Shown: positions 1 to 64,000 of the stretch, piece after piece
Position numbering within the stretch: the stretch's first letter is position 1
Layout: every line of letters starts with the position of its first letter
Source of the DNA: Centroscyllium fabricii
Lineage: Eukaryota
Reading direction: 5' to 3'
NCBI GenBank assembly: GCA_051313645.2
Contig: JBNRSN020000011.1
Span: 96,224,001 to 96,288,000 of the forward strand
DNA: 64,000 nt
The notes under the pieces: generated by a model
Told to the model about the DNA's origin: nothing
The model's database searches: none
The model's input: only the letters and a program-made list of their open reading frames with translations
Program-made: the position numbers and the translations under genes

Positions 1-413
1 CTTCTTGTGGAATTTGCTGCCCGAGAGCGCTGTGGAAGCTACTACTTTGAATAATTTTAAAACAGAGATTGACAGTTTCCTGGAAGTAAAGGGAATTAGG
101 GGTTATGGTGAGCGGGCAGGTAAGTGGACGTGAGGCTAGGTTCAGATCGGCCATGTGATCTCCTGGACCAGTTTTCGATCGCCCAGATGGGTCGGAGAGG
201 AATTTCCCAGATTTTTTCTCCCAAATTGGCTACTGGGTTTTTTATCTGGTTTTTCGCCTCTCCCAGGTGATCACATGGGTTTGGGTGGGGTGGAGAGTTA
301 AAATAAAATTGAGGTTAGGATCAGATCAGCCATGATCTTGTTGAATGGTGGAGCAGGCTCGAGGGGCCGATTGGCCTACTCCTGCTCCTATTTCTTATGT
401 TCTTATGTTCTTA
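1..413 (+). mobile_element. CR1 LINE 3' end with structured 3'UTR insert and (TTCTTATG)n tail
   Basis: End of ORF2 (…LEVKGIRGYGERAGKWT*), conserved tail GGCTCGAGGGGCCGATTGGCCTACTCCTGCTCCT and 8-mer terminal repeats. Confidence 0.9.
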
Positions 414-1480
414 ACCGCCTGCTGCACCTCCATGCTCACCTTCAGCGACTGGTGCACAAGGACACCCAGGTCTCATTGCACTTTCCCTTCTCCCAATCTA
501 TTGCCATTCAGATCATAATCTGCCTTCCTGTTTTTGACAAAGTGGATAACCTTGCATTTATCCACGTTATATTGCATCTGCCATGCTTCTGCCCAATCAC
601 ACAACCTGTCCAAATCATACTGGAGTTTCTCGGCATCCTCCACACAGCACACACGCCCACCCAGCTTTGTGTCATCTGCAAACTTGGAGATATTATATCT
701 AGTTCCCTTGTCCAGATCAATATATATTGTTAATAGCTGGGGACCTAGGACCGATCCCTGCGGTACCCCACTAGTCACTGCCTGCCACTCGGAAAAAGGC
801 TAGTTTATTCCAACTCTTTGCTTTCTGTCTGCCAACCAGTTCTCTATCCCAAGTCAATAACTTGCCCCCAATCCCATGTGCCTTAACTTTACACGCTAAT
901 CTCTTATGCGGGACTGCGGGACCTTATCGAAAGCCTTCTGAAAATCCAAATACACCACATCCACTGGTTCACCCTTATCTATTATACCAGTTACATCCTC
1001 AAAAAATTCCAGTAGATTAGTCAAGCACGATTTACCTTTTGTAAATCCATGTTGACTTTGTCCGATTCTGTCACTGTTTTCTAAGAGCTCTGCTATTACA
1101 TCCTTTATAATGGACTCTAGCATTTTCCCCATTACTCCATTGTCAGGCTTACCGGTCTGTAATTCCCCATTTTCTCTCTACCACCCTTTTTGAATAGTGG
1201 AGCAACATTAGCTACCCTCCAATCCATGGGTACTGTTCCAGAATCTATCGAATTTTGGAAGATGACCAGTAATGCATCTACTATTTCTAGGGCCACTACC
1301 TTAAGTACCCTAGGGTGTAGATTATCAGGCCCTGGGGATTTATCAGCCTTCAATCGCATCAATTTCCCCAACACCATTTCCCTACAAATACTGATTTCTT
1401 TCAGTTCCTCCCTCTCATTAGACCCGATGTTCCCTGACATCTCTGGGAGGTTATATGTGTCCTCCTTTGTGAAGACAGAA
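414..1480 (-). mobile_element. CR1 LINE ORF2 (RT) fragment
   Basis: Translated motifs [60 protein letters not shown], with frameshifts. Confidence 0.92.
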
Positions 1481-1482
1481 CT

Positions 1483-1885
1483 CTTCTACACTCATTGTTG
1501 AACCAGGGTTGGTCCCCTGGCTCGATGGTAATGGTAGAGTGAGGGATATGCCAGGCCATGAGGTTACAGATTGTGGTGGAATACAATTCTGCTGCTGCTG
1601 ATGGCCCACAGCCCCTCATGGATGCCCAGTTTTGAGCTACTAGATCTGTTCTGAATCTATTCCATTTAGCACGGTGGTAGTGCCACACAACACAATGGAG
1701 GGTGTTCAGTGTGAAGACAGGACTTAGTCTCCATAATGACTGTGTGGTGGTCACTGCTGCCAAAGCTGTCATGAACAGATGCATCTGCAACAGGTAGATT
1801 GGTGAGGACGAGGTCAAGTAGGTTTTTCCCTTGTGTTGGTTCACTCACCACCTGTTGCAGGCCCAGACTGGCAGTTATGTCTTTC
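1483..1885 (-). mobile_element. LINE (CR1/L2 group) endonuclease-linker fragment
   Basis: PTQGKNLLDLVLTNLP…SDHHTV and DQPWFNNECRR motifs typical of the APE endonuclease end. Confidence 0.75.
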
Positions 1886-2196
1886 AAGTCTTTTCTAATA
1901 GGCTTTGTATATAGGAGTGTTACATTTGCTGTTAACTTCAGTAGAATCACTTCCACAATACCTAAAGTCTTCTCAAATGCATATCTGGTTCACAGAAATG
2001 TCCCTGCAGTAAAGAGTCAGGACTCAGGCTGAAAGAGCATCAGAAACTACACCTTCAGAAAGCTTCTCTTTGCACACGAGAACCCTGCAACTGGCAAGCA
2101 TACGTGAAACAAATTTTTCCACAGTGCAAACAGACTCTATTACAGTATATGCTCTTGCTATGCCATTTTGCACTGTGGAAAACCAGCACCACATCC

Positions 2197-2797
2197 ATCA
2201 ACAACAACAACAACTTACATTTATAAAGCACCTTTAACATCGTAAAACATCTGAAGGCGCTTCACAGGTGTGTTATAAGACAAAAAAATTGACATCGAGC
2301 CACATAAGGATAAATTAGAGCAGATGACCAAAACCTTGGTCAAAGAGGTAGGTTTTAAAGGAGCGTCTTAAAAGGAGGAAAGAGAGGTAGAGAGGCGGAG
2401 AGATTTAAGCAGGAAATTCCAGAGCTTAGGGCCGAGGTAACAGAAGGCACGGCTGCCGATGGTTGAGCAATTATAAAATCGGGGATGCTCAAGAGGGCAG
2501 AATTAGAGGAGCGCAGATATCCCGGGGGGTTGTGGGGCTGAAGGAGATTAGAGATAGGGAGGGGCGAGGCCATGGAGGAATTTGAAAACAAGAATGAGAA
2601 TTTTGAAATCGAGGCGTTGCTTAACCGGGAGCCCATGTAGGTCAGCGAGCACAGGGGTGATGGGTGAACGGGATTTGGTGCAAGTTAAGACACAGGCAGC
2701 CGAGTTTTGGAGGACCTCAAGTTTACATAGGGCAGGTTGTGGGAGGCCAGCCAGGCGTGCGTTGGAATAGTCAAGTCTAGAGTAACAAAGGCATGTC
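2197..2797 (-). mobile_element. L2-type LINE 3' end
   Basis: SRLDYSNA…LQNSAACVLT…ITPVLADLH…KQRLDFKILILVFK translation and a (CAA)n tail. Confidence 0.85.
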
Positions 2798-2804
2798 TTG
2801 ATAC

Positions 2805-3180
2805 TATGCACCCTAGAATGCTGGCGGAAGTCAGAAAGGAGAAAGCAAAGCCTCTCAATGTTTCAATCGTTTAGATGTACAACTTATGCCAGGGGACTGG
2901 AGGATAGCCAATGTCACACCTCTGTTCAAGAAAGAAGAATAAACCAGATAACTATAGATCGTTAATCTATCATTTGTGGGCATACATTCATAAATTGAGA
3001 TCAAATTATTGAGCATTTAGACCTGCATGGAATAATCAGTGTGTATTTTTTTTTTTTTTTTTTTATATATAAAAGGTGAAGCAAGCATTCAGGTCATAGA
3101 CAGGTTAGTAGAGTGGGCAAACTGGTGGCATATACAATTTAATGCAGAGATTCGAAAAACAAGGAATGAAGGAACAGAGA
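2805..3180 (+). mobile_element. Decayed CR1 fragments
   Basis: Remnants of HPRML, DWRIANVTPLFKK and EWANWW motifs. Confidence 0.6.
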
Positions 3181-3183
3181 CCT

Positions 3184-4560
3184 AGGACTGGATTTTACCA
3201 ACCTCGGCGGGTCCGGGATGGGCAGCGTCTTTGGCGAGTCCCGACCCCGCAGCTGTGTCAATCTGGGCATCCGACATGAATTTACGATGATTGGGCAGGT
3301 TAAGCCCGCCCTGCGAGGTACCCGGCCAATTAGAAGGAAGTGGGTCTGATGAGGTCATCTGATGACATGTCGTGCTGTCAGTGTTCTGCACTGCACAAAA
3401 GGTGCACAGCTGCACTCAGGCTCTCCCATTACTCCCTCTATATGCTTATGGAGGGTGTTACAGCACGTGGGGAGGTTCTCTTCCCTTCCAATGGGCAGAA
3501 GAGACCTCCCCAGGAGATCAACGCAGCCTGGTTGCACATTGCACAGGAGGGCGCAAGTAGGGATGTTGTCAGGAGGACCAGGCTGCAGCAGCATAAACCT
3601 TTCAATGATCTCAGATGATCACAAAACGTTACTGCAAAGCCACACTTGGCCTCACCCTGCTGTGCCACTCATCACAACACCTTCACTCTGCCTTCCCTAC
3701 CCTACTCTTGCACATCTTTACTCACACCAACTTGCCTGCACCTCCACCCATTCCCCTACATTATCACTTCTCCATCTCACTAGCCACCCATCTCACTCAC
3801 CCTTGCCCAAATCATACCAACTAACACACAAGGGTAGGCAGTTGGGTGTTATTGCCAGTGTTCATGTAAAGTTTCTCAATATGTTATCAAACATTGAGAT
3901 CTTTATTTTCAACACTTTGCGTTCTTTGACAGAGCTGTGCACCCCTTTGGAAGTGGCTTAGTGAGCTGCAGTGAATGGTGAAACATAATGGTACCACCCC
4001 CCCCCCCCACCCACAATGGTGATGAGTGTGAAAGGAATGGCTTGAGCATTGTAGGGATGCTTTATGGTGTTGGTGTGGGGTGGTGCCAAACTGGTGCATC
4101 ATGTGGCAGCCAAGGTGTACAGCATCAAGTGAAGCAAATCTGGCCACGGTAAGGCCACCCCTGGCCTCCCGGACAGCAATGTGCTCGGGTGCTGATGCCC
4201 TGTGCAGCATCAGGTGATTGCGGAGAAGGTTGGTGCTGCTGGTGTGCCTGGTGGTGTTGGTGTTGGGGCTGATCGTAGTAGGATTCTGAGAACCAAGGTG
4301 AGATTTTTTCAAGGGCACCGATGCTGATGAAATTGATGGCAGCTGAAGTTAAGATGACAGAAACGATCTGTCAATGGTGAGAGGTTGCTCCAAGGAGGTG
4401 ACACTGGATCGAGAGAATACTCCAAACCTCCATAAAGCTGACAAATGTATTCCAAATCCTGAAGGCTCCAGCTTCCAAGATTGGAGATTAAACAGCTGTG
4501 AAATGGTAGCTTTTATACCACTTTTGCAGCTGTCAACAATTCACAGCAATGGAGTCAGAG
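3184..4560 (+). mobile_element. PIF/Harbinger-derived element with decayed Myb/SANT-like ORF (about 3400-3615)
   Basis: LMEGVTARGEVLFP…AAWLHIAQE…RRTRLQQHKPFNDL resembles the Harbinger Myb-like protein; GGACTGGATTTT terminus. Confidence 0.65.
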
Positions 4561-4821
4561 CACCTCACACTTGCATAGAGTCAGAGTCATAGGCCGAAAA
4601 ATTGGTCAGCGCACATTTTGGGGCGCTAACCTCGGCGCAGCGCTAAAATTAGCACCGGAGCCCCCGATATCCGCTTTAGCGCCGGCCTTGCAGATTGCAG
4701 CACTAAATCAAGCGTTGCATGGGTGAAAACGGCCAATATTCAGGCGCTAATAGGCCACTTCTGGCCTTCCAAGCAAAGCCGGGGCCGGTCAGCTCTTAAC
4801 GTGGGAGGGAAAACAGTATAT

Positions 4822-5205
4822 GATGCTGCCCCAGAGAGCTGTGGAAGCTACTACATTGAATACATTTAAAACAGAGATAGACAGTTTCCTGGAAGTAAAG
4901 GGAATTAGGGGTTATGGTGAGCGGGCAGGTCAGTGGACGTGAGGCTAGGTTCAGATTGGCCATGTGATCTCCTGGACCAGTTTTCGATCGCCTAGATGGG
5001 TCGGAAAGGAATTTCCCAGATTTTTTCTCCCAAATTGGCCACTGGGTTTTTTATCTGGTTTTTCGCCTCTCCCGGGTGATCACATGGGTTTGGGCGGGAT
5101 GGAGAGCAAAAATAAAATTGAGGTTAGGATCAGATCAGCCATGATCTTGTTGAATGGCGGAGCGGGCTCGAGGGGCCGATTGGCCTACTCCTGCTCCTAT
5201 TTCCT
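4822..5205 (+). mobile_element. CR1 3' end (same subfamily as 1-413)
   Basis: Near-identical to 25-395. Confidence 0.9.
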
Positions 5206-5345
5206 CTGCATCTCTCTGCATCTCTCTGCATCTCTCTGCATCTCTCTGCATCTCTCTGCATCTCTCCTCACCTGCCTCTCTCTCCTCCCTCTGTCTGTGA
5301 TCTCCCCTCACCTCCCTCTGTATCGCTCGTAACATCTCTCCGTCT
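5203..5345. repeat. (CATCTCTCTG)n and CT-rich low-complexity tract
   Basis: About six 10-bp units followed by degenerate CT repeats. Confidence 0.9.
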
Positions 5346-5849
5346 GTCACAGATCTCTCACAAAATGGCCACCACACAAAAGGGAGGATATAGAACATAG
5401 AACATACAGCACTGTACAGGCCCTTGGGCCCTCAATGTAGTGCCGCCCTTAGTCCATCTCTGATTTTTCCTATCCCCCTACTGTTCCTTCCCCTCCATGT
5501 ACCTGTCTATCATCCTTTTAAAAGCACCCAGACTGTCCGCATCCACTATTTCAGATGGTGTGTCCCTTTAAAGAACGCCCCAGCGGCCCTACATCACCTC
5601 AGCTGCGTTTGTGAAAGCTGGCATTGGCAGTGCTGGGCGTTAGTTAAGCGGCCGCTCGTCAATTTCGGGTGCAGCCCTGGGGGCGGACGTTGCACCAGGA
5701 TATCAGCAGTGATTCAGGTGCGCCAAGTAGCACGCGCTAACAGTTAGCACCGGCGCTAATCGCTTGACGAATTTTGGGTGCGGCGCAAAATTTGCAGCGC
5801 CCATTTTCAGGCGCTAATTGATTGGCATTATAGTGCCAATTTTTCGGCC

Positions 5850-6375
5850 ATAGAATCATGCAGCACAGAAAGAGACCCTTCGGCCCATCGTGTCGGTGCC
5901 GGCCATCAAGCCATCTATTCTAATCCCATTTTCCAGCACTTGGTCCGCAGCCTTGTATGCTATGGCGTTTCAAGTGCTCATCTAAATGCTTCTTGAATGC
6001 TGTGAGGGTTTCCTGCCTCTACCACCCTTTCGGGCAGTGAGTTCCAGATTCCAACCACCCTCTGGGTGAAAAAGTTCTTCCTCCAGTCCCCTCACCTTGA
6101 AACTATACCCAGTGGTTAGTGAACCCTCCAAGGGGAAAAGTTCCTTTCTATCTACCTCATCTATGCCCCTCATAATTTTGTACGCCTCAATCAGGTCTCC
6201 CCTCAGCCTTCTCTGCTCTAAGGAAAACAACCCCAGCCTTTCCAGTCTCTCTTCATAGCTGAAGCACTCCAGCCCAGTTAACATCCTAGTTAATCTCCTC
6301 TGCACCCTCTCCAATGCAATCACATCCTTCCTACAGTGTGTCAACCAAAACTGCACACATTATTCCAGCTGTGGC
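5850..6375 (-). mobile_element. CR1 3' fragment
   Basis: ALERVQRRLTRM…SYEERLERLGLFSLEQRRLRGDLIE. Confidence 0.9.
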
Positions 6376-6606
6376 TAGGCCCCAGGCCCAGAGTTCGGAG
6401 CTCGGGGAGAGCCGGAGGGTGCTGGACTAGGCCCCAGGCCCGGGGTTCAGGGGAGCCGGAGGGTGCTGGGCTAGGTCCCAGGCCCAGAGTTCGGAGCTCG
6501 GGGGAGCCGGAGGGTGCTGGACTAGACTGTTGTGCGGTGCGTTCGGATAGCAGTAAGCATTTCACTGTCTAGATTGTATTTAGTACATGTGACAATAAAC
6601 TTGAAC
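6376..6606 (+). mobile_element. Short non-autonomous retroelement with GC-rich tandem repeats and TGACAATAAA tail
   Basis: Three 40-50 bp GC-rich repeats, then GCATTTCACTGT…GTGACAATAAACTTGAAC. Confidence 0.5.
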
Positions 6607-7446
6607 AAGGAATTTAAATCAGTTCACATCCAAACCAAAGGGGGCAGACTTTATGATTTAGTGTGGGACTTGGTACATTGCGAAACCAGCTGGAGAGATC
6701 AATAAAGAATAATATGGGACACACAGATTCCCGTATCCAAATTCCCAATAAACACCCCAGCATGCAAAATGCAACACCAGGAATTCTAATTCAGAACATT
6801 TACCTCAATTTCTCACTCAACAACACTATTCTCCACAAATATTGGGTTCCACACCATCAATGCACATAGAACATAAAAAATATGAACAGGAGAACATAAA
6901 AAATATGAACAGGAGTAAACCATACGGCCCCTTGAGCCTGCTCCATCATTCAATGAGAACATGGCTGAACTTTTACATCAACTCCACTTTCCCACCCTAT
7001 CCCCATATCCCTCAAGTCCCTTAGTGCTCAAAAATCTAGCAATCACAGTCTTGAATATACTCAACAACTGAGCATCCACACCCTCTGAGGTAGAGAATTA
7101 CAAAGATTCACAAACCTCTGAAGAAATTTCCTCAGTCCAAAACAGCCAACCCCTTATCCGGAGACAATGATCCCTAGTTCTAGACTCTCCAGCTGGGGGG
7201 TGGGGGGGGTGGGGGGGGGGGGGGGGGGGGGGGGAGAACAGCCTGTCAGCATCGACTGTATCAAGTCCTCTAAGAATTTTATACATTTCAATGAGATCAC
7301 CTCTCATTCTTCTAAACTACAGAGAATATAGGCCCATTCTACTCAACCTCTCCTCATAGGACAACCTCTCAACCCAAGAATCAATTCAGTAAACCCCCAT
7401 TGCACCCCCTCTAAGGCAAGTATATCCTTCCTTGGGTAAAGAGACC

Positions 7447-8218
7447 GAGGGGGGGATTTTCATCTCCCCGTGAGATGTGGTTTTCGACAGGTCAGCCGGC
7501 AAAATAGCGGAACCGGTGGGTCACGACCCCCCCCACCCCTTGCCGGATCCCCGCCCGCCGTTTTAACTTTTTCCCCCGCCCTGGTTCCCCACCCCGAACG
7601 GTTCCTACCTGTGGGGATGAGTTGTCAGCTCATTAAGGGCCCTTGTGTAATGCCATTTTAAGGGCCCCGAGCCATTTTCACCCCCTTCCCACCCAAACCC
7701 CGCCATCCTAAAAGCCCGCTGGTGAAAACCCAGCAGGAGCACAGTGATGTTCATAACTTTCTCCTTCAATGTGAAGGACCTGCAGCAAAATGCTTTGCTC
7801 GCCTTCAACACCATGGAGGAGTAAGTCACTCCATTGTGTGAACACCAGCTGTGCCCAAAAACTCAAATCTACCCTTTGCAGACAGTTGCTAGCTTGCTGT
7901 CAAAGAATCGGTTCCCACCCGCCCACCTGTCAGTCACTTGGCCTTTCCCATTGGGTACACTTCACTGTGATGTCACAGTGGAGTGTTGCCATGGGAACTG
8001 TCAACAACCAGTGCTGGAACTGTCTGTCAAAATGCTTGCAGCCCGCTGGAGCGCCGGCTCGAGTCAATTACCAGTGGCTCCCCCACGCTGGGATTTAATT
8101 GCTCAATTAAATGAAAATTGCATGGGGTTCCCAGGACCTTGGCCAGGCGGGACAGGAACCCGCCCTGACCAATCCCCGCCAGGTTGCCGCACTTCCGGCA
8201 AACCACCACCCCCCCCCC
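7447..8218. mobile_element. Decayed GGG-terminal DNA transposon inserted in CR1
   Basis: Interrupts CR1 between GAGACC and AAAATTC; GC-rich ends. Confidence 0.5.
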
Positions 8219-8436
8219 AAAATTCTACAGAGTACGCCAGGTGTGGTCTCACCAAAGCCTTATATAATTGCAGCAAGACTTCCTTACTCTTATGCTGGAA
8301 ACCCCTTGCAATAAAGGCCAATATACCATGTGCCTTCCTAATCACTTGCAGGTTAACTTTTTGATTCATGTACACAGACACCCATATCCCTCTGAATCCT
8401 GATATTTACAAGTCTCTCACCTTTTAAAAAAGTAAT

Positions 8437-9686
8437 GGCCCTGAATTTGAAGTGGGTAATAACAGCGAACAAGCACGGTTTGCTGTTATTACCCCTTTGA
8501 AACTGACCGTAACTTCAAGGTGTCGTGCATGCGCATCCTAATGCAGAAATCCTGAAGTTACGGCCAGTAATTCATTACGCAGCTGTGCTGTGCCCCCCTG
8601 CGACAATCAGTCTAATCTGTCAAATCGCGGACACTGATGAAAACTTCAGCTCTTCCGCAGTAATACCGCTGTTAAATTCCCCACTACAAGTTAGACCCCG
8701 GGTCTTAACAGCGTATTGACTGCTAAACAAAGGTTATGGCTTTGAAAAACTAATTTTAATTTTATCGTGTCAAATTTATCCATTAATATATAAAACATTT
8801 TTTTTTTTTTTTAAAGTTTGTTCATTTTTATTTCAGGTTTGCCTTTTCCCCACGAGAGCACCCCAATTTTTGTTTTGCTCTCTAGCATTTTTAAAAAGTT
8901 AGAATATTAGGAGCTTACTCACTTCCTGGTTCGCTGTGAGAATTCTGTGTTTTGATTGGCTGCTTTAAAAAAAAAATTATGGGATGTGGACGTCACTGGC
9001 ATGGCCAGCATTTATTGCCAATTCCGAATTGCCCTTGAGAAGGTGGTGTTGGTGAGCCGCATTCTTGATCCACTGCAGTCCGTGTGTGAAGGTACTCCCA
9101 CAGTGCTGTTAGGTAGGGAGTTCCAGGATTTTGACCCAGCAACGATGATGGATATACTGCTAAGTCTGGATGGTGTGCGACTTGGAGGGGAACTTGCAGG
9201 TGGTGGTGTTCCTATGCGCCCGCTACCCTTGTTCTTCTAGGTGGAAGAGGTTGTGGGTTTGGGAGGTGCTGCCAAAGCCTTGACTATTTGCTACAGTGCA
9301 TCTTGTAGAGGGTACACTGTACCCTCGGCACGCTGGTGGTGGAGGGGGTGAATGTTTAAGGTGGTGGATGTGGTGTCAATCAAGCGGGCTGCTTTGTCCT
9401 GGATGGTGTAGAGCTTCTTGAGTGTTGTTGGAGCTGCACTCATCCAGGCAAGTGGAGAGTATTCCATCACACTCCTTACTTGTGCCTTGTAGATGCACTT
9501 AGACAGCTTGTTGACATCACAGCAGCTCTTCACTGGGAATCCTCATTAACTTGCAGTGATTTCAATTACATGTTGGAAAAGCTGAACTTCTTGCCGTCGA
9601 GATTGCGAGATCTTTGTGGGAAGCTTACTTCAAAGCCAGCAAGCAGAGAACACCTTTGCTTCGCTGTGGACTACAAATTACAGGCC
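8437..9686. mobile_element. Non-autonomous TIR element (ISL2EU/Harbinger-like) with AT target duplication
   Basis: GGCCCTGAATTTG…CAAATTACAGGCC flanked by AT/AT, interrupting CR1. Confidence 0.7.
8977..9500 (-). mobile_element. LINE 3' region (CR1/L2 group) nested in the TIR element
   Basis: IYKAQVRSVMEYSPLAWMSAAPTTLKKL…QDKAARLI. Confidence 0.75.
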
Positions 9687-9882
9687 ATTCTGCTTTTCCA
9701 TTCTTCCTACCAAAGTGGATAATTTTGCACTACCCCACATTATATTCCATCTGCCACCTTCTTGCCCAATCACTTAACTAGTCTATATCTCCATGCAGCC
9801 TCTTTACGTCCTCCTCACAGCTTACTTTCCCACCTAGCTTTGTACCAGCAAACTTGGATACATTACACTTGGTCCCCTCATC

Positions 9883-10899
9883 TAAGTAAGTAAGTAAATT
9901 TTATTGTCGCGTAAATGAACACAAATTCAGATAGTGAAATGCCTACTGCTATTCCACGTGCTACATAACAACTAACAACACAGAACACTAGATACATAGC
10001 ACGCCCGGAACCCGCAAGACGTCAAGCCATTCTCCGGCGCCATCGTTGAGGGTCCACTTGAGTTCGATGTTATCAACTTTCATCCATATCGATAACGATA
10101 ACTGCTGATTCGAGGTCTTCGATGTTTACGGGAGTGAAAAACTAGACGCCCGATGACCAACCATCGGCACGAGGACAGACCCCAACTAAAAACTCCGGAT
10201 CGCCAAGCCTCTGCATCTCGGGAGTGAAGAAACGGAGGACACACGCTGACTCACGGCCCGAGACAGGCCCGACGAAACTTCGAGCCCCCGCACCTCGGGA
10301 GTGAAGAGACTGAGGCCCGACCCGCGGCCCGACGAACTCCGAGCTCCCGCACCACGGGAGTGAAGAAACGGAGGCCCGACGAACTCCGAGCTCCCGCCCA
10401 CGGGAGTGAAGAGGCTGAGGCCCGACCACGGCCCGACGAACTCCGAGCTCCCGTACCACGGGAGTGAAGAGGCGGAGGCCCGACCACGGCCCGACGAACT
10501 CCGAGCTCCCGCACCTCGGGAGTGAAGAGGCTGAGGCCCGACCCGCGGCCCGACGAACTCCGAGCTCCCGCACCACTGGAGTGAAGAAGCGGAGGCCCGA
10601 CCACAGCCTGACGAAACTCCGAGCTCCCGCCCACGGGAGTGAAGAAACGGAGGCCTGACCATGGCCCGACGAACTCCGAGCTCCTAACGGCAGGACCAAC
10701 GAGATTTTCTCCCGAAAACATCGAAGACAAAAAAACGTTATCTAAATTTAAACTCAAAACATTGGCCAAACTCTCAGCTGACTTTCCCAAGGGCCAATGT
10801 TTTAAATTTAAATTCAAAAATGAGGTATAACATTATTTTAAATCAGTTCTCGAACAGCGCGCCATCACAACGACCTCCCCAGCCGGAGATCAGCGCCCC
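9883..10899 (-). mobile_element. Non-autonomous retroelement with internal ~58-bp GC-rich minisatellite (about 10200-10685)
   Basis: Minus-strand tail GCATTTCACTAT…GACAATAAAATTTACTTACTTAC; inserted into CR1; about 8 units containing CCCGACGAACTCCGAGCTCCCG. Confidence 0.6.
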
Positions 10900-12519
10900 C
10901 AAAGCCATTGATACAGATTGGAAATAGCCACGGTCTAAGCACTGATCCTTGCTGCACCCAACTAGTTACACCCTACCATCCTGAAAATGACTACTTTATT
11001 CCACTCCTTCCTGAAAATGACCACTTTATTCCTGTCTGTTAACCAATCCTCAATCCACACTAATAGATCATCTCTGAGCAGATCAAACTTCTGCTTGGTA
11101 GCCCAATAACAGAACCAGGTCCTGGTGTTGCTGCCTAAAGCTTAGTAGAACAAACAAATTTGCAGTAATTCAAGTGTAGATACTAAAATAAATTAATGTA
11201 CTAAAAAGAACCCAATTAACTTACTAGCTTTGGAAATTTATATTAGTTGCTAAAAAATGTTTGAAGAGCTCTGTAGCTTTAAAATACTGACTGCAATGAA
11301 AGTGTCTTTTTTCGGTTAGCATTTAGGCTCAGTTATTTTTCTTCTAAGCCAAGTCTTTGAATTCTCAAATTCAGATATATTTGAGAGACGCAGGTGGTGC
11401 AATAAATCTGCTTTCATTTTGTATTTGACCTTCAGCACAGCTATCGGAAAGCTAACAGTCTCTTGCTGCTGGGCAAGCAATAAATGTCAACTAGATGTAG
11501 TTGAGAAGCCTTTGTGGAAACAACTACTGGCAGTAATTCCCCCTTATGAGCTACAAGTGTTCTAATTAGCATATCCACTCGTAGCATAGTTTGACATTTC
11601 CAAAGTCCATTAACTATCTATTTGTACGGTTTGCTCATTATACTTTTGTGATAAATTGATGCTGAAAGAGACACCTTAAATAGCTTTCAGAAATGTCAAG
11701 TAACCCGCTCTTGCTAAAAATGCATTATTGGTATTTGGTTTGCTTTGTAGCTTAAAATGGCTTTAAACAGTGACAATTTTAAGAGGTTGGGGCAAGAAAT
11801 AATATTGTGTCCTCTTATAATTATGAGGAATGAAATCATTGCTTTTGTAAGCATATCAAAAGAAGTTTGATTTATGCCATTCAAGGCCAAGGTTTATCTG
11901 CTTTACAGAAGTCATTAATTTTTCTACAAATAACAAATACATTTCATTTTTAAAGTGTACTTCAGGAGATAAGGCAATTTATTTTAGGTAGGTTTGGATT
12001 TTTAAACTAATATTCTGATACAAATTCAACATTGATAGTATTTGGGTTCATAAAAAAATTCAGCTATGCAATGCATTTTAAAACTGAAATACCATACCAG
12101 ATATTCCAGGTTTCAAATACTAGACTTGTGGTTTTACAATATCACTGGCATTAATAGAAATTCTCATTGGTGACGTCATCTAGATTTCTGATTGTTTGCC
12201 TATTAACTATTTCCAATCCAAATTTAAGTTGCTAATTGCCATGAATTCAGGATATGACAAATAATGAAAACGTCCCTGAAGATTGGATAGAGATATAATA
12301 CTGTCACTGCAGTCATGTACAGTAAGTCACCAATTAGTTATTAACTTAAGGTAATACAGAAGTAAATCAATTAATCTTGTGCCATTGAAAAAAAAAATCC
12401 TATCCATTAGAACATACAAATGCATCGAACAAACAAAGATCATTAGATCCAGCAAGTTTGCTCTTTCTACTGATCATGTGCAACTTTCTTCATCCATTCA
12501 ATTCAGAGGTAAAGTGCTA

Positions 12520-13057
12520 CAGGAAACCCTTGTTTAAACGGCACCTAAATATCCGGAATTTTCTATTAACCGGCAAAATTCATACTCCGAAAACAACACC
12601 TCAATAAATTGGAAATGTCGACGAGCTAGAGTCTCCCACGGTATCCGAGTTAGTCAGTGGGGGTAGTTCTCCAAACTGCCACTACTCAGCTTCTTGGCGC
12701 TGTCAGGAGTCCAAACACCTCAATAACAGGAGTCTGACTCTCCAGCGCTGCCGGTAGTCTCTTCCGATCAGCCATTTTTCTGTTTACTGTGCAAGTTTTT
12801 TTTTACTGTTAAATAATTAAAGAATTATGGATTATCCTCAACTGGCAGTACTGTACTTATTCAAGCATCTTCCACCATCCATTTTTAACACAACATTCTG
12901 TAGGTGAGTACCCAATTACAGTATACTGCACATTTCTTGATTATTTTATTTTTCTTTGTTAAAAATAGCCTCGGCAGATAACCCCCTCAGCCATCCAGAA
13001 TTTTTAATCAACCGGCTCCATCCCGGTCCCGTCGGTGCCGGATACCAGAGTTTCCTG
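12520..13057. mobile_element. Tigger/pogo-like MITE (older family)
   Basis: TA|CAGGAAAC…GGCACC and GGTGCC…GTTTCCTG|TA termini. Confidence 0.7.
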
Positions 13058-14115
13058 TACATAAATACTGTTAAACACAAAGGATAATCATGCAAGTCCC
13101 CAGAACATTCATACATCTATATATTTCCAAAATTCATCTCTGAACTGCTGGCTTCCAGACAACATTTCCTCTTCACCCATATAGCACCTGGGAGTAGGGA
13201 GCAAGTGCAAGGATTGCACTAACCATCTGCACTTTATTTCTTTTGTTTCCATTTAGAATTCAAAACAATTACTTTGCGGAAAAGGTATTCACTTTTCAGT
13301 GGAAAGATCGGGTTGTGTCTTTGCTTATAACAGTAATTACGTTTGTTTTTCCCATACATGACAGCTATGTTATCTGATTTTACTTCAGAAAGCATCCAGC
13401 CAAGAGACAGACAGACAATTACAATACTTGTGTTCGGTTGTATTCAGAATTCCAGTAGGGTTATACTTTTACACTTTTCCCAGTGTTGCGAAAACTCGTC
13501 AAATACCAGGACCAGCCAGTGAGTGCTGCCATGCACCAGGACCCCACCACAGTGCTGCAAACACCAGGACTGCACCCCACATCCCCACACCATGTTGGAA
13601 AACCTCACTACTTCTACCATAATAAGGCTGTCAAACTCCAGGATCCTAGTCCAGTGTTGCCAAAACTGAGTTCTCCTTCTCTCCACCTCAGCTAAATACC
13701 AGATAAATACATTGAACCCACTGCATCTTGCCTACCATATTTTCTTGTGTACCCTGAGCTTTCAAAAATGTAAGAGGTAAAACTGAGCACACAAGTCAAG
13801 GTACATATAATAATCAAGCCAACTTGATTTACAGGTTTCACAGAAAACTGGACAGGGCATTTCAATCCTCAAAGCAGTGGCACAAATCACAGAAATGTCA
13901 AGTAATAAATAAGCAATTTGATATGATCACTATAAATAAGTGGTTCTGGTGATAAATGGCACAACGCCTGTATTATAAAATAACATTTCTCTGGCTCATT
14001 GCAAGCAAGGCCATAGGAGATCTGTTTAAAAAGTCAGAAAGTGTGCAGCTGTCCATCACACTCTGGCATCACACGGATTAGCTGGAAATAAAAAAGTTAC
14101 AACTTGTAACTATCC

Positions 14116-14615
14116 ATTGTCGTTGTCACCTCCAAACGCAAGTAATCCAATGCTCTCCTGACTAGCCCGCATCCACTACCCTCCGTAAACTTCAGCTCGT
14201 CCAAAGCACGGCCACCCGTATCCTAGCTCGCTGTGCCCAGTACCCCAGCCCTTGCTGACCTACAGTGGCTCCCAGTTTCCCAACAGCTCAAATTTAAAAT
14301 CATCCCAATGTTTAAATCTGTTAATGGCTTCACTCCTCCCCCATCTCGAAACCCCCACCCCAAAACACTTCCTTTGAATCTGACCTTTTGTGCATCCGCT
14401 CACTTCACCCCACCTTTGGCAGCTGTTCTGGAATTCCTTCGGCACCGCCACCTCCCCTTCCTCCTCCTTAAAACCATGTCTTTGACCAAGCTTTTGGTCA
14501 CCCTCCCAATAGCGCCTCTTCTGGAGCAGTGTCCCCTTTTTCTGATTACACCTCCATGAATCACCTTGGGGAAATAATTTCTGTTAATATGCGCTATATA
14601 AATGCAAGTTATTGT
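14116..14615 (+). mobile_element. Decayed L2 3' end
   Basis: TPALADLQWLPVSQQLKFKI and GCGCTATATAAATGCAAGTT tail. Confidence 0.75.
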
Positions 14616-16248
14616 TACGATTTAGACTCTCGAAGGTCCACCAAATCTGAACGTCAACCAATCAAATCACAGGAACATACAGGACATGAAACAACCACTT
14701 CAGTGCATCTGGTCAGTCCTTGAATTTAAAAACAGATTACATAGTTCCTTGACCTATATCCCTCAAAATGATTTTCTTGCCAAATGCCTGTTCCTCGCCC
14801 TCTTAAAATTATCAGTGCCATCAGACTGGATAGTTTTCCTGGGATGTCCATTCTATATATTCACCATCTTACTACATGAAAGGGTTATATCACATCTGTC
14901 CATCCACCTTCCATCTGCCAACTTCTGAGGCGCATCCCATGACCATTCATTATCATTTTCAGAGCCATGGTAAACAGTTCCTCAGGGTTCAACTGGTTGA
15001 TATTCTTGAAGATTCTGTCAGTTTTCTAATCACCATTGCAAACAAACTCAATTTCTGTAGTTTCTCCCTGTAGCTCAGATGCCAGATATCAGACACGTAG
15101 CCCTTTGCTGCACTTTTCCCATGATGCCCTTCCTGTAATATGGTGACCAGAACTGCACACAGTACTCCAGATGGGAAGAATCATTACCTTGCATAGGGTA
15201 TCACAGACTGCGATTTGTTCTCTCTCATGATTCTATTGGCCTTATATACTGCAGCTACACAACTACACAGGTGGTTTTATCCGTTGGTCTACCAATACCC
15301 TGAATCCTTTCCTATGCTGTACCCTGTAGGCAAAAACCACTCAGTTTATATAGTGTACTCATTAGAATTCAAAGCCACTTACTTCAAATTATCCGACGCA
15401 GTAAACTTACACTTTGCTGTGTTTATGTTGCTCAAATAAAATGGTTGGATAATTCAAAAATCAATGCAAAAAATTGATGACGTGGACTATATTGCTTATT
15501 CTACTTCCCATATCTGCACATTCTCCCCGTGTCTGCGTGGGCATAAGAAACCTACATATGAAACAATGTTAAACTCCACAAGAAAGACACTGGCAATACA
15601 TGATAAACAGTGCACACTTCCCCATCACGTATTCACACAACTTGCATTTATATAGCACCTTTAACTAGTAAAGCGTCTCGAGGCGCTTCACAAGAGTGTT
15701 ATCAAACAAAGTTTGACACCAAGCCACATGAGGTGGTATTAGAACAGATGACCAAAAGCTTGGTCAAAGAGCTAAGTTTTAAGGAGCATCTTAAAGGAGT
15801 AGAGGCAGAGAGGTTTAGGGTGGGATTTCCAGAGCTCGAGGCCTAGGTAGCTGAAGGAATGGCCGCCAATGGTGGAGTGATTAAAATCAGGGATGCACAG
15901 AGGTCAGAATTGAAGCAGCGTAGAAATCTCAGAATTGTAGGGCTGGTGGAGGTTACAGACAGTGAATGGGAGGGGCAAGGCCATGGAGGGATTTGAAAAC
16001 AAGGATGAGAATTTTAAAAATCGAGTCGCTGCCGCACTGGGACCCAATGTAGGTCAGCGAGCACAGGGGTGATGGGTGAACAGGACTTGGTGCGAGTGAG
16101 GATATGGGCAGCAGAGTTTTGGATGAGCTCCGGTTTATGGAGCATGGAAAAGGGGAGGCGGTGCTGCAGAGCATTGGGATAGTCAAATCGAGAGGTACAA
16201 AGGCATGGATGAGGGGTTCAGCAGGTGAGCTGAGGCAGGGGCATAAAC

Positions 16249-16545
16249 AGGCACGTGAGCAGTGTTGCCTCACAGCACTGGAGACCCGGGTTCAAATCCG
16301 GCCTCGGGTGACTATCTGTGTGGAGTTTGCACATTCTCCCCGTGTCTGTGTGGGTTTCCTCCGGGTGCCCCGGTTTCCTCCCACAATCCAAAGATGTGCG
16401 GGTTAGGTTGATTGGCCATGATAAATTGACCCTTAGTGTTCGGGGGATTAAATACGTGGGGTTACGGGGATAGGGTGGGATATGTGTCGGTGCAGGCTCG
16501 ATGGGACGAAATGGCCTCTATCTGCACTGTAGGGATTCTATGATT
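16249..16545 (+). mobile_element. HE1-like tRNA-derived SINE (V-SINE type)
   Basis: B-box GGTTCAAATCC, core TGTGGAGTTTGCACATTCTCCCCGTGTCTG, CR1-type tail. Confidence 0.85.
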
Positions 16546-16558
16546 ATGGAGGTGGGGG

Positions 16559-16714
16559 CAACGCTCCCTTCTGAGTCACGCAGCTGTCTGCAGGTCCCAC
16601 ACAGCCTGGGGAATAGCTTGTCCAATGTGAAATTTTTCACACGCGCAAAACTTTGAATGAGCCACGCAGCCCGTTAAAGGGGCCGCGCACCCAGAAAAAT
16701 TAGAGGGAACATTG
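16559..16714. mobile_element. hAT-like MITE
   Basis: CAACGCTCCC…GAGGGAACATTG termini with 8-bp TSD GGTGGGGG/GGTGGGAG. Confidence 0.65.
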
Positions 16715-17046
16715 GGTGGGAGTAGGCAGTCTTGGTGATCAACCTTCATTCATTCAAATCATAAGTTATTAGATTTGCAGCTTACCAATCAAGATCAGTA
16801 TGAAAATAACTACTTAGGAACTAACAAGCATTTAACACAAGAACAAAATTAATAATCACCAGTCTGCAAAGTATACAGATGAGCACAGAAGCACAGCCAA
16901 TCAATTCACTCAAAATATTTTTGGGGAAAATGAAATTCATCCAGCAGTTTCCACTTTCAGGCTTCTGACAAAAGCTAAAAATAAATTTTAATACAATAAA
17001 AAGTGTTTTGGTAGTTACACATTTCACATAATTACACTTGCCTTTT

Positions 17047-18085
17047 AGAACATAAGAAATAGGAGCAGGAGTTGGCCGTTCGGCCCCCCAAGCCTGCTCT
17101 GCCATTCAATAAGATCATGGCTGATCTGATCTTGGCCTCAACTCCACTTCCCTGCCCACTCACCATATCCCTCAACTCCCTTATCGTTCCAAAATCTGTC
17201 TGTCTCCACCTTGAATATATTCAATGACTCCGCTTCCACACCTCCCTGGGATAGAGAATTCCACAGATTCACGACCCTCCGAGAAGAAATTCCTCCTCCT
17301 CTCCGTTTTAAATGGATGACCCCTTATTCTGAAACTATGCCCCCTAGTTCTAGATTCCCCCACGAGGGGAAACATCCTCTCTGCATCTACCCTGTCAAGC
17401 CCCCTCAGCATCTTATATGTTTCAATAAGATCACCTCTCATTCTTCTAAACTCCAATGAGTATAGGCCCAACCTGCTCAACCTTTCTTCAAAAGACAACC
17501 CCTTCATCTCCAGAATCAACCCCGTGAACCTTCCCTAAACTGCCTCGAATGCAAGTATATCCCTCCTTAAATAAGGAGGCCAAATCTGTACGCAGTACTC
17601 CAGATGTGGTCTCACCAATACCCTGTACAGTTGTAGCAGGACTACCCTACTTGTATACTCCACTCCCCTTGCAATAAAGGCTAACATCCTATTTGCCTTC
17701 CTAATTACTTGCTGTACCTACATGCTAACTGTGTTTCATGCACAAGGACCCCCAGATCCCTCTGTACTGCAGCATTTTGTAATCTCTCCATTTAAATAAT
17801 AATTTGCTTTTTTATTTTCTGACCAAAGTGGATGATGTCCTATTTTCCCACATTATACTCCATCTGCCAAATTGTTGCCCACTCACTTAGCCCATCTATA
17901 TCCCTTTGCAGATTCTGTGTGTCCTCTTCACAACTTGCTTTCCCACCTATCTTTGTATCAGCAGCAAATTTGCCTACATTATACTTGGTCCCTTCATCCA
18001 AGTCATTAATATTGATTGTAAATAGTTGAGGCCCCAGCACTGATCCCTGTGACACCTCACTAGTTAGTTTGCCAACCAGAAAATG
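17047..18085 (-). mobile_element. CR1 3' kilobase
   Basis: [12 protein letters not shown]…LSRLGLYSLEFRRMRGDLIE and tail. Confidence 0.92.
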
Positions 18086-18299
18086 TCTTTGTCTTGGAAT
18101 ATCCTCACTAATTTTTATTTGGAAGCCCCAGCTTCTCTCGAAAGCCTGGGGTTGATATCCTTCCCAGAACTAGATCACGTTCCTCAGACTAAAACAGTAG
18201 TTACTGTTTATTTTTCCCAATGTGTGCAAAATTAATTAATGGGAAATTGGGCAGGCTGTGTTTGGATGTGCCATTCCTCCTGCCCAATTATCCTTTATA

Positions 18300-19666
18300 C
18301 AGGACAAACAAGATGGCGGCGCGCATAGACGCAGCGGCTTTGCGTCTCCCGAATTTCTAGTGTCCCTGGTTCCTGCACTGTTCCTGGAGAGGACGGCGGG
18401 GTCGGTGGAGTGGAGCACCGGTGCTCCTCAATCGGGGCACCGGTGCTGAACAAGCCGTCGTGGTCGTCGGAGAGCCGTGGGGCCGTCGGGCTCGGTGAAG
18501 CCTTGGGGCCGTCGGGCTCGGAGAAGCCGTGGGGCCGTCGGGCTCGGTGAAGCCGTGGGGCCGTCGGGCTCGGTGAAGCCGTGGGGCCGTCGGGCTCGGT
18601 GAAGCCGTGGGGCTCGGTGAAGCCGTGGGGCCCGGTGGGGCTCGGTGGGGGCCGTGGGGCCCGGTGGGGCCGTGGGGCCCGGTGGGGCTCGGTGGGGCCG
18701 GGTGGGGCTCGGTGGGGCCGGGTGGGGCTCGGTGGGGCCGGGTGGGGCTCGGTGGGGCCGGGTGGGGCTCGGTGGGGCCGGGTGGGGCCGGGTGGGGCTC
18801 GGTGGGGCCCGGTGGCGCCGTGGGGCCCGGTGGCGCCGTGGGGCCCGGTGAAGCCGTGGGGCCCGGTGGCGCCGTGGGGCCCGGTGGCGCCGTGGGGCCC
18901 GGTGAAGCCGTGGGGCCCGGTGAAGCCGTGGGGCCCGGTGAAGCCGTGGGGCCCGGTGAAGCCGTGGGGCCCGGTGAAGCCGTGGGGCCCGGTGAAGCCG
19001 TGGGGCCCGGTGAAGCCGTGGGGCCCGGTGAAGCCGTGGGGCCCGGTGAAGCCGTGGGGCCCGGTGAAGCCGTGGGGCTCGGTGAAGCCGTGGGGCTCGG
19101 TGAAGCCGTGGGGCTCGGTGAAGCCGTGGGGCTCGGTGAAGCCGTGGGGCTCGGTGAAGCCGTGGGGCCGTCGGGCTCGGTGAAGCCGTGGGGCCGTCGG
19201 GCTCGGTGAAGCCGTGGGGCCGTTGGGCTCGGTGAAGCCGTGGGGCCGTTGGGCTCGGTGAAGCCGTGGGGCCCGGTGAAGCCGTGGGGCCCGGTGAAGC
19301 CGTGGGGCCCGGTGAAGCCGTGGGGCCCGGTGAAGCCGTGGGGCCCGGTGAAGCCGTGGGGCCCGGTGAAGCCGTGGGGCCGTCGGGCTCGGAGAGCCGT
19401 GGGGCTCGGTGAAGCCGTGGGGCTCGGTGAGCCGTGGGGCCGTTGGGCTCGGAGAGCTGTGGGGCCGGGAGCTGCGAGGCCGTCGTGGCTGGAGCGCCAG
19501 GGCCTGCGTGGCCGGCACCGGGCGCATCGTGGCTGCAGCGCCTGGTGGGATGGAATGGATCAGACTGGGACCAAGGACATTTAATAATTTGGGAGATTGC
19601 ATGTTTGCATTTCGTTGTTTTGTGTATGTTCACTTTACAATGACAATAAATTGAATCTTATCTTAT
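18300..19666 (+). mobile_element. Non-autonomous retroelement dominated by an 18/27-bp GC-rich minisatellite (about 18472-19460)
   Basis: Starts CAAGATGGCGGC, ends GCATTTCGTTGT…TGACAATAAATTGAATCTTATCTTA; units GGTGAAGCCGTGGGGCYC. Confidence 0.6.
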
Positions 19667-19876
19667 GTGCTCCACCCATGCGATGCTTTACACCCAAGTG
19701 CTAAAGAGGCTTAACCTACAGCCTGAAAATAATGAGCAATTACAAAGTTCTCTGATCAAAATAACTCAAATCTCAGTTCACTTAACAACTGAACTTTGTA
19801 GCCTTAACAGGACACCTTAGCAGAATAAAGCATTGTTTTTACATGGTACAGGTACAATACTTCAAGCTCATGGTCT

Positions 19877-20530
19877 ACAGAGCACCAAGCTCAGGGTCTA
19901 CAGAGCAGCAGTGATACCCGCCCTGCTGTATGCCTCAGAAACATGGACAGCAGGCACCTCAAAGCACTGGAGCGGTACCACCAACGCTGCCTCTGCAAGA
20001 TCCTACAAATCCATGGGCAGGATAGGCGCACCAACGTCAGTGTTCTTGTTCAGGCCAACATCCCCAGCATTGAAGCTTTGACCACGCTCAATCAGCTCTG
20101 ATGGACGGGTCACATTGTCCGCATGCCCGATACGAGACTCCCAAAACAAGCGCTCTACTCGGAGCTCTGGCACAGCAAGAGAGCCCCAGGTGGGCAGAGG
20201 AAACGCTGCAAGGACACCCTCAAAGCCTCCTTGAAAAAGTGTAACATCCCGACCGACACCTGGGAGTCCCTGGCCAAAGACCGCACAAAGTGGAGGAGAA
20301 GCATCCGGAAAGGCGGCGAACGCCTCGAGTCTCTTCGCCGGGAGCAAGCCGAAGCCAAGCCAAGCAGCGCAAGGAGCGCACGTCAATCCAAGCACCCCAC
20401 CCACCCGTTCAACCACCGTCTGCCCCACCTGTGACAGAGACTGCAGGTCCTGCATTGGACTCATCAGCCACCTGCAAACTCATTTTTAGTCATCCTCGAT
20501 TCCAAGGGACTGCCTAAGAAGACGACGACA
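19877..20530 (+). mobile_element. RTE (BovB-like) LINE 3' end
   Basis: TKLRVYRAAVIPALLYASETWT, RLPKQALYSEL…GGQRKR.KDTLKASLK; AAG/ACG tail. Confidence 0.88.
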
Positions 20531-20570
20531 ATAATCCTGTCCTTATATAACAGTGTATCATTCAACTTAC

Positions 20571-20603
20571 GGCAAGTAATGCCACAGAAGATTGCCCAAT
20601 TAT
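20571..20603 (-). CDS. EFCAB14: Candidate 33-nt in-frame micro-exon of EFCAB14 (IIGQSSVALLA)
   Basis: Acceptor CTTTTTTTCTATAG, donor GTAAGT, phase 0-0, no stop; no homology support. Confidence 0.4.
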
Positions 20604-21019
20604 CTATAGAAAAAAAGACTTGCATCTCGCACATGTCCATTACGCACAAGACATCACAAAGTGTCAGAATATTAAAGAGACAGTCAGTTTTTACTGAGAT
20701 CAATTACATGTTTACTTCCCTAAGAAAAGAAATCAGACTGTCCCGGAGCTGGAAATCAACAATCACCTGGCAATCTGCAAACTCCTCTCACTAAACACAA
20801 ATAACCTCTAATTAACCCAAGGAGACCCCCCGCCCCACAGGAGTAGCCTAATTAGTGACCTTAAAGAAAAGGCCAGATAGCATTAAACATCACAAATGTG
20901 CTCCAGACCCAGACTGTGAGTAATACAATGGGAGATTGCCCTATATTCTATAATAACACTAAAGAGCAAATTAAATTGAGACACACAAACACCCAAAAGG
21001 AATTTATTGTGTTACTTAC

Positions 21020-21103
21020 ATTTAGTCCTGAAGATTTCTGTGTTTTGACAGCAATTGGATGATCTGAACTGACTATTTCCTGAGAGCTATTCACCTGAGC
21101 AAC
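21020..21103 (-). CDS. EFCAB14: EFCAB14 exon (approximately human exon 8): VAQVNSSQEIVSSDHPIAVKTQKSSGLN
   Basis: TTGCAG acceptor, GTAAGT donor, 84 nt, phase 0-0, position after the 192-nt exon; sequence similarity weak. Confidence 0.7.
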
Positions 21104-21357
21104 CTGCAATTTACAAAAAAGGCTCATTAAAGCTTGAGCCAACAGTGTAGAGAATGAACAGTGACAAAGTCATTGTATGCCCAGTAAAAGATTATCTAGT
21201 GTGTAAGGCTGCCTTGCAGCTAGAGTAACTGATCACATCAATTTAACTGCATTAGCAACAATCTACTCCCCACTGTTAACTTACCCATAGTTTCAAAAAG
21301 CATTGGCTGGGCAAAACAGAAGACGGTGAGTGCGAGTTTTCTTTCAAAAACTAGATA

Positions 21358-21617
21358 CAGGTCCGACACCGTTAATACGGCACCGTTGGGACCAGACCAG
21401 ACTAGTGAAAAATCAGAACGACTGAAGCTTTGGCGAGCTCATGCGCAGACCATTCAGAAATGGCCGCCGCGCATACCGGCGGCTAAATTGAATCGTTTGC
21501 GCATGCGCAGATGTGCGGTGGCCATTTTGAATGGTCTGCGCATGCGCAGACCAGTCGGGGAGGGGCCTGGATTCCTGCCGGACGACTGAAGTTTCCGGAT
21601 TAACGGTGCCGGACCTG
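21358..21617. mobile_element. Tigger-like NRF1-motif MITE, copy 1 (short)
   Basis: TA|CAGGTCCGACACCGTTAAT…ATTAACGGTGCCGGACCTG|TA; GCGCATGCGC motifs. Confidence 0.85.
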
Positions 21618-21664
21618 TATTTAAAAAAATTCCAGGCATGGTCACCATCCTTCACAATTTGTAA

Positions 21665-22230
21665 GAAAGTGCATCTGCCACAGATATTCATTCATGCCTT
21701 CATCTCCAGACTAAATTACTCCAATGTTCGCATCAATGTAGCCAGCCACTCATCCTCCACCTTCCATAAATAACAGCTCATCCAAAACCCCACTGTTCGT
21801 ATCCTACAGCACACCAAGCATTCTCGCTCCTGTCCTCACTGACCTACATTGGGTCCCCGATGCATTAAGTTTAAAATTCTCTTTAAAAATAAAAAATAAA
21901 TAAATAAAAAAATCGCCTCCAAGATCTCACCTCTCCCCATCTCTAACCTCCTCCAGCCCTACAATCCCCCACATCCTATTCACCTGACTCCAGACTCTTG
22001 CGCATCACCCCTCCATTTACCTCATCATTGGCAGCAATGCCTTCAGTCACCCAGGTCCCACTCTCTGAAATTCCCTCCACCTTTTTAAGCCTCTCGTCTT
22101 TGACCAAGCCCTTTGTCACACCTCCTACTGATGCTCCTTTGGCTTAGCATCAGTTTCCTTTATGCTGCTGAAGCATCTTGGGACATTTTGCCATGTCAAA
22201 GGTATTATATACTATAAATGCAAGATGTTG
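21665..22230 (+). mobile_element. Decayed L2 3' end
   Basis: IHAFISRLNYSN and TATAAATGCAAG tail. Confidence 0.7.
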
Positions 22231-23713
22231 TCCATAAAAACTGGCACAGCTGGGGATGTTAAAATGCAATTTAAATTTAGACAATTCCATTCTAGGCTTC
22301 CATATATTTCAAATAAGAGACTCAAGAAAAATACTACCAACTTGGAGAGAAAACACCAATAACCTTTAATTATTTTTAGCCCATGAACAGTACCCACAGG
22401 AATTCAACTTTCTTCTTTATGTAGAGTCTTTAATAAGATAGAATTTTGTGGTAACAGACTGGCTAGAAATCACCTTAAAAGGAGTCAGTTCTCAGATAAA
22501 TTAAATCAGAAAACAATGCGAAAGAAGTGATTCTTCCTTTCATTCTGACTCATGAAATGAAACGAAACAAAATAAAAATAATTCCAATCTACCTACTCTG
22601 ATTGTTTCAGATGCTGGTCAAGCCGTGAGGTAGTCAAATGTCCTCAATATCAGTCTTGTACACTTGGCATCAAATTAGCACTCAGGCTCCCTAAATTAAA
22701 ACATTTCATTTGAGCCAGTGGCTTTCCAGTGCATGCTACTTCGAATCAGATATCCTTCTTTAAACAAAAGATCTTTGAGAGTTGGATATACTGAACAAAG
22801 GCATTTCAAAACACTGCACAACTTCAAGCAGAAAGCTACACTCTTGTCATACAAGCTGCCATGAAGTTACTGAATGGTTGATGATAAAGATGTTTTGTTG
22901 GGAGCATGTATAGTAAGCTTTAACTTGCAACTAATCTGGGCAATGTGACCGGAATTAATTTGGTGTTAGCATCTGTTGCAAAAAAAAAAATGGAAAGATT
23001 TCCAATTCCTAGCTGCAGCAATCCTTATCTTGATGTTTACAAATTTAGCACAAAATAATTAAGGTACTCATACTGTTTGAGCAAAATAATTGCATCTACA
23101 ACATGAAATTCAAGTCAAATTGCCCCAAGAACCGAATGTACCCAAGCTCTCTAGTTGTTACGTTATTTATGCCCTACATCTGGTCTGCAGACAAATTTTA
23201 TAATCTATTCTCTATCTGGAAGTAGTTCTGTGACACTGCAGAAAAATAACCACCGGAGTTAGTTTGCATTACTACAATTTTACATTTATATGCTATTTAA
23301 AAAAAATCAAACCACACTGTTTTTTCTAAATCAAGTAAGATGCGAGAGTGATGGCCCAACAAGACACAAACAGGCAATATTATGAAAATAAATGGATTTG
23401 GCAAGTCCCCCTCCAACATATCATTGAAAAGGCCCCATCACAGCCCGACCAATTCTGGAGAGGTCTCCCATCACCAATTACCCGATAGGAAGCCAAAACA
23501 AAGAACAACTTCTTGAGGCAGTAATCCAATCTTGTGGATTGTTTATTTGATGAACAAACTCCACAATCGTTGGTTCTTGAGTTTGATTTGTCATTCACTG
23601 ACAGTTATCCATCAGTCATTAAAGATGATGGGTCCAGAATAAAGAAAGCTTTATTTTCCTCCATTTTTATATATTAATTCCCTCATTTTTACATATTTCT
23701 AATTTTTGTAATA

Positions 23714-24363
23714 CAGGTTGTGCACTGTTAATTCGGCACGGGTGGGACTAGGCCTGCGCCGGTATACCGAAAAAAACGGGTGAATGAAGCCGGCCAGTGC
23801 GTGTGCACCATTCTAAATGGCCGCGCGCATGCGCACAACATTGCAAGTGGCCACCGAAGGTGTGAATGATCTGCGCATGTGCAGATCATGCGAAATGGCC
23901 GCCCCGAAGTTGTACCCTCGATGTCGGGCATCTACTCCTCATCAGACAGGTCGGAGAAGGCCTCCTCCTTCTCCTCGTCTCCCAGCGACTCCGAGGCGCC
24001 GGAGCTCTCAGCCTCCCGAGTCCGAGTCGCTGTTAAAACCGCTGCTGCCTTCCATGGGGGCGGCGTCTCCTGAAGCCATCGGGACGATGAATGTTAATGT
24101 GCCGGGATCAAAGGCTGGAGTGAGCTCTCGCCTGCCTGTCTGCTCACCCCGACTGCCCTGCGCATGCGTAAAATGGCCGCCGATCGAGGCTTCGGCGAAT
24201 GACCTGCACATGTGCTCGCCGTTCGACGGCGCATGCGCAGATCATTCGCCGAAGCCTCGACCGCAGCGGCCATTTTGCGCATGCGCAGGGCAGTCGGGGC
24301 GATTTGTGCCGGACAACTGAAGTTGCCGGCTTTTCGGTTGCCTGATTAACGGTGCTCAACCTG
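23714..24363. mobile_element. Tigger-like NRF1-motif MITE, copy 2, with acidic coding-like cargo
   Basis: TA|CAGGTTGTGCACTGTTAAT…ATTAACGGTGCTCAACCTG|TA. Confidence 0.9.
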
Positions 24364-24470
24364 TACATACATTCTTGCATTCAAAAGGCACAGAGTTCTA
24401 ATAGTCCACAGTACGAATTATCTTAACCGCCAGCTCTCATTATTCTGAATTCAAAAATGGTTACACTTAC

Positions 24471-24662
24471 CACAGTGCCATTTACACTCTCGAGTTTAGT
24501 TGCATTACTGGCAATTAGTAAATTGCCCTCCAGTAACGTAACTCTCTGGCTGAGATTACTAACGACTAAATCTATGTGATGCAGCTTTTGGTCATTGTGT
24601 GTATGGTAAAACATGAGGGTGGAATTCACCTCATCTACTTCATCATGCAGGTCCAAGGTGTC
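24471..24662 (-). CDS. EFCAB14: EFCAB14 exon (approximately human exon 7)
   Basis: DTLDLHDEVDEVNSTLMFY…VSNLSQRVTLLEG matches recalled human DILYLHNSLEEVNSAL…VSNLTQRVNLIES; AG/GT ends, 192 nt. Confidence 0.92.
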
Positions 24663-25323
24663 CTGAAACATAAAAAGAAATGTGATCAAAGACTTAGTTG
24701 AACAGCATACTGAAAAATCTATTGCTTTAACCATGTTTTAATTCAGCTAAAGTCTACATTTTGTAGCTTGGCCACACTTATTTGAAACCATCACTGTGAG
24801 ATTTGCCTTGAGAACTTATTTGCTTCAGGAGAATGGGAGAGAACTTCAGGTACTGCACTTCTATTTGCCATAGGTGAAAATAATGATTAACTTAACGATG
24901 AATCATCTTTTTCAGGCTGTTCCTCAGTTTTTCTACTCTGTAAATAATTTGTAAGCAATGCAAGGAAAGTGAGAAACTTGAATAATCATTCCAAAATACT
25001 ATTATTTATTTTATTATACTGTCTCATCTCGATCGGTCTACCCAGGTTTGCTATTTGCCTCTTCAAAAGCATGAAGCACCTTTTTCATCCTCTGTGCCTG
25101 TGGGTAATGCAGCATTCATTAGGCCCAATTTTTGTCCACATTGTCCATTTATTATTTCACAACAAAAGTTTAGTTTAAAAAAAAGCCAACTTCAAAATGT
25201 TCTAGAAGTGCCACCTACAGGCCAAGATTTGTTTCATGTGAATAAATGACAGTGAACCTGATTGAAGAGCTAATTCAGCCTATGATTTGAGGCAAAAGGA
25301 AGTTAGAAAGGCTCAAGGGATTA

Positions 25324-25688
25324 ACATAGAAACATACAAGATAGGAGCAGGAGTAGGCCATTCGGCCCTTCGAGCCTGCTCCGCCATTCAATGAGATAAT
25401 GGCTGATCATCCAAACTCAGCACCCCGCCCCTGCCCCCTCCCCATATCCCTATCGAACCTGCACCGACACATATCCCACCCTATCCCCGTAACCCCACAT
25501 AATCAATCCCCCTAACACTAAGGGTCAATTTATCCTGGCCAATCAACCTAACCCGCACATCTTTGGACTGTGGGAGGAAACCGGAGCACCCGGAGGAAAC
25601 CCACGCAGACACGGGGAGAATGTGCAAACTCCACACAGATAGTCCCCCGAGGCTGGATTTGAACCCGGGTCTCCAGAGCTGTGAGGTC
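25324..25688 (-). mobile_element. HE1-like SINE, 5'-truncated
   Basis: Same core as 16249-16545 with CR1-type tail. Confidence 0.88.
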
Positions 25689-25839
25689 AACAAAGATTGG
25701 TCAACTTTAAACTTAAATTACCCTAATATTTCCACACTGGTAATGAAAGGCATTCTTCTATTATGGCAAAAAGTGCAATCAATGCTGTAACTTCTGGTAC
25801 TATACTTCTATTTGCAACACTGACTTGGAAGACACATTA

Positions 25840-26449
25840 GGCCAAATCTTCCTAGAAAAAAAAGCAGGTTAACAACACACACCGTTACTAACGTGCAAAT
25901 TAGCCAGCAAATTCAGGGGTTGAAGAGATACACCGAGTTGTGGTCGAGTTAGGCCTCCCCACCGTTTGCCTCGCACAACGGCATCTCTTCTTAGCCCCTC
26001 CATTATTTAAGAATTTGCACATTAATTACCCAATAAACTTGCCACAGAAAGTTAGGGCTCAATTAATAACTAGTAACCTTTTAATGACAAGGTAATTGTC
26101 AACACAATGCCAATCAATCTCGGTGGCTCAAAAAAGGTAACAATTTAAATGTAGTAAATTGCGAGATTTTTTCCTATCTTTTTTCTCACCATCAAATCTT
26201 TCTTTCCCTCATTTCTGTACCCGATTTGACTAATTTACCCTCTTCTCTGTCCTGTTTCTTTCTCAATCCTTTAATCTCTGATTAAGGAGATACACTGTTG
26301 GTCCGGTCATTCACAAAGTCCCTAGATACCCATTGCCCTCGCCGCACCATCATCAGCTCACACTTCCAGCAAGTTAGAGAGCAAATAATTTGAGCTGAAA
26401 CATGCAGGAGAAAGTCTAACGGTGCCTGCCGCAAGAGTAATATTTGGCC
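25840..26449. mobile_element. Non-autonomous GGCC-terminal TIR element
   Basis: GGCCAAAT…ATTTGGCC termini; splits a sequence that is contiguous at 24842-24946. Confidence 0.6.
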
Positions 26450-27029
26450 GGTTATTTTTTTCATATTGTTATTCAGTCTTTCTACTCTGTAAATAGTTAC
26501 ACGGCTGATTTCAGCACTTACCATTTACGTAAATAATTTTATCCTAATCTATACCTTTCATTAGTCCAACACACAAATTACTGTAGTTGCAAAATTGAAA
26601 AAAGTGGACGTTTGGAACAGAAGCAAGCTCTGTATAGCAGAAGATTGCCAAATGCATACCACTCAGTATAAACACATTTTAAGAATAGCCTTTATTGTAA
26701 CTTCTGGAATCTGCAAGGCTTTTATTCCAAATTCATTTCTTCCTACCTACTACAGAAAATGATCTAATCATTTACATACAAAACGATGTCAATATTATAT
26801 GCTTGAACTTTGACGTGTTCTTTTTAAATTGTTAAATTTAAGAAACTATCTACTTTTATTTGCCAATTTACCATATTGAACAAATCTCAATGCTTGGATT
26901 ATGCACAGTTTATGTTCAATCAAAATTATGTTCAGCAGCTATATATACTGCTCCTAGAATAGTAGGCAAACAAATTACTCGGGCTCTAATGAGCCTCCTC
27001 AAATTTGACTGAAGTCCCTGTTCAGGGAA

Positions 27030-29468
27030 TTTAGAGACGTGTGCAATAAGGGCACAGCAGTTATCATGGTTGACTTTAATCGACATATAGATTGGGCTAA
27101 CTAAATTAGTAACAATACTGTGGAGGAATTATTCCTGGAGTGTATACGGGATGGTTTCCTGGACCAATATGTCGAGGAACCAACTAGAGATCAGGCCATC
27201 TTGGACTGAATATTATGTAATGAGAGGATTAATTAGCAATCTTGTTGTGCGAGGCCCCTTGGGTTGGAGATCTCTGAGAATTCTTCATTCTTCATTAAGA
27301 TGGAGAATTGGGAAATGTCACTCAAAGGGTTGACGGTGGATAGGCAATGGCAAACATTTAAAGATCGCATAGATGAACTACAGAATTTGTTCATCCTAGT
27401 TTGGCATAAAAATAAAACAAAGAAGGTGACTCAACCATGGCTAACAAGGGAAATTAGGGATAGCATAAGATCCAAGGAGAGGACATATAAATTGGCCAGA
27501 AAAAGCAGTAAACCCAAGGATTGGGAGCAGTTTAGGATTCAACAAAGGAGGACAAAGGGATTAATTAAGAGGGGAGAAATAGAGTACGAGAGTAAGCATG
27601 CAAGGAACATAAAAACTGACTGTAAAAGCTTTTATAGATATGTGAAGAAAAAAGGATTGGTGAAGTCAAGCGTAGGTCCCTTGCAGTCAGAATCAGGGGA
27701 AACTTATAATGGGGAACAAACAAATGGCAGACCAATTAAATGCATACTTTGTGTCCTCTTTTGTGAAGACAGAACCAAACAACCTCCCGGAGATGTCAGG
27801 GAACATAGGATCTAATGAAAGGGAGGAACTGAAAGAAATCAGTATTTGTAAGGAAATGGTGTTAGGGAAATTGACGCAATTGAAGGCCGATAAATCCCCA
27901 GGGCCTGATAATCTACATCCTAGGGTACTTAAGGAAGTGACCCTGGAAATAGTAGATGCATTGCTGGTCATCTTCCAAAATTCGATAGACTCTGGAACAG
28001 TACCCATGGATTGGAGGGTAGCTAATGTTACCCCACTATTCAAAAAAGGTGAGAGAGAGAAAACGGGGAATTACATCGGTAGTGGGGAAAATGCTAAGAG
28101 TCCATTATAAAAGATGTAATAGCAGAGCACTTGGAAAACAGTGACCGGATCGGACAAAGTCAACATGGATTTACAAAGGGTAAATCGTGCTCGACTTATC
28201 TACTGGAATTTTTTGAAGATGTAACTGGTAAAATAGATAAGGGAGAACCAGTGGATGTGGTGTATTTGGACTTTCAAAAGGCATTTGATAAGGTCCCGCA
28301 TAAGAGATTAGCATGTAAAGTTAAAGCCAATGGATTGGGGGCAAGGTACTGACTTGGATAGAGAACTAGTTGGCAGACAGAAAGCAAGTTGGCAGACAGA
28401 AAGCAAAGAGTTGGAATAAACGGGTCCTTTTCCGAGTGGCAGGCAGTGACTAGTGGGGTACCGCAGGGATCGGCCCTTGGACCCCAGCTATTCACAATAT
28501 ATATCAATGATCTAGGCGAGGGAATAGATGCAATATCTCCAAGTTTGCAGATGACACAAAGCTGGGTGGGCGTGTGTGCTGCGAGGAGGATGCCGAGCAA
28601 CTCCAGTATTATTTGGACAGGTTGGGTGATTGGGCAGAAGCATGGCAGATGCAACGTGGATAAATGCGAGGTTATCCACTTTGGTATCATAAACAGGAAG
28701 GCAGATTATCTGAATGGCAACAGATTGGGAGAAGGGGAAGTGCAACAAGACCTGGGTGTCCTTGTGCACCAGTCGCTGAAGGTAAGCATGCAGGTGCAGC
28801 AGGCAGATAAGAAGGCAAATGGTATGTTGGCCTTCGTAGCGAGAGGGTTTGAGTACAGGAAAAAGGATGTATTACTGCCGTTGTACAGGGCCTTGGTGAG
28901 ACCACATCTTGAGTATTGTGTGCAGTTTTGGTCACCTTATCTGAGGAAGGATGTCCTTGCCATGGAAGGAGTGCAGCGAAGATTCACCAGGCTGATACCT
29001 GGGATGGCAGGAATGACATACGAGCAGAGATTGGGTCGATTGGGTTTATACTCGCTGGAGTTTAGAAAAATGAGGGGAGAGGGAATCTCATTGAAACATA
29101 TAAAGATTCCACCAGGACTGGAGAGACTAGATGCAGAAAGGATGTTCCCGATGGTCAGGGAGTCCAGAACCAGGGGTCACAGTCTAAGGATAAGGGGCAA
29201 GCCATTTAGGACAGAGATGAGGAGGAATTTCTTCACCCAGAGAGTGGTAAACCTGTGGAATTCTCTACCACAGAAGGCTGTCGAGGCCAATTCATTAAAT
29301 ATATTTAAGAAGGAGTTAGATATATTTCTTAAGGCTAAAGGGATCGAGCGATATGGAGAGAAGGCAGGGACAGGGTACTGAATTTGGATGATTAGCCATG
29401 ATCTCATTGAATGGCAGAGCAGGCTTGAGGGGCCGAATGGCCTACTCCTGCTCCTATCTTCTATGTTT
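27030..29468 (+). mobile_element. CR1 LINE, 5'-truncated, frameshifted ORF2
   Basis: End of endonuclease, RT motifs and complete 3' tail; same subfamily as 414-1480. Confidence 0.95.
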
Positions 29469-30439
29469 CCTCTGTCAGGTTTCTCCTTTGGGTTAGTATA
29501 GTTTCTTTTTGCTGCCTGCATCTGTAACTTTTCAGATAATTTCATACTTCAATCTTTTCTCTCTTCATCAGACTCTTAATTGCATTCAGCAAACCTTAAA
29601 CTCCTTTAGCCAAAAAAAAAAACCTACGGTTGGAGAGCAGCAACTAATTTATTTGAATACAATACCATAAGGATGATCAGCATCCCACATGCACTTACAG
29701 CAGACCACAAACTGAAACTCAATCCCTGGCTAGCTATCCTCAACAACCAATGTTACAAATGGCAAACTGTTCTTATAACAAGGAGTTAAAACTTTGCATA
29801 TGGCTATATATTTCATACATTATTTGGGTGCAGTGGTTTATCAAGACATCTCACTACATCAGGCTTGATTAATTATTTAAATGGCTTTAGAGTTGGCATT
29901 TTATTTTTCCAGTAAACCACAATTTGTCATCATATGCTCCATTCAAATTTTATGCAAACTATCAAGAGCAGCATTTTAAGATTGTTTAAAACAATTTAAG
30001 CATGGACCCTATAACTAACACACTTTGATGGACTCAGCGAAGACATGTACTTAACCCAAAAACCCTGGCTCCTAAATTTTTTCTCCACTTTCTCTTTAAT
30101 AGCAGTCAACAATTTAGTTTACACTATAATTACATTGATTAATAATGACAACATAGTCCAAGAGTATTCCATATACTTTTGCATGAAAAAACACCATTAG
30201 AAAAGTAAAAATGAAGTATTAGGATTGTAATGAAGTGAATCATAATGACCGCAAGCTGATTTTTGCACCTGCTCGAAATGTTCATGAATTACGGAAAAAT
30301 CCTTGTAGAACACGTCAGGTTAGTGCAGGTCATATGGCTTTACATTAAAAAAAACTTTATATTGGTTACTGTACAGATCTTCAAAAGCTACTAGTTTACT
30401 AACCAATCTAAAAAGGGTACTATTTGGTGGTGTAAATGT

Positions 30440-31180
30440 ATTCACAAATCTTTGAAGGTGGCAGGGCAAGTTGATAAGGCAGATAAAAAAGCATATGGGA
30501 TACTTGGCTTTGTAAATAGGGGCACTGAATACCAAAACATGTAAGTTGTGCTACACATTTACAAATCACTTGTTAGGCCTCAGCTGAAATGTTGTGTACA
30601 ATTCTCAGCATCACACTTTAGGAACAGGTCAAGGCCTTGGAGAGGGTACAGAGGCAGTTTACCAGGATGATGCCAGGGATGAGGGACTTCAGTTATCAGG
30701 AGAGATTGGAGAAGCTGGAATTGTTCTCCTAAGAGCAGTGAAGGTTAAGGAGAGACCTAATTGAGGTATTCAAAATTATTTGGTGTTATTGATCGAGCAA
30801 GTAGGGAAAAACTAGGGAGAAACTGGTTCCTCTGGCAAGTGGGTTGGTAACCAAAGGTCATAGATTCAAGATAAGAACATAAGAAATAGGAGCAGGAGTA
30901 GGCCAACTCGGCCCTTCGAGCCTGCTCCGATAATTGGCAAAAGAACTAGAGGTGAAATGAGGAGAATCTTTTCCACATAGAGTTGTTAAGATCTGGAACT
31001 GCCTGAAAGGGTGGTAGAGGCAGAAACCCGCATCACATTTAAAAAAAATACTTGGATATGCACTTGAAGTGCCCTAACCTACAAGGTTGTAGATCAAGCG
31101 CTGGAAAGCTCCTTTTCGGCCAGCACAGACACGATGGGCCAAATGGCCTCCTTCTGTGCCGTAAATTTCTATGATTTCAT
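30440..31180 (+). mobile_element. Decayed CR1 3' region with a short inverted tail piece (about 30874-30910)
   Basis: YKSLVRPQL…ALERVQRQFTRMMPGMR motifs. Confidence 0.8.
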
Positions 31181-31196
31181 TCTATAGAATGCAATA

Positions 31197-31878
31197 CAGG
31201 TTGAACACCATTAAGCTGGCATGGGTGGGACCAGGCCCGTGCTGGGAAAGTGAAAATCCCGAATGATCGAAGCTTCGGCGAGCGCATGCGCAGACCATTC
31301 AAAATGGCCGCTGCGAAAGGCCGGTGGCCATTTTGAGTGGTCTGCGCATGCGCTTATCCTTCGGTAAGGCCCGGCTCGGCAAGGCAAGGCAAGGCCCGGC
31401 TCGGCAAGGCAAGGCAAGGCTCGGCAAGGCAAGGCAAGGCAAGGCCCGGCTCGGCAAGGCAAGGCAAGGCCCGGCTCGGCTCGGCAAGGCAAGGCCCGGC
31501 TCGGCAAGGCAAGGCCCGGCTCGGCAAGGCAAGGCCCGGCTCGGCAAGGCAAGGCAAGGCAAGGCCCGGCTCGGTAAGGCAAGGCAAGGCAAGGCAAGGC
31601 AAGGCAAGGCCCGGCTCGGTAAGGCAAGGCAAGGCCCGGCTCGGTAAGGCAAGGCAAGGCCCGGCTCGGTAAGGCAAGGCAAGGCCCGGCTCGGTAAGGC
31701 AAGGCAAGGCCCGGCTCGGTAAGGCAAGGCAAGGCAAGGCAAGGCACGGCTCGGTAAGGCAAGGCAAGGCAAGGCAAGGCAAGGCCCAGCTCGGTAAGGC
31801 AAGGCAAGGCCCGGCTCGGTAAGGCAAGGCAAGGCAAGGCCCGGCTCGGTAAGGCAAGGCCCGGCTCGGTAAGGCAAG
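31197..31878. mobile_element. Tigger-like NRF1-motif MITE, copy 3 (one end only), running into an (AAGGC)n-CCGGCTCGGY satellite
   Basis: TA|CAGGTTGAACACCATTAA; satellite 31362-31878. Confidence 0.85.
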
Positions 31879-31906
31879 GAAAGCTCTAAATTCAGAAGGA
31901 GATAAT

Positions 31907-32747
31907 GGGCCCTGTTTTCCTGTGCTCCAGAGGAGCTGCACCCCCACGAAGGGGGGTCAGAAATGCCTCGTGGGGGTGCAGCACGGGGGATGCCCACGAA
32001 TGGGAATTTCCTGTGCTGATGGGCAAGGCCCTTCAGCTCCCAACGCAGGAAGACCTTGCACTGACGATTTCCTGTCAGAACGGGTGATTTTTAGAGAGTA
32101 ATTCCGTGTGCAACTGGCTCACAAGCTGCCCACGAAAAAACCAGGAGTAAGAGGGAGAAGATTTAGTTTTTGAAGCAGGTAAGTTAATTTTTTAACTTTA
32201 ATTTTAATTTTTTACAGTTTTGGGGAGTAGTGTGGCCAGATCGGTAGCGTTAAATTTTTAAGTTAAAGTTTTTTTTTTAAATTAACAAATCCGATTTTAA
32301 GTTAATTTACCTGTTTCAAATCGCTAATTTTTAAAGTTATATTTCTGAAATTTTTAACTCTCTAGCTAATTTAAAAAAAAATTAAATCTAAGAGGAAAAA
32401 ATCGCTGACTTACCTTCCGTTTCTTCCTGTGAGAAGCTGCTGTGCCCCCGCGCTGCTCCCCGCGAGTCTGTTGTGCAGCTCCGCACTTCCCTGCTCTCAC
32501 TAAGGTCCGACTCGGGATCTCGTCATTTAAATTAGGGATCTGGGGGGCGTTTTTTATTTAAATTAGGGATCGGTGGGGGCGTGGCTGGACACGCACCAAC
32601 AAAAGCCAGACCCCTACGCAGCACCCGAAGACGTTTTTTTAAACAGGAAATTGACGTTCTGTTTTCTGAAAAAAGTTGGTGCGTGCGATTAGGCATCCCC
32701 AGGGTCCTAGCGCACGCACTAACCGGCACACAGGAAAACAGGGCCCA
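31907..32747. mobile_element. Non-autonomous ISL2EU/Harbinger-like TIR element
   Basis: Perfect TIR GGGCCCTGTTTTCCTGTG…CACAGGAAAACAGGGCCC flanked by AT/AT. Confidence 0.85.
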
Positions 32748-33266
32748 TTATAGTGAGAAAGGAGAATAAACAAACTCAGGCAGCTGATGTCACAGTGGCA
32801 ATGAAAGGATTGATAGTCATAATTAATCTTTTTTTCTATTTTACCTAAACACTATAGCTAACAAGCTTGTTATTCACAGGAGTAATGAGACAATATTTCT
32901 GTAGTTTGTTTTGTTAATTAATCTATTAGCATGCAATATCAGTAGAAATTATGTTCACTTCACAAGAAAAGTTATTTACGGAGAGAAAAACTGTGGTACT
33001 GGCATTATCAAACCTCAATACCTATTCTTCTAAATGCTTTCATATTTTATTTTAACAGAAATACCAATTATAAACTTCATTCTAACACGAGCTACAGTTA
33101 CAATAGTTCTGACAACTCATTAATACTCCAGACTCAAAGATTATAGATGCAAAAATTAGGCATGCATGCATTTTGCCAGAAAATTGAAGAGCAATTATCC
33201 CAAAAGAATACATTCTCCCAGTATGAAACACTGACCCTCATTCCTTTTAATTGCAGCAATCCTCAC

Positions 33267-33377
33267 CTCATTTTGTTGAAGTGTCTCCACTATTTTCTTT
33301 TCATGCTCTAAGGCAGTCTGTATAGTATCAACGTCATGTTGAACACTAGTAAGTGTGCTCCCGATTGTGGCAACACT
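33267..33377 (-). CDS. EFCAB14: EFCAB14 exon (approximately human exon 5)
   Basis: SVATIGSTLTSVQHDVDTIQTALEHEKKIVETLQQNE vs recalled human SVASIGNTLNSVHLAVEALQKTVDEHKKTMELLQ; 111 nt, CAG/GTGAG. Confidence 0.95.
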
Positions 33378-33897
33378 CTGCAAAAATCAATGCAATCAAT
33401 TAATTCAGTTTATCTTTTTACACATACATTCCTCTCTGCAATTTATCAGCATATTTTTTATTTAAAAAAATCAAGAGCATGTGCCTCCAGAAATTACTGG
33501 AGCATTAATGCACTCAGGTCAATATATTTTTATATTCATTCTCTGGATATGGGCATCGCTGACATTGAATGCCCATCTTAGGTGCCCTTGAGATGGTGAT
33601 GATGGGCCTTCTTGAACCACAGCAATCCACGTGGTGAAAAGTACTCCCACAGCTCTGCTGGGTACAGAATTGGGCCATTCCAGTAATATTTTCCCCTTCA
33701 ACAGCCTCCTTTAAAGTAGCTTTCTGGCAGTGCTTGTAGCCACTTCCCTAATCATCGATCCGACTTGGGTCTAAGCCCCAACTGTAAAACACCTGGAGAT
33801 AATTTGCCATGTTAAAAATGTTACATAAAAGCAAGAACTTTTAAATGTTTCATGAACACTTCTATCATCAGATGTGGTGAAGATGAATATGCCTGTA

Positions 33898-34767
33898 CAG
33901 GTTGAGCACCATTAATCCGGCACGGGCGGGACCAGGACCATGCCGGGAAAGTGAAAATCGCGAACGATTGAAACTTAGGAGAGCGCATGCGCAGACCATT
34001 CAAAATGGCCGCTGCAAAAGGCCGGCGGCCATTTTGAGTGGTCTGCACATGCGCTTATCGTTCGGGGAGTCACGGCCAAGCCCGCGTTCGGGGAGTCCCG
34101 GCCAAGCCCGCGTTCATAGAAACATAGAAGATAGGAGCAGGAGTAGGCCATTCGGCCCTTCGAGCCTGCTCCGCCATTCAATGAGATCATGGCTGATCAT
34201 CCAAACCCAGCACCCCACCCCTGCCCTCTCCCCATATCCCTCGATCCCTCTCGAGCCTGCATCGACACATATCCCACCCTATCCCCGTAACCCCACATAT
34301 TCAATCCCCCCTTTCACTAAGGGTCAATTTATCCTGGCCAATCAACCTAACCCGCACATTTTTGGACTGTGGGAGGAAACTGGAGCACCCAGAGGAAACC
34401 CACGCAGACACGGGGAGAATGTGCAAACTCCACACAGATAGTACCCGAGGCTGGATTTGAACCCGGGTCTCCAGTGCTGTGAGACAACAGTGTTAACCAC
34501 TGTGCCACCGTGCCGCCCTGGCCAAGTTCGGGGAGTCCCGGCCCATCCCGCGTTCGGGGAGTCCCGGCCCAGCCCGCAATCAGCTCGGAGAGACCATGGT
34601 GAATGATCTGCGCATGCGCTCGCCGTTCGGCGGCACATGCGCAGATCATTCGCCGAAGCATGAATCGCGGCGGCCATTTTGCGCATGCGCAGGGCAGTCG
34701 GGGAAATTATTGCCGGACGTTCGAAGTTTCCGATGTTTCAGGTAACGGATTAACCGTGCACAACCTG
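33898..34767. mobile_element. Tigger-like NRF1-motif MITE, copy 4, with nested SINE
   Basis: TA|CAGGTTGAGCACCATTAATCC…GGATTAACCGTGCACAACCTG|TA. Confidence 0.9.
34115..34518 (-). mobile_element. Full-length HE1-like SINE
   Basis: 5' GGGCGGCACGGTGGCACAGTGGTTAAC (A box), GGTTCAAATCC (B box), CR1-type tail. Confidence 0.92.
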
Positions 34768-34827
34768 TACTACATTAGAGGGCTTTCAGTCAAACAGATC
34801 ATGCTATATGAAACTACAAAAATATAC

Positions 34828-34926
34828 CTTCTGGAGTTCTTCCACAGTGACTGGAAGGTTGATCAAGTCAGATGCTGATTTGACATTGGCTTTTAAATGG
34901 GCAACAGCTGAATTCAGTTGGTTAAT
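34828..34926 (-). CDS. EFCAB14: EFCAB14 exon (approximately human exon 4)
   Basis: INQLNSAVAHLKANVKSASDLINLPVTVEELQK vs recalled human ISLLTSAVNHLKANVKSAADLISLPTTVEGLQK; 99 nt, AG/GT. Confidence 0.96.
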
Positions 34927-35276
34927 CTGGTAAAAAAACAAGAATGTTTTAGAATTATACACTTAGCAAATTTGAGGGTCAAAATAACTATCAGATTTAA
35001 AGGCCAATACAACTCCCAGCCTTGCCTCAATTCTAACAGTCTGTACCATGTGTTTCTCCACAAGTCACCTAGTCTAATCCCACTTATATTTACTCCCCAT
35101 ACTGTATAATATTTTTCTTTAAGCAACTGTCTAATTTCCTTTTAAAAGAATTTATGGGCCCTGCATCAACAGCAATTTGAAAGAACATTCCACATTCTAA
35201 CCACCCTTGCTAAAGATTTTTGCTAATTTCCCCTTTTGATTCCTATAAATTTGTGGCCTCTCATTTTGTTAATGTA

Positions 35277-35687
35277 TCATATAGAATCATAGAAATTTAT
35301 AGTACAGAAGGAAGCCATTTCAGCCCATCGTGTTCGTGCAGGCTGATAAAAAGCTATCCAGCCTAACCCCACTTTCCAGCTCTTCCAGCCCTGTAGGTTA
35401 CGGAACTTCAAGTGCACATTCAAGCACTTTTTAACTGTGATGAGGGTTTCTGCCTCTACCACCCTTTCAGGCAGTGAGTTCCAGACACCCCCGAGTGAAG
35501 AAATGTCCCCTCAAAATCTCCGACCAATTACTTTAAATCTATGCCCCCTGATTGTTGACCCCTATGCTAAGGGAAATAGGTCCTTCTTGTCCACTCTTAT
35601 CTGGGCCCCTCAATTTAATACACCTCAATCAGGTCTGCCCTCAGCCTTCTCTGTTCCAAAGAAAACAAACCCAGCCTATCCAATCTT
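35277..35687 (-). mobile_element. CR1 3' end
   Basis: (ATAGAATC) tail and VEAETLIT motif. Confidence 0.85.
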
Positions 35688-38219
35688 AACAGGAAATTAA
35701 TGGTAGGGAACATGGAGATGGCAAAAATGCTGAACAAATATTTTGTATCAGTCTTTACAGTGGAGGACACCAAGAATGTCCCAACACTGGACAAACAGGG
35801 GGCTGGGGGGGGGGGGGGGAGGAGCTAATTACGATAAAAGTCACTAAGGAAGTGGTACTCGGTAAAATAATGGGACTTAAGGACGATAAATCCCCTGGAC
35901 CGGATGGCTTACATCCTAGGGTCTTGAGGGAAGTGGCGGTAGGGATTGTGGATGAATCGGTAATAATTTTTTTAAACTCTCTGGACTTGGCAACGGTCCC
36001 GGCAGATTGGAAAACTGCTACTGTAACGCCTTTATTTAAAAAGGGTAGTAGACAGAAGGCTGGAAATTATAGACCAGTTAGCCTAACATCGATGGTTGGC
36101 AAAATGTTAGAATCTATTATTAAGGAAACAGTAACAGGACATTTGGATAATGGATAAATATAATTTAATAGGACAAAGTCAGCATGGTTTTACGAAGGGG
36201 AAGGCATGTTTGACAAATTTGCTCGAGTTCTTTGAGGATGTAACATATAGGGTGGATAAAGGGGAACCAGTGGATGTAGTGTATTTAGACTTCCAAAAGG
36301 CATTTGACAAGGTGCCACACAAAAGATTATTGCTCAAGATAAAAAAAATCACAGGATTGGGGGTAATATTCTGGCATGGGTGGAGGATTGGCTTTCTAAC
36401 AGAAAGCAGAGAGTGGGATAAATGGTTCATTCTCAGACTGGCATCAGTGACTAGTGGTGTTCCGCAAGGGTCGGTGCTGGGACCCCAACTCTTTACTATC
36501 TATATTAATGATTTGGAGGAAGGGACCAAGTGCAACATATCAAAGTTTGCAGATGACACAAAGATGGGAGGGAGTGTGATGAGTGAGGACGACATTAAAA
36601 ACCTGCAAATAAAGGAAGGAATCACGGTAATAGAGAGAAATGATATTGGGTCCAAAGATCAGGATAATGAAACAGTTTGGGTGGAAATAAAGAATAATAA
36701 GGAGAAAAAAACACTAGCGGGCGTAGTCTATAGGCCTCCGAACAGTTGCAACTCTGTTGGACGGAGTATCTATCAAGAAATAATCGAGGCTTGGAATAAG
36801 GGAACATCTATAATTATGGAGGATTTTAATTATCATATAAATTGGACGAATCAAATTGGGCAGGGCTGCCATGAGGAGGAGTTCATTGAGTGTATTAGGG
36901 ATGGGTTTCTTGAACAGGACGTAGCTGAACCGACCAGGGGGCAAGCAACCTTAGATCTGGTCCTGTGTAACGAGACAGGATTAATTAAAAATGTCCTGGT
37001 AAAGGATCCCCTTGGAATGAGTGACCATAACATGGTTGAATTCCATATTCAATTAGAGGGTGAGAAGGTTGGATCTCAAACCAGCGTGCTAAGCTTGAAT
37101 AAAGGAGACTATGTCGGTATGAGAGAGGAATTGATTAGAGTGGATTGGGAAAACAGATTAAAGGTTAAGACGATACATGATCAGTGGTGTACATTTAAGG
37201 AGTTACTTTACAATTTCCAAGAAAAATAAGTTCCACTGAGAAGAAAAGGGTGTAAAAGAAAAGAAAGCCATCCCTGGCTAAGCAAAGAAATTAAGGATAG
37301 TATTCAACAGAAAACAAGGGCATATAAGGTAGCCAAATCTACAGGGAGGATAGAGGATTGGGAAAACTTTAAAAGACAGCAACAATCAAAAAGATTGATT
37401 AAGAAAGGGAAGATAGATTCTGAAAGTAAATTGGCAAACAGATAGTAAGAGTTTCGAAAGTTATATAAAAAGAATAAGGGTGGCTAAAGTAAATGTTGGT
37501 CCCCCAGAGGATGAGATCAGGAAATTAATGGTGGAAAATATGGAGATGGCAAAAACACAATTAATATTTTGTATCAGTCTTTACACAGCAGAGGACACTA
37601 AGAATATCCCAACACTGGACAAACAGAGGTCTATGGGGGGTGGGGGGGGGGTGAAGGAGCTAAACACGATCAAAAACACTAAGGAAGTGGTACTCGGTAA
37701 ATTAATGGGGCTCAAGGCGGAGAAATCACCTGGACGTGATGGCTTACATCCTAGGGTCTTGAGGGAAGTGGCGGTAGGCATTGTGGATGCATTGGTAATA
37801 ATTTTCCAAAACTCCCTGGACTCAGCAAAGGTCCCGGCAGACTGGAAAACTGCGAATGTAACACCCTTATTTAAAAAAGGCAGTAGACAAAAGGCTGGAA
37901 ATTATAGACCGGTTAGCCTAACGTCTGTCGTGGGTAAAATTTTGGAGTCTGTTATTAAGGAGACAGCAACAGGACATTTGGATAAACTTAATTCAATAGG
38001 ACAAAGTCAGCATGGTTTTATGAAGGGGAAGTCTTGTTTGACAAATTTGTTGGAGTTCTTTGAGGAAGTAACATCTAGGTGGATAAAGGGGAACCAGTGG
38101 ACGTAGTGTATTTAGACTTTCAAAAGGCATTTGACAAGGTGCCACACAAAAGATTATTGCTTAAAATAAAAAATTACGGAATTGGGGGTAATATTCTGGC
38201 ATGGATAGAGGATTGGCTA
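35688..38219 (+). mobile_element. Two abutting CR1 ORF2 fragments (junction near 36607)
   Basis: RT to FADD, then an abrupt switch to endonuclease (VVYRPP, SDHNM) and a second RT start. Confidence 0.92.
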
Positions 38220-40795
38220 AAGATCCCAAAAGGACTACAGATCACGAACCCACTCAAGTCGACCTACAACACAGACTACGCGGAGAGACTCTGCCGCCGT
38301 ACTTCTTACAAACTCCTCAACCATCTCGTACACCAGCTCTACAGCAGACGCCGCAACCTCGAAACCAGGATGGAGTCCATGTTCTCAGCCTTTGCCCAGG
38401 ACACAGCAGACCAGCTACGAGACACCGCCAAACAGACGAGGCAACGGAACTACACTGCTTACATGCACATCAAGAACAGGAAGCTTGAGAAACTCGGCAT
38501 CACCACCAGCAGCAACCAAGCCTCCACTGGTACCACGGTTGAAACCGCAGGGAAATCCATCGTCAACTTGTCCGACCACACCCTTCAACCAGATGAAATC
38601 GAAGTTCTCAGCCGAGGGCTCAAATTCTGCCCCACCACCAAAATGGACCCCATCGGTCTTGCGGCGGACACAGAGGAATTCATCAGGAGAATAAGGCTTC
38701 CACAGATCCCAAGATGTCAGCGAACCCAATGAGACAATCAATGATCTGGAACAGCTGAGAGGAATCCACAGTGCAGCAACCAAAGAAGAATGAATCAAAT
38801 GGGACTCCTCCAGAGGGCCGCTGCCCTAAGCTGGACATGTATGCTCAAGCTGTCAGGAGATGCATCAATGCCAAATTCATCAGCCGCACTCACAAGACAG
38901 TCCAGAATGTCACCCGAGCACAACGCGACACCATCCGCGCTCCAAGACCAACCGCAACATCGTCATCAAACTGGCAGACAAAGGAGGAGCCATCGTCATA
39001 CAGAACAGAACAGACTATTGCAAAGAAGCATACCGACAACTGGACAACCAAGAACACTACAGACAGCTACCCGCAGATCCGACCAAGGAACACACCCGCC
39101 AACTCAACAGACTGATCAAGACCTTCGATCCAGACTTTCAGGGCACCCAACGTGCCCTCATCCCACGGAATCCCCGCATGGGAGATTTCTACTGCCTCCC
39201 AAAGATACACAAAGCCAACACACCTTGACGCCCTATTGTATCAGGCAGTGGAACCCTATGTGAGAACCTCTCTGGATACATCGAGGGCATCCTGAAACCC
39301 ATCGTACAGAGAACCCCCAGCTTTTGTCGCGACACTACAGACTTCTTACAAAAACTCAGCACCGACGGACCAGTTGAACCAGGAACACTCCTTGCCACGA
39401 TGGACGTATCGGCACTCTACACCAGTATCCCCCACAATGATGGCATCGCTGCGACAGCTTCAGTACTCAACACCAACAACAGCCAATCTCCAGACATCAT
39501 CCTACAACTCATCCGCGACCACAATGTTTTCACCTTCGACAACAATTTTTTTACCCAAACACACGGAACAGCCATGGGGACCAAATTCGCACCCCAATAC
39601 GCCAACATCTTCATGCACAAGTTCGAGCAAGACTTCTTCGCTACACAGTACCTCCAACCAACGCTATACACCAAATACATCAACGACATTTTCCTCCTGT
39701 GGACCCACGGTGAAGAATCACTGAAAAGACTACACGATAACATAAACAAGTTCCATCCCACCATCAAACTCACCATGGACTACTCCTCAGAATCGGTTTC
39801 ATTCTTGGACACACGAATCTCCATCAAAAACGGACGCCTCAGCACTTCCCTCTACCGCAAACCCACGGACAACCTCAGGATGCTCCACTACTCCAGCTTC
39901 CACCCGAACCACGCTAAAGAAGCCATCGCCTATGGACAAGCCCTGCGAATACACAGGATCTGCTCAGATGAGGAGGAACGCGACGGACACCTAGAGACAC
40001 TGAAAGACGCCCTCGTAAGAACAGGATATGACACTCGACTCATCGATCGACAGTTCCGACGGGCCACAACGAAAAATCGCATAGACCTCCTCAGAAGACA
40101 ACTACGGGACACAACCAACAGAGTACCCTTTGTCGTCCAGTACTACCCCGGAGCGGAGAAACTACGCCATGTTCTTCGCAGCCTTCAACGTGTCATTGAT
40201 GACGACGAACACCTCGCTAAGGCCATCCCCACGCCTCCACTACTCGCCTTCAAACAGCCGCCTAACCTCAAACAGACCATCGTTCGCAGCAGATTACCCA
40301 GCCTTCAGGAGAACAGCAACCATGACACCACACAACCCTGCCACAGCAACCTCTGCAAAACGTGCCAAATCATCAGCACAGATACCATCATCACACGTGA
40401 GGACACCATACACCAGGTACATGGTACATACGCATGTAACTCGACCAATGTTGTCTACCTCATACGTTGCAGGAAAGGATGCCCCGGGGCATGGTACATC
40501 GGCGAGACCATGCAGACACTACGACAACGGATGAACGGACAACGCGCAACAATCGCCAGGCAGGAGTGTTCCCTCCCAGTCGGGGAACACTTCAGCAGTC
40601 AAGGACATTCAGCCTCCGATCTTCGGGTAAGCATTCTCCAAGGTGGCCTTCAAGACACACGACAACGCAAAATCGTCGAGCAGAGGCTGATAGCCAAGTT
40701 CCGCACCCATGAGCACGGCCTCAACCATGATATTGGATTTATGTCGCGCTACATGTGACCCCGCCTGACGTAGAGTCATCCAGACTCGAACCATC
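38220..40795 (+). mobile_element. Penelope-like retroelement (RT + GIY-YIG endonuclease), 5'-truncated and defective; open 452-codon segment 39400-40758
   Basis: ADKGGAIV, FYCLPKIHK, DVSALYTSIP, GTAMG, YINDIF (YIDD altered), VVYLIRC…YIGET…GLN; frameshifts and a stop upstream. Confidence 0.95.
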
Positions 40796-40875
40796 TTTGG
40801 CTTGTTCTGCGATTTCATAAGAAAAATCCTTGTTTTTAAAAATCCTTGTGGGATTTTCACAGACAGCAGACTTTA

Positions 40876-42711
40876 ACATAAGAACATAAGAAATAGGAGC
40901 AGTAGGCGGCCAATCGGCACCTCGCGCCTGCTCTGCCATTCAACAAGATCATGGCTGATCTGATCCTAACCTCAATTTTATCTTTACTCTCCACCCGCCC
41001 AGACCCATGTGATCACCTGGGAGAGGCGAAAAACCAGATAAAAAACCCAGTGGCCAATTTGGGAGAAAAAAAATCCGGAAAATTCCTCTCCGACCCATCT
41101 AGGCGATCGAAAACTGGTCCAGGAGATCACATGGCCGATCTGAACCTAGCCTCACGTCCACTTACCTGCCCGCTCACCATAACCCCTAATTCCCTTTAAT
41201 TCCAGGAAACTGTCTATCTCAGTTTTAAATTTATTCAACGTAGTAGCTTCCACAGCTCTCTGGGGCAGCAAATTCCACAGCCCCACCACCCTCTGAGTGA
41301 AGAAGTTTCTCCTCATCTCAGTTTTGAAATGGCAGCCCCTTATTTTAAGATTATGCCCCCTAGTCCTAGTTTCACCCACCATTGGAAACATCCTCACCGC
41401 ATCCACCCGATCAAGCCCTCTCACAATCTTATATGTTTCAATAAGATCGCCTCTCATTCTTCTGAACTCCAATGAGTAGAGGCCCAATCTACTCAGCCTC
41501 TCGTCATAGGTTAGCCCCCTCATCCCCGGAATTAACCTGGTGAACCTTCTCTGAACTCAAGAGCAAGTATGTCCTTTCTTAAATAGGGATACCAGAACTG
41601 CACGCAGTATTCCAGGTGTGGTCTCACCAATACCCTGTACATTCTGTTGGCCTTCCTTACCACCTGCTGCACCTGCATATTAACTTTTTGTGTTTCCTGC
41701 ACCAGGACCCCCAGATCCCTTTGCACTGAAGTACTTTCCAGTTCCTTTCCATTTAGATAATAACTTGCTCTATTATTTTTCCTGCCAAAGTGCATAACTT
41801 CACATTTTCCAGTATTATACTCCATCTGCCAAATCTCTGCCCACTCACTTAGCCTATCTATGTCCTTTTGCAGGTTAATGTCCTCCTCATTCATCACCCT
41901 CCCTCCCATCTTTGTGTCATCCGCAAACTTTGATATGTTGCACTTGGTCCCTTCTTCCAAATCGTTAATATAGATTGTAAAGAGTTGGGGTCCCAGCACC
42001 GACCCTTGCGGAACACCACTAGTCACTGACTGCCAGTCTGAGAACAAACCATTTATCCCAACTCTCTGTTTTCTGTTAGAAAGCCAATCCTCCACCCATG
42101 CCAGAATATTACCCCAACCCCGAGATTTTTTATCTTGAGTAATAATCTTCTGTGGGGCACCTTGTCAAATGCCTTTTGGAAGTCCAAATACACCACATCC
42201 ACTGGTTCCCCTTTATCCACCCTATATGTTATGTCCTCAAAGAACTCTAGCAAATTTGTCAAACATGACTTCCCCTTTGTAAAACCATGCTGACTTTGTC
42301 CTATTAAATGGTGTTTATCCAAATGCCCTGTTACTGTTTCCTTAATAATAGATTCTAACATTTTGCCAACCACAGATGTTAGGCTAACTGGTCTATAATT
42401 TCCAGCCTTCTGTCTATTACCCTTTTTAAATAAGGGCGTTACGTTAGCAGTTTTCCAATCTGCCGGAACCTTTGCCGAGTCCAGAGAGTTTTGAAAAATT
42501 ATTACCAACGCATCCACAATCCCTACCGCCACCTCCTTCAAGACCCTAGGATGTAAGCCATCAGGTCCAGGGGATTTATCCTCCTTAAGTCCCATAATTT
42601 TCCCAAGTACCACCTCCTTAGTGACTTTAATCGTAATTAGCTCCTCCCCCCCTAGAGCCACCTGTTTATCCAATGTTGGGATATTTTGAGTGTCCTCCAC
42701 TGTAAAGACTG
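40876..42711 (-). mobile_element. CR1 LINE 3' 1.8 kb (subfamily with structured UTR insert)
   Basis: RT motifs and tail matching 1-413. Confidence 0.95.
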
Positions 42712-42985
42712 TAACATTTGACCCTTTGTGACTGCACCCTTTGATCTCAGGCTGACTGATATGTTAGAACACCTTTGATTGCTTTGATGTCCCTCAGCTG
42801 AGGTGTGATGTCAAACAGCTGGAGAGACCACATTGTTCTCTCTCAGCATATATATATATATATATATATAATGTTTAAATGAATCTCGACACTTCACCTG
42901 AGGAAGGAGCAGCGCTCCGAAAGCTTGTGATTTAAAATAAAACTGTTGGACTATAACCTGGTGTTGTGTGACTTCTTGCATTTAT
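42712..42985 (+). mobile_element. Penelope terminal repeat (pLTR) fragment
   Basis: (TA)n, hammerhead motif, AATAAA and TGTTGGACTATAACCTGGTGTTGTG end. Confidence 0.75.
42894..42930 (+). ncRNA. Minimal type I hammerhead ribozyme of a Penelope-like element
   Basis: TCAC-CTGAGGA-A-GGAGC-AGC-GCTCC-GAAA-GC-TT-GTGA: catalytic core, stem II, stem I and palindromic AAGCTT in place of stem III. Confidence 0.75.
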
Positions 42986-42991
42986 CGAACA

Positions 42992-44005
42992 AAAGGCAGA
43001 GAGTTGGGATAAATGGGTCATTCTCAGACTGGTAATCGGTAACGAGTGGTGTTCCGCAGGGGTCAGTGCTGGGTCCCCAGCTCTTTACAATTTATATTAT
43101 CGATTTGGAGGAGGGAACCGAGTGTAACAGATCAAAGTTTGCAGATGATACTAAGATGGGAGGGAAAGTGGTGAATGAGGAGGACATAAAGAACCTGCAA
43201 GGGGACATAGACAGGCTAAGTCAGTGGCAGAGATTTGGCAGATGGAATACAATACTGGAAAGTGTGAGGTTATGCACTTTGGCAGGAAAAATCGTAGAGC
43301 GGATTATTATCTTAATGGCAAGAAACTGGAAAGTACTGTAGTACAAAGGGATCTGGGGGTCCTGGTGCACGAAACTCAAAAGGTTAGTATGCAGGTGCAG
43401 CAAGTGATTAAGAAGGCCAATGGAATGTTGGCTTTCATTGCTAGGGGTATAGAATATAAAAATAGGGAGGTATTGCTTCAGTTGTACAAGGTATTGGTGA
43501 GACCGCACCTGGAATACTGCATACAGTTTTTGGTGTCAATACTTAAGGACATACTCGCTCTCGAGTCGGTACAAAGAAGGTTCACTCGGTTAATCCCAGG
43601 GATGAGGGGTTGGACATATGAGGAGAGGTTGAGTAGATTGGGACTCTACTCATTGGAGTTCAGAAGAATGAGGGGCGATCTTATTGAAACATATAAGATT
43701 GTGAAGGGGTTGGATCGGGTGGATGCGGGGAGGATGTTCCCAATGATGGGTGAAACTAGAACTAGGGGGCATAAACTTAGAATAAGGGGCTGCTCTTTCA
43801 AAACTGAGATGAGGAGAAACTACTTCACTCAGAGGGTAGTAGGTCCATGGAACATGCTGCCCCAAAAAGCTGTAGAAGCTACTTCATTACATAAATTTAA
43901 AACAGAAAGGGATTAAAGGTTACAGGGAGCGGGCAAGAATTTGGACATGAGTCTAGGTTCAGATCGGTCATGGTCCTGTGGGTAGTGGAGCAGGCCCAGG
44001 GACCG
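42992..44005 (+). mobile_element. CR1 3' region ending at an assembly gap
   Basis: RT C-terminal motifs; near-identical to the reverse complement of about 47877-48890. Confidence 0.93.
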
Positions 44006-44205
44006 NNNNNNNNNNNNNNNNNNNNNNNNNNNNNNNNNNNNNNNNNNNNNNNNNNNNNNNNNNNNNNNNNNNNNNNNNNNNNNNNNNNNNNNNNNNNNNN
44101 NNNNNNNNNNNNNNNNNNNNNNNNNNNNNNNNNNNNNNNNNNNNNNNNNNNNNNNNNNNNNNNNNNNNNNNNNNNNNNNNNNNNNNNNNNNNNNNNNNNN
44201 NNNNN
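44006..44205. other. Assembly gap (200 N)
   Basis: Run of N. Confidence 1.
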
Positions 44206-44285
44206 GAATGGACCAGGAATATTCAAGAAAAAAATTGAGCCGACGGTGAGGCTCGATGGGAATATTTTTAAAATCAATATTTGTA

Positions 44286-45001
44286 CAGGTTGAGCACCGT
44301 TAATCCGTGTCCCGAATAGCCGGCAGCTTCAGTCTGCCGGCACAAATTGCCCCGACTGCACTGCGCATGCGCAAAATGGCAGCCCCCATCGTGGCTTCAG
44401 CGAATGATCTGCGCATGCGCCGAGCGCATGCGCAGATCATTCAAAACAGCTGCGGGTGTTTTGAATGATCTGCGCATGCGTCACCGGCCGGTTAGCGCAT
44501 GCGCAGATAATTCAATACGGCCGCCCGTTATTTTCTCGACAGCTGAGCCCCGTGACTGAGGCGGACAGTCACTAGGCAACAGCTGTCAGCCTGAGTCCCG
44601 CTCGGCGGCAGCAGCAACCCCAAAGGCGATAATGCGGAGGTGCCTGTGTTGGACTGGGGTGGAGAAATGCAAAAAGTCACACAACACCAGGTTTAAAGTC
44701 CAACGTTTTATTTTAAATCACAAGCTTTCGGAGCTGCGAAAGCTTGTGATTTAAAATAAAACGTTGGACTTTAAACCTGGTGTTGTGTGACTTTTTGCAT
44801 TTGTCCAAAGGCGATGGAGAGGGATGGCGGACCCGGGCCCGATCTGCGCATGCGCGCGCCGGCGAATCGCAATGCCGCGCGCATGCGCGCGGCCATTTTG
44901 ACTGGCGCGCATGCGCAGTGTCCAAACTCGTTCTCCCGGTTTTTTCCATTTCCCGGCACGGGCCTGGTCCCGCCCGTGCCCGATTAACGGTGCTCAACCT
45001 G
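44286..45001. mobile_element. Tigger-like NRF1-motif MITE, copy 5 (X-box cargo plus nested Penelope hairpin)
   Basis: TA|CAGGTTGAGCACCGTTAATC…GATTAACGGTGCTCAACCTG|TA. Confidence 0.93.
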
Positions 45002-46719
45002 TATTGCTTTGTTACTGTGAGTTGTGTTGAAGAGGATGCTGGGGAAGAGGTTGAGGCCATCCATCTGTGTAATTTATTTCGATTGTTGGGAGTGGGTCGC
45101 AGTGGGCAAAAATGTTAGCTAGGGAATTAGCTCTTAACTCCCATTAATGTCACCTTACCTCCATGATATTCCTCACTGATTCCGAATATTCCTCTTTGCT
45201 TTCATCCACATTTGTAATGTCTAGCTGTGGCTACAGAACACATGCCACTTAACATCCCCATCTGCTTGTCCAATATTACCCTGTACTTGTCACCTAGAAT
45301 GTGTTGTTCTACTACGCCACTGTGCCCCTCTGGTGCCTGGTTGACCCAAATAAGTAATATTTTCGATTAGTACATAAAATTTCACATCATTGTCTCCATA
45401 TTGCTGGACTTCCTAATCCCTATTCCTTGCCCATTATCACCCCATCTTTCGTAATATGCCCTATTCCCTTAAACTGTCGCCACCTGCCCAGCATGAGAAC
45501 GCGTCCCCCCTATGGTGCCCTTGTGATCCTTTGCGGGCTTGCAAGATCTCCCTCTACCCCTTGCTTCCCAACATCTATTGCCTCCTCAGTCACCAACATC
45601 CCCTCTCAGCTATACTTGCCTGAGCCAAGTAATTTTTTTGCTGAAACTGGGCAACATGCAATAGACTTCGGGAACAAATGAAAGATGGAGCAAGCCCCAA
45701 ACATTACAGGAATGAGATTGAACAGGTGAGAGGTGGTGCAGCGAGTGGATTGCCTTGATGAAAAGTGCTCAGCGGGTGACAAGGCCTGAGGAGTTAAAAG
45801 AGCTGGGAGAACTGCTGTTGGGCTTGGGCTGGAAGATGATAGTACACTCAAGCCCATTGCGCTCAGACACCAGACAGCAGGAACAGAGCACTGGCAAGGA
45901 GAGGGGCTTAGAATGGGTTGACAATCAAAGAACAGGAAGATTAAACAGAGCCACTAAGGAAAAGACAGAGTAGGACCGTCAGCATGAGCTTCACAAGGAC
46001 AATCTCAGAGTTGGAAAAAAAAGTTGGGGAGGACAGAACCAGAACAGCATTCTCTGTACTTTAGTAATACAGCCTGTAGTGCCATTTCAGTAAGAATCAT
46101 AGTTAGCTGCATACGAAAGCCACACTTTAGAAGCCAGAGATGTTTAACCACACAGTCTTGCAGTGTACATTCAGGACAGTGCAGCGCTGCAAAAACTGGA
46201 AAAGAACACTTCAGGTGGTGATCTGTAACTATTTACTGCTGTCTGTAGCTTTTGTCGGGGAAGCACACTACAGCAGAGGATGTCCATTTACCGTCAGCAG
46301 CAGCAAGCGATCGACTAGCACAAATGGTGGATTTCACAATTCTGCACCAAGGCTCTTCATAGCCTCGCCCTCCTAACCCATTCCCAATTCTGGCCTCTTG
46401 TGCATTTACACCCACCCACTTACTCTATTTAAAAGTATATAAATATCCACTTAACCCAAGGTTTGTAGTAATACATTTTCCTATTGCATTTTTGAGCCAA
46501 GCCCTAAAAATCACTTAGAAAAGGAGAAAGTGGCTACACTGTTAATACATTGCAGGAGATCACAGGCTGGAAAACTTCCAATTTTAAATTGAGGAATGGA
46601 AGAAAGCCTTTACAATCCCAGAGAACACTGAAACCAAACATTGAAACCAAATCACCTTCTGATATATTCCTTTAAACAGAAAGTACTGAATCTAAAGCAC
46701 TACAGTCCTTTCAGTATTA

Positions 46720-47432
46720 CAGGTTGAGCACCGTTAATCCGCGTCCCGAATAGCCGGCAGCTTCAGTCTGCCGGCACAAATTGCCCCAACTGCACTGCGC
46801 ATGCGCAAAATGGCAGCCCCCATCGTGGCTTCAGCGAATGATCTGCGCATGCGCCGAGCGCATGCGCAGATCATTCAAAACAGCTGCGGGTGTTTTGAAT
46901 GATCTGCGCATGCGTCACCGGACGGTTAGCGCATGCGCAGATAATTCAATACGGCCGCCCGTTATTTTCTCGACAGCTGAGCCCCGTGACTGAGGCGGAC
47001 AGTCACTAGGCAACAGCTGTCAGCCTGAGTCCTGCTCGGCGGCAGCAGCAACCCCAAAGGCGATAATGCGGAGGTGCCGGTGTTGGACTGGGGTGGACAA
47101 ATGCAAAAAGTCACACAACACCAGGTTTAAAGTCCAACGTTTTATTTTAAATCACAAGCTTTCGAAGCTCCGAAAGCTTGTGATTTAAAATAAAACGTTG
47201 GACTTTAAACCTGGTGTGTGACTTTTTGCATTTGTCCAAAGGCGATGGAGAGGGACGGCGGACCCGGGCCCGATCTGCGCATGCGCGCGCCAGCCAATCG
47301 CAATGCTGCGCGCATGCGCGCGGCCATTTTGAATGGCGCGCATGCGCAGTGTCCAAACTCCTTCTCCCGGTTTTTTCCATTTCCCGGCACGGGCCTGGTC
47401 CCACCCGTGGCGGATTAACGCTGCTCAACCTG
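46720..47432. mobile_element. Tigger-like NRF1-motif MITE, copy 6 (near-identical to copy 5)
   Basis: TIRs and TA flanks; flanking DNA differs from copy 5. Confidence 0.93.
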
Positions 47433-47704
47433 TATAAGCATTTAAACTGTAACTGGAAAGTTGACTGAAGAAACCCAAACATTGGACTGTTAGGACTGCA
47501 AAAGATTGAATCGTTTCAAACATCTGCCCTTAAATTCTGTAAGTACTCCATTTCTTTCACATCAAAATTTGACAGAACTGCAATACATTTGGTAAAATTC
47601 TAATACTCAATTGAAATGCATACCACTCATCACCCTGCAGGCAGATATGATAATGGATTATGAAATCAGCCTTGTTGGTGACTTCACAGAATTTCATAAC
47701 AGCT

Positions 47705-49162
47705 ACATAAGAACATAAGAAATAGGAGCAGGAGTAGGCCAATCGGCCCCTCGAGCCTGGTCCGCCATTCAATAAGATCATGGCTGATCTGATCCGAACC
47801 ATCAATCTACTATCACAGAACCATCTCCTGAATCTAACAGAATTAGACACCCGAAATAGGAGCAGGATCAGGCTATACGGTCCCTGGGCCCGCTCCACTA
47901 CCCACAGGGCCATGACCGATCTGAACCTAGACTCATGTCCAAATTCCTGCCCGCTCCCCGTAACCCTTAATCCCGTTTACTACTAGGAAACTGTCTATTT
48001 CTGTTTTCAATTTATGTAATGATGTAGCTCTACAGCTTTTTTGGGCAGCATGTTCCATGGACCTCTGAGTGAAGTAGTTTCTCCTCATCTCAGTTTTGAA
48101 AGAGCAGCCCCTTATTCCAAGATTATGCCCCCTAGTTCTAGTTTCACCCATCATTGGGAACATCCTCCCTGCGTCCACCCGATCCAACCCCTTCACAATC
48201 TTATATGTTTCAATAAGATCGCCCCTCATTCTTCTGAACTCCAATGAGTAGAGTCCCAATCTACTCAACCTCTCCTCATATGTCCAACCCCTCATCCCTG
48301 GGATTAACCGAGTGAACCTTCTTTGTACCGACTCGAGAGCGAGTATGTCCTTTCTTAAGTATTGACACCAAAAATGTACGCAGTATTCCAGGTGTGGTCT
48401 CACCAATACCTTGTACAACTGAAGCAATACCTCCCTATTTTTATATTCTATCCCCCCAGCAATGAAAGCCAACATTCCATTGGCCTTCTTAATCACTTGC
48501 TGCACCTGCATACTAACCTTTTGAGTTTCGTGCACCAGGACCCCCAGATCCCTTTGTACTACAGTACTTTCCAGTTTCTTGCCATTAAGATAATAATCCG
48601 CTCTATGATTTTTCCTGCCAAAGTGCATAACCTCACACTTTCCAGTATTGTATTCCATCTGCCAAATCTCTGCCCACTTACTTAGCCTGTCTATGTCCCC
48701 TTGCAGGTTTTTTATGTCCTCCTCCCTCACTACTTTCCCTCCCATCTTAGTATCATCTGCAAACTTTGATATGTTTACAATCTATAGATTGTAAAGAGTT
48801 GGGGTCCCAGCACTGACACCTGCGGAACACCACTAGTTACCGATTGCCAGTCTGAGAATGAACCATTTATCCCAACTCTCTGCCTTCTGTTAGATAGCCA
48901 ATCCTCTATCCATGCCAGAATATTACCCCCAATTCCGTGATTTTTTATTTTAAGCAATAATCTTGTGTGGCACCTTGGCAAATGCCTTTTGAAAGTCTAA
49001 ATACACTATGTCCACCGGTTCCCCTTTATCCACCCTATATGTTACTTCCTCAAAGAACTCCAACAAATTTGTCAAACAAGACTTCCCCTTCATAAAACCA
49101 TGCTGATTTTGTCCTATTAAATTATGTTTATCCAAATGTCCTGTTACTGTCTCCTTAATAAT
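47705..49162 (-). mobile_element. CR1 3' region with doubled tail
   Basis: 270-aa ORF2 C-terminus at 47933-48745 and two tail modules. Confidence 0.95.
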
Positions 49163-49385
49163 CTACCACCATTCAGTAGCCAAGAAAGTAAAACGCTCAC
49201 AAAGATCAAAAAACACTCGCACTCTGCTTTTCACCAACAAACAGGCAAGTCTTGAGATTACATGCTCAACAATGGTGTCCATTGCTCATTTGTTAAATTA
49301 TCAGAAAAGCAATTAGCCACATCTGGATTCCCAATTAGCCACATGTGGCTAGCGACCAACATATTGGACACAGTTCCATATAATT

Positions 49386-49542
49386 GAAATAAAAACAAAA
49401 AATGCTGGAAATACTCAGCAGGTCAGGTAGCATCTGTGGAAGACAGAAACAGAGTTAACGTTTCAGGTCATGGACCAGAAACATTAACTCTATTTTCTGC
49501 TTTATGTCAGATTTCCAGCATCTGCAGTATTTTGCTTTTCTG
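49386..49542. mobile_element. Short Penelope-derived inverted-repeat remnant
   Basis: AAATGCTGGAAATACTCAGCAGGTCAGG…AGAGTTAACGTTTC / GAAACATTAACTCT…TTTCCAGCAT. Confidence 0.6.
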
Positions 49543-49684
49543 TATAATTGAATATTGCTTTGTAACCTGAAAAATAAATGATATGATGATAATGTTCAAT
49601 ATTTAAATTCTGCCAGCCTGTTAGTTCTCCATTGTGCAAATACTGCACACTGTTACCTCAATAATAAGATCTTCCTTTGCTTAC

Positions 49685-49830
49685 TTGCTTATTCAGCTCT
49701 GTGATGTTGGTCCATATTTTGCTAATCCCTCTGTCTCCAGTGTCTATGTTGATAAGGTCCTTCTGGACTGCAAGAAGGTCTTCACTTAGCTTTGGAATGT
49801 CACTAAACGAGGCCTTTTGACTAGATTCCA
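49685..49830 (-). CDS. EFCAB14: EFCAB14 exon (approximately human exon 3)
   Basis: ESSQKASFSDIPKLSEDLL…GISKIWTNITELNKQ vs recalled human ESNQKSSFQEIPKLNEELL…GLNKVWINITEMNKQ; 146 nt, phase 1 to 0. Confidence 0.96.
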
Positions 49831-50603
49831 CTACAAGGATAAAAAAAAAATCCAGTTTTAAGACTAAAACATGCAGAAATGCAAAACTGTATAAAGAGTA
49901 CAAGATAAAAAGAATTAAAATGTCCTTGTTTAAATCAGTTCAAATTCTTAAGTTTGATTTTTTTTTTTTTTTTTTTTATAAAAGATTTACTCCATATCTG
50001 CCTTGGGAAAAAAAAAACAACTAGGTCATCCCAATGAAAAATTGAAAAACTGGATGATGCAGTGGATTAAATGCTGGCTTGCATCTCAGATATAGATTCA
50101 AATCCAATATAATTGGAATGAAAATCTCCTATCTGTTGACTACAAGTTCTTTTGTGGCACCTAAATGGAGACTTGGGTAGGTAGTCTCAATTTAGGTGCC
50201 AAAAGCCATGGAGTCATTCCATAAAAATGCTAATTTGGCAATATTTGTCTCTCATTCAGAGATGGTTGTGTAGGAAATAGAAAAATGCCACAATCATAAC
50301 ACTGGTGCAGAAGGGGAGGTTTTTCCTGAGCTTGGAGTTGAGACATATTCTTCAGGGAGTGTAACTGTGCTATCCTCTACATCTAAATATGGAAATACTA
50401 ATGGAAGTGTTGCAGTCCTCAGTACTAAAAGTTCCCACACCTTGATCAACGTTAAAAAGTAAAATAAACTTGCCTGTAATACATGATATGTATTTAAAAC
50501 TACAAGGACCAGACCTATCTATATTGCACAATGTACCATACGTGGCAATTATTTAAAAAATGCTTTAATCAGAACTTTACACCAAAATTGATACTTGCCA
50601 ATA

Positions 50604-51085
50604 CAGGTTGAGCACCGGTAATCTGTTACCCGAAACGCCGGCAACTTCAGTGGTCCGGTATAAATCGCCCCGACTGCACTGCGCATGCGCAAAATGGCAG
50701 CCGCGATCGAGGCTCCGGTGAATGATCTGCGCATGCGCCGCCGAACGCATGCGCAGATCATTCAAAACGGCCGGCGGACGAGCCGGGCCTTCCATGGCAT
50801 CAGGGCGCGGCGGCTCGCGCTGCGTTTTGAATGCGCGAGTCCCGAGCGCCCGCCATGGTGAAGCACACGGTTCCCCGGAGCAGCCTGCAGGCCGTCATTA
50901 GGAGGCACAAACCGCAGCGGAGACTCAGCAAGGACGTTCGGCGGCCATTTCCAATGTTTTGCGCATGCGTGCAGCCATATTGAATGGTGCGCGCATGTGC
51001 ACTGACCGACTTCATTCTACTGTTTTTTTCTCTTTCCCGGCACGGGCCTGGTCCCGCCTGTGCCGGATTACCGGTGCTCAATCTG
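50604..51085. mobile_element. Tigger-like NRF1-motif MITE, copy 7, carrying a CENPW-like fragment
   Basis: TA|CAGGTTGAGCACCGGTAATC…GATTACCGGTGCTCAATCTG|TA. Confidence 0.92.
50855..50938 (+). pseudogene. CENPW: Captured CENP-W-like N-terminal coding fragment
   Basis: GCCCGCCATGG Kozak context; MVKHTVPRSSLQAVIRRHKPQRRLSKDV vs recalled chicken MRRTVPRGTLRKIIKKHKPHLRL and human PRGFLKRVFKRKKPQLRL. Confidence 0.7.
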
Positions 51086-52010
51086 TAGCATCAAACATTT
51101 AGCAAAGACATTGCTACTAGGATTACTTCTTGTGACAAGTTTCCTGTGTTATTTCATGTGTTATTGCAGAGCTGGTTGCAGCATAGTTTCTCTGCAGTAC
51201 AAACGGAGGTGTAATTACATGACAAGTTTATGTAGGCAGTTTCCATTTGTGGCCATAGAAATTTGTAATAGAAAGTTGGCAGAGGCACCTACAGTTCACA
51301 TTTCATTGGCCAGCCACACAGATCATGGGAGAGACAAAGAGGAACAGTGCACTTAGGTCATAAATCATGTGCCAGAGGTCAAGGGCAGTTTCAGCTGGAA
51401 TAGTCCTATTTTCACAGCTATCCAAAATTTTCCATAAAAACATGCTTCTTGGGTAGAACAATCACATGCTTCTTGGGGAGAACAATCATGGAGAAAAAAA
51501 AATACACTACACGTCATTCTCTGACAAATCATTTGCCCAAATAATCTGATCAAACGGGTTTCCACCACCTCTCAAAATCTAGTATTCATACCTGAAACCC
51601 AAATTATGCAATAAGTGCAACATAGCCAGCTTCATTTAATCAAGCTTATTCAACTCAATGGAGTTGATTAGAAATGAATCTCCAGGTCTTTTTAAATCAG
51701 CGCTCACCCAGCTTAAATAAGCCTATCTTGTTGAAACTGAATAAAATTTGCTTACTTCAAACAGTAACGCACTGGTGAGAATCAGATCCCAGATAAATAA
51801 ATAATGTACCCCTCGAACTCATCCAACATGTGCAAAATATTGACAACAGAATGCTGGACAGAGGAGATGAAAGGGAATTGGGGGAGGAGATAGTGGCAGG
51901 GCTTGCCATAATTTTCCAATCTTCCCTAGATGTGGGGGATGTACCGGAGGATTGGAAAGTGACAAATGTGACACCATTATTCAAAAAAAGGTGCAAGGAC
52001 AATCCTAGTA

Positions 52011-53259
52011 CAGGTTGAGCACCGTTAATCCGGTAACCGAATAGCCGGCAGCTTCAGTCTGCCGGCACAAATTGCCCCGACTGCACTGCGCATGCGCAAA
52101 ATGGCAGCCGACATCGTGGCTTCAACGAATGATCTGCGCATGCGCCGAGCGCATGCGCAGATCATTCAAAACAGCTGTGGGTGTTTTGAATGATCTGCGC
52201 ATGCGTCGCCGGAAGGTTAGCGCATGCGCAGATAATTCAATACGGCCGCCGGTTATTTTATCGATAACTGTAATTGAAGCCATGATGTGGAGGTGCTGGT
52301 GTTGGACTGGGATGGACAATTGTAAGAAGCCACACAGCACCAGGCTGTAGTCCAAAAGTCCCACTCGAAACGGGGGAGCGGCGCTCCGAAAGCCCGTGAC
52401 CCCAACTAAAGCCGTTGGACCACAGCCTGGCGCCGTGTGACCTCTTACAGAGCAAAACGGGATTGGATAAATTGCCCCCGCGCCACCCTCCTTTCCCCCC
52501 CCCCCCCCGACCCGACCCGCGCCTTCCTCCCCCCCCCCCGCACCCGCGCCTTCCTCCCCCCGCCCCCCCCCCGGACCCGCGCCTTCCCCCCCCCCCCGGA
52601 CCCGCGCCTTCCTCCTCCACCCCCCCCGGACCCGCGCCTTCCTCCTCCGCCCCCCCCGGACCCGCGCCTTCCTCCTCCCCCCCCCGCCCCCCGCGGACCC
52701 GCGCCTTCCTCCTCCCCCTCCCCCCCCCCCGGACCCGCGCCTTCCTCCTCCGCCCCCCCCCCCCCCGGACCCGCGCCTTCCTCCTCCCCCCCCCCCCCCC
52801 CGGACCCGCGCCTTCCCCCTCCTCCCCCCCCCCCCCCCGGACCCGCGCCTTCCTCCTCCCCCCCCCCCCCCGGACCCGCGCCTTCCTCCTCCCCCCCCCC
52901 CCCGGACACGCGCCTTCCTCCTCCCCCCCCCCCCCCGGACCCGCGCCTTCCTCCCCCGGACCCGCGCCGCGCCGCGCCACCCTCCTGCCTCCCCCCGCAA
53001 GACCGGCCTTTCACTGCTGCCCGACAGCCCTAAAACCTAAACGGAACGCCACAAAAGCCTGAGCCCATCAAAAAACTTCGCGGCGGCCAATATTGGACGA
53101 TCTGCGCATGCGCGCGCCAGCCAATACCAATGTTGCGCGCATGCGCGCTGCCATTGTGACTGGTGCGCATGCGCAGTGTCCAAACTCGTTCTCCCGGTTT
53201 TTTCCATTTCCCGGCACGGGCCTGGTCCCGCCCGTGCCGGATTAACGGTGCTCAACCTG
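52011..53259. mobile_element. Tigger-like NRF1-motif MITE, copy 8, with Penelope piece and C-rich minisatellite (about 52475-52980)
   Basis: Perfect TIRs; TA duplication inside CR1 coding sequence. Confidence 0.93.
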
Positions 53260-53694
53260 TAACTACAGGCCAGTCAGTTTAACATCAGTGGTGGGTAAAG
53301 TTTTAGAAACAATAATCAAAGAAAAAATGGGTGTTTGGAGAGGATTAAGCCAATTAAGGAGAGCCAACACGGGTTTGTAAAAGGCAGATCATGCTTTACT
53401 AATCTAATGGCTAATGGAATTTTTTGATGAAGTAACAGAGATGATCGATGAAGGGAATGCAATGGATGTTGCCTACATGGATTTACAGAAGGCGTTTGAC
53501 AAAGTACCACATAGAAGGATGGTTAACAAAATTGAAGCTCATGGAAAAAGTGAGTCAGTGGCAGCTTGGATAAGGGATTGGTTTAAGGATAGAAAACAGC
53601 GAGTTGTGGTAAATGGCTGTTTTTCAGACTGGAGGATGGTAGACAGTGGAGTTCCCCAAGGGTCAGTGCTGGGGCCACTGCTTTTTTTGATATA

Positions 53695-54002
53695 TAGGTT
53701 GAGCACCGTTAATCGGTTACCAGAAAAATCGGCAACTTCGAACGTCCGGCAATAATTTCCCCGACTGCCCTGCGCATGCGCAAAATGGCCGCTGCGATTC
53801 ATGCTTCGGCGAATGATCTGCGCATGCGCCGCCGAACGGCGAGTGCATGCGCAGATCATTCACAATAGTCTCTCCGAGCCGATCGCGGTGGCCATTTTGA
53901 ATGGTCTACGCGTGTGCTCGCCGAGCTTCAATCGTTCGGGATTTTCACTTTCCCGGCACGGGCCTGCTCCCGCCCATGCCGGATTTAACGGTGCTCAACC
54001 TG
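53695..54002. mobile_element. Tigger-like NRF1-motif MITE, copy 9 (minimal, essentially no cargo)
   Basis: TAGGTTGAGCACCGTTAA…TTAACGGTGCTCAACCTG, TA flanks, within CR1. Confidence 0.9.
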
Positions 54003-56007
54003 TATAAATAAATGACCTGGATATTGCAATATTGAATAGAATTTCTAAATTTGCCGATGATACCAGACTTGGAGGTGTGGCAAACAGTGATGACGATACC
54101 AATCGACTGCAAAAGAACATAGAAAGGATAGAAGAATGGGCAGACAAGTGGCAGATGGAATTTAATGCAGAAGTGCGAGGTGATGCATTTTGGCAGAAGG
54201 AACAGGGAGAGGCAATATACACTTAATGGCACAGTTTTAAAGAGTGTGCAGGGACAGAGGGACCTGGGAGTTAATGTGCATAGGCCCCTGAAAGTGGCAG
54301 GACATATTGAGAGAGTGGTTAACAAAGCAGATGGGATCTTGGGCTTCACAAATAGAGGTATTGAATACAAAAGTAGAGAAGCTATGCTGAACCTTTATAA
54401 ATCATTGGTTAGGCCACAACTGGAGTATTGCGTCCAGTTCTGGTCACCACACTTTAGGAAGGATGAAGACCCTTGAGAGGGTGCAGAGGAGATTTACCAG
54501 AATGGTTCTGGGGATGGGGGATCTTAGCTACAAGGACAGGTTGGAGAAGTTGGATTTGTTTTCATTAGAGCAAAGGTTGAGGAGTGATTTGATAGCGGTG
54601 TACAAGATTATGACGGGTTTGGATAGGCTAGACAGGGAAAGGCTGTTCCCACTAGTTGATAGTACAAGGACTAGGAGCCACAGATTTAAGGTTTTGGTAG
54701 AGATACGGGGGGATGTGAGGAAAAACTTTTACGCAGTGAGTGACGATGATCTGGAATTTGCTGCCGGTGGAAGTGGAGACACCCAATGTTTTCAAGGGGA
54801 GACTGGATGAGGGAAATAAATGTGCAGGGCTACGGGGATAGAACGGGGGAATGGGACTGACTGGATTGTTCTACAGAGGGATGGCACGGACTCAATGGGC
54901 CGAATGGCATCCTTCTGTGCCATTATGACTGACTATGTAGGCCAAATGTGAATCAGTATTATGCTTACCGACCAGAGTCCATTATTACAGCAACTTGCAT
55001 ACAATATATTATAATAGACCACTAAAAGAATATAATGTTAGCTTCTTTTTCACCCTATTATTTCACATAAAATGCTTGCTACTTAATAACATGCGCCTCA
55101 CACCCACAGCTTATTCCAGGAACTCAACAATCTGGTCAGAATCGGTTTTCTGTAAGCCACCAACAGTTGGAAAAAGTTTCAAAGAACAGCTCCACTTTCG
55201 CTGCAATCACAGCAATGCGTAATGAGTAATTGCCATCCTCTACACTACTACAATTTATGCAAGAAAAAAATCTGGACTAACAGGTCATTGGAATATATAT
55301 ATATCTTGTATAAATAAAATACTTGAACATCACCTGCACTTGTGACGGAGACCAGCTTGTCACTGAATAATGTAGTTACCTTCATTTGTGAAGCACTGTA
55401 TTCAACCACTATCTAAGCACTCTTCTCTATAAATAGCATATCAAAAAACTGCAGTAATAAATCATTCATGTTTCATAAAGGGATTCAGTTTGAAATATTC
55501 CAAAAGACCAGGCAAAAATGCAAGATATGAAATGGTGTGTAGGCTTCACAACTAAACACGTTGCATTTAGCACATGTGCATCATACGAAGTGTCCTTCAA
55601 ACAAAAGTTATAATTGGAACCCCCCCCAGGAACCAAAAATCTTACTGCCTTGTCTCAACATATTGGAAACAATCCACTGCCACATGCAACCCCCTCAATC
55701 TGTACTGGTTTTTTTTCTTTGCTTCTTTCCATCTTCATTCATTTCTATTTGCTACTGCTCACATATTTATCTACTGCCAGTCCATTCCCACTACTTTATT
55801 TATTTCCTGTTGGCCTGTTAGATTATTAATCGTTTCCAGCACACCCCACAAGCAACACGCCAAAGGCAACATCACAATCTATACAATTCCGTGGTCAATG
55901 CAAAGTAATATCTACCATATTTTATAACACGTGTTCCATAACATAACACTTAAAATCAACAAAACAGTATGCCCTCCATCTTAATCTGAACAATACAAGA
56001 CATAAAA

Positions 56008-56440
56008 GCAAGACTTGCAATTATATAGCACCTTTTACAACCTCATGACTTCCCAAAACGCTTTACAACCAATGAAGCACTTTTTTTTTTTTTTTTTTTT
56101 TAAAGTGTAGTTACTGTTGTAATGTAGGAAACGCAGCACCCAATTTGCAAGCTCCCACAAACAGCAATGTGATAATAACCAGATAATCTGTTTTAGGTGT
56201 TGGTTGAGGGATAAATATTGTCCAGGACAGCAGGGAGAATTTCCCTGCTCTTCTTCAAAATATTGCCATGGAATCTTTCACGTTCACCTGAGGCGCCTCG
56301 GTTTAACGTCTCGTCCAAAAGGCGGCACCTCCGACAATGCAGCACTTCCTCAGTACGGCACTGAAATGTCAACCTAGATTTTTGTGCTCAAGTCTCTGGA
56401 GGTGGGACTTGAACCCACAACCTTCTGACTCAGAGGCACA
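56008..56440 (-). mobile_element. tRNA-derived SINE with L2-type tail (DeuSINE/SacSINE1-like)
   Basis: GGGACTTGAACCC B box, conserved core, CTTGCAATTATATAGC tail. Confidence 0.75.
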
Positions 56441-57089
56441 GCTAAGTTCAAGTAGAGCAAGTTGTTTAGCCGTAAGATTTCTCAAATTAAGTGACTATAC
56501 TCACATCAATGTTATAACCATGGCGAAGATGAAGGTATATTGAGTAAAGAGGAATTAAATTGCTAAGCACACATGATATGTATGCTTGTGTAATTCAAGC
56601 AGTAGCACAAACAAACTCTTTGGTCGATGCTTGTGTATTGTTAGTTCACTCATGTATAGAGTTTTAAAATGATGGGTCAGAGGAGTGCAATTCTCTGCAG
56701 TGAGTTGTCGATTTAGCTAGGCAGTTGGAGAGGTTGTTAATTTCCATAGGGAGAAGAAAAATCAGAAACGCAAAATAATCAGCACTGCTCTCATAGCCAG
56801 CCAGCTCAAATGCAGCATTTGAAAAGACCTTCGGGCAGATTACCTGCCACCCTTTACTCTGCAGTGAGCTAAATTAGGAGGCGTAAAAAAACTACTGTAG
56901 AGCAAATTACAGACATAAACTTTCTATGTTTGCTCAACTAGCATTTCCAAATCTTTTTCCTACACATTAACAAAATATTCACTTGAGCCTCAACAGCTAA
57001 AATTAGTTGTCTTTGAACAATGGCCTTCTCAAAATATTTAGCTTTCCAATGCAATGTGGCATTAACCACAAATTATGAGTCTATTTGCA

Positions 57090-57545
57090 ATATCATCAAC
57101 AAGATTAACATATACGATGAACAGCAAAGGGACCCAGAATTGATCCCTGGGGAAGGCTTTACAATTAGACAGCTTCGACCAGTAATCAATACCTTCTGTT
57201 TTATATTATCTAGCAAATTCACTATCCAGTTTACAACTTCTTCCTTGATCCCATAAACCACAAATCTACTGCAGATTACCAAACTGTCAGAAAAATTCAC
57301 CATATGACAGAATAGCCCGATAATCGTCAACCCTTCAGAATTCCAATGTTTCATAATTTCAAGAATTGTGAAATGAAAAGGAAAAACTATTCATGTTGAC
57401 TGGAACGTATTACCTTGATCATGGACGAGTGTTGTTGCTATCTTTCCAATATCCCCACTGAAGACATGATGCTAATAAGCCTATAAATACCAGGATCATT
57501 CTTCCCACCTTTTTTAATACAATGAACTCATTAGGTACCTCAGAG
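57090..57545 (-). mobile_element. Highly decayed CR1 RT fragment
   Basis: YGIKEEVVNWIVNLLDNIKQKVLI remnant. Confidence 0.55.
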
Positions 57546-58574
57546 TTAATGTGTAATCCCCGACTCAAAAGGATTCAGAAACAGACAGGAATCTGCACTG
57601 TTATTGTGCCTCATCACTTTACATACATCCCAAAATGTTGGACAGTACAGTACAGTGCCGTAACTGGTGCGAGTAGGTGAAATGACTGCTCAAATATTAC
57701 TAATGGTAATGAGTTTGAGGAGTCCAATATAACTCGTGGCATACAATAAAACTGAATTTATGGTTTTATATACAGTATAAAGTATTTTAAGCCACCAATG
57801 TAAATGTCACACCATAATTTGTAAACCTGTCTGTTGAGCAAAATCTCTGAGCCTTGTCCCTAGGTTTATAGATCATAACACCTGCAAGGTATGACAAATG
57901 GAAGAGTGTCATATACAGGGTACCATTATTACCAGCAATTATGCAGCTAATCTAAAAAGATATTTTGATAAAAGTTACATTCAAATAAATATACTGCTGA
58001 ATATTCTTCCCAACAGAACCCCTCAGCACCTTCATTTCAACATAGGCTTCAAATTCAGTCCAGTCTAGGAATTGATCCATTGCTGTACATCTCTGAAAAG
58101 CACTCTATTGGCTGAATATGCTGTAGTATCAATCAGGCAGTGTCTTTTTCCAGAGTCAGGTAGCTCCAGATCACTGAGTCCAATCCAGGGGACTAGGTGA
58201 TGCAGTGAGTTGCACACTGGACTCAACTCTGGGATTTGTGTTTGGATTCAACCACAACTAATAGGACAAAAGTTCCTCTGTGTGATGCGCCATTACTACT
58301 TTACAACTTCCACAACACATGCTCTAGGCCTTTGCGCATCAGGATATATACGTGGATGTATTTGTGCTCAAGACAGTTGCTAGTGCTACGGAATGCAGCA
58401 TTTTCCATTTTTTACACCCAGTATTAGCAGTAAGGTCAGATACAACACAGGTTAGATGCTGCATGCAAGGTAAAGCTCCTTCTACACCACCCAATAATTC
58501 ATCTCAACCCCAATCTTCATTAACCACCCCATACTGCCCAGTGACATTTCCATTTACCACTTGAAATACTAGTA

Positions 58575-59186
58575 CAGGTTGAAGTTCGTTAATCCGGCAC
58601 CCGAAAAACCGGCAGCTTCAGTCGTTCGGCACAGATTTTCCCGACTGCCCGGCACATGTGTAGACAATTCAAAATGGCCACCGTCGGGGCTGGGCTTCTC
58701 TTTCACCTAACTTATACTCACTGGATCCCGGCTTAGTGACCACCCCGATGCCGATGGTGAATCCCAGGCCCAGAAGATGAGCTGTTCTGCCAGCCGCATT
58801 TCACAGGACGCGATACAGGCAATTCTCGGTGCCCATTGCTGCCGGAGGCTCCTGCCTGGCTGCGTGCGGATGTCACCGTGTTCCGAAGCTGGCGTGCAGT
58901 GGCGTCACGTGAGCCGGGCTTGAGCCGCCCATTGGGCCTCAGGCCCGCTGGAGCTGTGCAGCCCGCTCCCTGATCTGCAGCAGAATCGAGTGCGAGTTCC
59001 ACCCGACCCTTGGGCCGAAAATCAACTCCCAGGTACCAGCGAGCGCATGCGCAGAGCATTGAAAATTTTGTGGCAGCCAATTTGAATGCTCGGCGCATGC
59101 GCCGCCGTGGCTTCAATAATTCGGCGTTTTCAATAATCCGGCAGGGTTCTGGTCCCGACCCTGCCGGATTAACGAACTTCAACCTG
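58575..59186. mobile_element. Tigger-like MITE, copy 10, carrying a CYB561D2-like promoter and first coding exon
   Basis: Perfect 25-bp TIR CAGGTTGAAGTTCGTTAATCCGGCA with TA flanks. Confidence 0.93.
58722..58836 (-). pseudogene. CYB561D2: Captured CYB561D2-like first coding exon with intact donor and one TGA
   Basis: MGTENCLYRVL*NAAGRTAHLLGLGFTIGIGVVTKPGS|gtgagt vs recalled human [37 protein letters not shown]. Confidence 0.8.
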
Positions 59187-59382
59187 TATTGTTTCTCATT
59201 TCTCTCAATCAACCTACTACCTGGATGTAAAACTGAGCAATATCGCACTCTGAATGTCCCACATACAAAGCTTTGGTTTCCTTAAAAGTTTCACTCATCT
59301 AATAAGAGTTCAATTCACATGAAGCTTACTTAAATTCCTATTCTCCACAGTCCAATCTTACGTTACAATAGAATATACTTAC

Positions 59383-59531
59383 ATGTTCTGAACTTTTCTT
59401 TCAGTGCATCCAGATCTTCTTTGAGGGCAACCTGCATCCAGACCAAACCAACACAAGCCACTACACAAGCAGCTAGCATAACAAATGCACACAGAGGATA
59501 ACAAATCCTGCAGCATCTTATGTAGCCTCTC
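59383..59531 (-). CDS. EFCAB14: EFCAB14 exon 2 (transmembrane segment)
   Basis: GYIRCCRICYPLCAFVMLAACVVACVGLVWMQVALKEDLDALKEKFRT, almost identical to recalled human EFCAB14; 149 nt, CAG/GTAAGT. Confidence 0.97.
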
Positions 59532-60269
59532 CTGCAACAGGAAGAACAAAAGGCAAGACTGAAATACCATTTGACACCACTAAATAAAATAACTGACATT
59601 TTCACCCATTTAGCTTACATAATCTCTTAGTAAAGTTGTGCAATGGCCAAGAGTTGAAAAAGGTGTCACTATTTCATAGAGCAAATAGCTGTAATTATGA
59701 TTAACATTTTTCTGTTCTGTCCATTTCTGCTAACTTGTGAACATTTTTGTTGAACCAGCGATTACGGAAGGCAGCATTAGGAGGGCTTCAAGGGATTGTA
59801 AAATGTATGAGTATGCAGAGTGCATTTAGTTTTATTTCACTATCAGCCATGTATGTTATTGCTACTCCGTTAAATTTTAAGCTCACTCAGTAAATCTAAT
59901 GAAGTCACAAGCGCTAATTATCCAAGCTTCATAGTCAGGCTATTTTTTTCATATTTATAAATCTAAATATCATATTTAGAATGATGTAATCAGGTTTTTT
60001 ATTATTCAACTTCAGTTACTTAATTTATATTTAATGGGTAGAAGTGCCATCTAAAGTCCAAGCCAAAATTAGGCAAATTCAGGGAAAAAAGCAAATATAA
60101 AATTTTAAGTCTAAAAATTACTTTAAGAGTCTACTTAAAACATCATTAGCAAAATGGTTACTGCATTTGATAAAATAACTTTGGGTGGAGGGCAAAAAAC
60201 AGTTTGGCAGAAACATGCTCACAAACATGGAGAAAACGAATTCAGACTGTTTCTCTCCCCACCCAAGTA

Positions 60270-60736
60270 CAGGTTGAGCACCGTTATACTGGCACGGGCA
60301 GGACTAGGCCCACGCTGGTAGAGCGAAAAAACCGGTAGAATGAAGCCGGCCAGTGCGCACGTGCACCATTCAAAATGGCCACGCGCATGCGCACAACATT
60401 GGGAATGGCCGCCGAACATCCTTGTTGAGTCTCAGCTGCGGTTTGTGCCTCTTGATGACGGCCTGCAGGCTCGCTTCGCCATGGCGGGCGCTCGGGACCC
60501 GCACAAATTGCGACGCGTGCCGCCGTGCCCTGACGTCACGGAAGGCCCGGCTCAGCAAGCGGCCGTTTTGAATGATCTGCGCATGCGCTTACTGTTCGGC
60601 AGCGCATGCACAGATCATTCGCCGAAGCATCGATCACGGCGGCCATTTTGCGCATGCGCAGGGCAGTCGGGGCGATTTATACTGGACGACTGAAGTTGCC
60701 GGCGTTTCGGGTAACGGATTAACGGTGCTCAACCTG
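60270..60736. mobile_element. Tigger-like NRF1-motif MITE, copy 11, second CENPW-like cargo (60415-60482, minus strand)
   Basis: TIRs with TA flanks; cargo MAK…SLQAVIKRHKPQLRLNKDV with a 16-bp deletion relative to copy 7. Confidence 0.9.
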
Positions 60737-60892
60737 TATAGGATATCTACTGACAACCATCAGCTATAAGAAACAAGGGTTAAAAATGGCAAATACTCAT
60801 TTTAGAATCAACTTTAAAACTATATACCCAACATTTTTTTTAAATGTTACTTCAGGAGATACTGAGCTATTATACTTCCAGTTAAGTTGGTA

Positions 60893-61415
60893 CAGGTTGA
60901 GCACCGTTAATCCGCGTCCCGAATAGCCGGCAGCTTCAGTCTGCCGGCACAAATTGCCCCGACTGCACTGCGCATGCGCAAAATGGCAGCCCCCATCGTG
61001 GCTTCAGCGAATGATCTGCGCATGCGCCGAGCGCATGCGCAGATCATTCAAAACAGCTGCAGGTGTTTTGAATGATCTGCGCATGCGTCACCGGACAGTT
61101 AGCGCATGCGCAGATAATTCAATACGGCCGCCGGTAATTTTCCCGACAGCTGAGCCCCGTGACTGAGGCGGACAGTCACTAGGCAACAGCTGTCAGCCTG
61201 AGTCCGGCTCGGCGGCAGCAGCAACCCGAAAGGCGATGGAGGGGGAACGCGGACCCGTGCCCGATCTGCGCGTGCGCGCGCCAGCCAATCGCAATGCTGC
61301 GCGCGGCCATTTTGACTGGCGCGCATGCGCAGTGTCCAACCTCGTTCTCCCGGTTTTTTCCATTTCCCGGCACGGGCCTGGTCCCGCCCGTGGCGGATTA
61401 ACGCTGCTCAACCTG
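60893..61415. mobile_element. Tigger-like NRF1-motif MITE, copy 12 (as copies 5/6 but without the hairpin)
   Basis: TIRs with TA flanks; single AAAGGCGAT at the empty site. Confidence 0.93.
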
Positions 61416-61557
61416 TACTACATAGATAGGTGCTTATTTTATGAAAGTAAACAGATGTGACAAGTAAAACTTTGCATTGCTTGTTTGGGTGTTTTGAGTG
61501 ACCGGGGCAGTTGAATCTGTGAATTGACATGTACTACATGAACACAAATCATACAAT

Positions 61558-62090
61558 AGTATCATAGAATCTTGCAGGCTAGGAGGCCTTTCAGCCCATC
61601 GTGCTACAGGCTAGGAGGCCATTCAGCCCATCGTGCTGCAGGCTAGGAGGCCATTCAGCCCATCGTGCTGCAGGCCTTTCAGCCCATCGTGCTACAGGCT
61701 AGGAGGCCATTCAGCCCATCGTGCTGCTCCAGCTATAAAAGAGCTATCGCCCAAGCCCCATTCCTCTGCCCTTTCCCCATACCCTTTCAATTTCTTCCTT
61801 TTCAAATATTTATCCTCTTCCCTTTTAAAATCCATTAAGTATTCTGCTTCCACCACTGTTTCTAGTACAGCATTCCATCTCTCAACAACTCTGCATAAAA
61901 AGGTTTCATCTAACTCCAGCCATTATTCTTTTGGTGCTCATTCTGAATTTATGTCCTCCCTTTACCAACTCGATCCTGTGAAAATAATTTCAAAATATCA
62001 AATCCTGCATAACTTTAGGCCTCCATCAAATGGCCTCTTCCCCTTCTTTGAGCTAATGAAAAAGAGAGTTCACAGTTTTTCTGGTCTTTA
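61558..62090 (-). mobile_element. Decayed CR1 tail with about five tandem 31-bp duplications (61572-61725)
   Basis: Repeated CAGGCTAGGAGGCCATTCAGCCCATCGTGCT. Confidence 0.75.
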
Positions 62091-62096
62091 CTCAAA

Positions 62097-62797
62097 CACA
62101 ACTTGCATTTATATGGTGCCGTTATTGTAGAAAAACATCCCAAGACATTGCAGAATCACAAGGCAAAGAAAATGAATGCTGAACCAAAGATTATATCAAG
62201 AGGGGTGACCAAAAGCTTGGTCAAAGGTGTGGGTTTTAAGGAGGGTCTTGAAGGAGAGGTAGGTGGAGATGCAAAGGTTTATGCAGGAAATTCCATAGCA
62301 TATGGCCTAGATGGCTGAAGACACGGTCACCAGTGAGTGAGGGGAGAGGGATGCGCAACAGAGAGTTTGGTAGAGGTCATAAAGGGATTACAGAGATACT
62401 GAGGGGCATGGCCATGGAGAACTGTAAATACCAGGGTACGAATTTTAAATAGCAGCACTGTGGAATCAATACAAGTCAACAATGAAGAGGTGATGGACCA
62501 GCAGGACCTGGTGCAGGATAGGATACAGGCAGCAGACTTTTGGCTAGGAATATTGAAGAATCACATTTGGAGAGATGGATGACTGCTTCAGCAGAAAATG
62601 GGTTGATGTCAGGGCAGAGGCGGGTAATGTAATGGAGGCAGAAGCTGATGTTCTTTATGATGGAAAGGATATTGGGTCAAAAGCTCAGCTTGAAGTTAAA
62701 TAGGATACCAAGGTTTCAAATTCCACCTGATACAGTGGCTGGGAAGGAGATAAGGTTGGTGGCAAGGCGACTGAGTTTGCGTTGGAAGCCAAAGACA
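62097..62797 (-). mobile_element. Decayed L2 3' region
   Basis: CAACTTGCATTTATATG tail and GACCAAAAGCTTGGTCAAA motif shared with the other L2 copies. Confidence 0.75.
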
Positions 62798-63470
62798 AGG
62801 GGGCGGATTTTGCGGTCAGCAGCGCAGTAACAGCGTCCGCCGCTAACCTCAAAGATAGCTACCCACAACGATCTAACAATCTCTGTAGCGTCGATTTCAC
62901 CTTTCCTACATTAGTTTGAATCTGGCACCAAGTCTAGGCAACAGTGATGTCATCAAGCAGGCTATGCACCCAATCACATTGAAGAATTCAGACAGCAAAC
63001 CAGGAAATAAAATGGACCAATTCACATCAGTTCCAGTGATTTTTAAAGACTGCCATCCACAGGGACTTCAACAGCATACCCTGTGGAGAAGCAGGGAATC
63101 AATGACAGCAACTTGTGTATTTCTGCATTTAACTGCACGTGTGGATGTCAGAAGTTGCTGTCAGTTTCAGAGTAATAACAACAAACACTGACATGTTTTC
63201 ATCATTACAACTGCAAACTCCAGGCTTTGGTCCAACCACATTTATCAGCAGTAAACTTAATTTAGCATTCATCTGCCATATCTACCAAGTTGTCCAGGTC
63301 CTCCTCAAAGAGCTTACAAACCTCTTCAGGTAACACAACGTTGCCTAATTTTGGGCCCACTGACATTTCTTGCGACTACCCTCAGCGATCTAGGATACAT
63401 GCCATCAGAAACCGTGCCTTTTCTACTTTTAAGTTCCATCGATTCCCCCTCCCCCCCAGTATTACTACTT

Positions 63471-64000
63471 AAAGCCCCGCTTTCACTGGAGGCTACGAAA
63501 TCCCGATTTCTCCCGAATCTGAAATTTGTCCGATTCGTGGGTAATTCTTGCAATTCGTAAACGATTCGTGGTTGATTCGTGGTTGATTCGTAGAGGATTC
63601 GTAGAGTTCGCGTAAGTTCGCGTGATTTCTTTGATTTTTCAAGAAAGTTTTTGTTTGTCAAAAAATTTCGTGGGAGGGTTAACGAATGTCCAATTCGTGA
63701 TAGATTCCTAAACAATTCGTGACCCTTTCTTATCGTTCTTAACCCTTTCTTATCCTTCTTAACCGTTTCTTAATCGCTTCTTCTGCATTCCTGTCTATTC
63801 TTGGGCATTCTTGACTCCCTCAAATTCGTGGACCCACGCCGAATACATCACGAAACAGGCACGAATGTCCACGAATCAGGTACGAATCAAGTACGAATCG
63901 GTCGTAGTGGATTCGTACAGTAATTCGGCACATTCGTAACTGAGTTCGTTAAATTCTTACCTGATTCTTTGAATTCGTACTTGTTTCTTAAACCATTCTT
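63471..64000. mobile_element. Left end of a probable Harbinger-type DNA element with ATTCGT/ACGAAT subterminal repeats
   Basis: TTA-AAGCCCCGCTTTCACTGG start; many ATTCGT motifs; other end lies outside the window. Confidence 0.55.

Follow-up and report, generated by a model that had tools for sequence, protein, structure and literature searches.

The 64,000-nt stretch of DNA that was analysed (the window) contains 11 paired elements of one transposon family and one unpaired end, and the interiors of these elements differ. The element described here is 612 bp long, occupies window positions 58575-59186, bears its cargo on the minus strand and has TA at both flanks. Its arms (58573-58599 versus 59162-59188) are 100% complementary and each consists of a 25-bp terminal inverted repeat (TIR) plus TA, in agreement with the perfect 25-bp TIRs described in the sequence-only reading of this DNA. 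Inspection of the letters together with arm complementarity placed the TA target-site duplication at 58573-58574 on the left and 59187-59188 on the right, and the TIRs at 58575-58599 (plus strand) and 59162-59186. On the minus strand, the order of parts is arm, CCAAT, TCACGTGAC, ATG, 115 coding bases, GTGAGT, 39 nt of intron and arm.

The features that follow are all on the minus strand. The arm 5' of the cargo (59041-59186) carries GCGCATGCGC repeats. Its end is homologous to the right end of a pogo/Tigger transposon of 2.38 kb from the same genome, and the end of the arm 3' of the cargo (58575-58682) to the left end of this transposon. Between the arms lie 5' UTR and upstream (promoter-position) DNA of CYB561D2 (58837-59040, delimited by alignment to the parent gene), the coding part of CYB561D2 exon 1 (58722-58836; 115 nt, i.e. 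38 codons and one base, with a phase-1 donor) and the first 39 nt of intron 1 (58683-58721), which open with the GTGAGT donor (58721-58716) and were defined by alignment to G000:C1156 and by spliced contigs. The upstream segment includes a CCAAT box (58931-58935), the motif TCACGTGAC (58904-58912), which we take to be an E-box/CLEAR-like site and which is the same in the aligned parent, and the position of TGACGTCA (58868-58875), presumably a CRE-like site, which is present in the parent and in the majority sequence of the copies and is decayed in the window copy. The exon copy is 9 nt shorter than the parent directly after the ATG and has a premature TGA at codon 12 (58803-58801), derived from CGA. 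The whole cargo has a GC content of 0.62 and a CpG observed/expected ratio of 0.7. All of the coordinates given earlier for the motifs, ATG, stop and donor stand.

To identify the parent gene, we searched the assembly that contains the window (G000, 7.2 Gb) with the Pfam Cytochrom_B561 model, which gave 8 matches, two of them the last exons of D-type genes, and aligned the 100 kb upstream of each D-type last exon to the element interior. Over both 100-kb stretches, the interior aligned only at G000:C1156:5726377-5726003, 22.5 kb upstream of exon 3. The exon-1 peptide showed 92% identity at this D2 locus versus 44% at the D1 locus, the best named matches of exon 3 at the C1156 locus were CYB561D2 of sharks and rays (84-91%), and a pairwise test of the window copy against the CYB561D2 exon-1 region gave an E value of 4e-109. 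On these matches, we identify the captured gene as CYB561D2 and not D1, and the proposal that the cargo is the CYB561D2 N-terminal exon is borne out. The shark and ray matches of exon 3 also mark the host as a cartilaginous fish. The peptide of an intact copy was 73% identical to a named shark CYB561D2 over 37 aa; exon 1 alone was not recognized by Pfam.

The parent alignment spans element positions 147-504 (window 59040-58683), a colinear stretch of 358 bp with sharp ends, and its identity is 81% including gaps for the window copy and 84% for the majority sequence of 30 copies. It contains four indels of 12, 7, 11 and 9 bp, and the donor is identical. The capture thus extends over ~200 bp of upstream DNA, exon 1, the donor and 39 nt of intron, and G000 has a single CYB561D2 locus. 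The captured upstream DNA is a putative promoter, a term based here on position and motifs. In the parent, a second exon of 38 nt, which runs from phase 1 to phase 0, lies 9.6 kb downstream of exon 1. Runs X2 and X6, contigs from two other, related organisms that we guess to be RNA, each yielded one ~2.86-kb contig in which exon 1 is joined to exon 2 exactly at the donor, so that GTGAGT coincides with the parental exon boundary both in the genome alignment and in spliced contigs, as had been predicted. The parent stretch is boxed on both sides by simple G-rich tandem repeats (G000:C1156:5726400-5727200 and 5725600-5725950).

The copy number of the cargo was assessed by counting exact matches in the assembly to a 26-base word from the exon (4,278) and an 18-base word from the 5' UTR (4,453); reversed control words gave 0. 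One match of each word is the parent gene, leaving at least 4,452 element copies. In the first 224 Mb of contig C1, 41 of 100 exon-word matches also had the UTR word, and capture-recapture, which assumes independent decay and is based on this one contig, gave 9,600-10,900 copies (interval, 8,700-14,200). Cargo copies therefore likely number about 10,000. The TIR variant of the window element accounted for 11,838 exact TA-plus-TIR ends. Among 41 elements picked by this TIR and without both words, the cargo was present in 9, a 23-bp tandem repeat in 24 and another promoter-like cargo in 6, one was a lone end and one was cargo-free; in the same stretch, ~27 elements (counted by eye) were linked to either word. 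When the 41 TIR-picked and ~27 word-linked elements are taken together, roughly every second element of this TIR variant carries the CYB561D2 cargo.

TA was found on both sides of 26 of the 30 top BLAST matches and of 31 of the 44 copies whose two ends could be seen, and the copies were dispersed, with distinct flanks and distinct TA duplications. Each copy sample was drawn either from a single contig or from the top BLAST matches. In other organisms, the DNA contigs obtained numbered 1 for organism H and 896 for organism G, and organism A has the whole element. On these results, the amplification postdates the split from H and is common to A; its limitation to a lineage is drawn from DNA run X24 of a related organism, which had 1 contig only. 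Run X23 gave no contig and runs X2 and X6 no arm contigs, an absence that is uninformative for those organisms.

An older subfamily, which made up 6 of 36 and 6 of 59 copies in two samples, has a different TIR spacer and retains the parent's 12-bp, 7-bp and ATG-region segments, which the young subfamily does not have. Both breakpoints are identical in all aligned copies, old and young, which argues for one capture, after which DNA was deleted inside the element. In the young form, 9 bp behind the ATG are missing and the frame is kept, and several old forms are frameshifted at this place. Furthermore, 27 of 59 copies have two to four tandem units of a 133-bp segment containing the CCAAT, E-box and CRE-like sites. 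The divergence of copies from the majority sequence is 6-13% at CpG positions, compared with 2-3% at non-CpG positions, and a tree of 36 copies, the window copy and the parent was star-like, so the order of events was taken from shared indels instead.

Two features of the window copy were clarified by these comparisons. Codon 12 is CGA in 27/30, 32/36 and 48/59 copies and TGA in 3 copies of each of these partly overlapping samples, and the parent gene has AGA at this codon today. Because CGA dominates in the three samples, the stop is attributed to CpG decay, as suggested previously. The CCAAT box is present at 58935-58931, as reported; it is not demonstrable as a captured element of the parental promoter, however, because today's parent is missing the 11-bp segment that contains it. 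Since this segment is found in both old and young copies, and neighbouring 11-bp deletions recur among the copies, its loss from the parent would be a simpler reading than its gain by the element.

Other members of the family in and around the window were also inspected. The window has 22 family ends in its 64 kb, a density ~5-fold that of three other stretches (60-70 per Mb). The arms of the window element and of all its sisters contain repeated GCGCATGCGC and GCCATTTT motifs, which we take to be NRF1-like and YY1-like, respectively, and have a CpG observed/expected ratio near 1. The family arms thus look like CpG-island promoter DNA, and such arms could place elements near promoters or add promoter activity. 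Sisters at 50604-51085 and 60270-60736 carry CENPW DNA with CRE and cell-cycle-type sites and first codons; the CENPW parent stretch is at G000:C1:428958824-428958977, and this cargo ends ~10 nt short of the donor. Both of the parents traced, CYB561D2 and CENPW, are gene starts, and the other sister interiors look like promoters or first exons.

Three further sisters in the window (44286-45001, 46720-47432 and 60893-61415) have promoter-like cargo with an ATG and a GTCACTAGGCAAC site, presumably RFX-like, and two of the three contain a fold-back retroelement piece inside the cargo. In the sister at 23714-24363 and in L016:2322-3222, the cargo looks like an acidic N-terminal exon with GT at its end, for which a homolog search gave no match. 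The sister at 52011-53259 combines an expanded C-rich minisatellite with promoter-like DNA that has a CCAAT site. Elsewhere, the minus-strand interior of L002:903-1249 and L018 (446 onward) resembles a non-coding first exon with a GTGAGT donor behind it, and its sequence recurs as a loose end in run X1. With the TIR variant of the window element, the commonest other interior is the 23-bp tandem repeat, which is of variable length (L230 and 23 others). The second cargo of this variant (6/41: L222, L205, L210, L214, L215 and L217; also G000:C1156 near 5800530-5801259) is promoter-like and ends in ATG, 4 bases and a donor-like GTACGG.

The element shows the traits of a pogo/Tigger miniature element (MITE), i.e., TA duplication, short TIRs, a length of 612 bp, no transposase and high copy number. 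In G000, a 2.38-kb TA-flanked family encodes CENP-B_N, HTH_Tnp_Tc5 and DDE_1 domains (Pfam), and the ends of the element match the left and right ends of this family in the correct pairing with scores of 44-50 and 30-42; shuffle maxima were 27-36, and the true scores exceeded nearly all of 300 shuffles each. Clustered pogo/Tigger copies with a 558-codon open frame were seen at L153 (G000:C967:7024100-7029600) and other C967 matches, which are probably a segmental array. The TIR spacer of the 2.38-kb autonomous family differs from that of the window element, an autonomous partner with an identical TIR was absent from the 50 loci fetched of 150 scored DDE_1 loci (1,714 candidates), and none of the 41 TIR-picked elements had a DDE match. 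The pogo/Tigger assignment is for these reasons one of homology, and the mobiliser was likely a transposase of this type.

The capture breakpoints were compared with a 324-bp cargo-free element, L227. Its sequence agrees with the 5' arm for 150 nt, as far as the breakpoint, and with the 3' arm except for 9 nt that it does not have. L227 is best regarded as a close relative and not as the progenitor; other cargo-free relatives diverge in sequence beyond the left breakpoint. At the 5' breakpoint (59037-59040, minus strand), which falls at a hairpin loop of this relative, GCCG is common to the parent, the relative and the majority sequence, and the window copy differs by 1 base. With relatives standing in for the true progenitor, microhomology with the parent is 4 bp (GCCG) at the 5' breakpoint and 1-2 bp at the 3' breakpoint. 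Of the three strongest local hairpins in L227, two have the breakpoints in their loops; ~11-18% of interior positions qualify as such, giving a chance of ~0.01-0.03 for both, a post hoc figure from one relative.

Based on these observations, we propose that a ~320-bp cargo-free element broke in or between two internal hairpins and that repair of the break might have proceeded by a template switch to the open, GC-rich start region of CYB561D2, with the 4-bp microhomology on one side and 1-2 bp on the other. The G-rich repeats beside the switch points are possible fork-stalling sites. A hairpin break with template switching would fit the gap-filling or FoSTeST routes of capture, both of which are discussed by Tan et al. 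(PMC8277862). The transposase of a family with homologous ends would then have amplified the cargo-bearing element, whose high copy number would reflect good transposon ends and not use of the cargo. Our main reading, with a probability of roughly 85%, is that a non-autonomous cut-and-paste element flanked by TA carries a CYB561D2 start cassette in thousands of copies, which likely go back to one capture by repair of an internal break, were likely spread by pogo/Tigger transposase and, where sampled, decay neutrally.

Of the first 59 consecutive UTR-word matches, 42 have an ATG, open frame and GT, 39 have CCAAT and 32 have CACGTG. Extrapolation of 42/59 suggests about 7,000 open cassettes. After 6 old and 3 truncated or deleted copies were set aside, the 50 remaining young copies had 70 nonsynonymous and 29 synonymous distinct non-CpG changes, an omega of 1.09 (p 0.75); omega was 1.26 in 60 other, partly overlapping copies, and five different 1-bp frameshifts were present among the sampled copies. 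These results indicate that the captured exon is under no purifying selection and that the sampled copies decay neutrally. Conservation of the exon was considered and rejected. In a sample picked by the exon word, CpG loss was 12% in the exon versus 20-26% elsewhere (p 0.005), and 24 of 30 copies were intact versus 19 expected (p 0.06). This effect was traced to selecting the copies by the exon word; in an independent sample, CpG loss was 17.5% in the exon, 16.7% in the 3' arm and 23.9% upstream, and the gap shrank to p 0.08.

Some of the cassettes, although of the same origin, might act as mobile promoters or exon traps that splice the captured donor into host exons, which may coexist with neutral decay of most copies. 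The 42/59 open ATG-to-GT cassettes, the 27/59 copies with two to four promoter units and the abundance of element contigs in run X1 (guessed to be RNA) speak for it, and bat HelibatN3 offers a precedent (PMC4778049). An intact CYB561D2 copy (L106:9139-9733; G000:C1:428968776-428969370) lies in sense in intron 1 of CENPW, whose own start was captured by a sister subfamily, with its donor 423 bp before the exon-2 acceptor; however, the join to this exon would be out of frame. The neutral substitution pattern also argues against exon trapping, as does the 4-5-fold faster decay of CpG sites than of other sites, which would be expected for methylated DNA. Moreover, among the matches listed, the donor loose ends in runs X1 and X9 were all unspliced intron variants, with no foreign exon and no chimeric splice at the donor, a weak test with contigs of another organism. 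Altogether, we consider this alternative doubtful, and the best reading is that the cassettes are passengers, with exon trapping possible at some loci.

A broader version is more tentative still, namely, that hairpin-rich pogo/Tigger MITEs, repaired preferentially on CpG-island gene starts, might have seeded ~7,000 CYB561D2 cassettes and thousands more from CENPW and other genes, that a share of these drives new host first exons, and that the family would be a cut-and-paste counterpart of the bat Helitrons on a larger scale.

Other routes for the origin of the cargo fared worse. It could have come through an RNA intermediate if an unspliced or upstream-started transcript had been reverse-transcribed and inserted into an element, in a genome that is rich in retrotransposons and has SINE and LINE pieces inside sister elements. 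However, both intron sequence (39 nt) and DNA upstream of the ATG (~200 nt) are retained in the cargo, which indicates capture at the DNA level and not retrocopying, as the sequence-only reading had argued. Beyond the exon match, the mRNA contigs extend by no more than 49 nt (X2) and 22 nt (X6), although contigs cannot fix the start of a transcript, and the cargo has no poly(A) and no duplication around it, the arm sequence being replaced and not interrupted. An RNA intermediate is therefore very unlikely and largely refuted. It is even harder to sustain that two elements flanked the parent exon and moved as a composite, or that a neighbouring element was read past its end: family members do occur within 25 kb of the parent, the closest ~23 kb off, but neither an arm nor an inner TIR adjoins the parent exon, and the junctions are internal to one element, with a single cargo-free relative matching both sides. 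Chance resemblance or local segmental duplication has a negligible probability, given the E value of 4e-109 to a parent on another contig and the thousands of dispersed copies with differing flanks and TA duplications.

To our knowledge, cut-and-paste gene capture in animals is rare and nearly always single-copy, and against this norm stands one captured gene start at about ten thousand copies. Its datable subfamilies, cargo-free relative and parent locus make the capture mechanism (hairpin break and template switch) testable. Most of the sampled copies retain an open exon and could start new transcripts, and the thousands of open cassettes may serve as a natural experiment on new transcripts, silencing, or titration of the parent's factors or small RNAs.

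Among known systems, the element is like pogo/Tigger MITEs in its TA duplication, its ~25-bp TIRs starting with CAGG, which we take to resemble human Tigger4, and its ends homologous to the 2.38-kb transposase element; it is unlike the autonomous pogo/Tigger family found in its different TIR spacer and host-DNA interior. It shares with rice Pack-MULEs a GC-rich fragment captured in trans, although the superfamily is different. Copy number per captured fragment is low in rice Pack-MULEs. These elements capture GC-rich gene fragments in trans by a TIR element, followed by transposition (PMC8277862).

In the bat Helitron HelibatN3, which numbers about a thousand copies, the cargo consists of the NUBPL promoter, six codons and a donor, and the bat captures described in the cited text comprise 15 promoters with 4,690 copies together (PMC4778049, PMC4224331). 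Like HelibatN3, the CYB561D2 element combines promoter-position DNA, a start codon, a donor and the start of an intron in one mobile cassette and belongs to a family that leans to gene 5' ends as a whole, and its cargo copies outnumber the 4,690 of all 15 bat promoters; exon trapping has been demonstrated in cells for HelibatN3 and is putative for the CYB561D2 element. Unlike Helitrons, which are rolling-circle elements without TIRs, it is a TA-flanked TIR element. Helitron hallmarks are 5'-TC and CTRR-3' ends, no inverted repeats and an AT target (PMC4778049), and the perfect TIRs and TA duplication rule out a Helitron identity.

Finally, by the features tested, the element appears to qualify as a multicopy Pack-TIR: host DNA lies between both arms of one TIR element, the parent copy (G000:C1156:5726377-5726003) has no element in its flanks, the cargo retains intron sequence, and the copies are dispersed with distinct target duplications. 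Tan et al. (2021) reported 370 Pack-TIRs in 100 genomes, four of them multicopy in reference genomes, with an example of three copies; the multicopy animal cases include frog Pack-hAT-N8_XT (CAPSL 5' UTR) and fly Ssk-FB4, and the word shark is absent from the main text of that paper (PMC8277862). A literature search found no report of this element, of CYB561D2 capture or of high-copy shark Pack-TIRs, although subscription journals, Repbase/Dfam or supplements may have one. Like the animal multicopy Pack-TIRs, the CYB561D2 element has an element-free parent on another chromosome-scale contig, GC-rich cargo and transpositional spread, and its putative microhomology at a breakpoint would be a further likeness. 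The class of capture is thus already known, the function of the cargo is putative, and what appears to be new is the scale and the complete gene-start cassette: unlike the reported animal Pack-TIRs, which it exceeds ~1000-fold in copy number, the CYB561D2 element numbers at least 4,452 copies, with an estimate of about 10,000, forms subfamilies and carries a complete cassette of upstream DNA, ATG and donor.

Follow-up and report, generated by a model that had tools for sequence, protein, structure and literature searches.

A CENPW 5' end carried by a Tigger4-like miniature transposon and its probable spread as a high-copy Pack-TIR subfamily

The window, by which we mean the whole stretch of 64 kb that was analysed, contains at 60268-60738 on the minus strand a complete non-autonomous element with terminal inverted repeats (TIRs), here called copy B, which measures 471 bp including the TA dinucleotides that bound it (60268-69 and 60737-38) and has a GC content of 0.60 and a CpG observed/expected ratio of 1.19. 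The interval singled out by the initial annotation, 60270-60736, is this element minus its two TA dinucleotides. Its termini form a perfect 19-nt inverted repeat, TA included: the left TIR with its TA (60720-60738, minus strand) starts with CAGGTTGAG, a Tigger4-type end as in TcMar-N17_AC according to the accessible part of PMC3014272, and the right TIR with its TA lies at 60268-60286 (minus strand). Inward of these follow two arms that are common to a family of miniature elements (MITEs) in the window, the left one (60560-60719, minus strand) with an inner hairpin of GCGCATGCGC and AAAATGGC motifs at 60570-60620, and the right one (60287-60416, minus strand) nearest to the right arm of an element at 23712. 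DNA fold z-scores, each from 40 shuffles, were -3.7 for the left arm (60560-60738), -2.3 for the other arm and -0.4 for the centre of the element, a cargo of about 143 bp that is present inverted in a second element, copy A.

The cargo of copy B consists of a non-coding 5' part (60483-60559, minus strand; left border approximate), which contains TGACGTCA at 60531-60538, and of a relic of the CENP-W N-terminal coding sequence (60417-60482, minus strand; 24.2 bits against a CENP-W model), which starts with a Kozak-type ATG, suffers a 16-bp frameshifting deletion between 60471 and 60472, and then resumes with approximately codons 10-27 before ending within what would be the first exon of CENPW. 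The heptapeptide HKPQLRL, which had been reported as retained, is indeed encoded here, but the deletion places it out of frame with the copy B ATG (60482-60480), whose own frame stops after 16 codons. Judged by its reading frame, copy B is a dead relic that is predicted to make no CENP-W peptide. The CRE motif is likewise present, but its supposed retention is unproven, as copy A reads TGGCATCA at the same site; the TGACGTCA 8-mer occurs twice in the window, about as often as expected by chance, and we rejected it as a sign of function.

Copy A lies at 50602-51087 on the plus strand, with its cargo at about 50774-50936 and its ATG at 50855, and is near the majority sequence of the subfamily. 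In a self-BLAST of the window, 50598-51087 aligns to 60742-60268 in reverse orientation with 81.7% identity, the two lying 9.2 kb apart, which bears out the initial annotation of a second, inverted and diverged copy about 9 kb away with its own TA flanks. The multiple substitutions and the 16-bp deletion described there also held up: of the 464 sites aligned without gaps, 61 are unlike (13% divergence), and compared with copy A, copy B is shorter by gaps of 16, 4 and 2 bp and longer by one of 7 bp. The missing 4 bp belong to a TTTGAA hexamer at 50826-50831 of copy A, about 25 bp 5' of the ATG and preceded by a GC-rich E2F/CDE-like stretch. We take TTTGAA to be a possible cell-cycle promoter element (CHR), and CENPW presumably to be a DREAM/CHR target; this reading of the hexamer is weak, because it is also present in the MITE arms.

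How are the two copies related? Both share the same two cargo junctions, which is most simply read as one capture with subsequent transposition, and their flanks are unrelated (local scores of 20 and 19, matched by 54 and 156 of 200 shuffles), such that the proposed transposition after capture fits the data and the flanking DNA that a duplication would have shared is missing. Among the 40 of 451 variant rows listed for the public sequencing runs described below, copy A carries the majority letter at all 11 variant sites inside copy B, and the changes of copy B at those 11 sites are therefore private. A tree of right arms, built from 10 rows with two divergent elements left out, clusters the right arm of copy B with its counterpart in the 23712 element, and not with copy A (support 92/90, below the 95 mark); the left-arm tree did not resolve the placement of A and B. 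We considered and rejected a parent-daughter relationship, given that A carries the majority letters and that the right arm of B groups with an element of another cargo. This grouping suggests that arms or cargos may have been exchanged between subfamilies. Past the deletion, three of the five codon changes between A and B alter the residue. CpG positions differ in 26 of 122 cases, compared with 16 transitions at 184 other C/G sites, and this excess suggests that the copies were at least partly methylated. Non-CpG divergence is 35/342. Available parts of PMC5499810 discuss a rate of 1.6e-4 per site per million years and another about six times faster. For an elasmobranch host, these rates would translate the divergence into very roughly 50-300 million years. 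The best explanation is that A and B are independent, old insertions that decay neutrally.

Both copies belong to a larger population. Allowing up to 6 mismatches to the TIR, we recovered 23 ends, all 23 starting with TA, which make up 11 complete elements and one unpaired end. Together with nested insertions the family covers about 11% of the window; its CpG observed/expected ratio is 1.04, compared with 0.46 outside, and it holds 45 of the 45 GCGCATGCGC and 21 of the 28 AAAATGGC/GCCATTTT motifs of the window, which we presume to be those known under the names NRF1 and YY1. The arms themselves resemble the motif arrays of housekeeping promoters. At least five different cargos occupy the family interiors, several of them similar to promoter or first-exon pieces. 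The initial annotation of a high-copy subfamily understated the case: alongside the CENPW elements, the same MITE family comprises further cargo subfamilies.

The second cargo (element at 58573-59188, plus strand) spans about 340 bp and, read on the minus strand, comprises promoter-like motifs (CCAAT, GC-box and TCACGTGA), then an ATG with some 38 codons and a GT splice donor plus intron-like bases. We assume it to be CYB561D2-like; its peptide gave nothing useful in Pfam, PDB or a word index. The third cargo, with an X-box-like motif and an ATG, is present at 60891-61417 (plus strand), 44284-45003 and 46718-47434, in young copies that are 2.5-3.8% apart. Two of these three share a nested insertion, which is palindromic and derives from another repeat; since it is common to both, the element has moved again after receiving it. 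A fourth cargo (23712-24365, minus strand) comprises a 5'UTR-like stretch, an ATG and an acidic frame with stops and a frameshift; this element has a second, inverted version of its left arm. The element at 52009-53261 (plus strand) combines arms of the third-cargo group with another interior, made of another repeat, a GC-rich tandem array (500 bp, 52477-52996) and a CCAAT-bearing stretch. Two short members, 53693-54004 (plus strand) and 21356-21619, have no obvious cargo and are strongly palindromic, with fold z-scores of -8.9 and -9.3 (40 shuffles each). The family members at 33896-34769 and 31195-31883 have interiors of short tandem units. The former also bears a SINE-like insertion, presumably a V-SINE with a LINE tail; the latter provides the end without a partner TIR, and some 12 bp of its tandem unit recur at the left edge of the CENPW cargo. 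A scan of 30 of the 86 long frames revealed no transposase, and TIR scans of metagenome and viral contigs for an autonomous partner returned 0 matches. The window at large is repeat-rich animal DNA with LINE reverse-transcriptase fragments, its repeat types suggest a shark host, and a 200-N assembly gap (44006-44205) sits between LINE fragments to the left of the 44284 element.

How might a MITE come to carry the start of a gene? We consider it highly probable that a pogo/Tigger4-type MITE captured the 5' end of CENPW and became a high-copy Pack-TIR subfamily. We envision that the MITE took up about 160 bp of this 5' end between its arms, comprising the start codon and about 27 codons and probably also 5'UTR and proximal promoter. 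Conceivably, the palindromic centre of the MITE breaks or stalls the replication fork, and during repair a short piece of an open promoter is then copied in. Capture would thus represent DNA-level repair by template switching, along the lines of the gap-filling or FoSTeST models described for Pack-TIRs (Tan et al., 2021, PMC8277862, in the part available). DNA-level capture is favoured over an RNA route by the splice donor and intron-like bases at the end of the 58573 cargo. Open CpG-island promoters may be favoured donors, and the GCGCATGCGC and AAAATGGC motifs common to arms and promoters possibly help capture. The chimera would have kept both TIRs and been moved in trans by a transposase of presumably Tigger type, and the same MITE family would have repeated the capture with other cargos.

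Alternatively, two neighbouring MITEs at the CENPW locus may have mobilised the intervening DNA as one composite unit whose inner ends subsequently disappeared. Such a route has been proposed for plant Pack-TYPE elements (PMC8903248, in the part available), and the grouping of the right arm of B with another subfamily indicates that the arms are perhaps of mixed origin. However, no remnant of an inner TIR is present among the 23 ends found, the cargos occupy the same central place as the arm join in short members, and one junction falls inside a coding exon. We thus regard the composite route as unlikely, and capture into the centre of a single MITE as the preferred reading.

The extent of the subsequent spread was estimated by comparing four of 16 listed public runs, all of them in the form of assembled contigs, with 58520-61519 at 80% likeness. 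Run X1 reproduces the flank next to copy B over 1129 nt with 0 differences, and this identity implies that X1 stems from the species of the window and is possibly its source; runs X6, X9 and X13, the last of which may be an RNA run, are recorded as three other organisms. In X1 the flank adjoining copy B is represented by a single contig of 1129 nt at a depth of about 9-10, whereas at the cargo sites 60418, 60425 and 60526 there are 100, 106 and 95 contigs with variants (the counter stops at 128). The corresponding numbers are 50, 51 and 53 in X6, 12, 21 and 21 in X9, and 9, 12 and 8 in X13. Moreover, 50 X1 contigs break at 60471 with letters that fill the 16-bp gap of B (reading MVKRAVPRS), 48 break at 60505 with A-like letters, and 373 extend past the TIR end at 60738 into dissimilar flanking sequence (agreement 0.37). 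The initial suggestion of a high-copy subfamily is therefore borne out by the contrast between a single flank contig and roughly 100 distinct ones at each of three cargo sites, and other copies do exist beyond the window.

Multi-copy status is independent of sequencing depth, while a figure on the scale of thousands rests on it. Summed X1 depth over the cargo bin is 425,868, about 41,000-fold over the flank; summed contig depth is not a copy number and cannot rank parts, and we derived a bound by a separate argument, namely that one copy adds at most 31 overlapping 31-letter words per base. Division by 31 yields floors of about 1,300 copies for the cargo bin, about 1,900 at 60425 and about 550 at 60526, with a ceiling of about 40,000-60,000. 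We accordingly put the CENPW subfamily at no fewer than hundreds of TA-flanked copies, with thousands being probable. A more modest subfamily of tens to a few hundred copies, with a genuine capture and a depth inflated by short overlapping contigs or by the arms of other subfamilies, might be argued from the nature of summed depth and from its drop to about 800 at 60508, where copy B has private changes. However, overcounting is limited to 31 words per base per copy, and depth is high across the coding part, where it is cargo-specific because the majority letters are those of copy A. With two copies in a single 64-kb window as well, we consider a modest subfamily improbable, even more so than the composite route, and retain the high-copy reading.

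The other cargos are abundant, too. The 58573 cargo is multi-copy with deep cover in all four runs, its stop codon is private (243,162 of 254,760 depth units have another letter), and in X1 both this cargo and the third one are covered very deeply. The ratio of CENPW to arm depth is 0.012 in X9 and 0.008 in X13, compared with 0.146 and 0.086 in the other two runs, and third-cargo depth is near zero in X9 and X13 (7-57). These cross-run patterns hint at successive waves, bearing in mind that contig depth cannot rank parts. At 60412-60474 one X1 contig with a depth of 144 lacks the greater part of the CENP-W coding relic, which points to a further deleted sub-subfamily, and X13 contigs with B-like right arms run on into a different interior. 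An exact DNA scan for the cargo pattern in metagenome contigs gave 0 matches.

What identifies the cargo as CENPW? The 30-residue peptide of copy A found six matches in the PDB (E up to 10), of which the top four are CENP-W (best E 0.0026) and the remaining two Sleeping Beauty domains. When the A and B peptides were combined into a profile and searched against 1.84 billion proteins, two matches resulted: a seabird CENP-W isoform, in which residues 1-25 align to profile positions 1-25 (E 9.1e-4), plus an unnamed repetitive ORF that scored over four stretches. Consistently, an HMM of the CENP-W N-terminus, built from 117 of 120 retrieved N-termini (three without the anchor motif were dropped, and none came from the window), gave 33.2 bits for A and 24.2 bits for B among 2582 window segments, with the next segment at 5.5 and a maximum of 10.1 bits in 10 shuffled windows. 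The CENPW-like nature of the cargo, as first annotated, thus finds support from three kinds of search, and the assignment of its coding part to the CENP-W N-terminus has good support at the level of sequence. Only about the first 27 of 76 CENP-W residues are covered; an intact frame across the histone fold is absent, copy B being frameshifted, and a full-length CENP-W HMM detected no later parts of the protein in the 64-kb window. The parental CENPW was found neither in the window nor among the 24 of 2160 loose contig ends listed. A homologue search from the bird CENP-W match gave no shark protein among the 120 listed of 151, the named ones being bird or turtle proteins and nearly all CENPW; the 50-residue frame of copy A had no match in a word index, and Rfam had 0 matches across the window. 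The roughly 80 bp 5' of the ATG would represent CENPW 5'UTR and proximal promoter, since this stretch adjoins a Kozak-type ATG and is absent from the other elements of the window; there, it is common to copies A and B only.

The cargo might instead be a relic of a Tc1/pogo transposase helix-turn-helix, in an internal-deletion derivative whose likeness to CENP-W is a matter of chance. The two Sleeping Beauty matches concern its PAI domain (E 0.43 and 0.65), and Pfam reported weak HTH_SB (E 0.085) and HTH_psq (E 0.11) hits for the 30-residue peptide and no CENP-W match for the two cargo peptides. Yet CENP-W scores better in the PDB and is the only named match in 1.84 billion proteins, with start codon aligned to start codon; the alignment has 14 of 28 residues identical and 22 of 28 similar, and the KPQLRL part lies outside the helix-turn-helix matches, all of which renders such a relic very unlikely. 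Retrocopies are usually truncated in the manner opposite to a cargo with the 5' end only. Least probable of all, to a degree that we consider negligible, is a segmental or local duplication of the copies, which are just 9.2 kb apart but diverge by 13% within unrelated, single-copy flanks, or a CENPW retrocopy within a MITE, given a cargo that is the 5' end only, lacking poly(A) and later exons.

If the capture of CENPW by a high-copy MITE is correct, its copy count lies far above what is known for vertebrate gene-carrying DNA transposons of this kind; in the available part of a survey of 100 animal genomes, gene capture by TIR elements was nearly always single-copy and passive (PMC8277862). 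From a broader and, in our judgement, rather doubtful perspective, a vertebrate Pack-MITE system may repeatedly harvest CpG-island promoters with first exons and amplify them into subfamilies of thousands to tens of thousands, with the promoter cargo aiding spread through accessibility, and with cell-cycle and housekeeping promoter modules, scattered across the genome, in some cases acting as promoters or enhancers or making small RNAs against their parents. Several gene starts at very high copy would, if true, place a vertebrate system beside the Pack-MULEs of plants and the Helitrons of bats. One family would then make it testable where and by which route capture occurs, how promoter cargo relates to transposition success, and whether mass copies of the CENPW promoter disturb or rewire the regulation of an essential centromere gene. 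A practical risk consists in false CENPW annotations, mismapped reads and the masking of a real promoter as a repeat.

How does this element compare with known systems? In line with Tigger4-like MITEs, it has a TA duplication, TIRs of about 20 bp starting with CAGGTTGAG, a length of a few hundred bp, no transposase and dispersed copies; Tigger elements of Chondrichthyes have a TA duplication and TIRs of 18-23 bp (PMC9219625), and TcMar-N17_AC of Anolis has Tigger4-like ends according to its authors (PMC3014272). The TIR differs from that of TcMar-N17_AC past about 11 bases, however, and gene cargo is not mentioned for Tigger4-like MITEs in the accessible parts of these two papers. As in plant Pack-TYPE elements, including Pack-Mariners, which are mostly low copy (PMC8903248, in the part available), the ends are conserved and the interiors change. 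MER6, a mariner-type MITE, spread a captured SINE domain (PMC6887750, as accessible), whereas the cargo here derives from a host gene. Bat Helitrons favour promoter, 5'UTR and first exon, reached higher numbers when carrying 5' ends, and include HelibatN3-NUBPL with about a thousand copies (Thomas et al., 2014, PMC4224331, in the part available); those move by rolling circle and have neither TIRs nor a TA duplication, in contrast to a cut-and-paste MITE with central cargo. On this MITE family itself we found no paper among the best-ranked matches in mainly open-access literature.

The closest likeness is to metazoan Pack-TIRs, which are equally non-autonomous TIR elements that enclose a host-gene fragment. 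According to the accessible text of Tan et al. (2021, PMC8277862), TcMariner/Tigger elements are a main carrier and one case includes a 5'UTR piece; multicopy examples contain GC-rich captured DNA far from the parent, with distinct target duplications. The element described here has a non-TE interior homologous to a host gene in PDB, profile and HMM searches, and several copies at distinct insertion sites, as seen from the flanks of A and B and from about 100 cargo contigs against one flank contig. Judged from these sequence features, the CENPW element works like a multicopy Pack-TIR. Differences are in age and scale. The cases of Tan et al., as far as their accessible text goes, are young with a located parent, whereas here the parent is absent from the data searched; four cases (1.4%) are multicopy, the example shown has three copies, and Supplementary Data 2 lists 0 Pack-TIRs for the elephant shark (PMC8277862). 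In the present family, by contrast, one cargo reaches at least 10^3 copies by our bound, and several cargos ride on one family.
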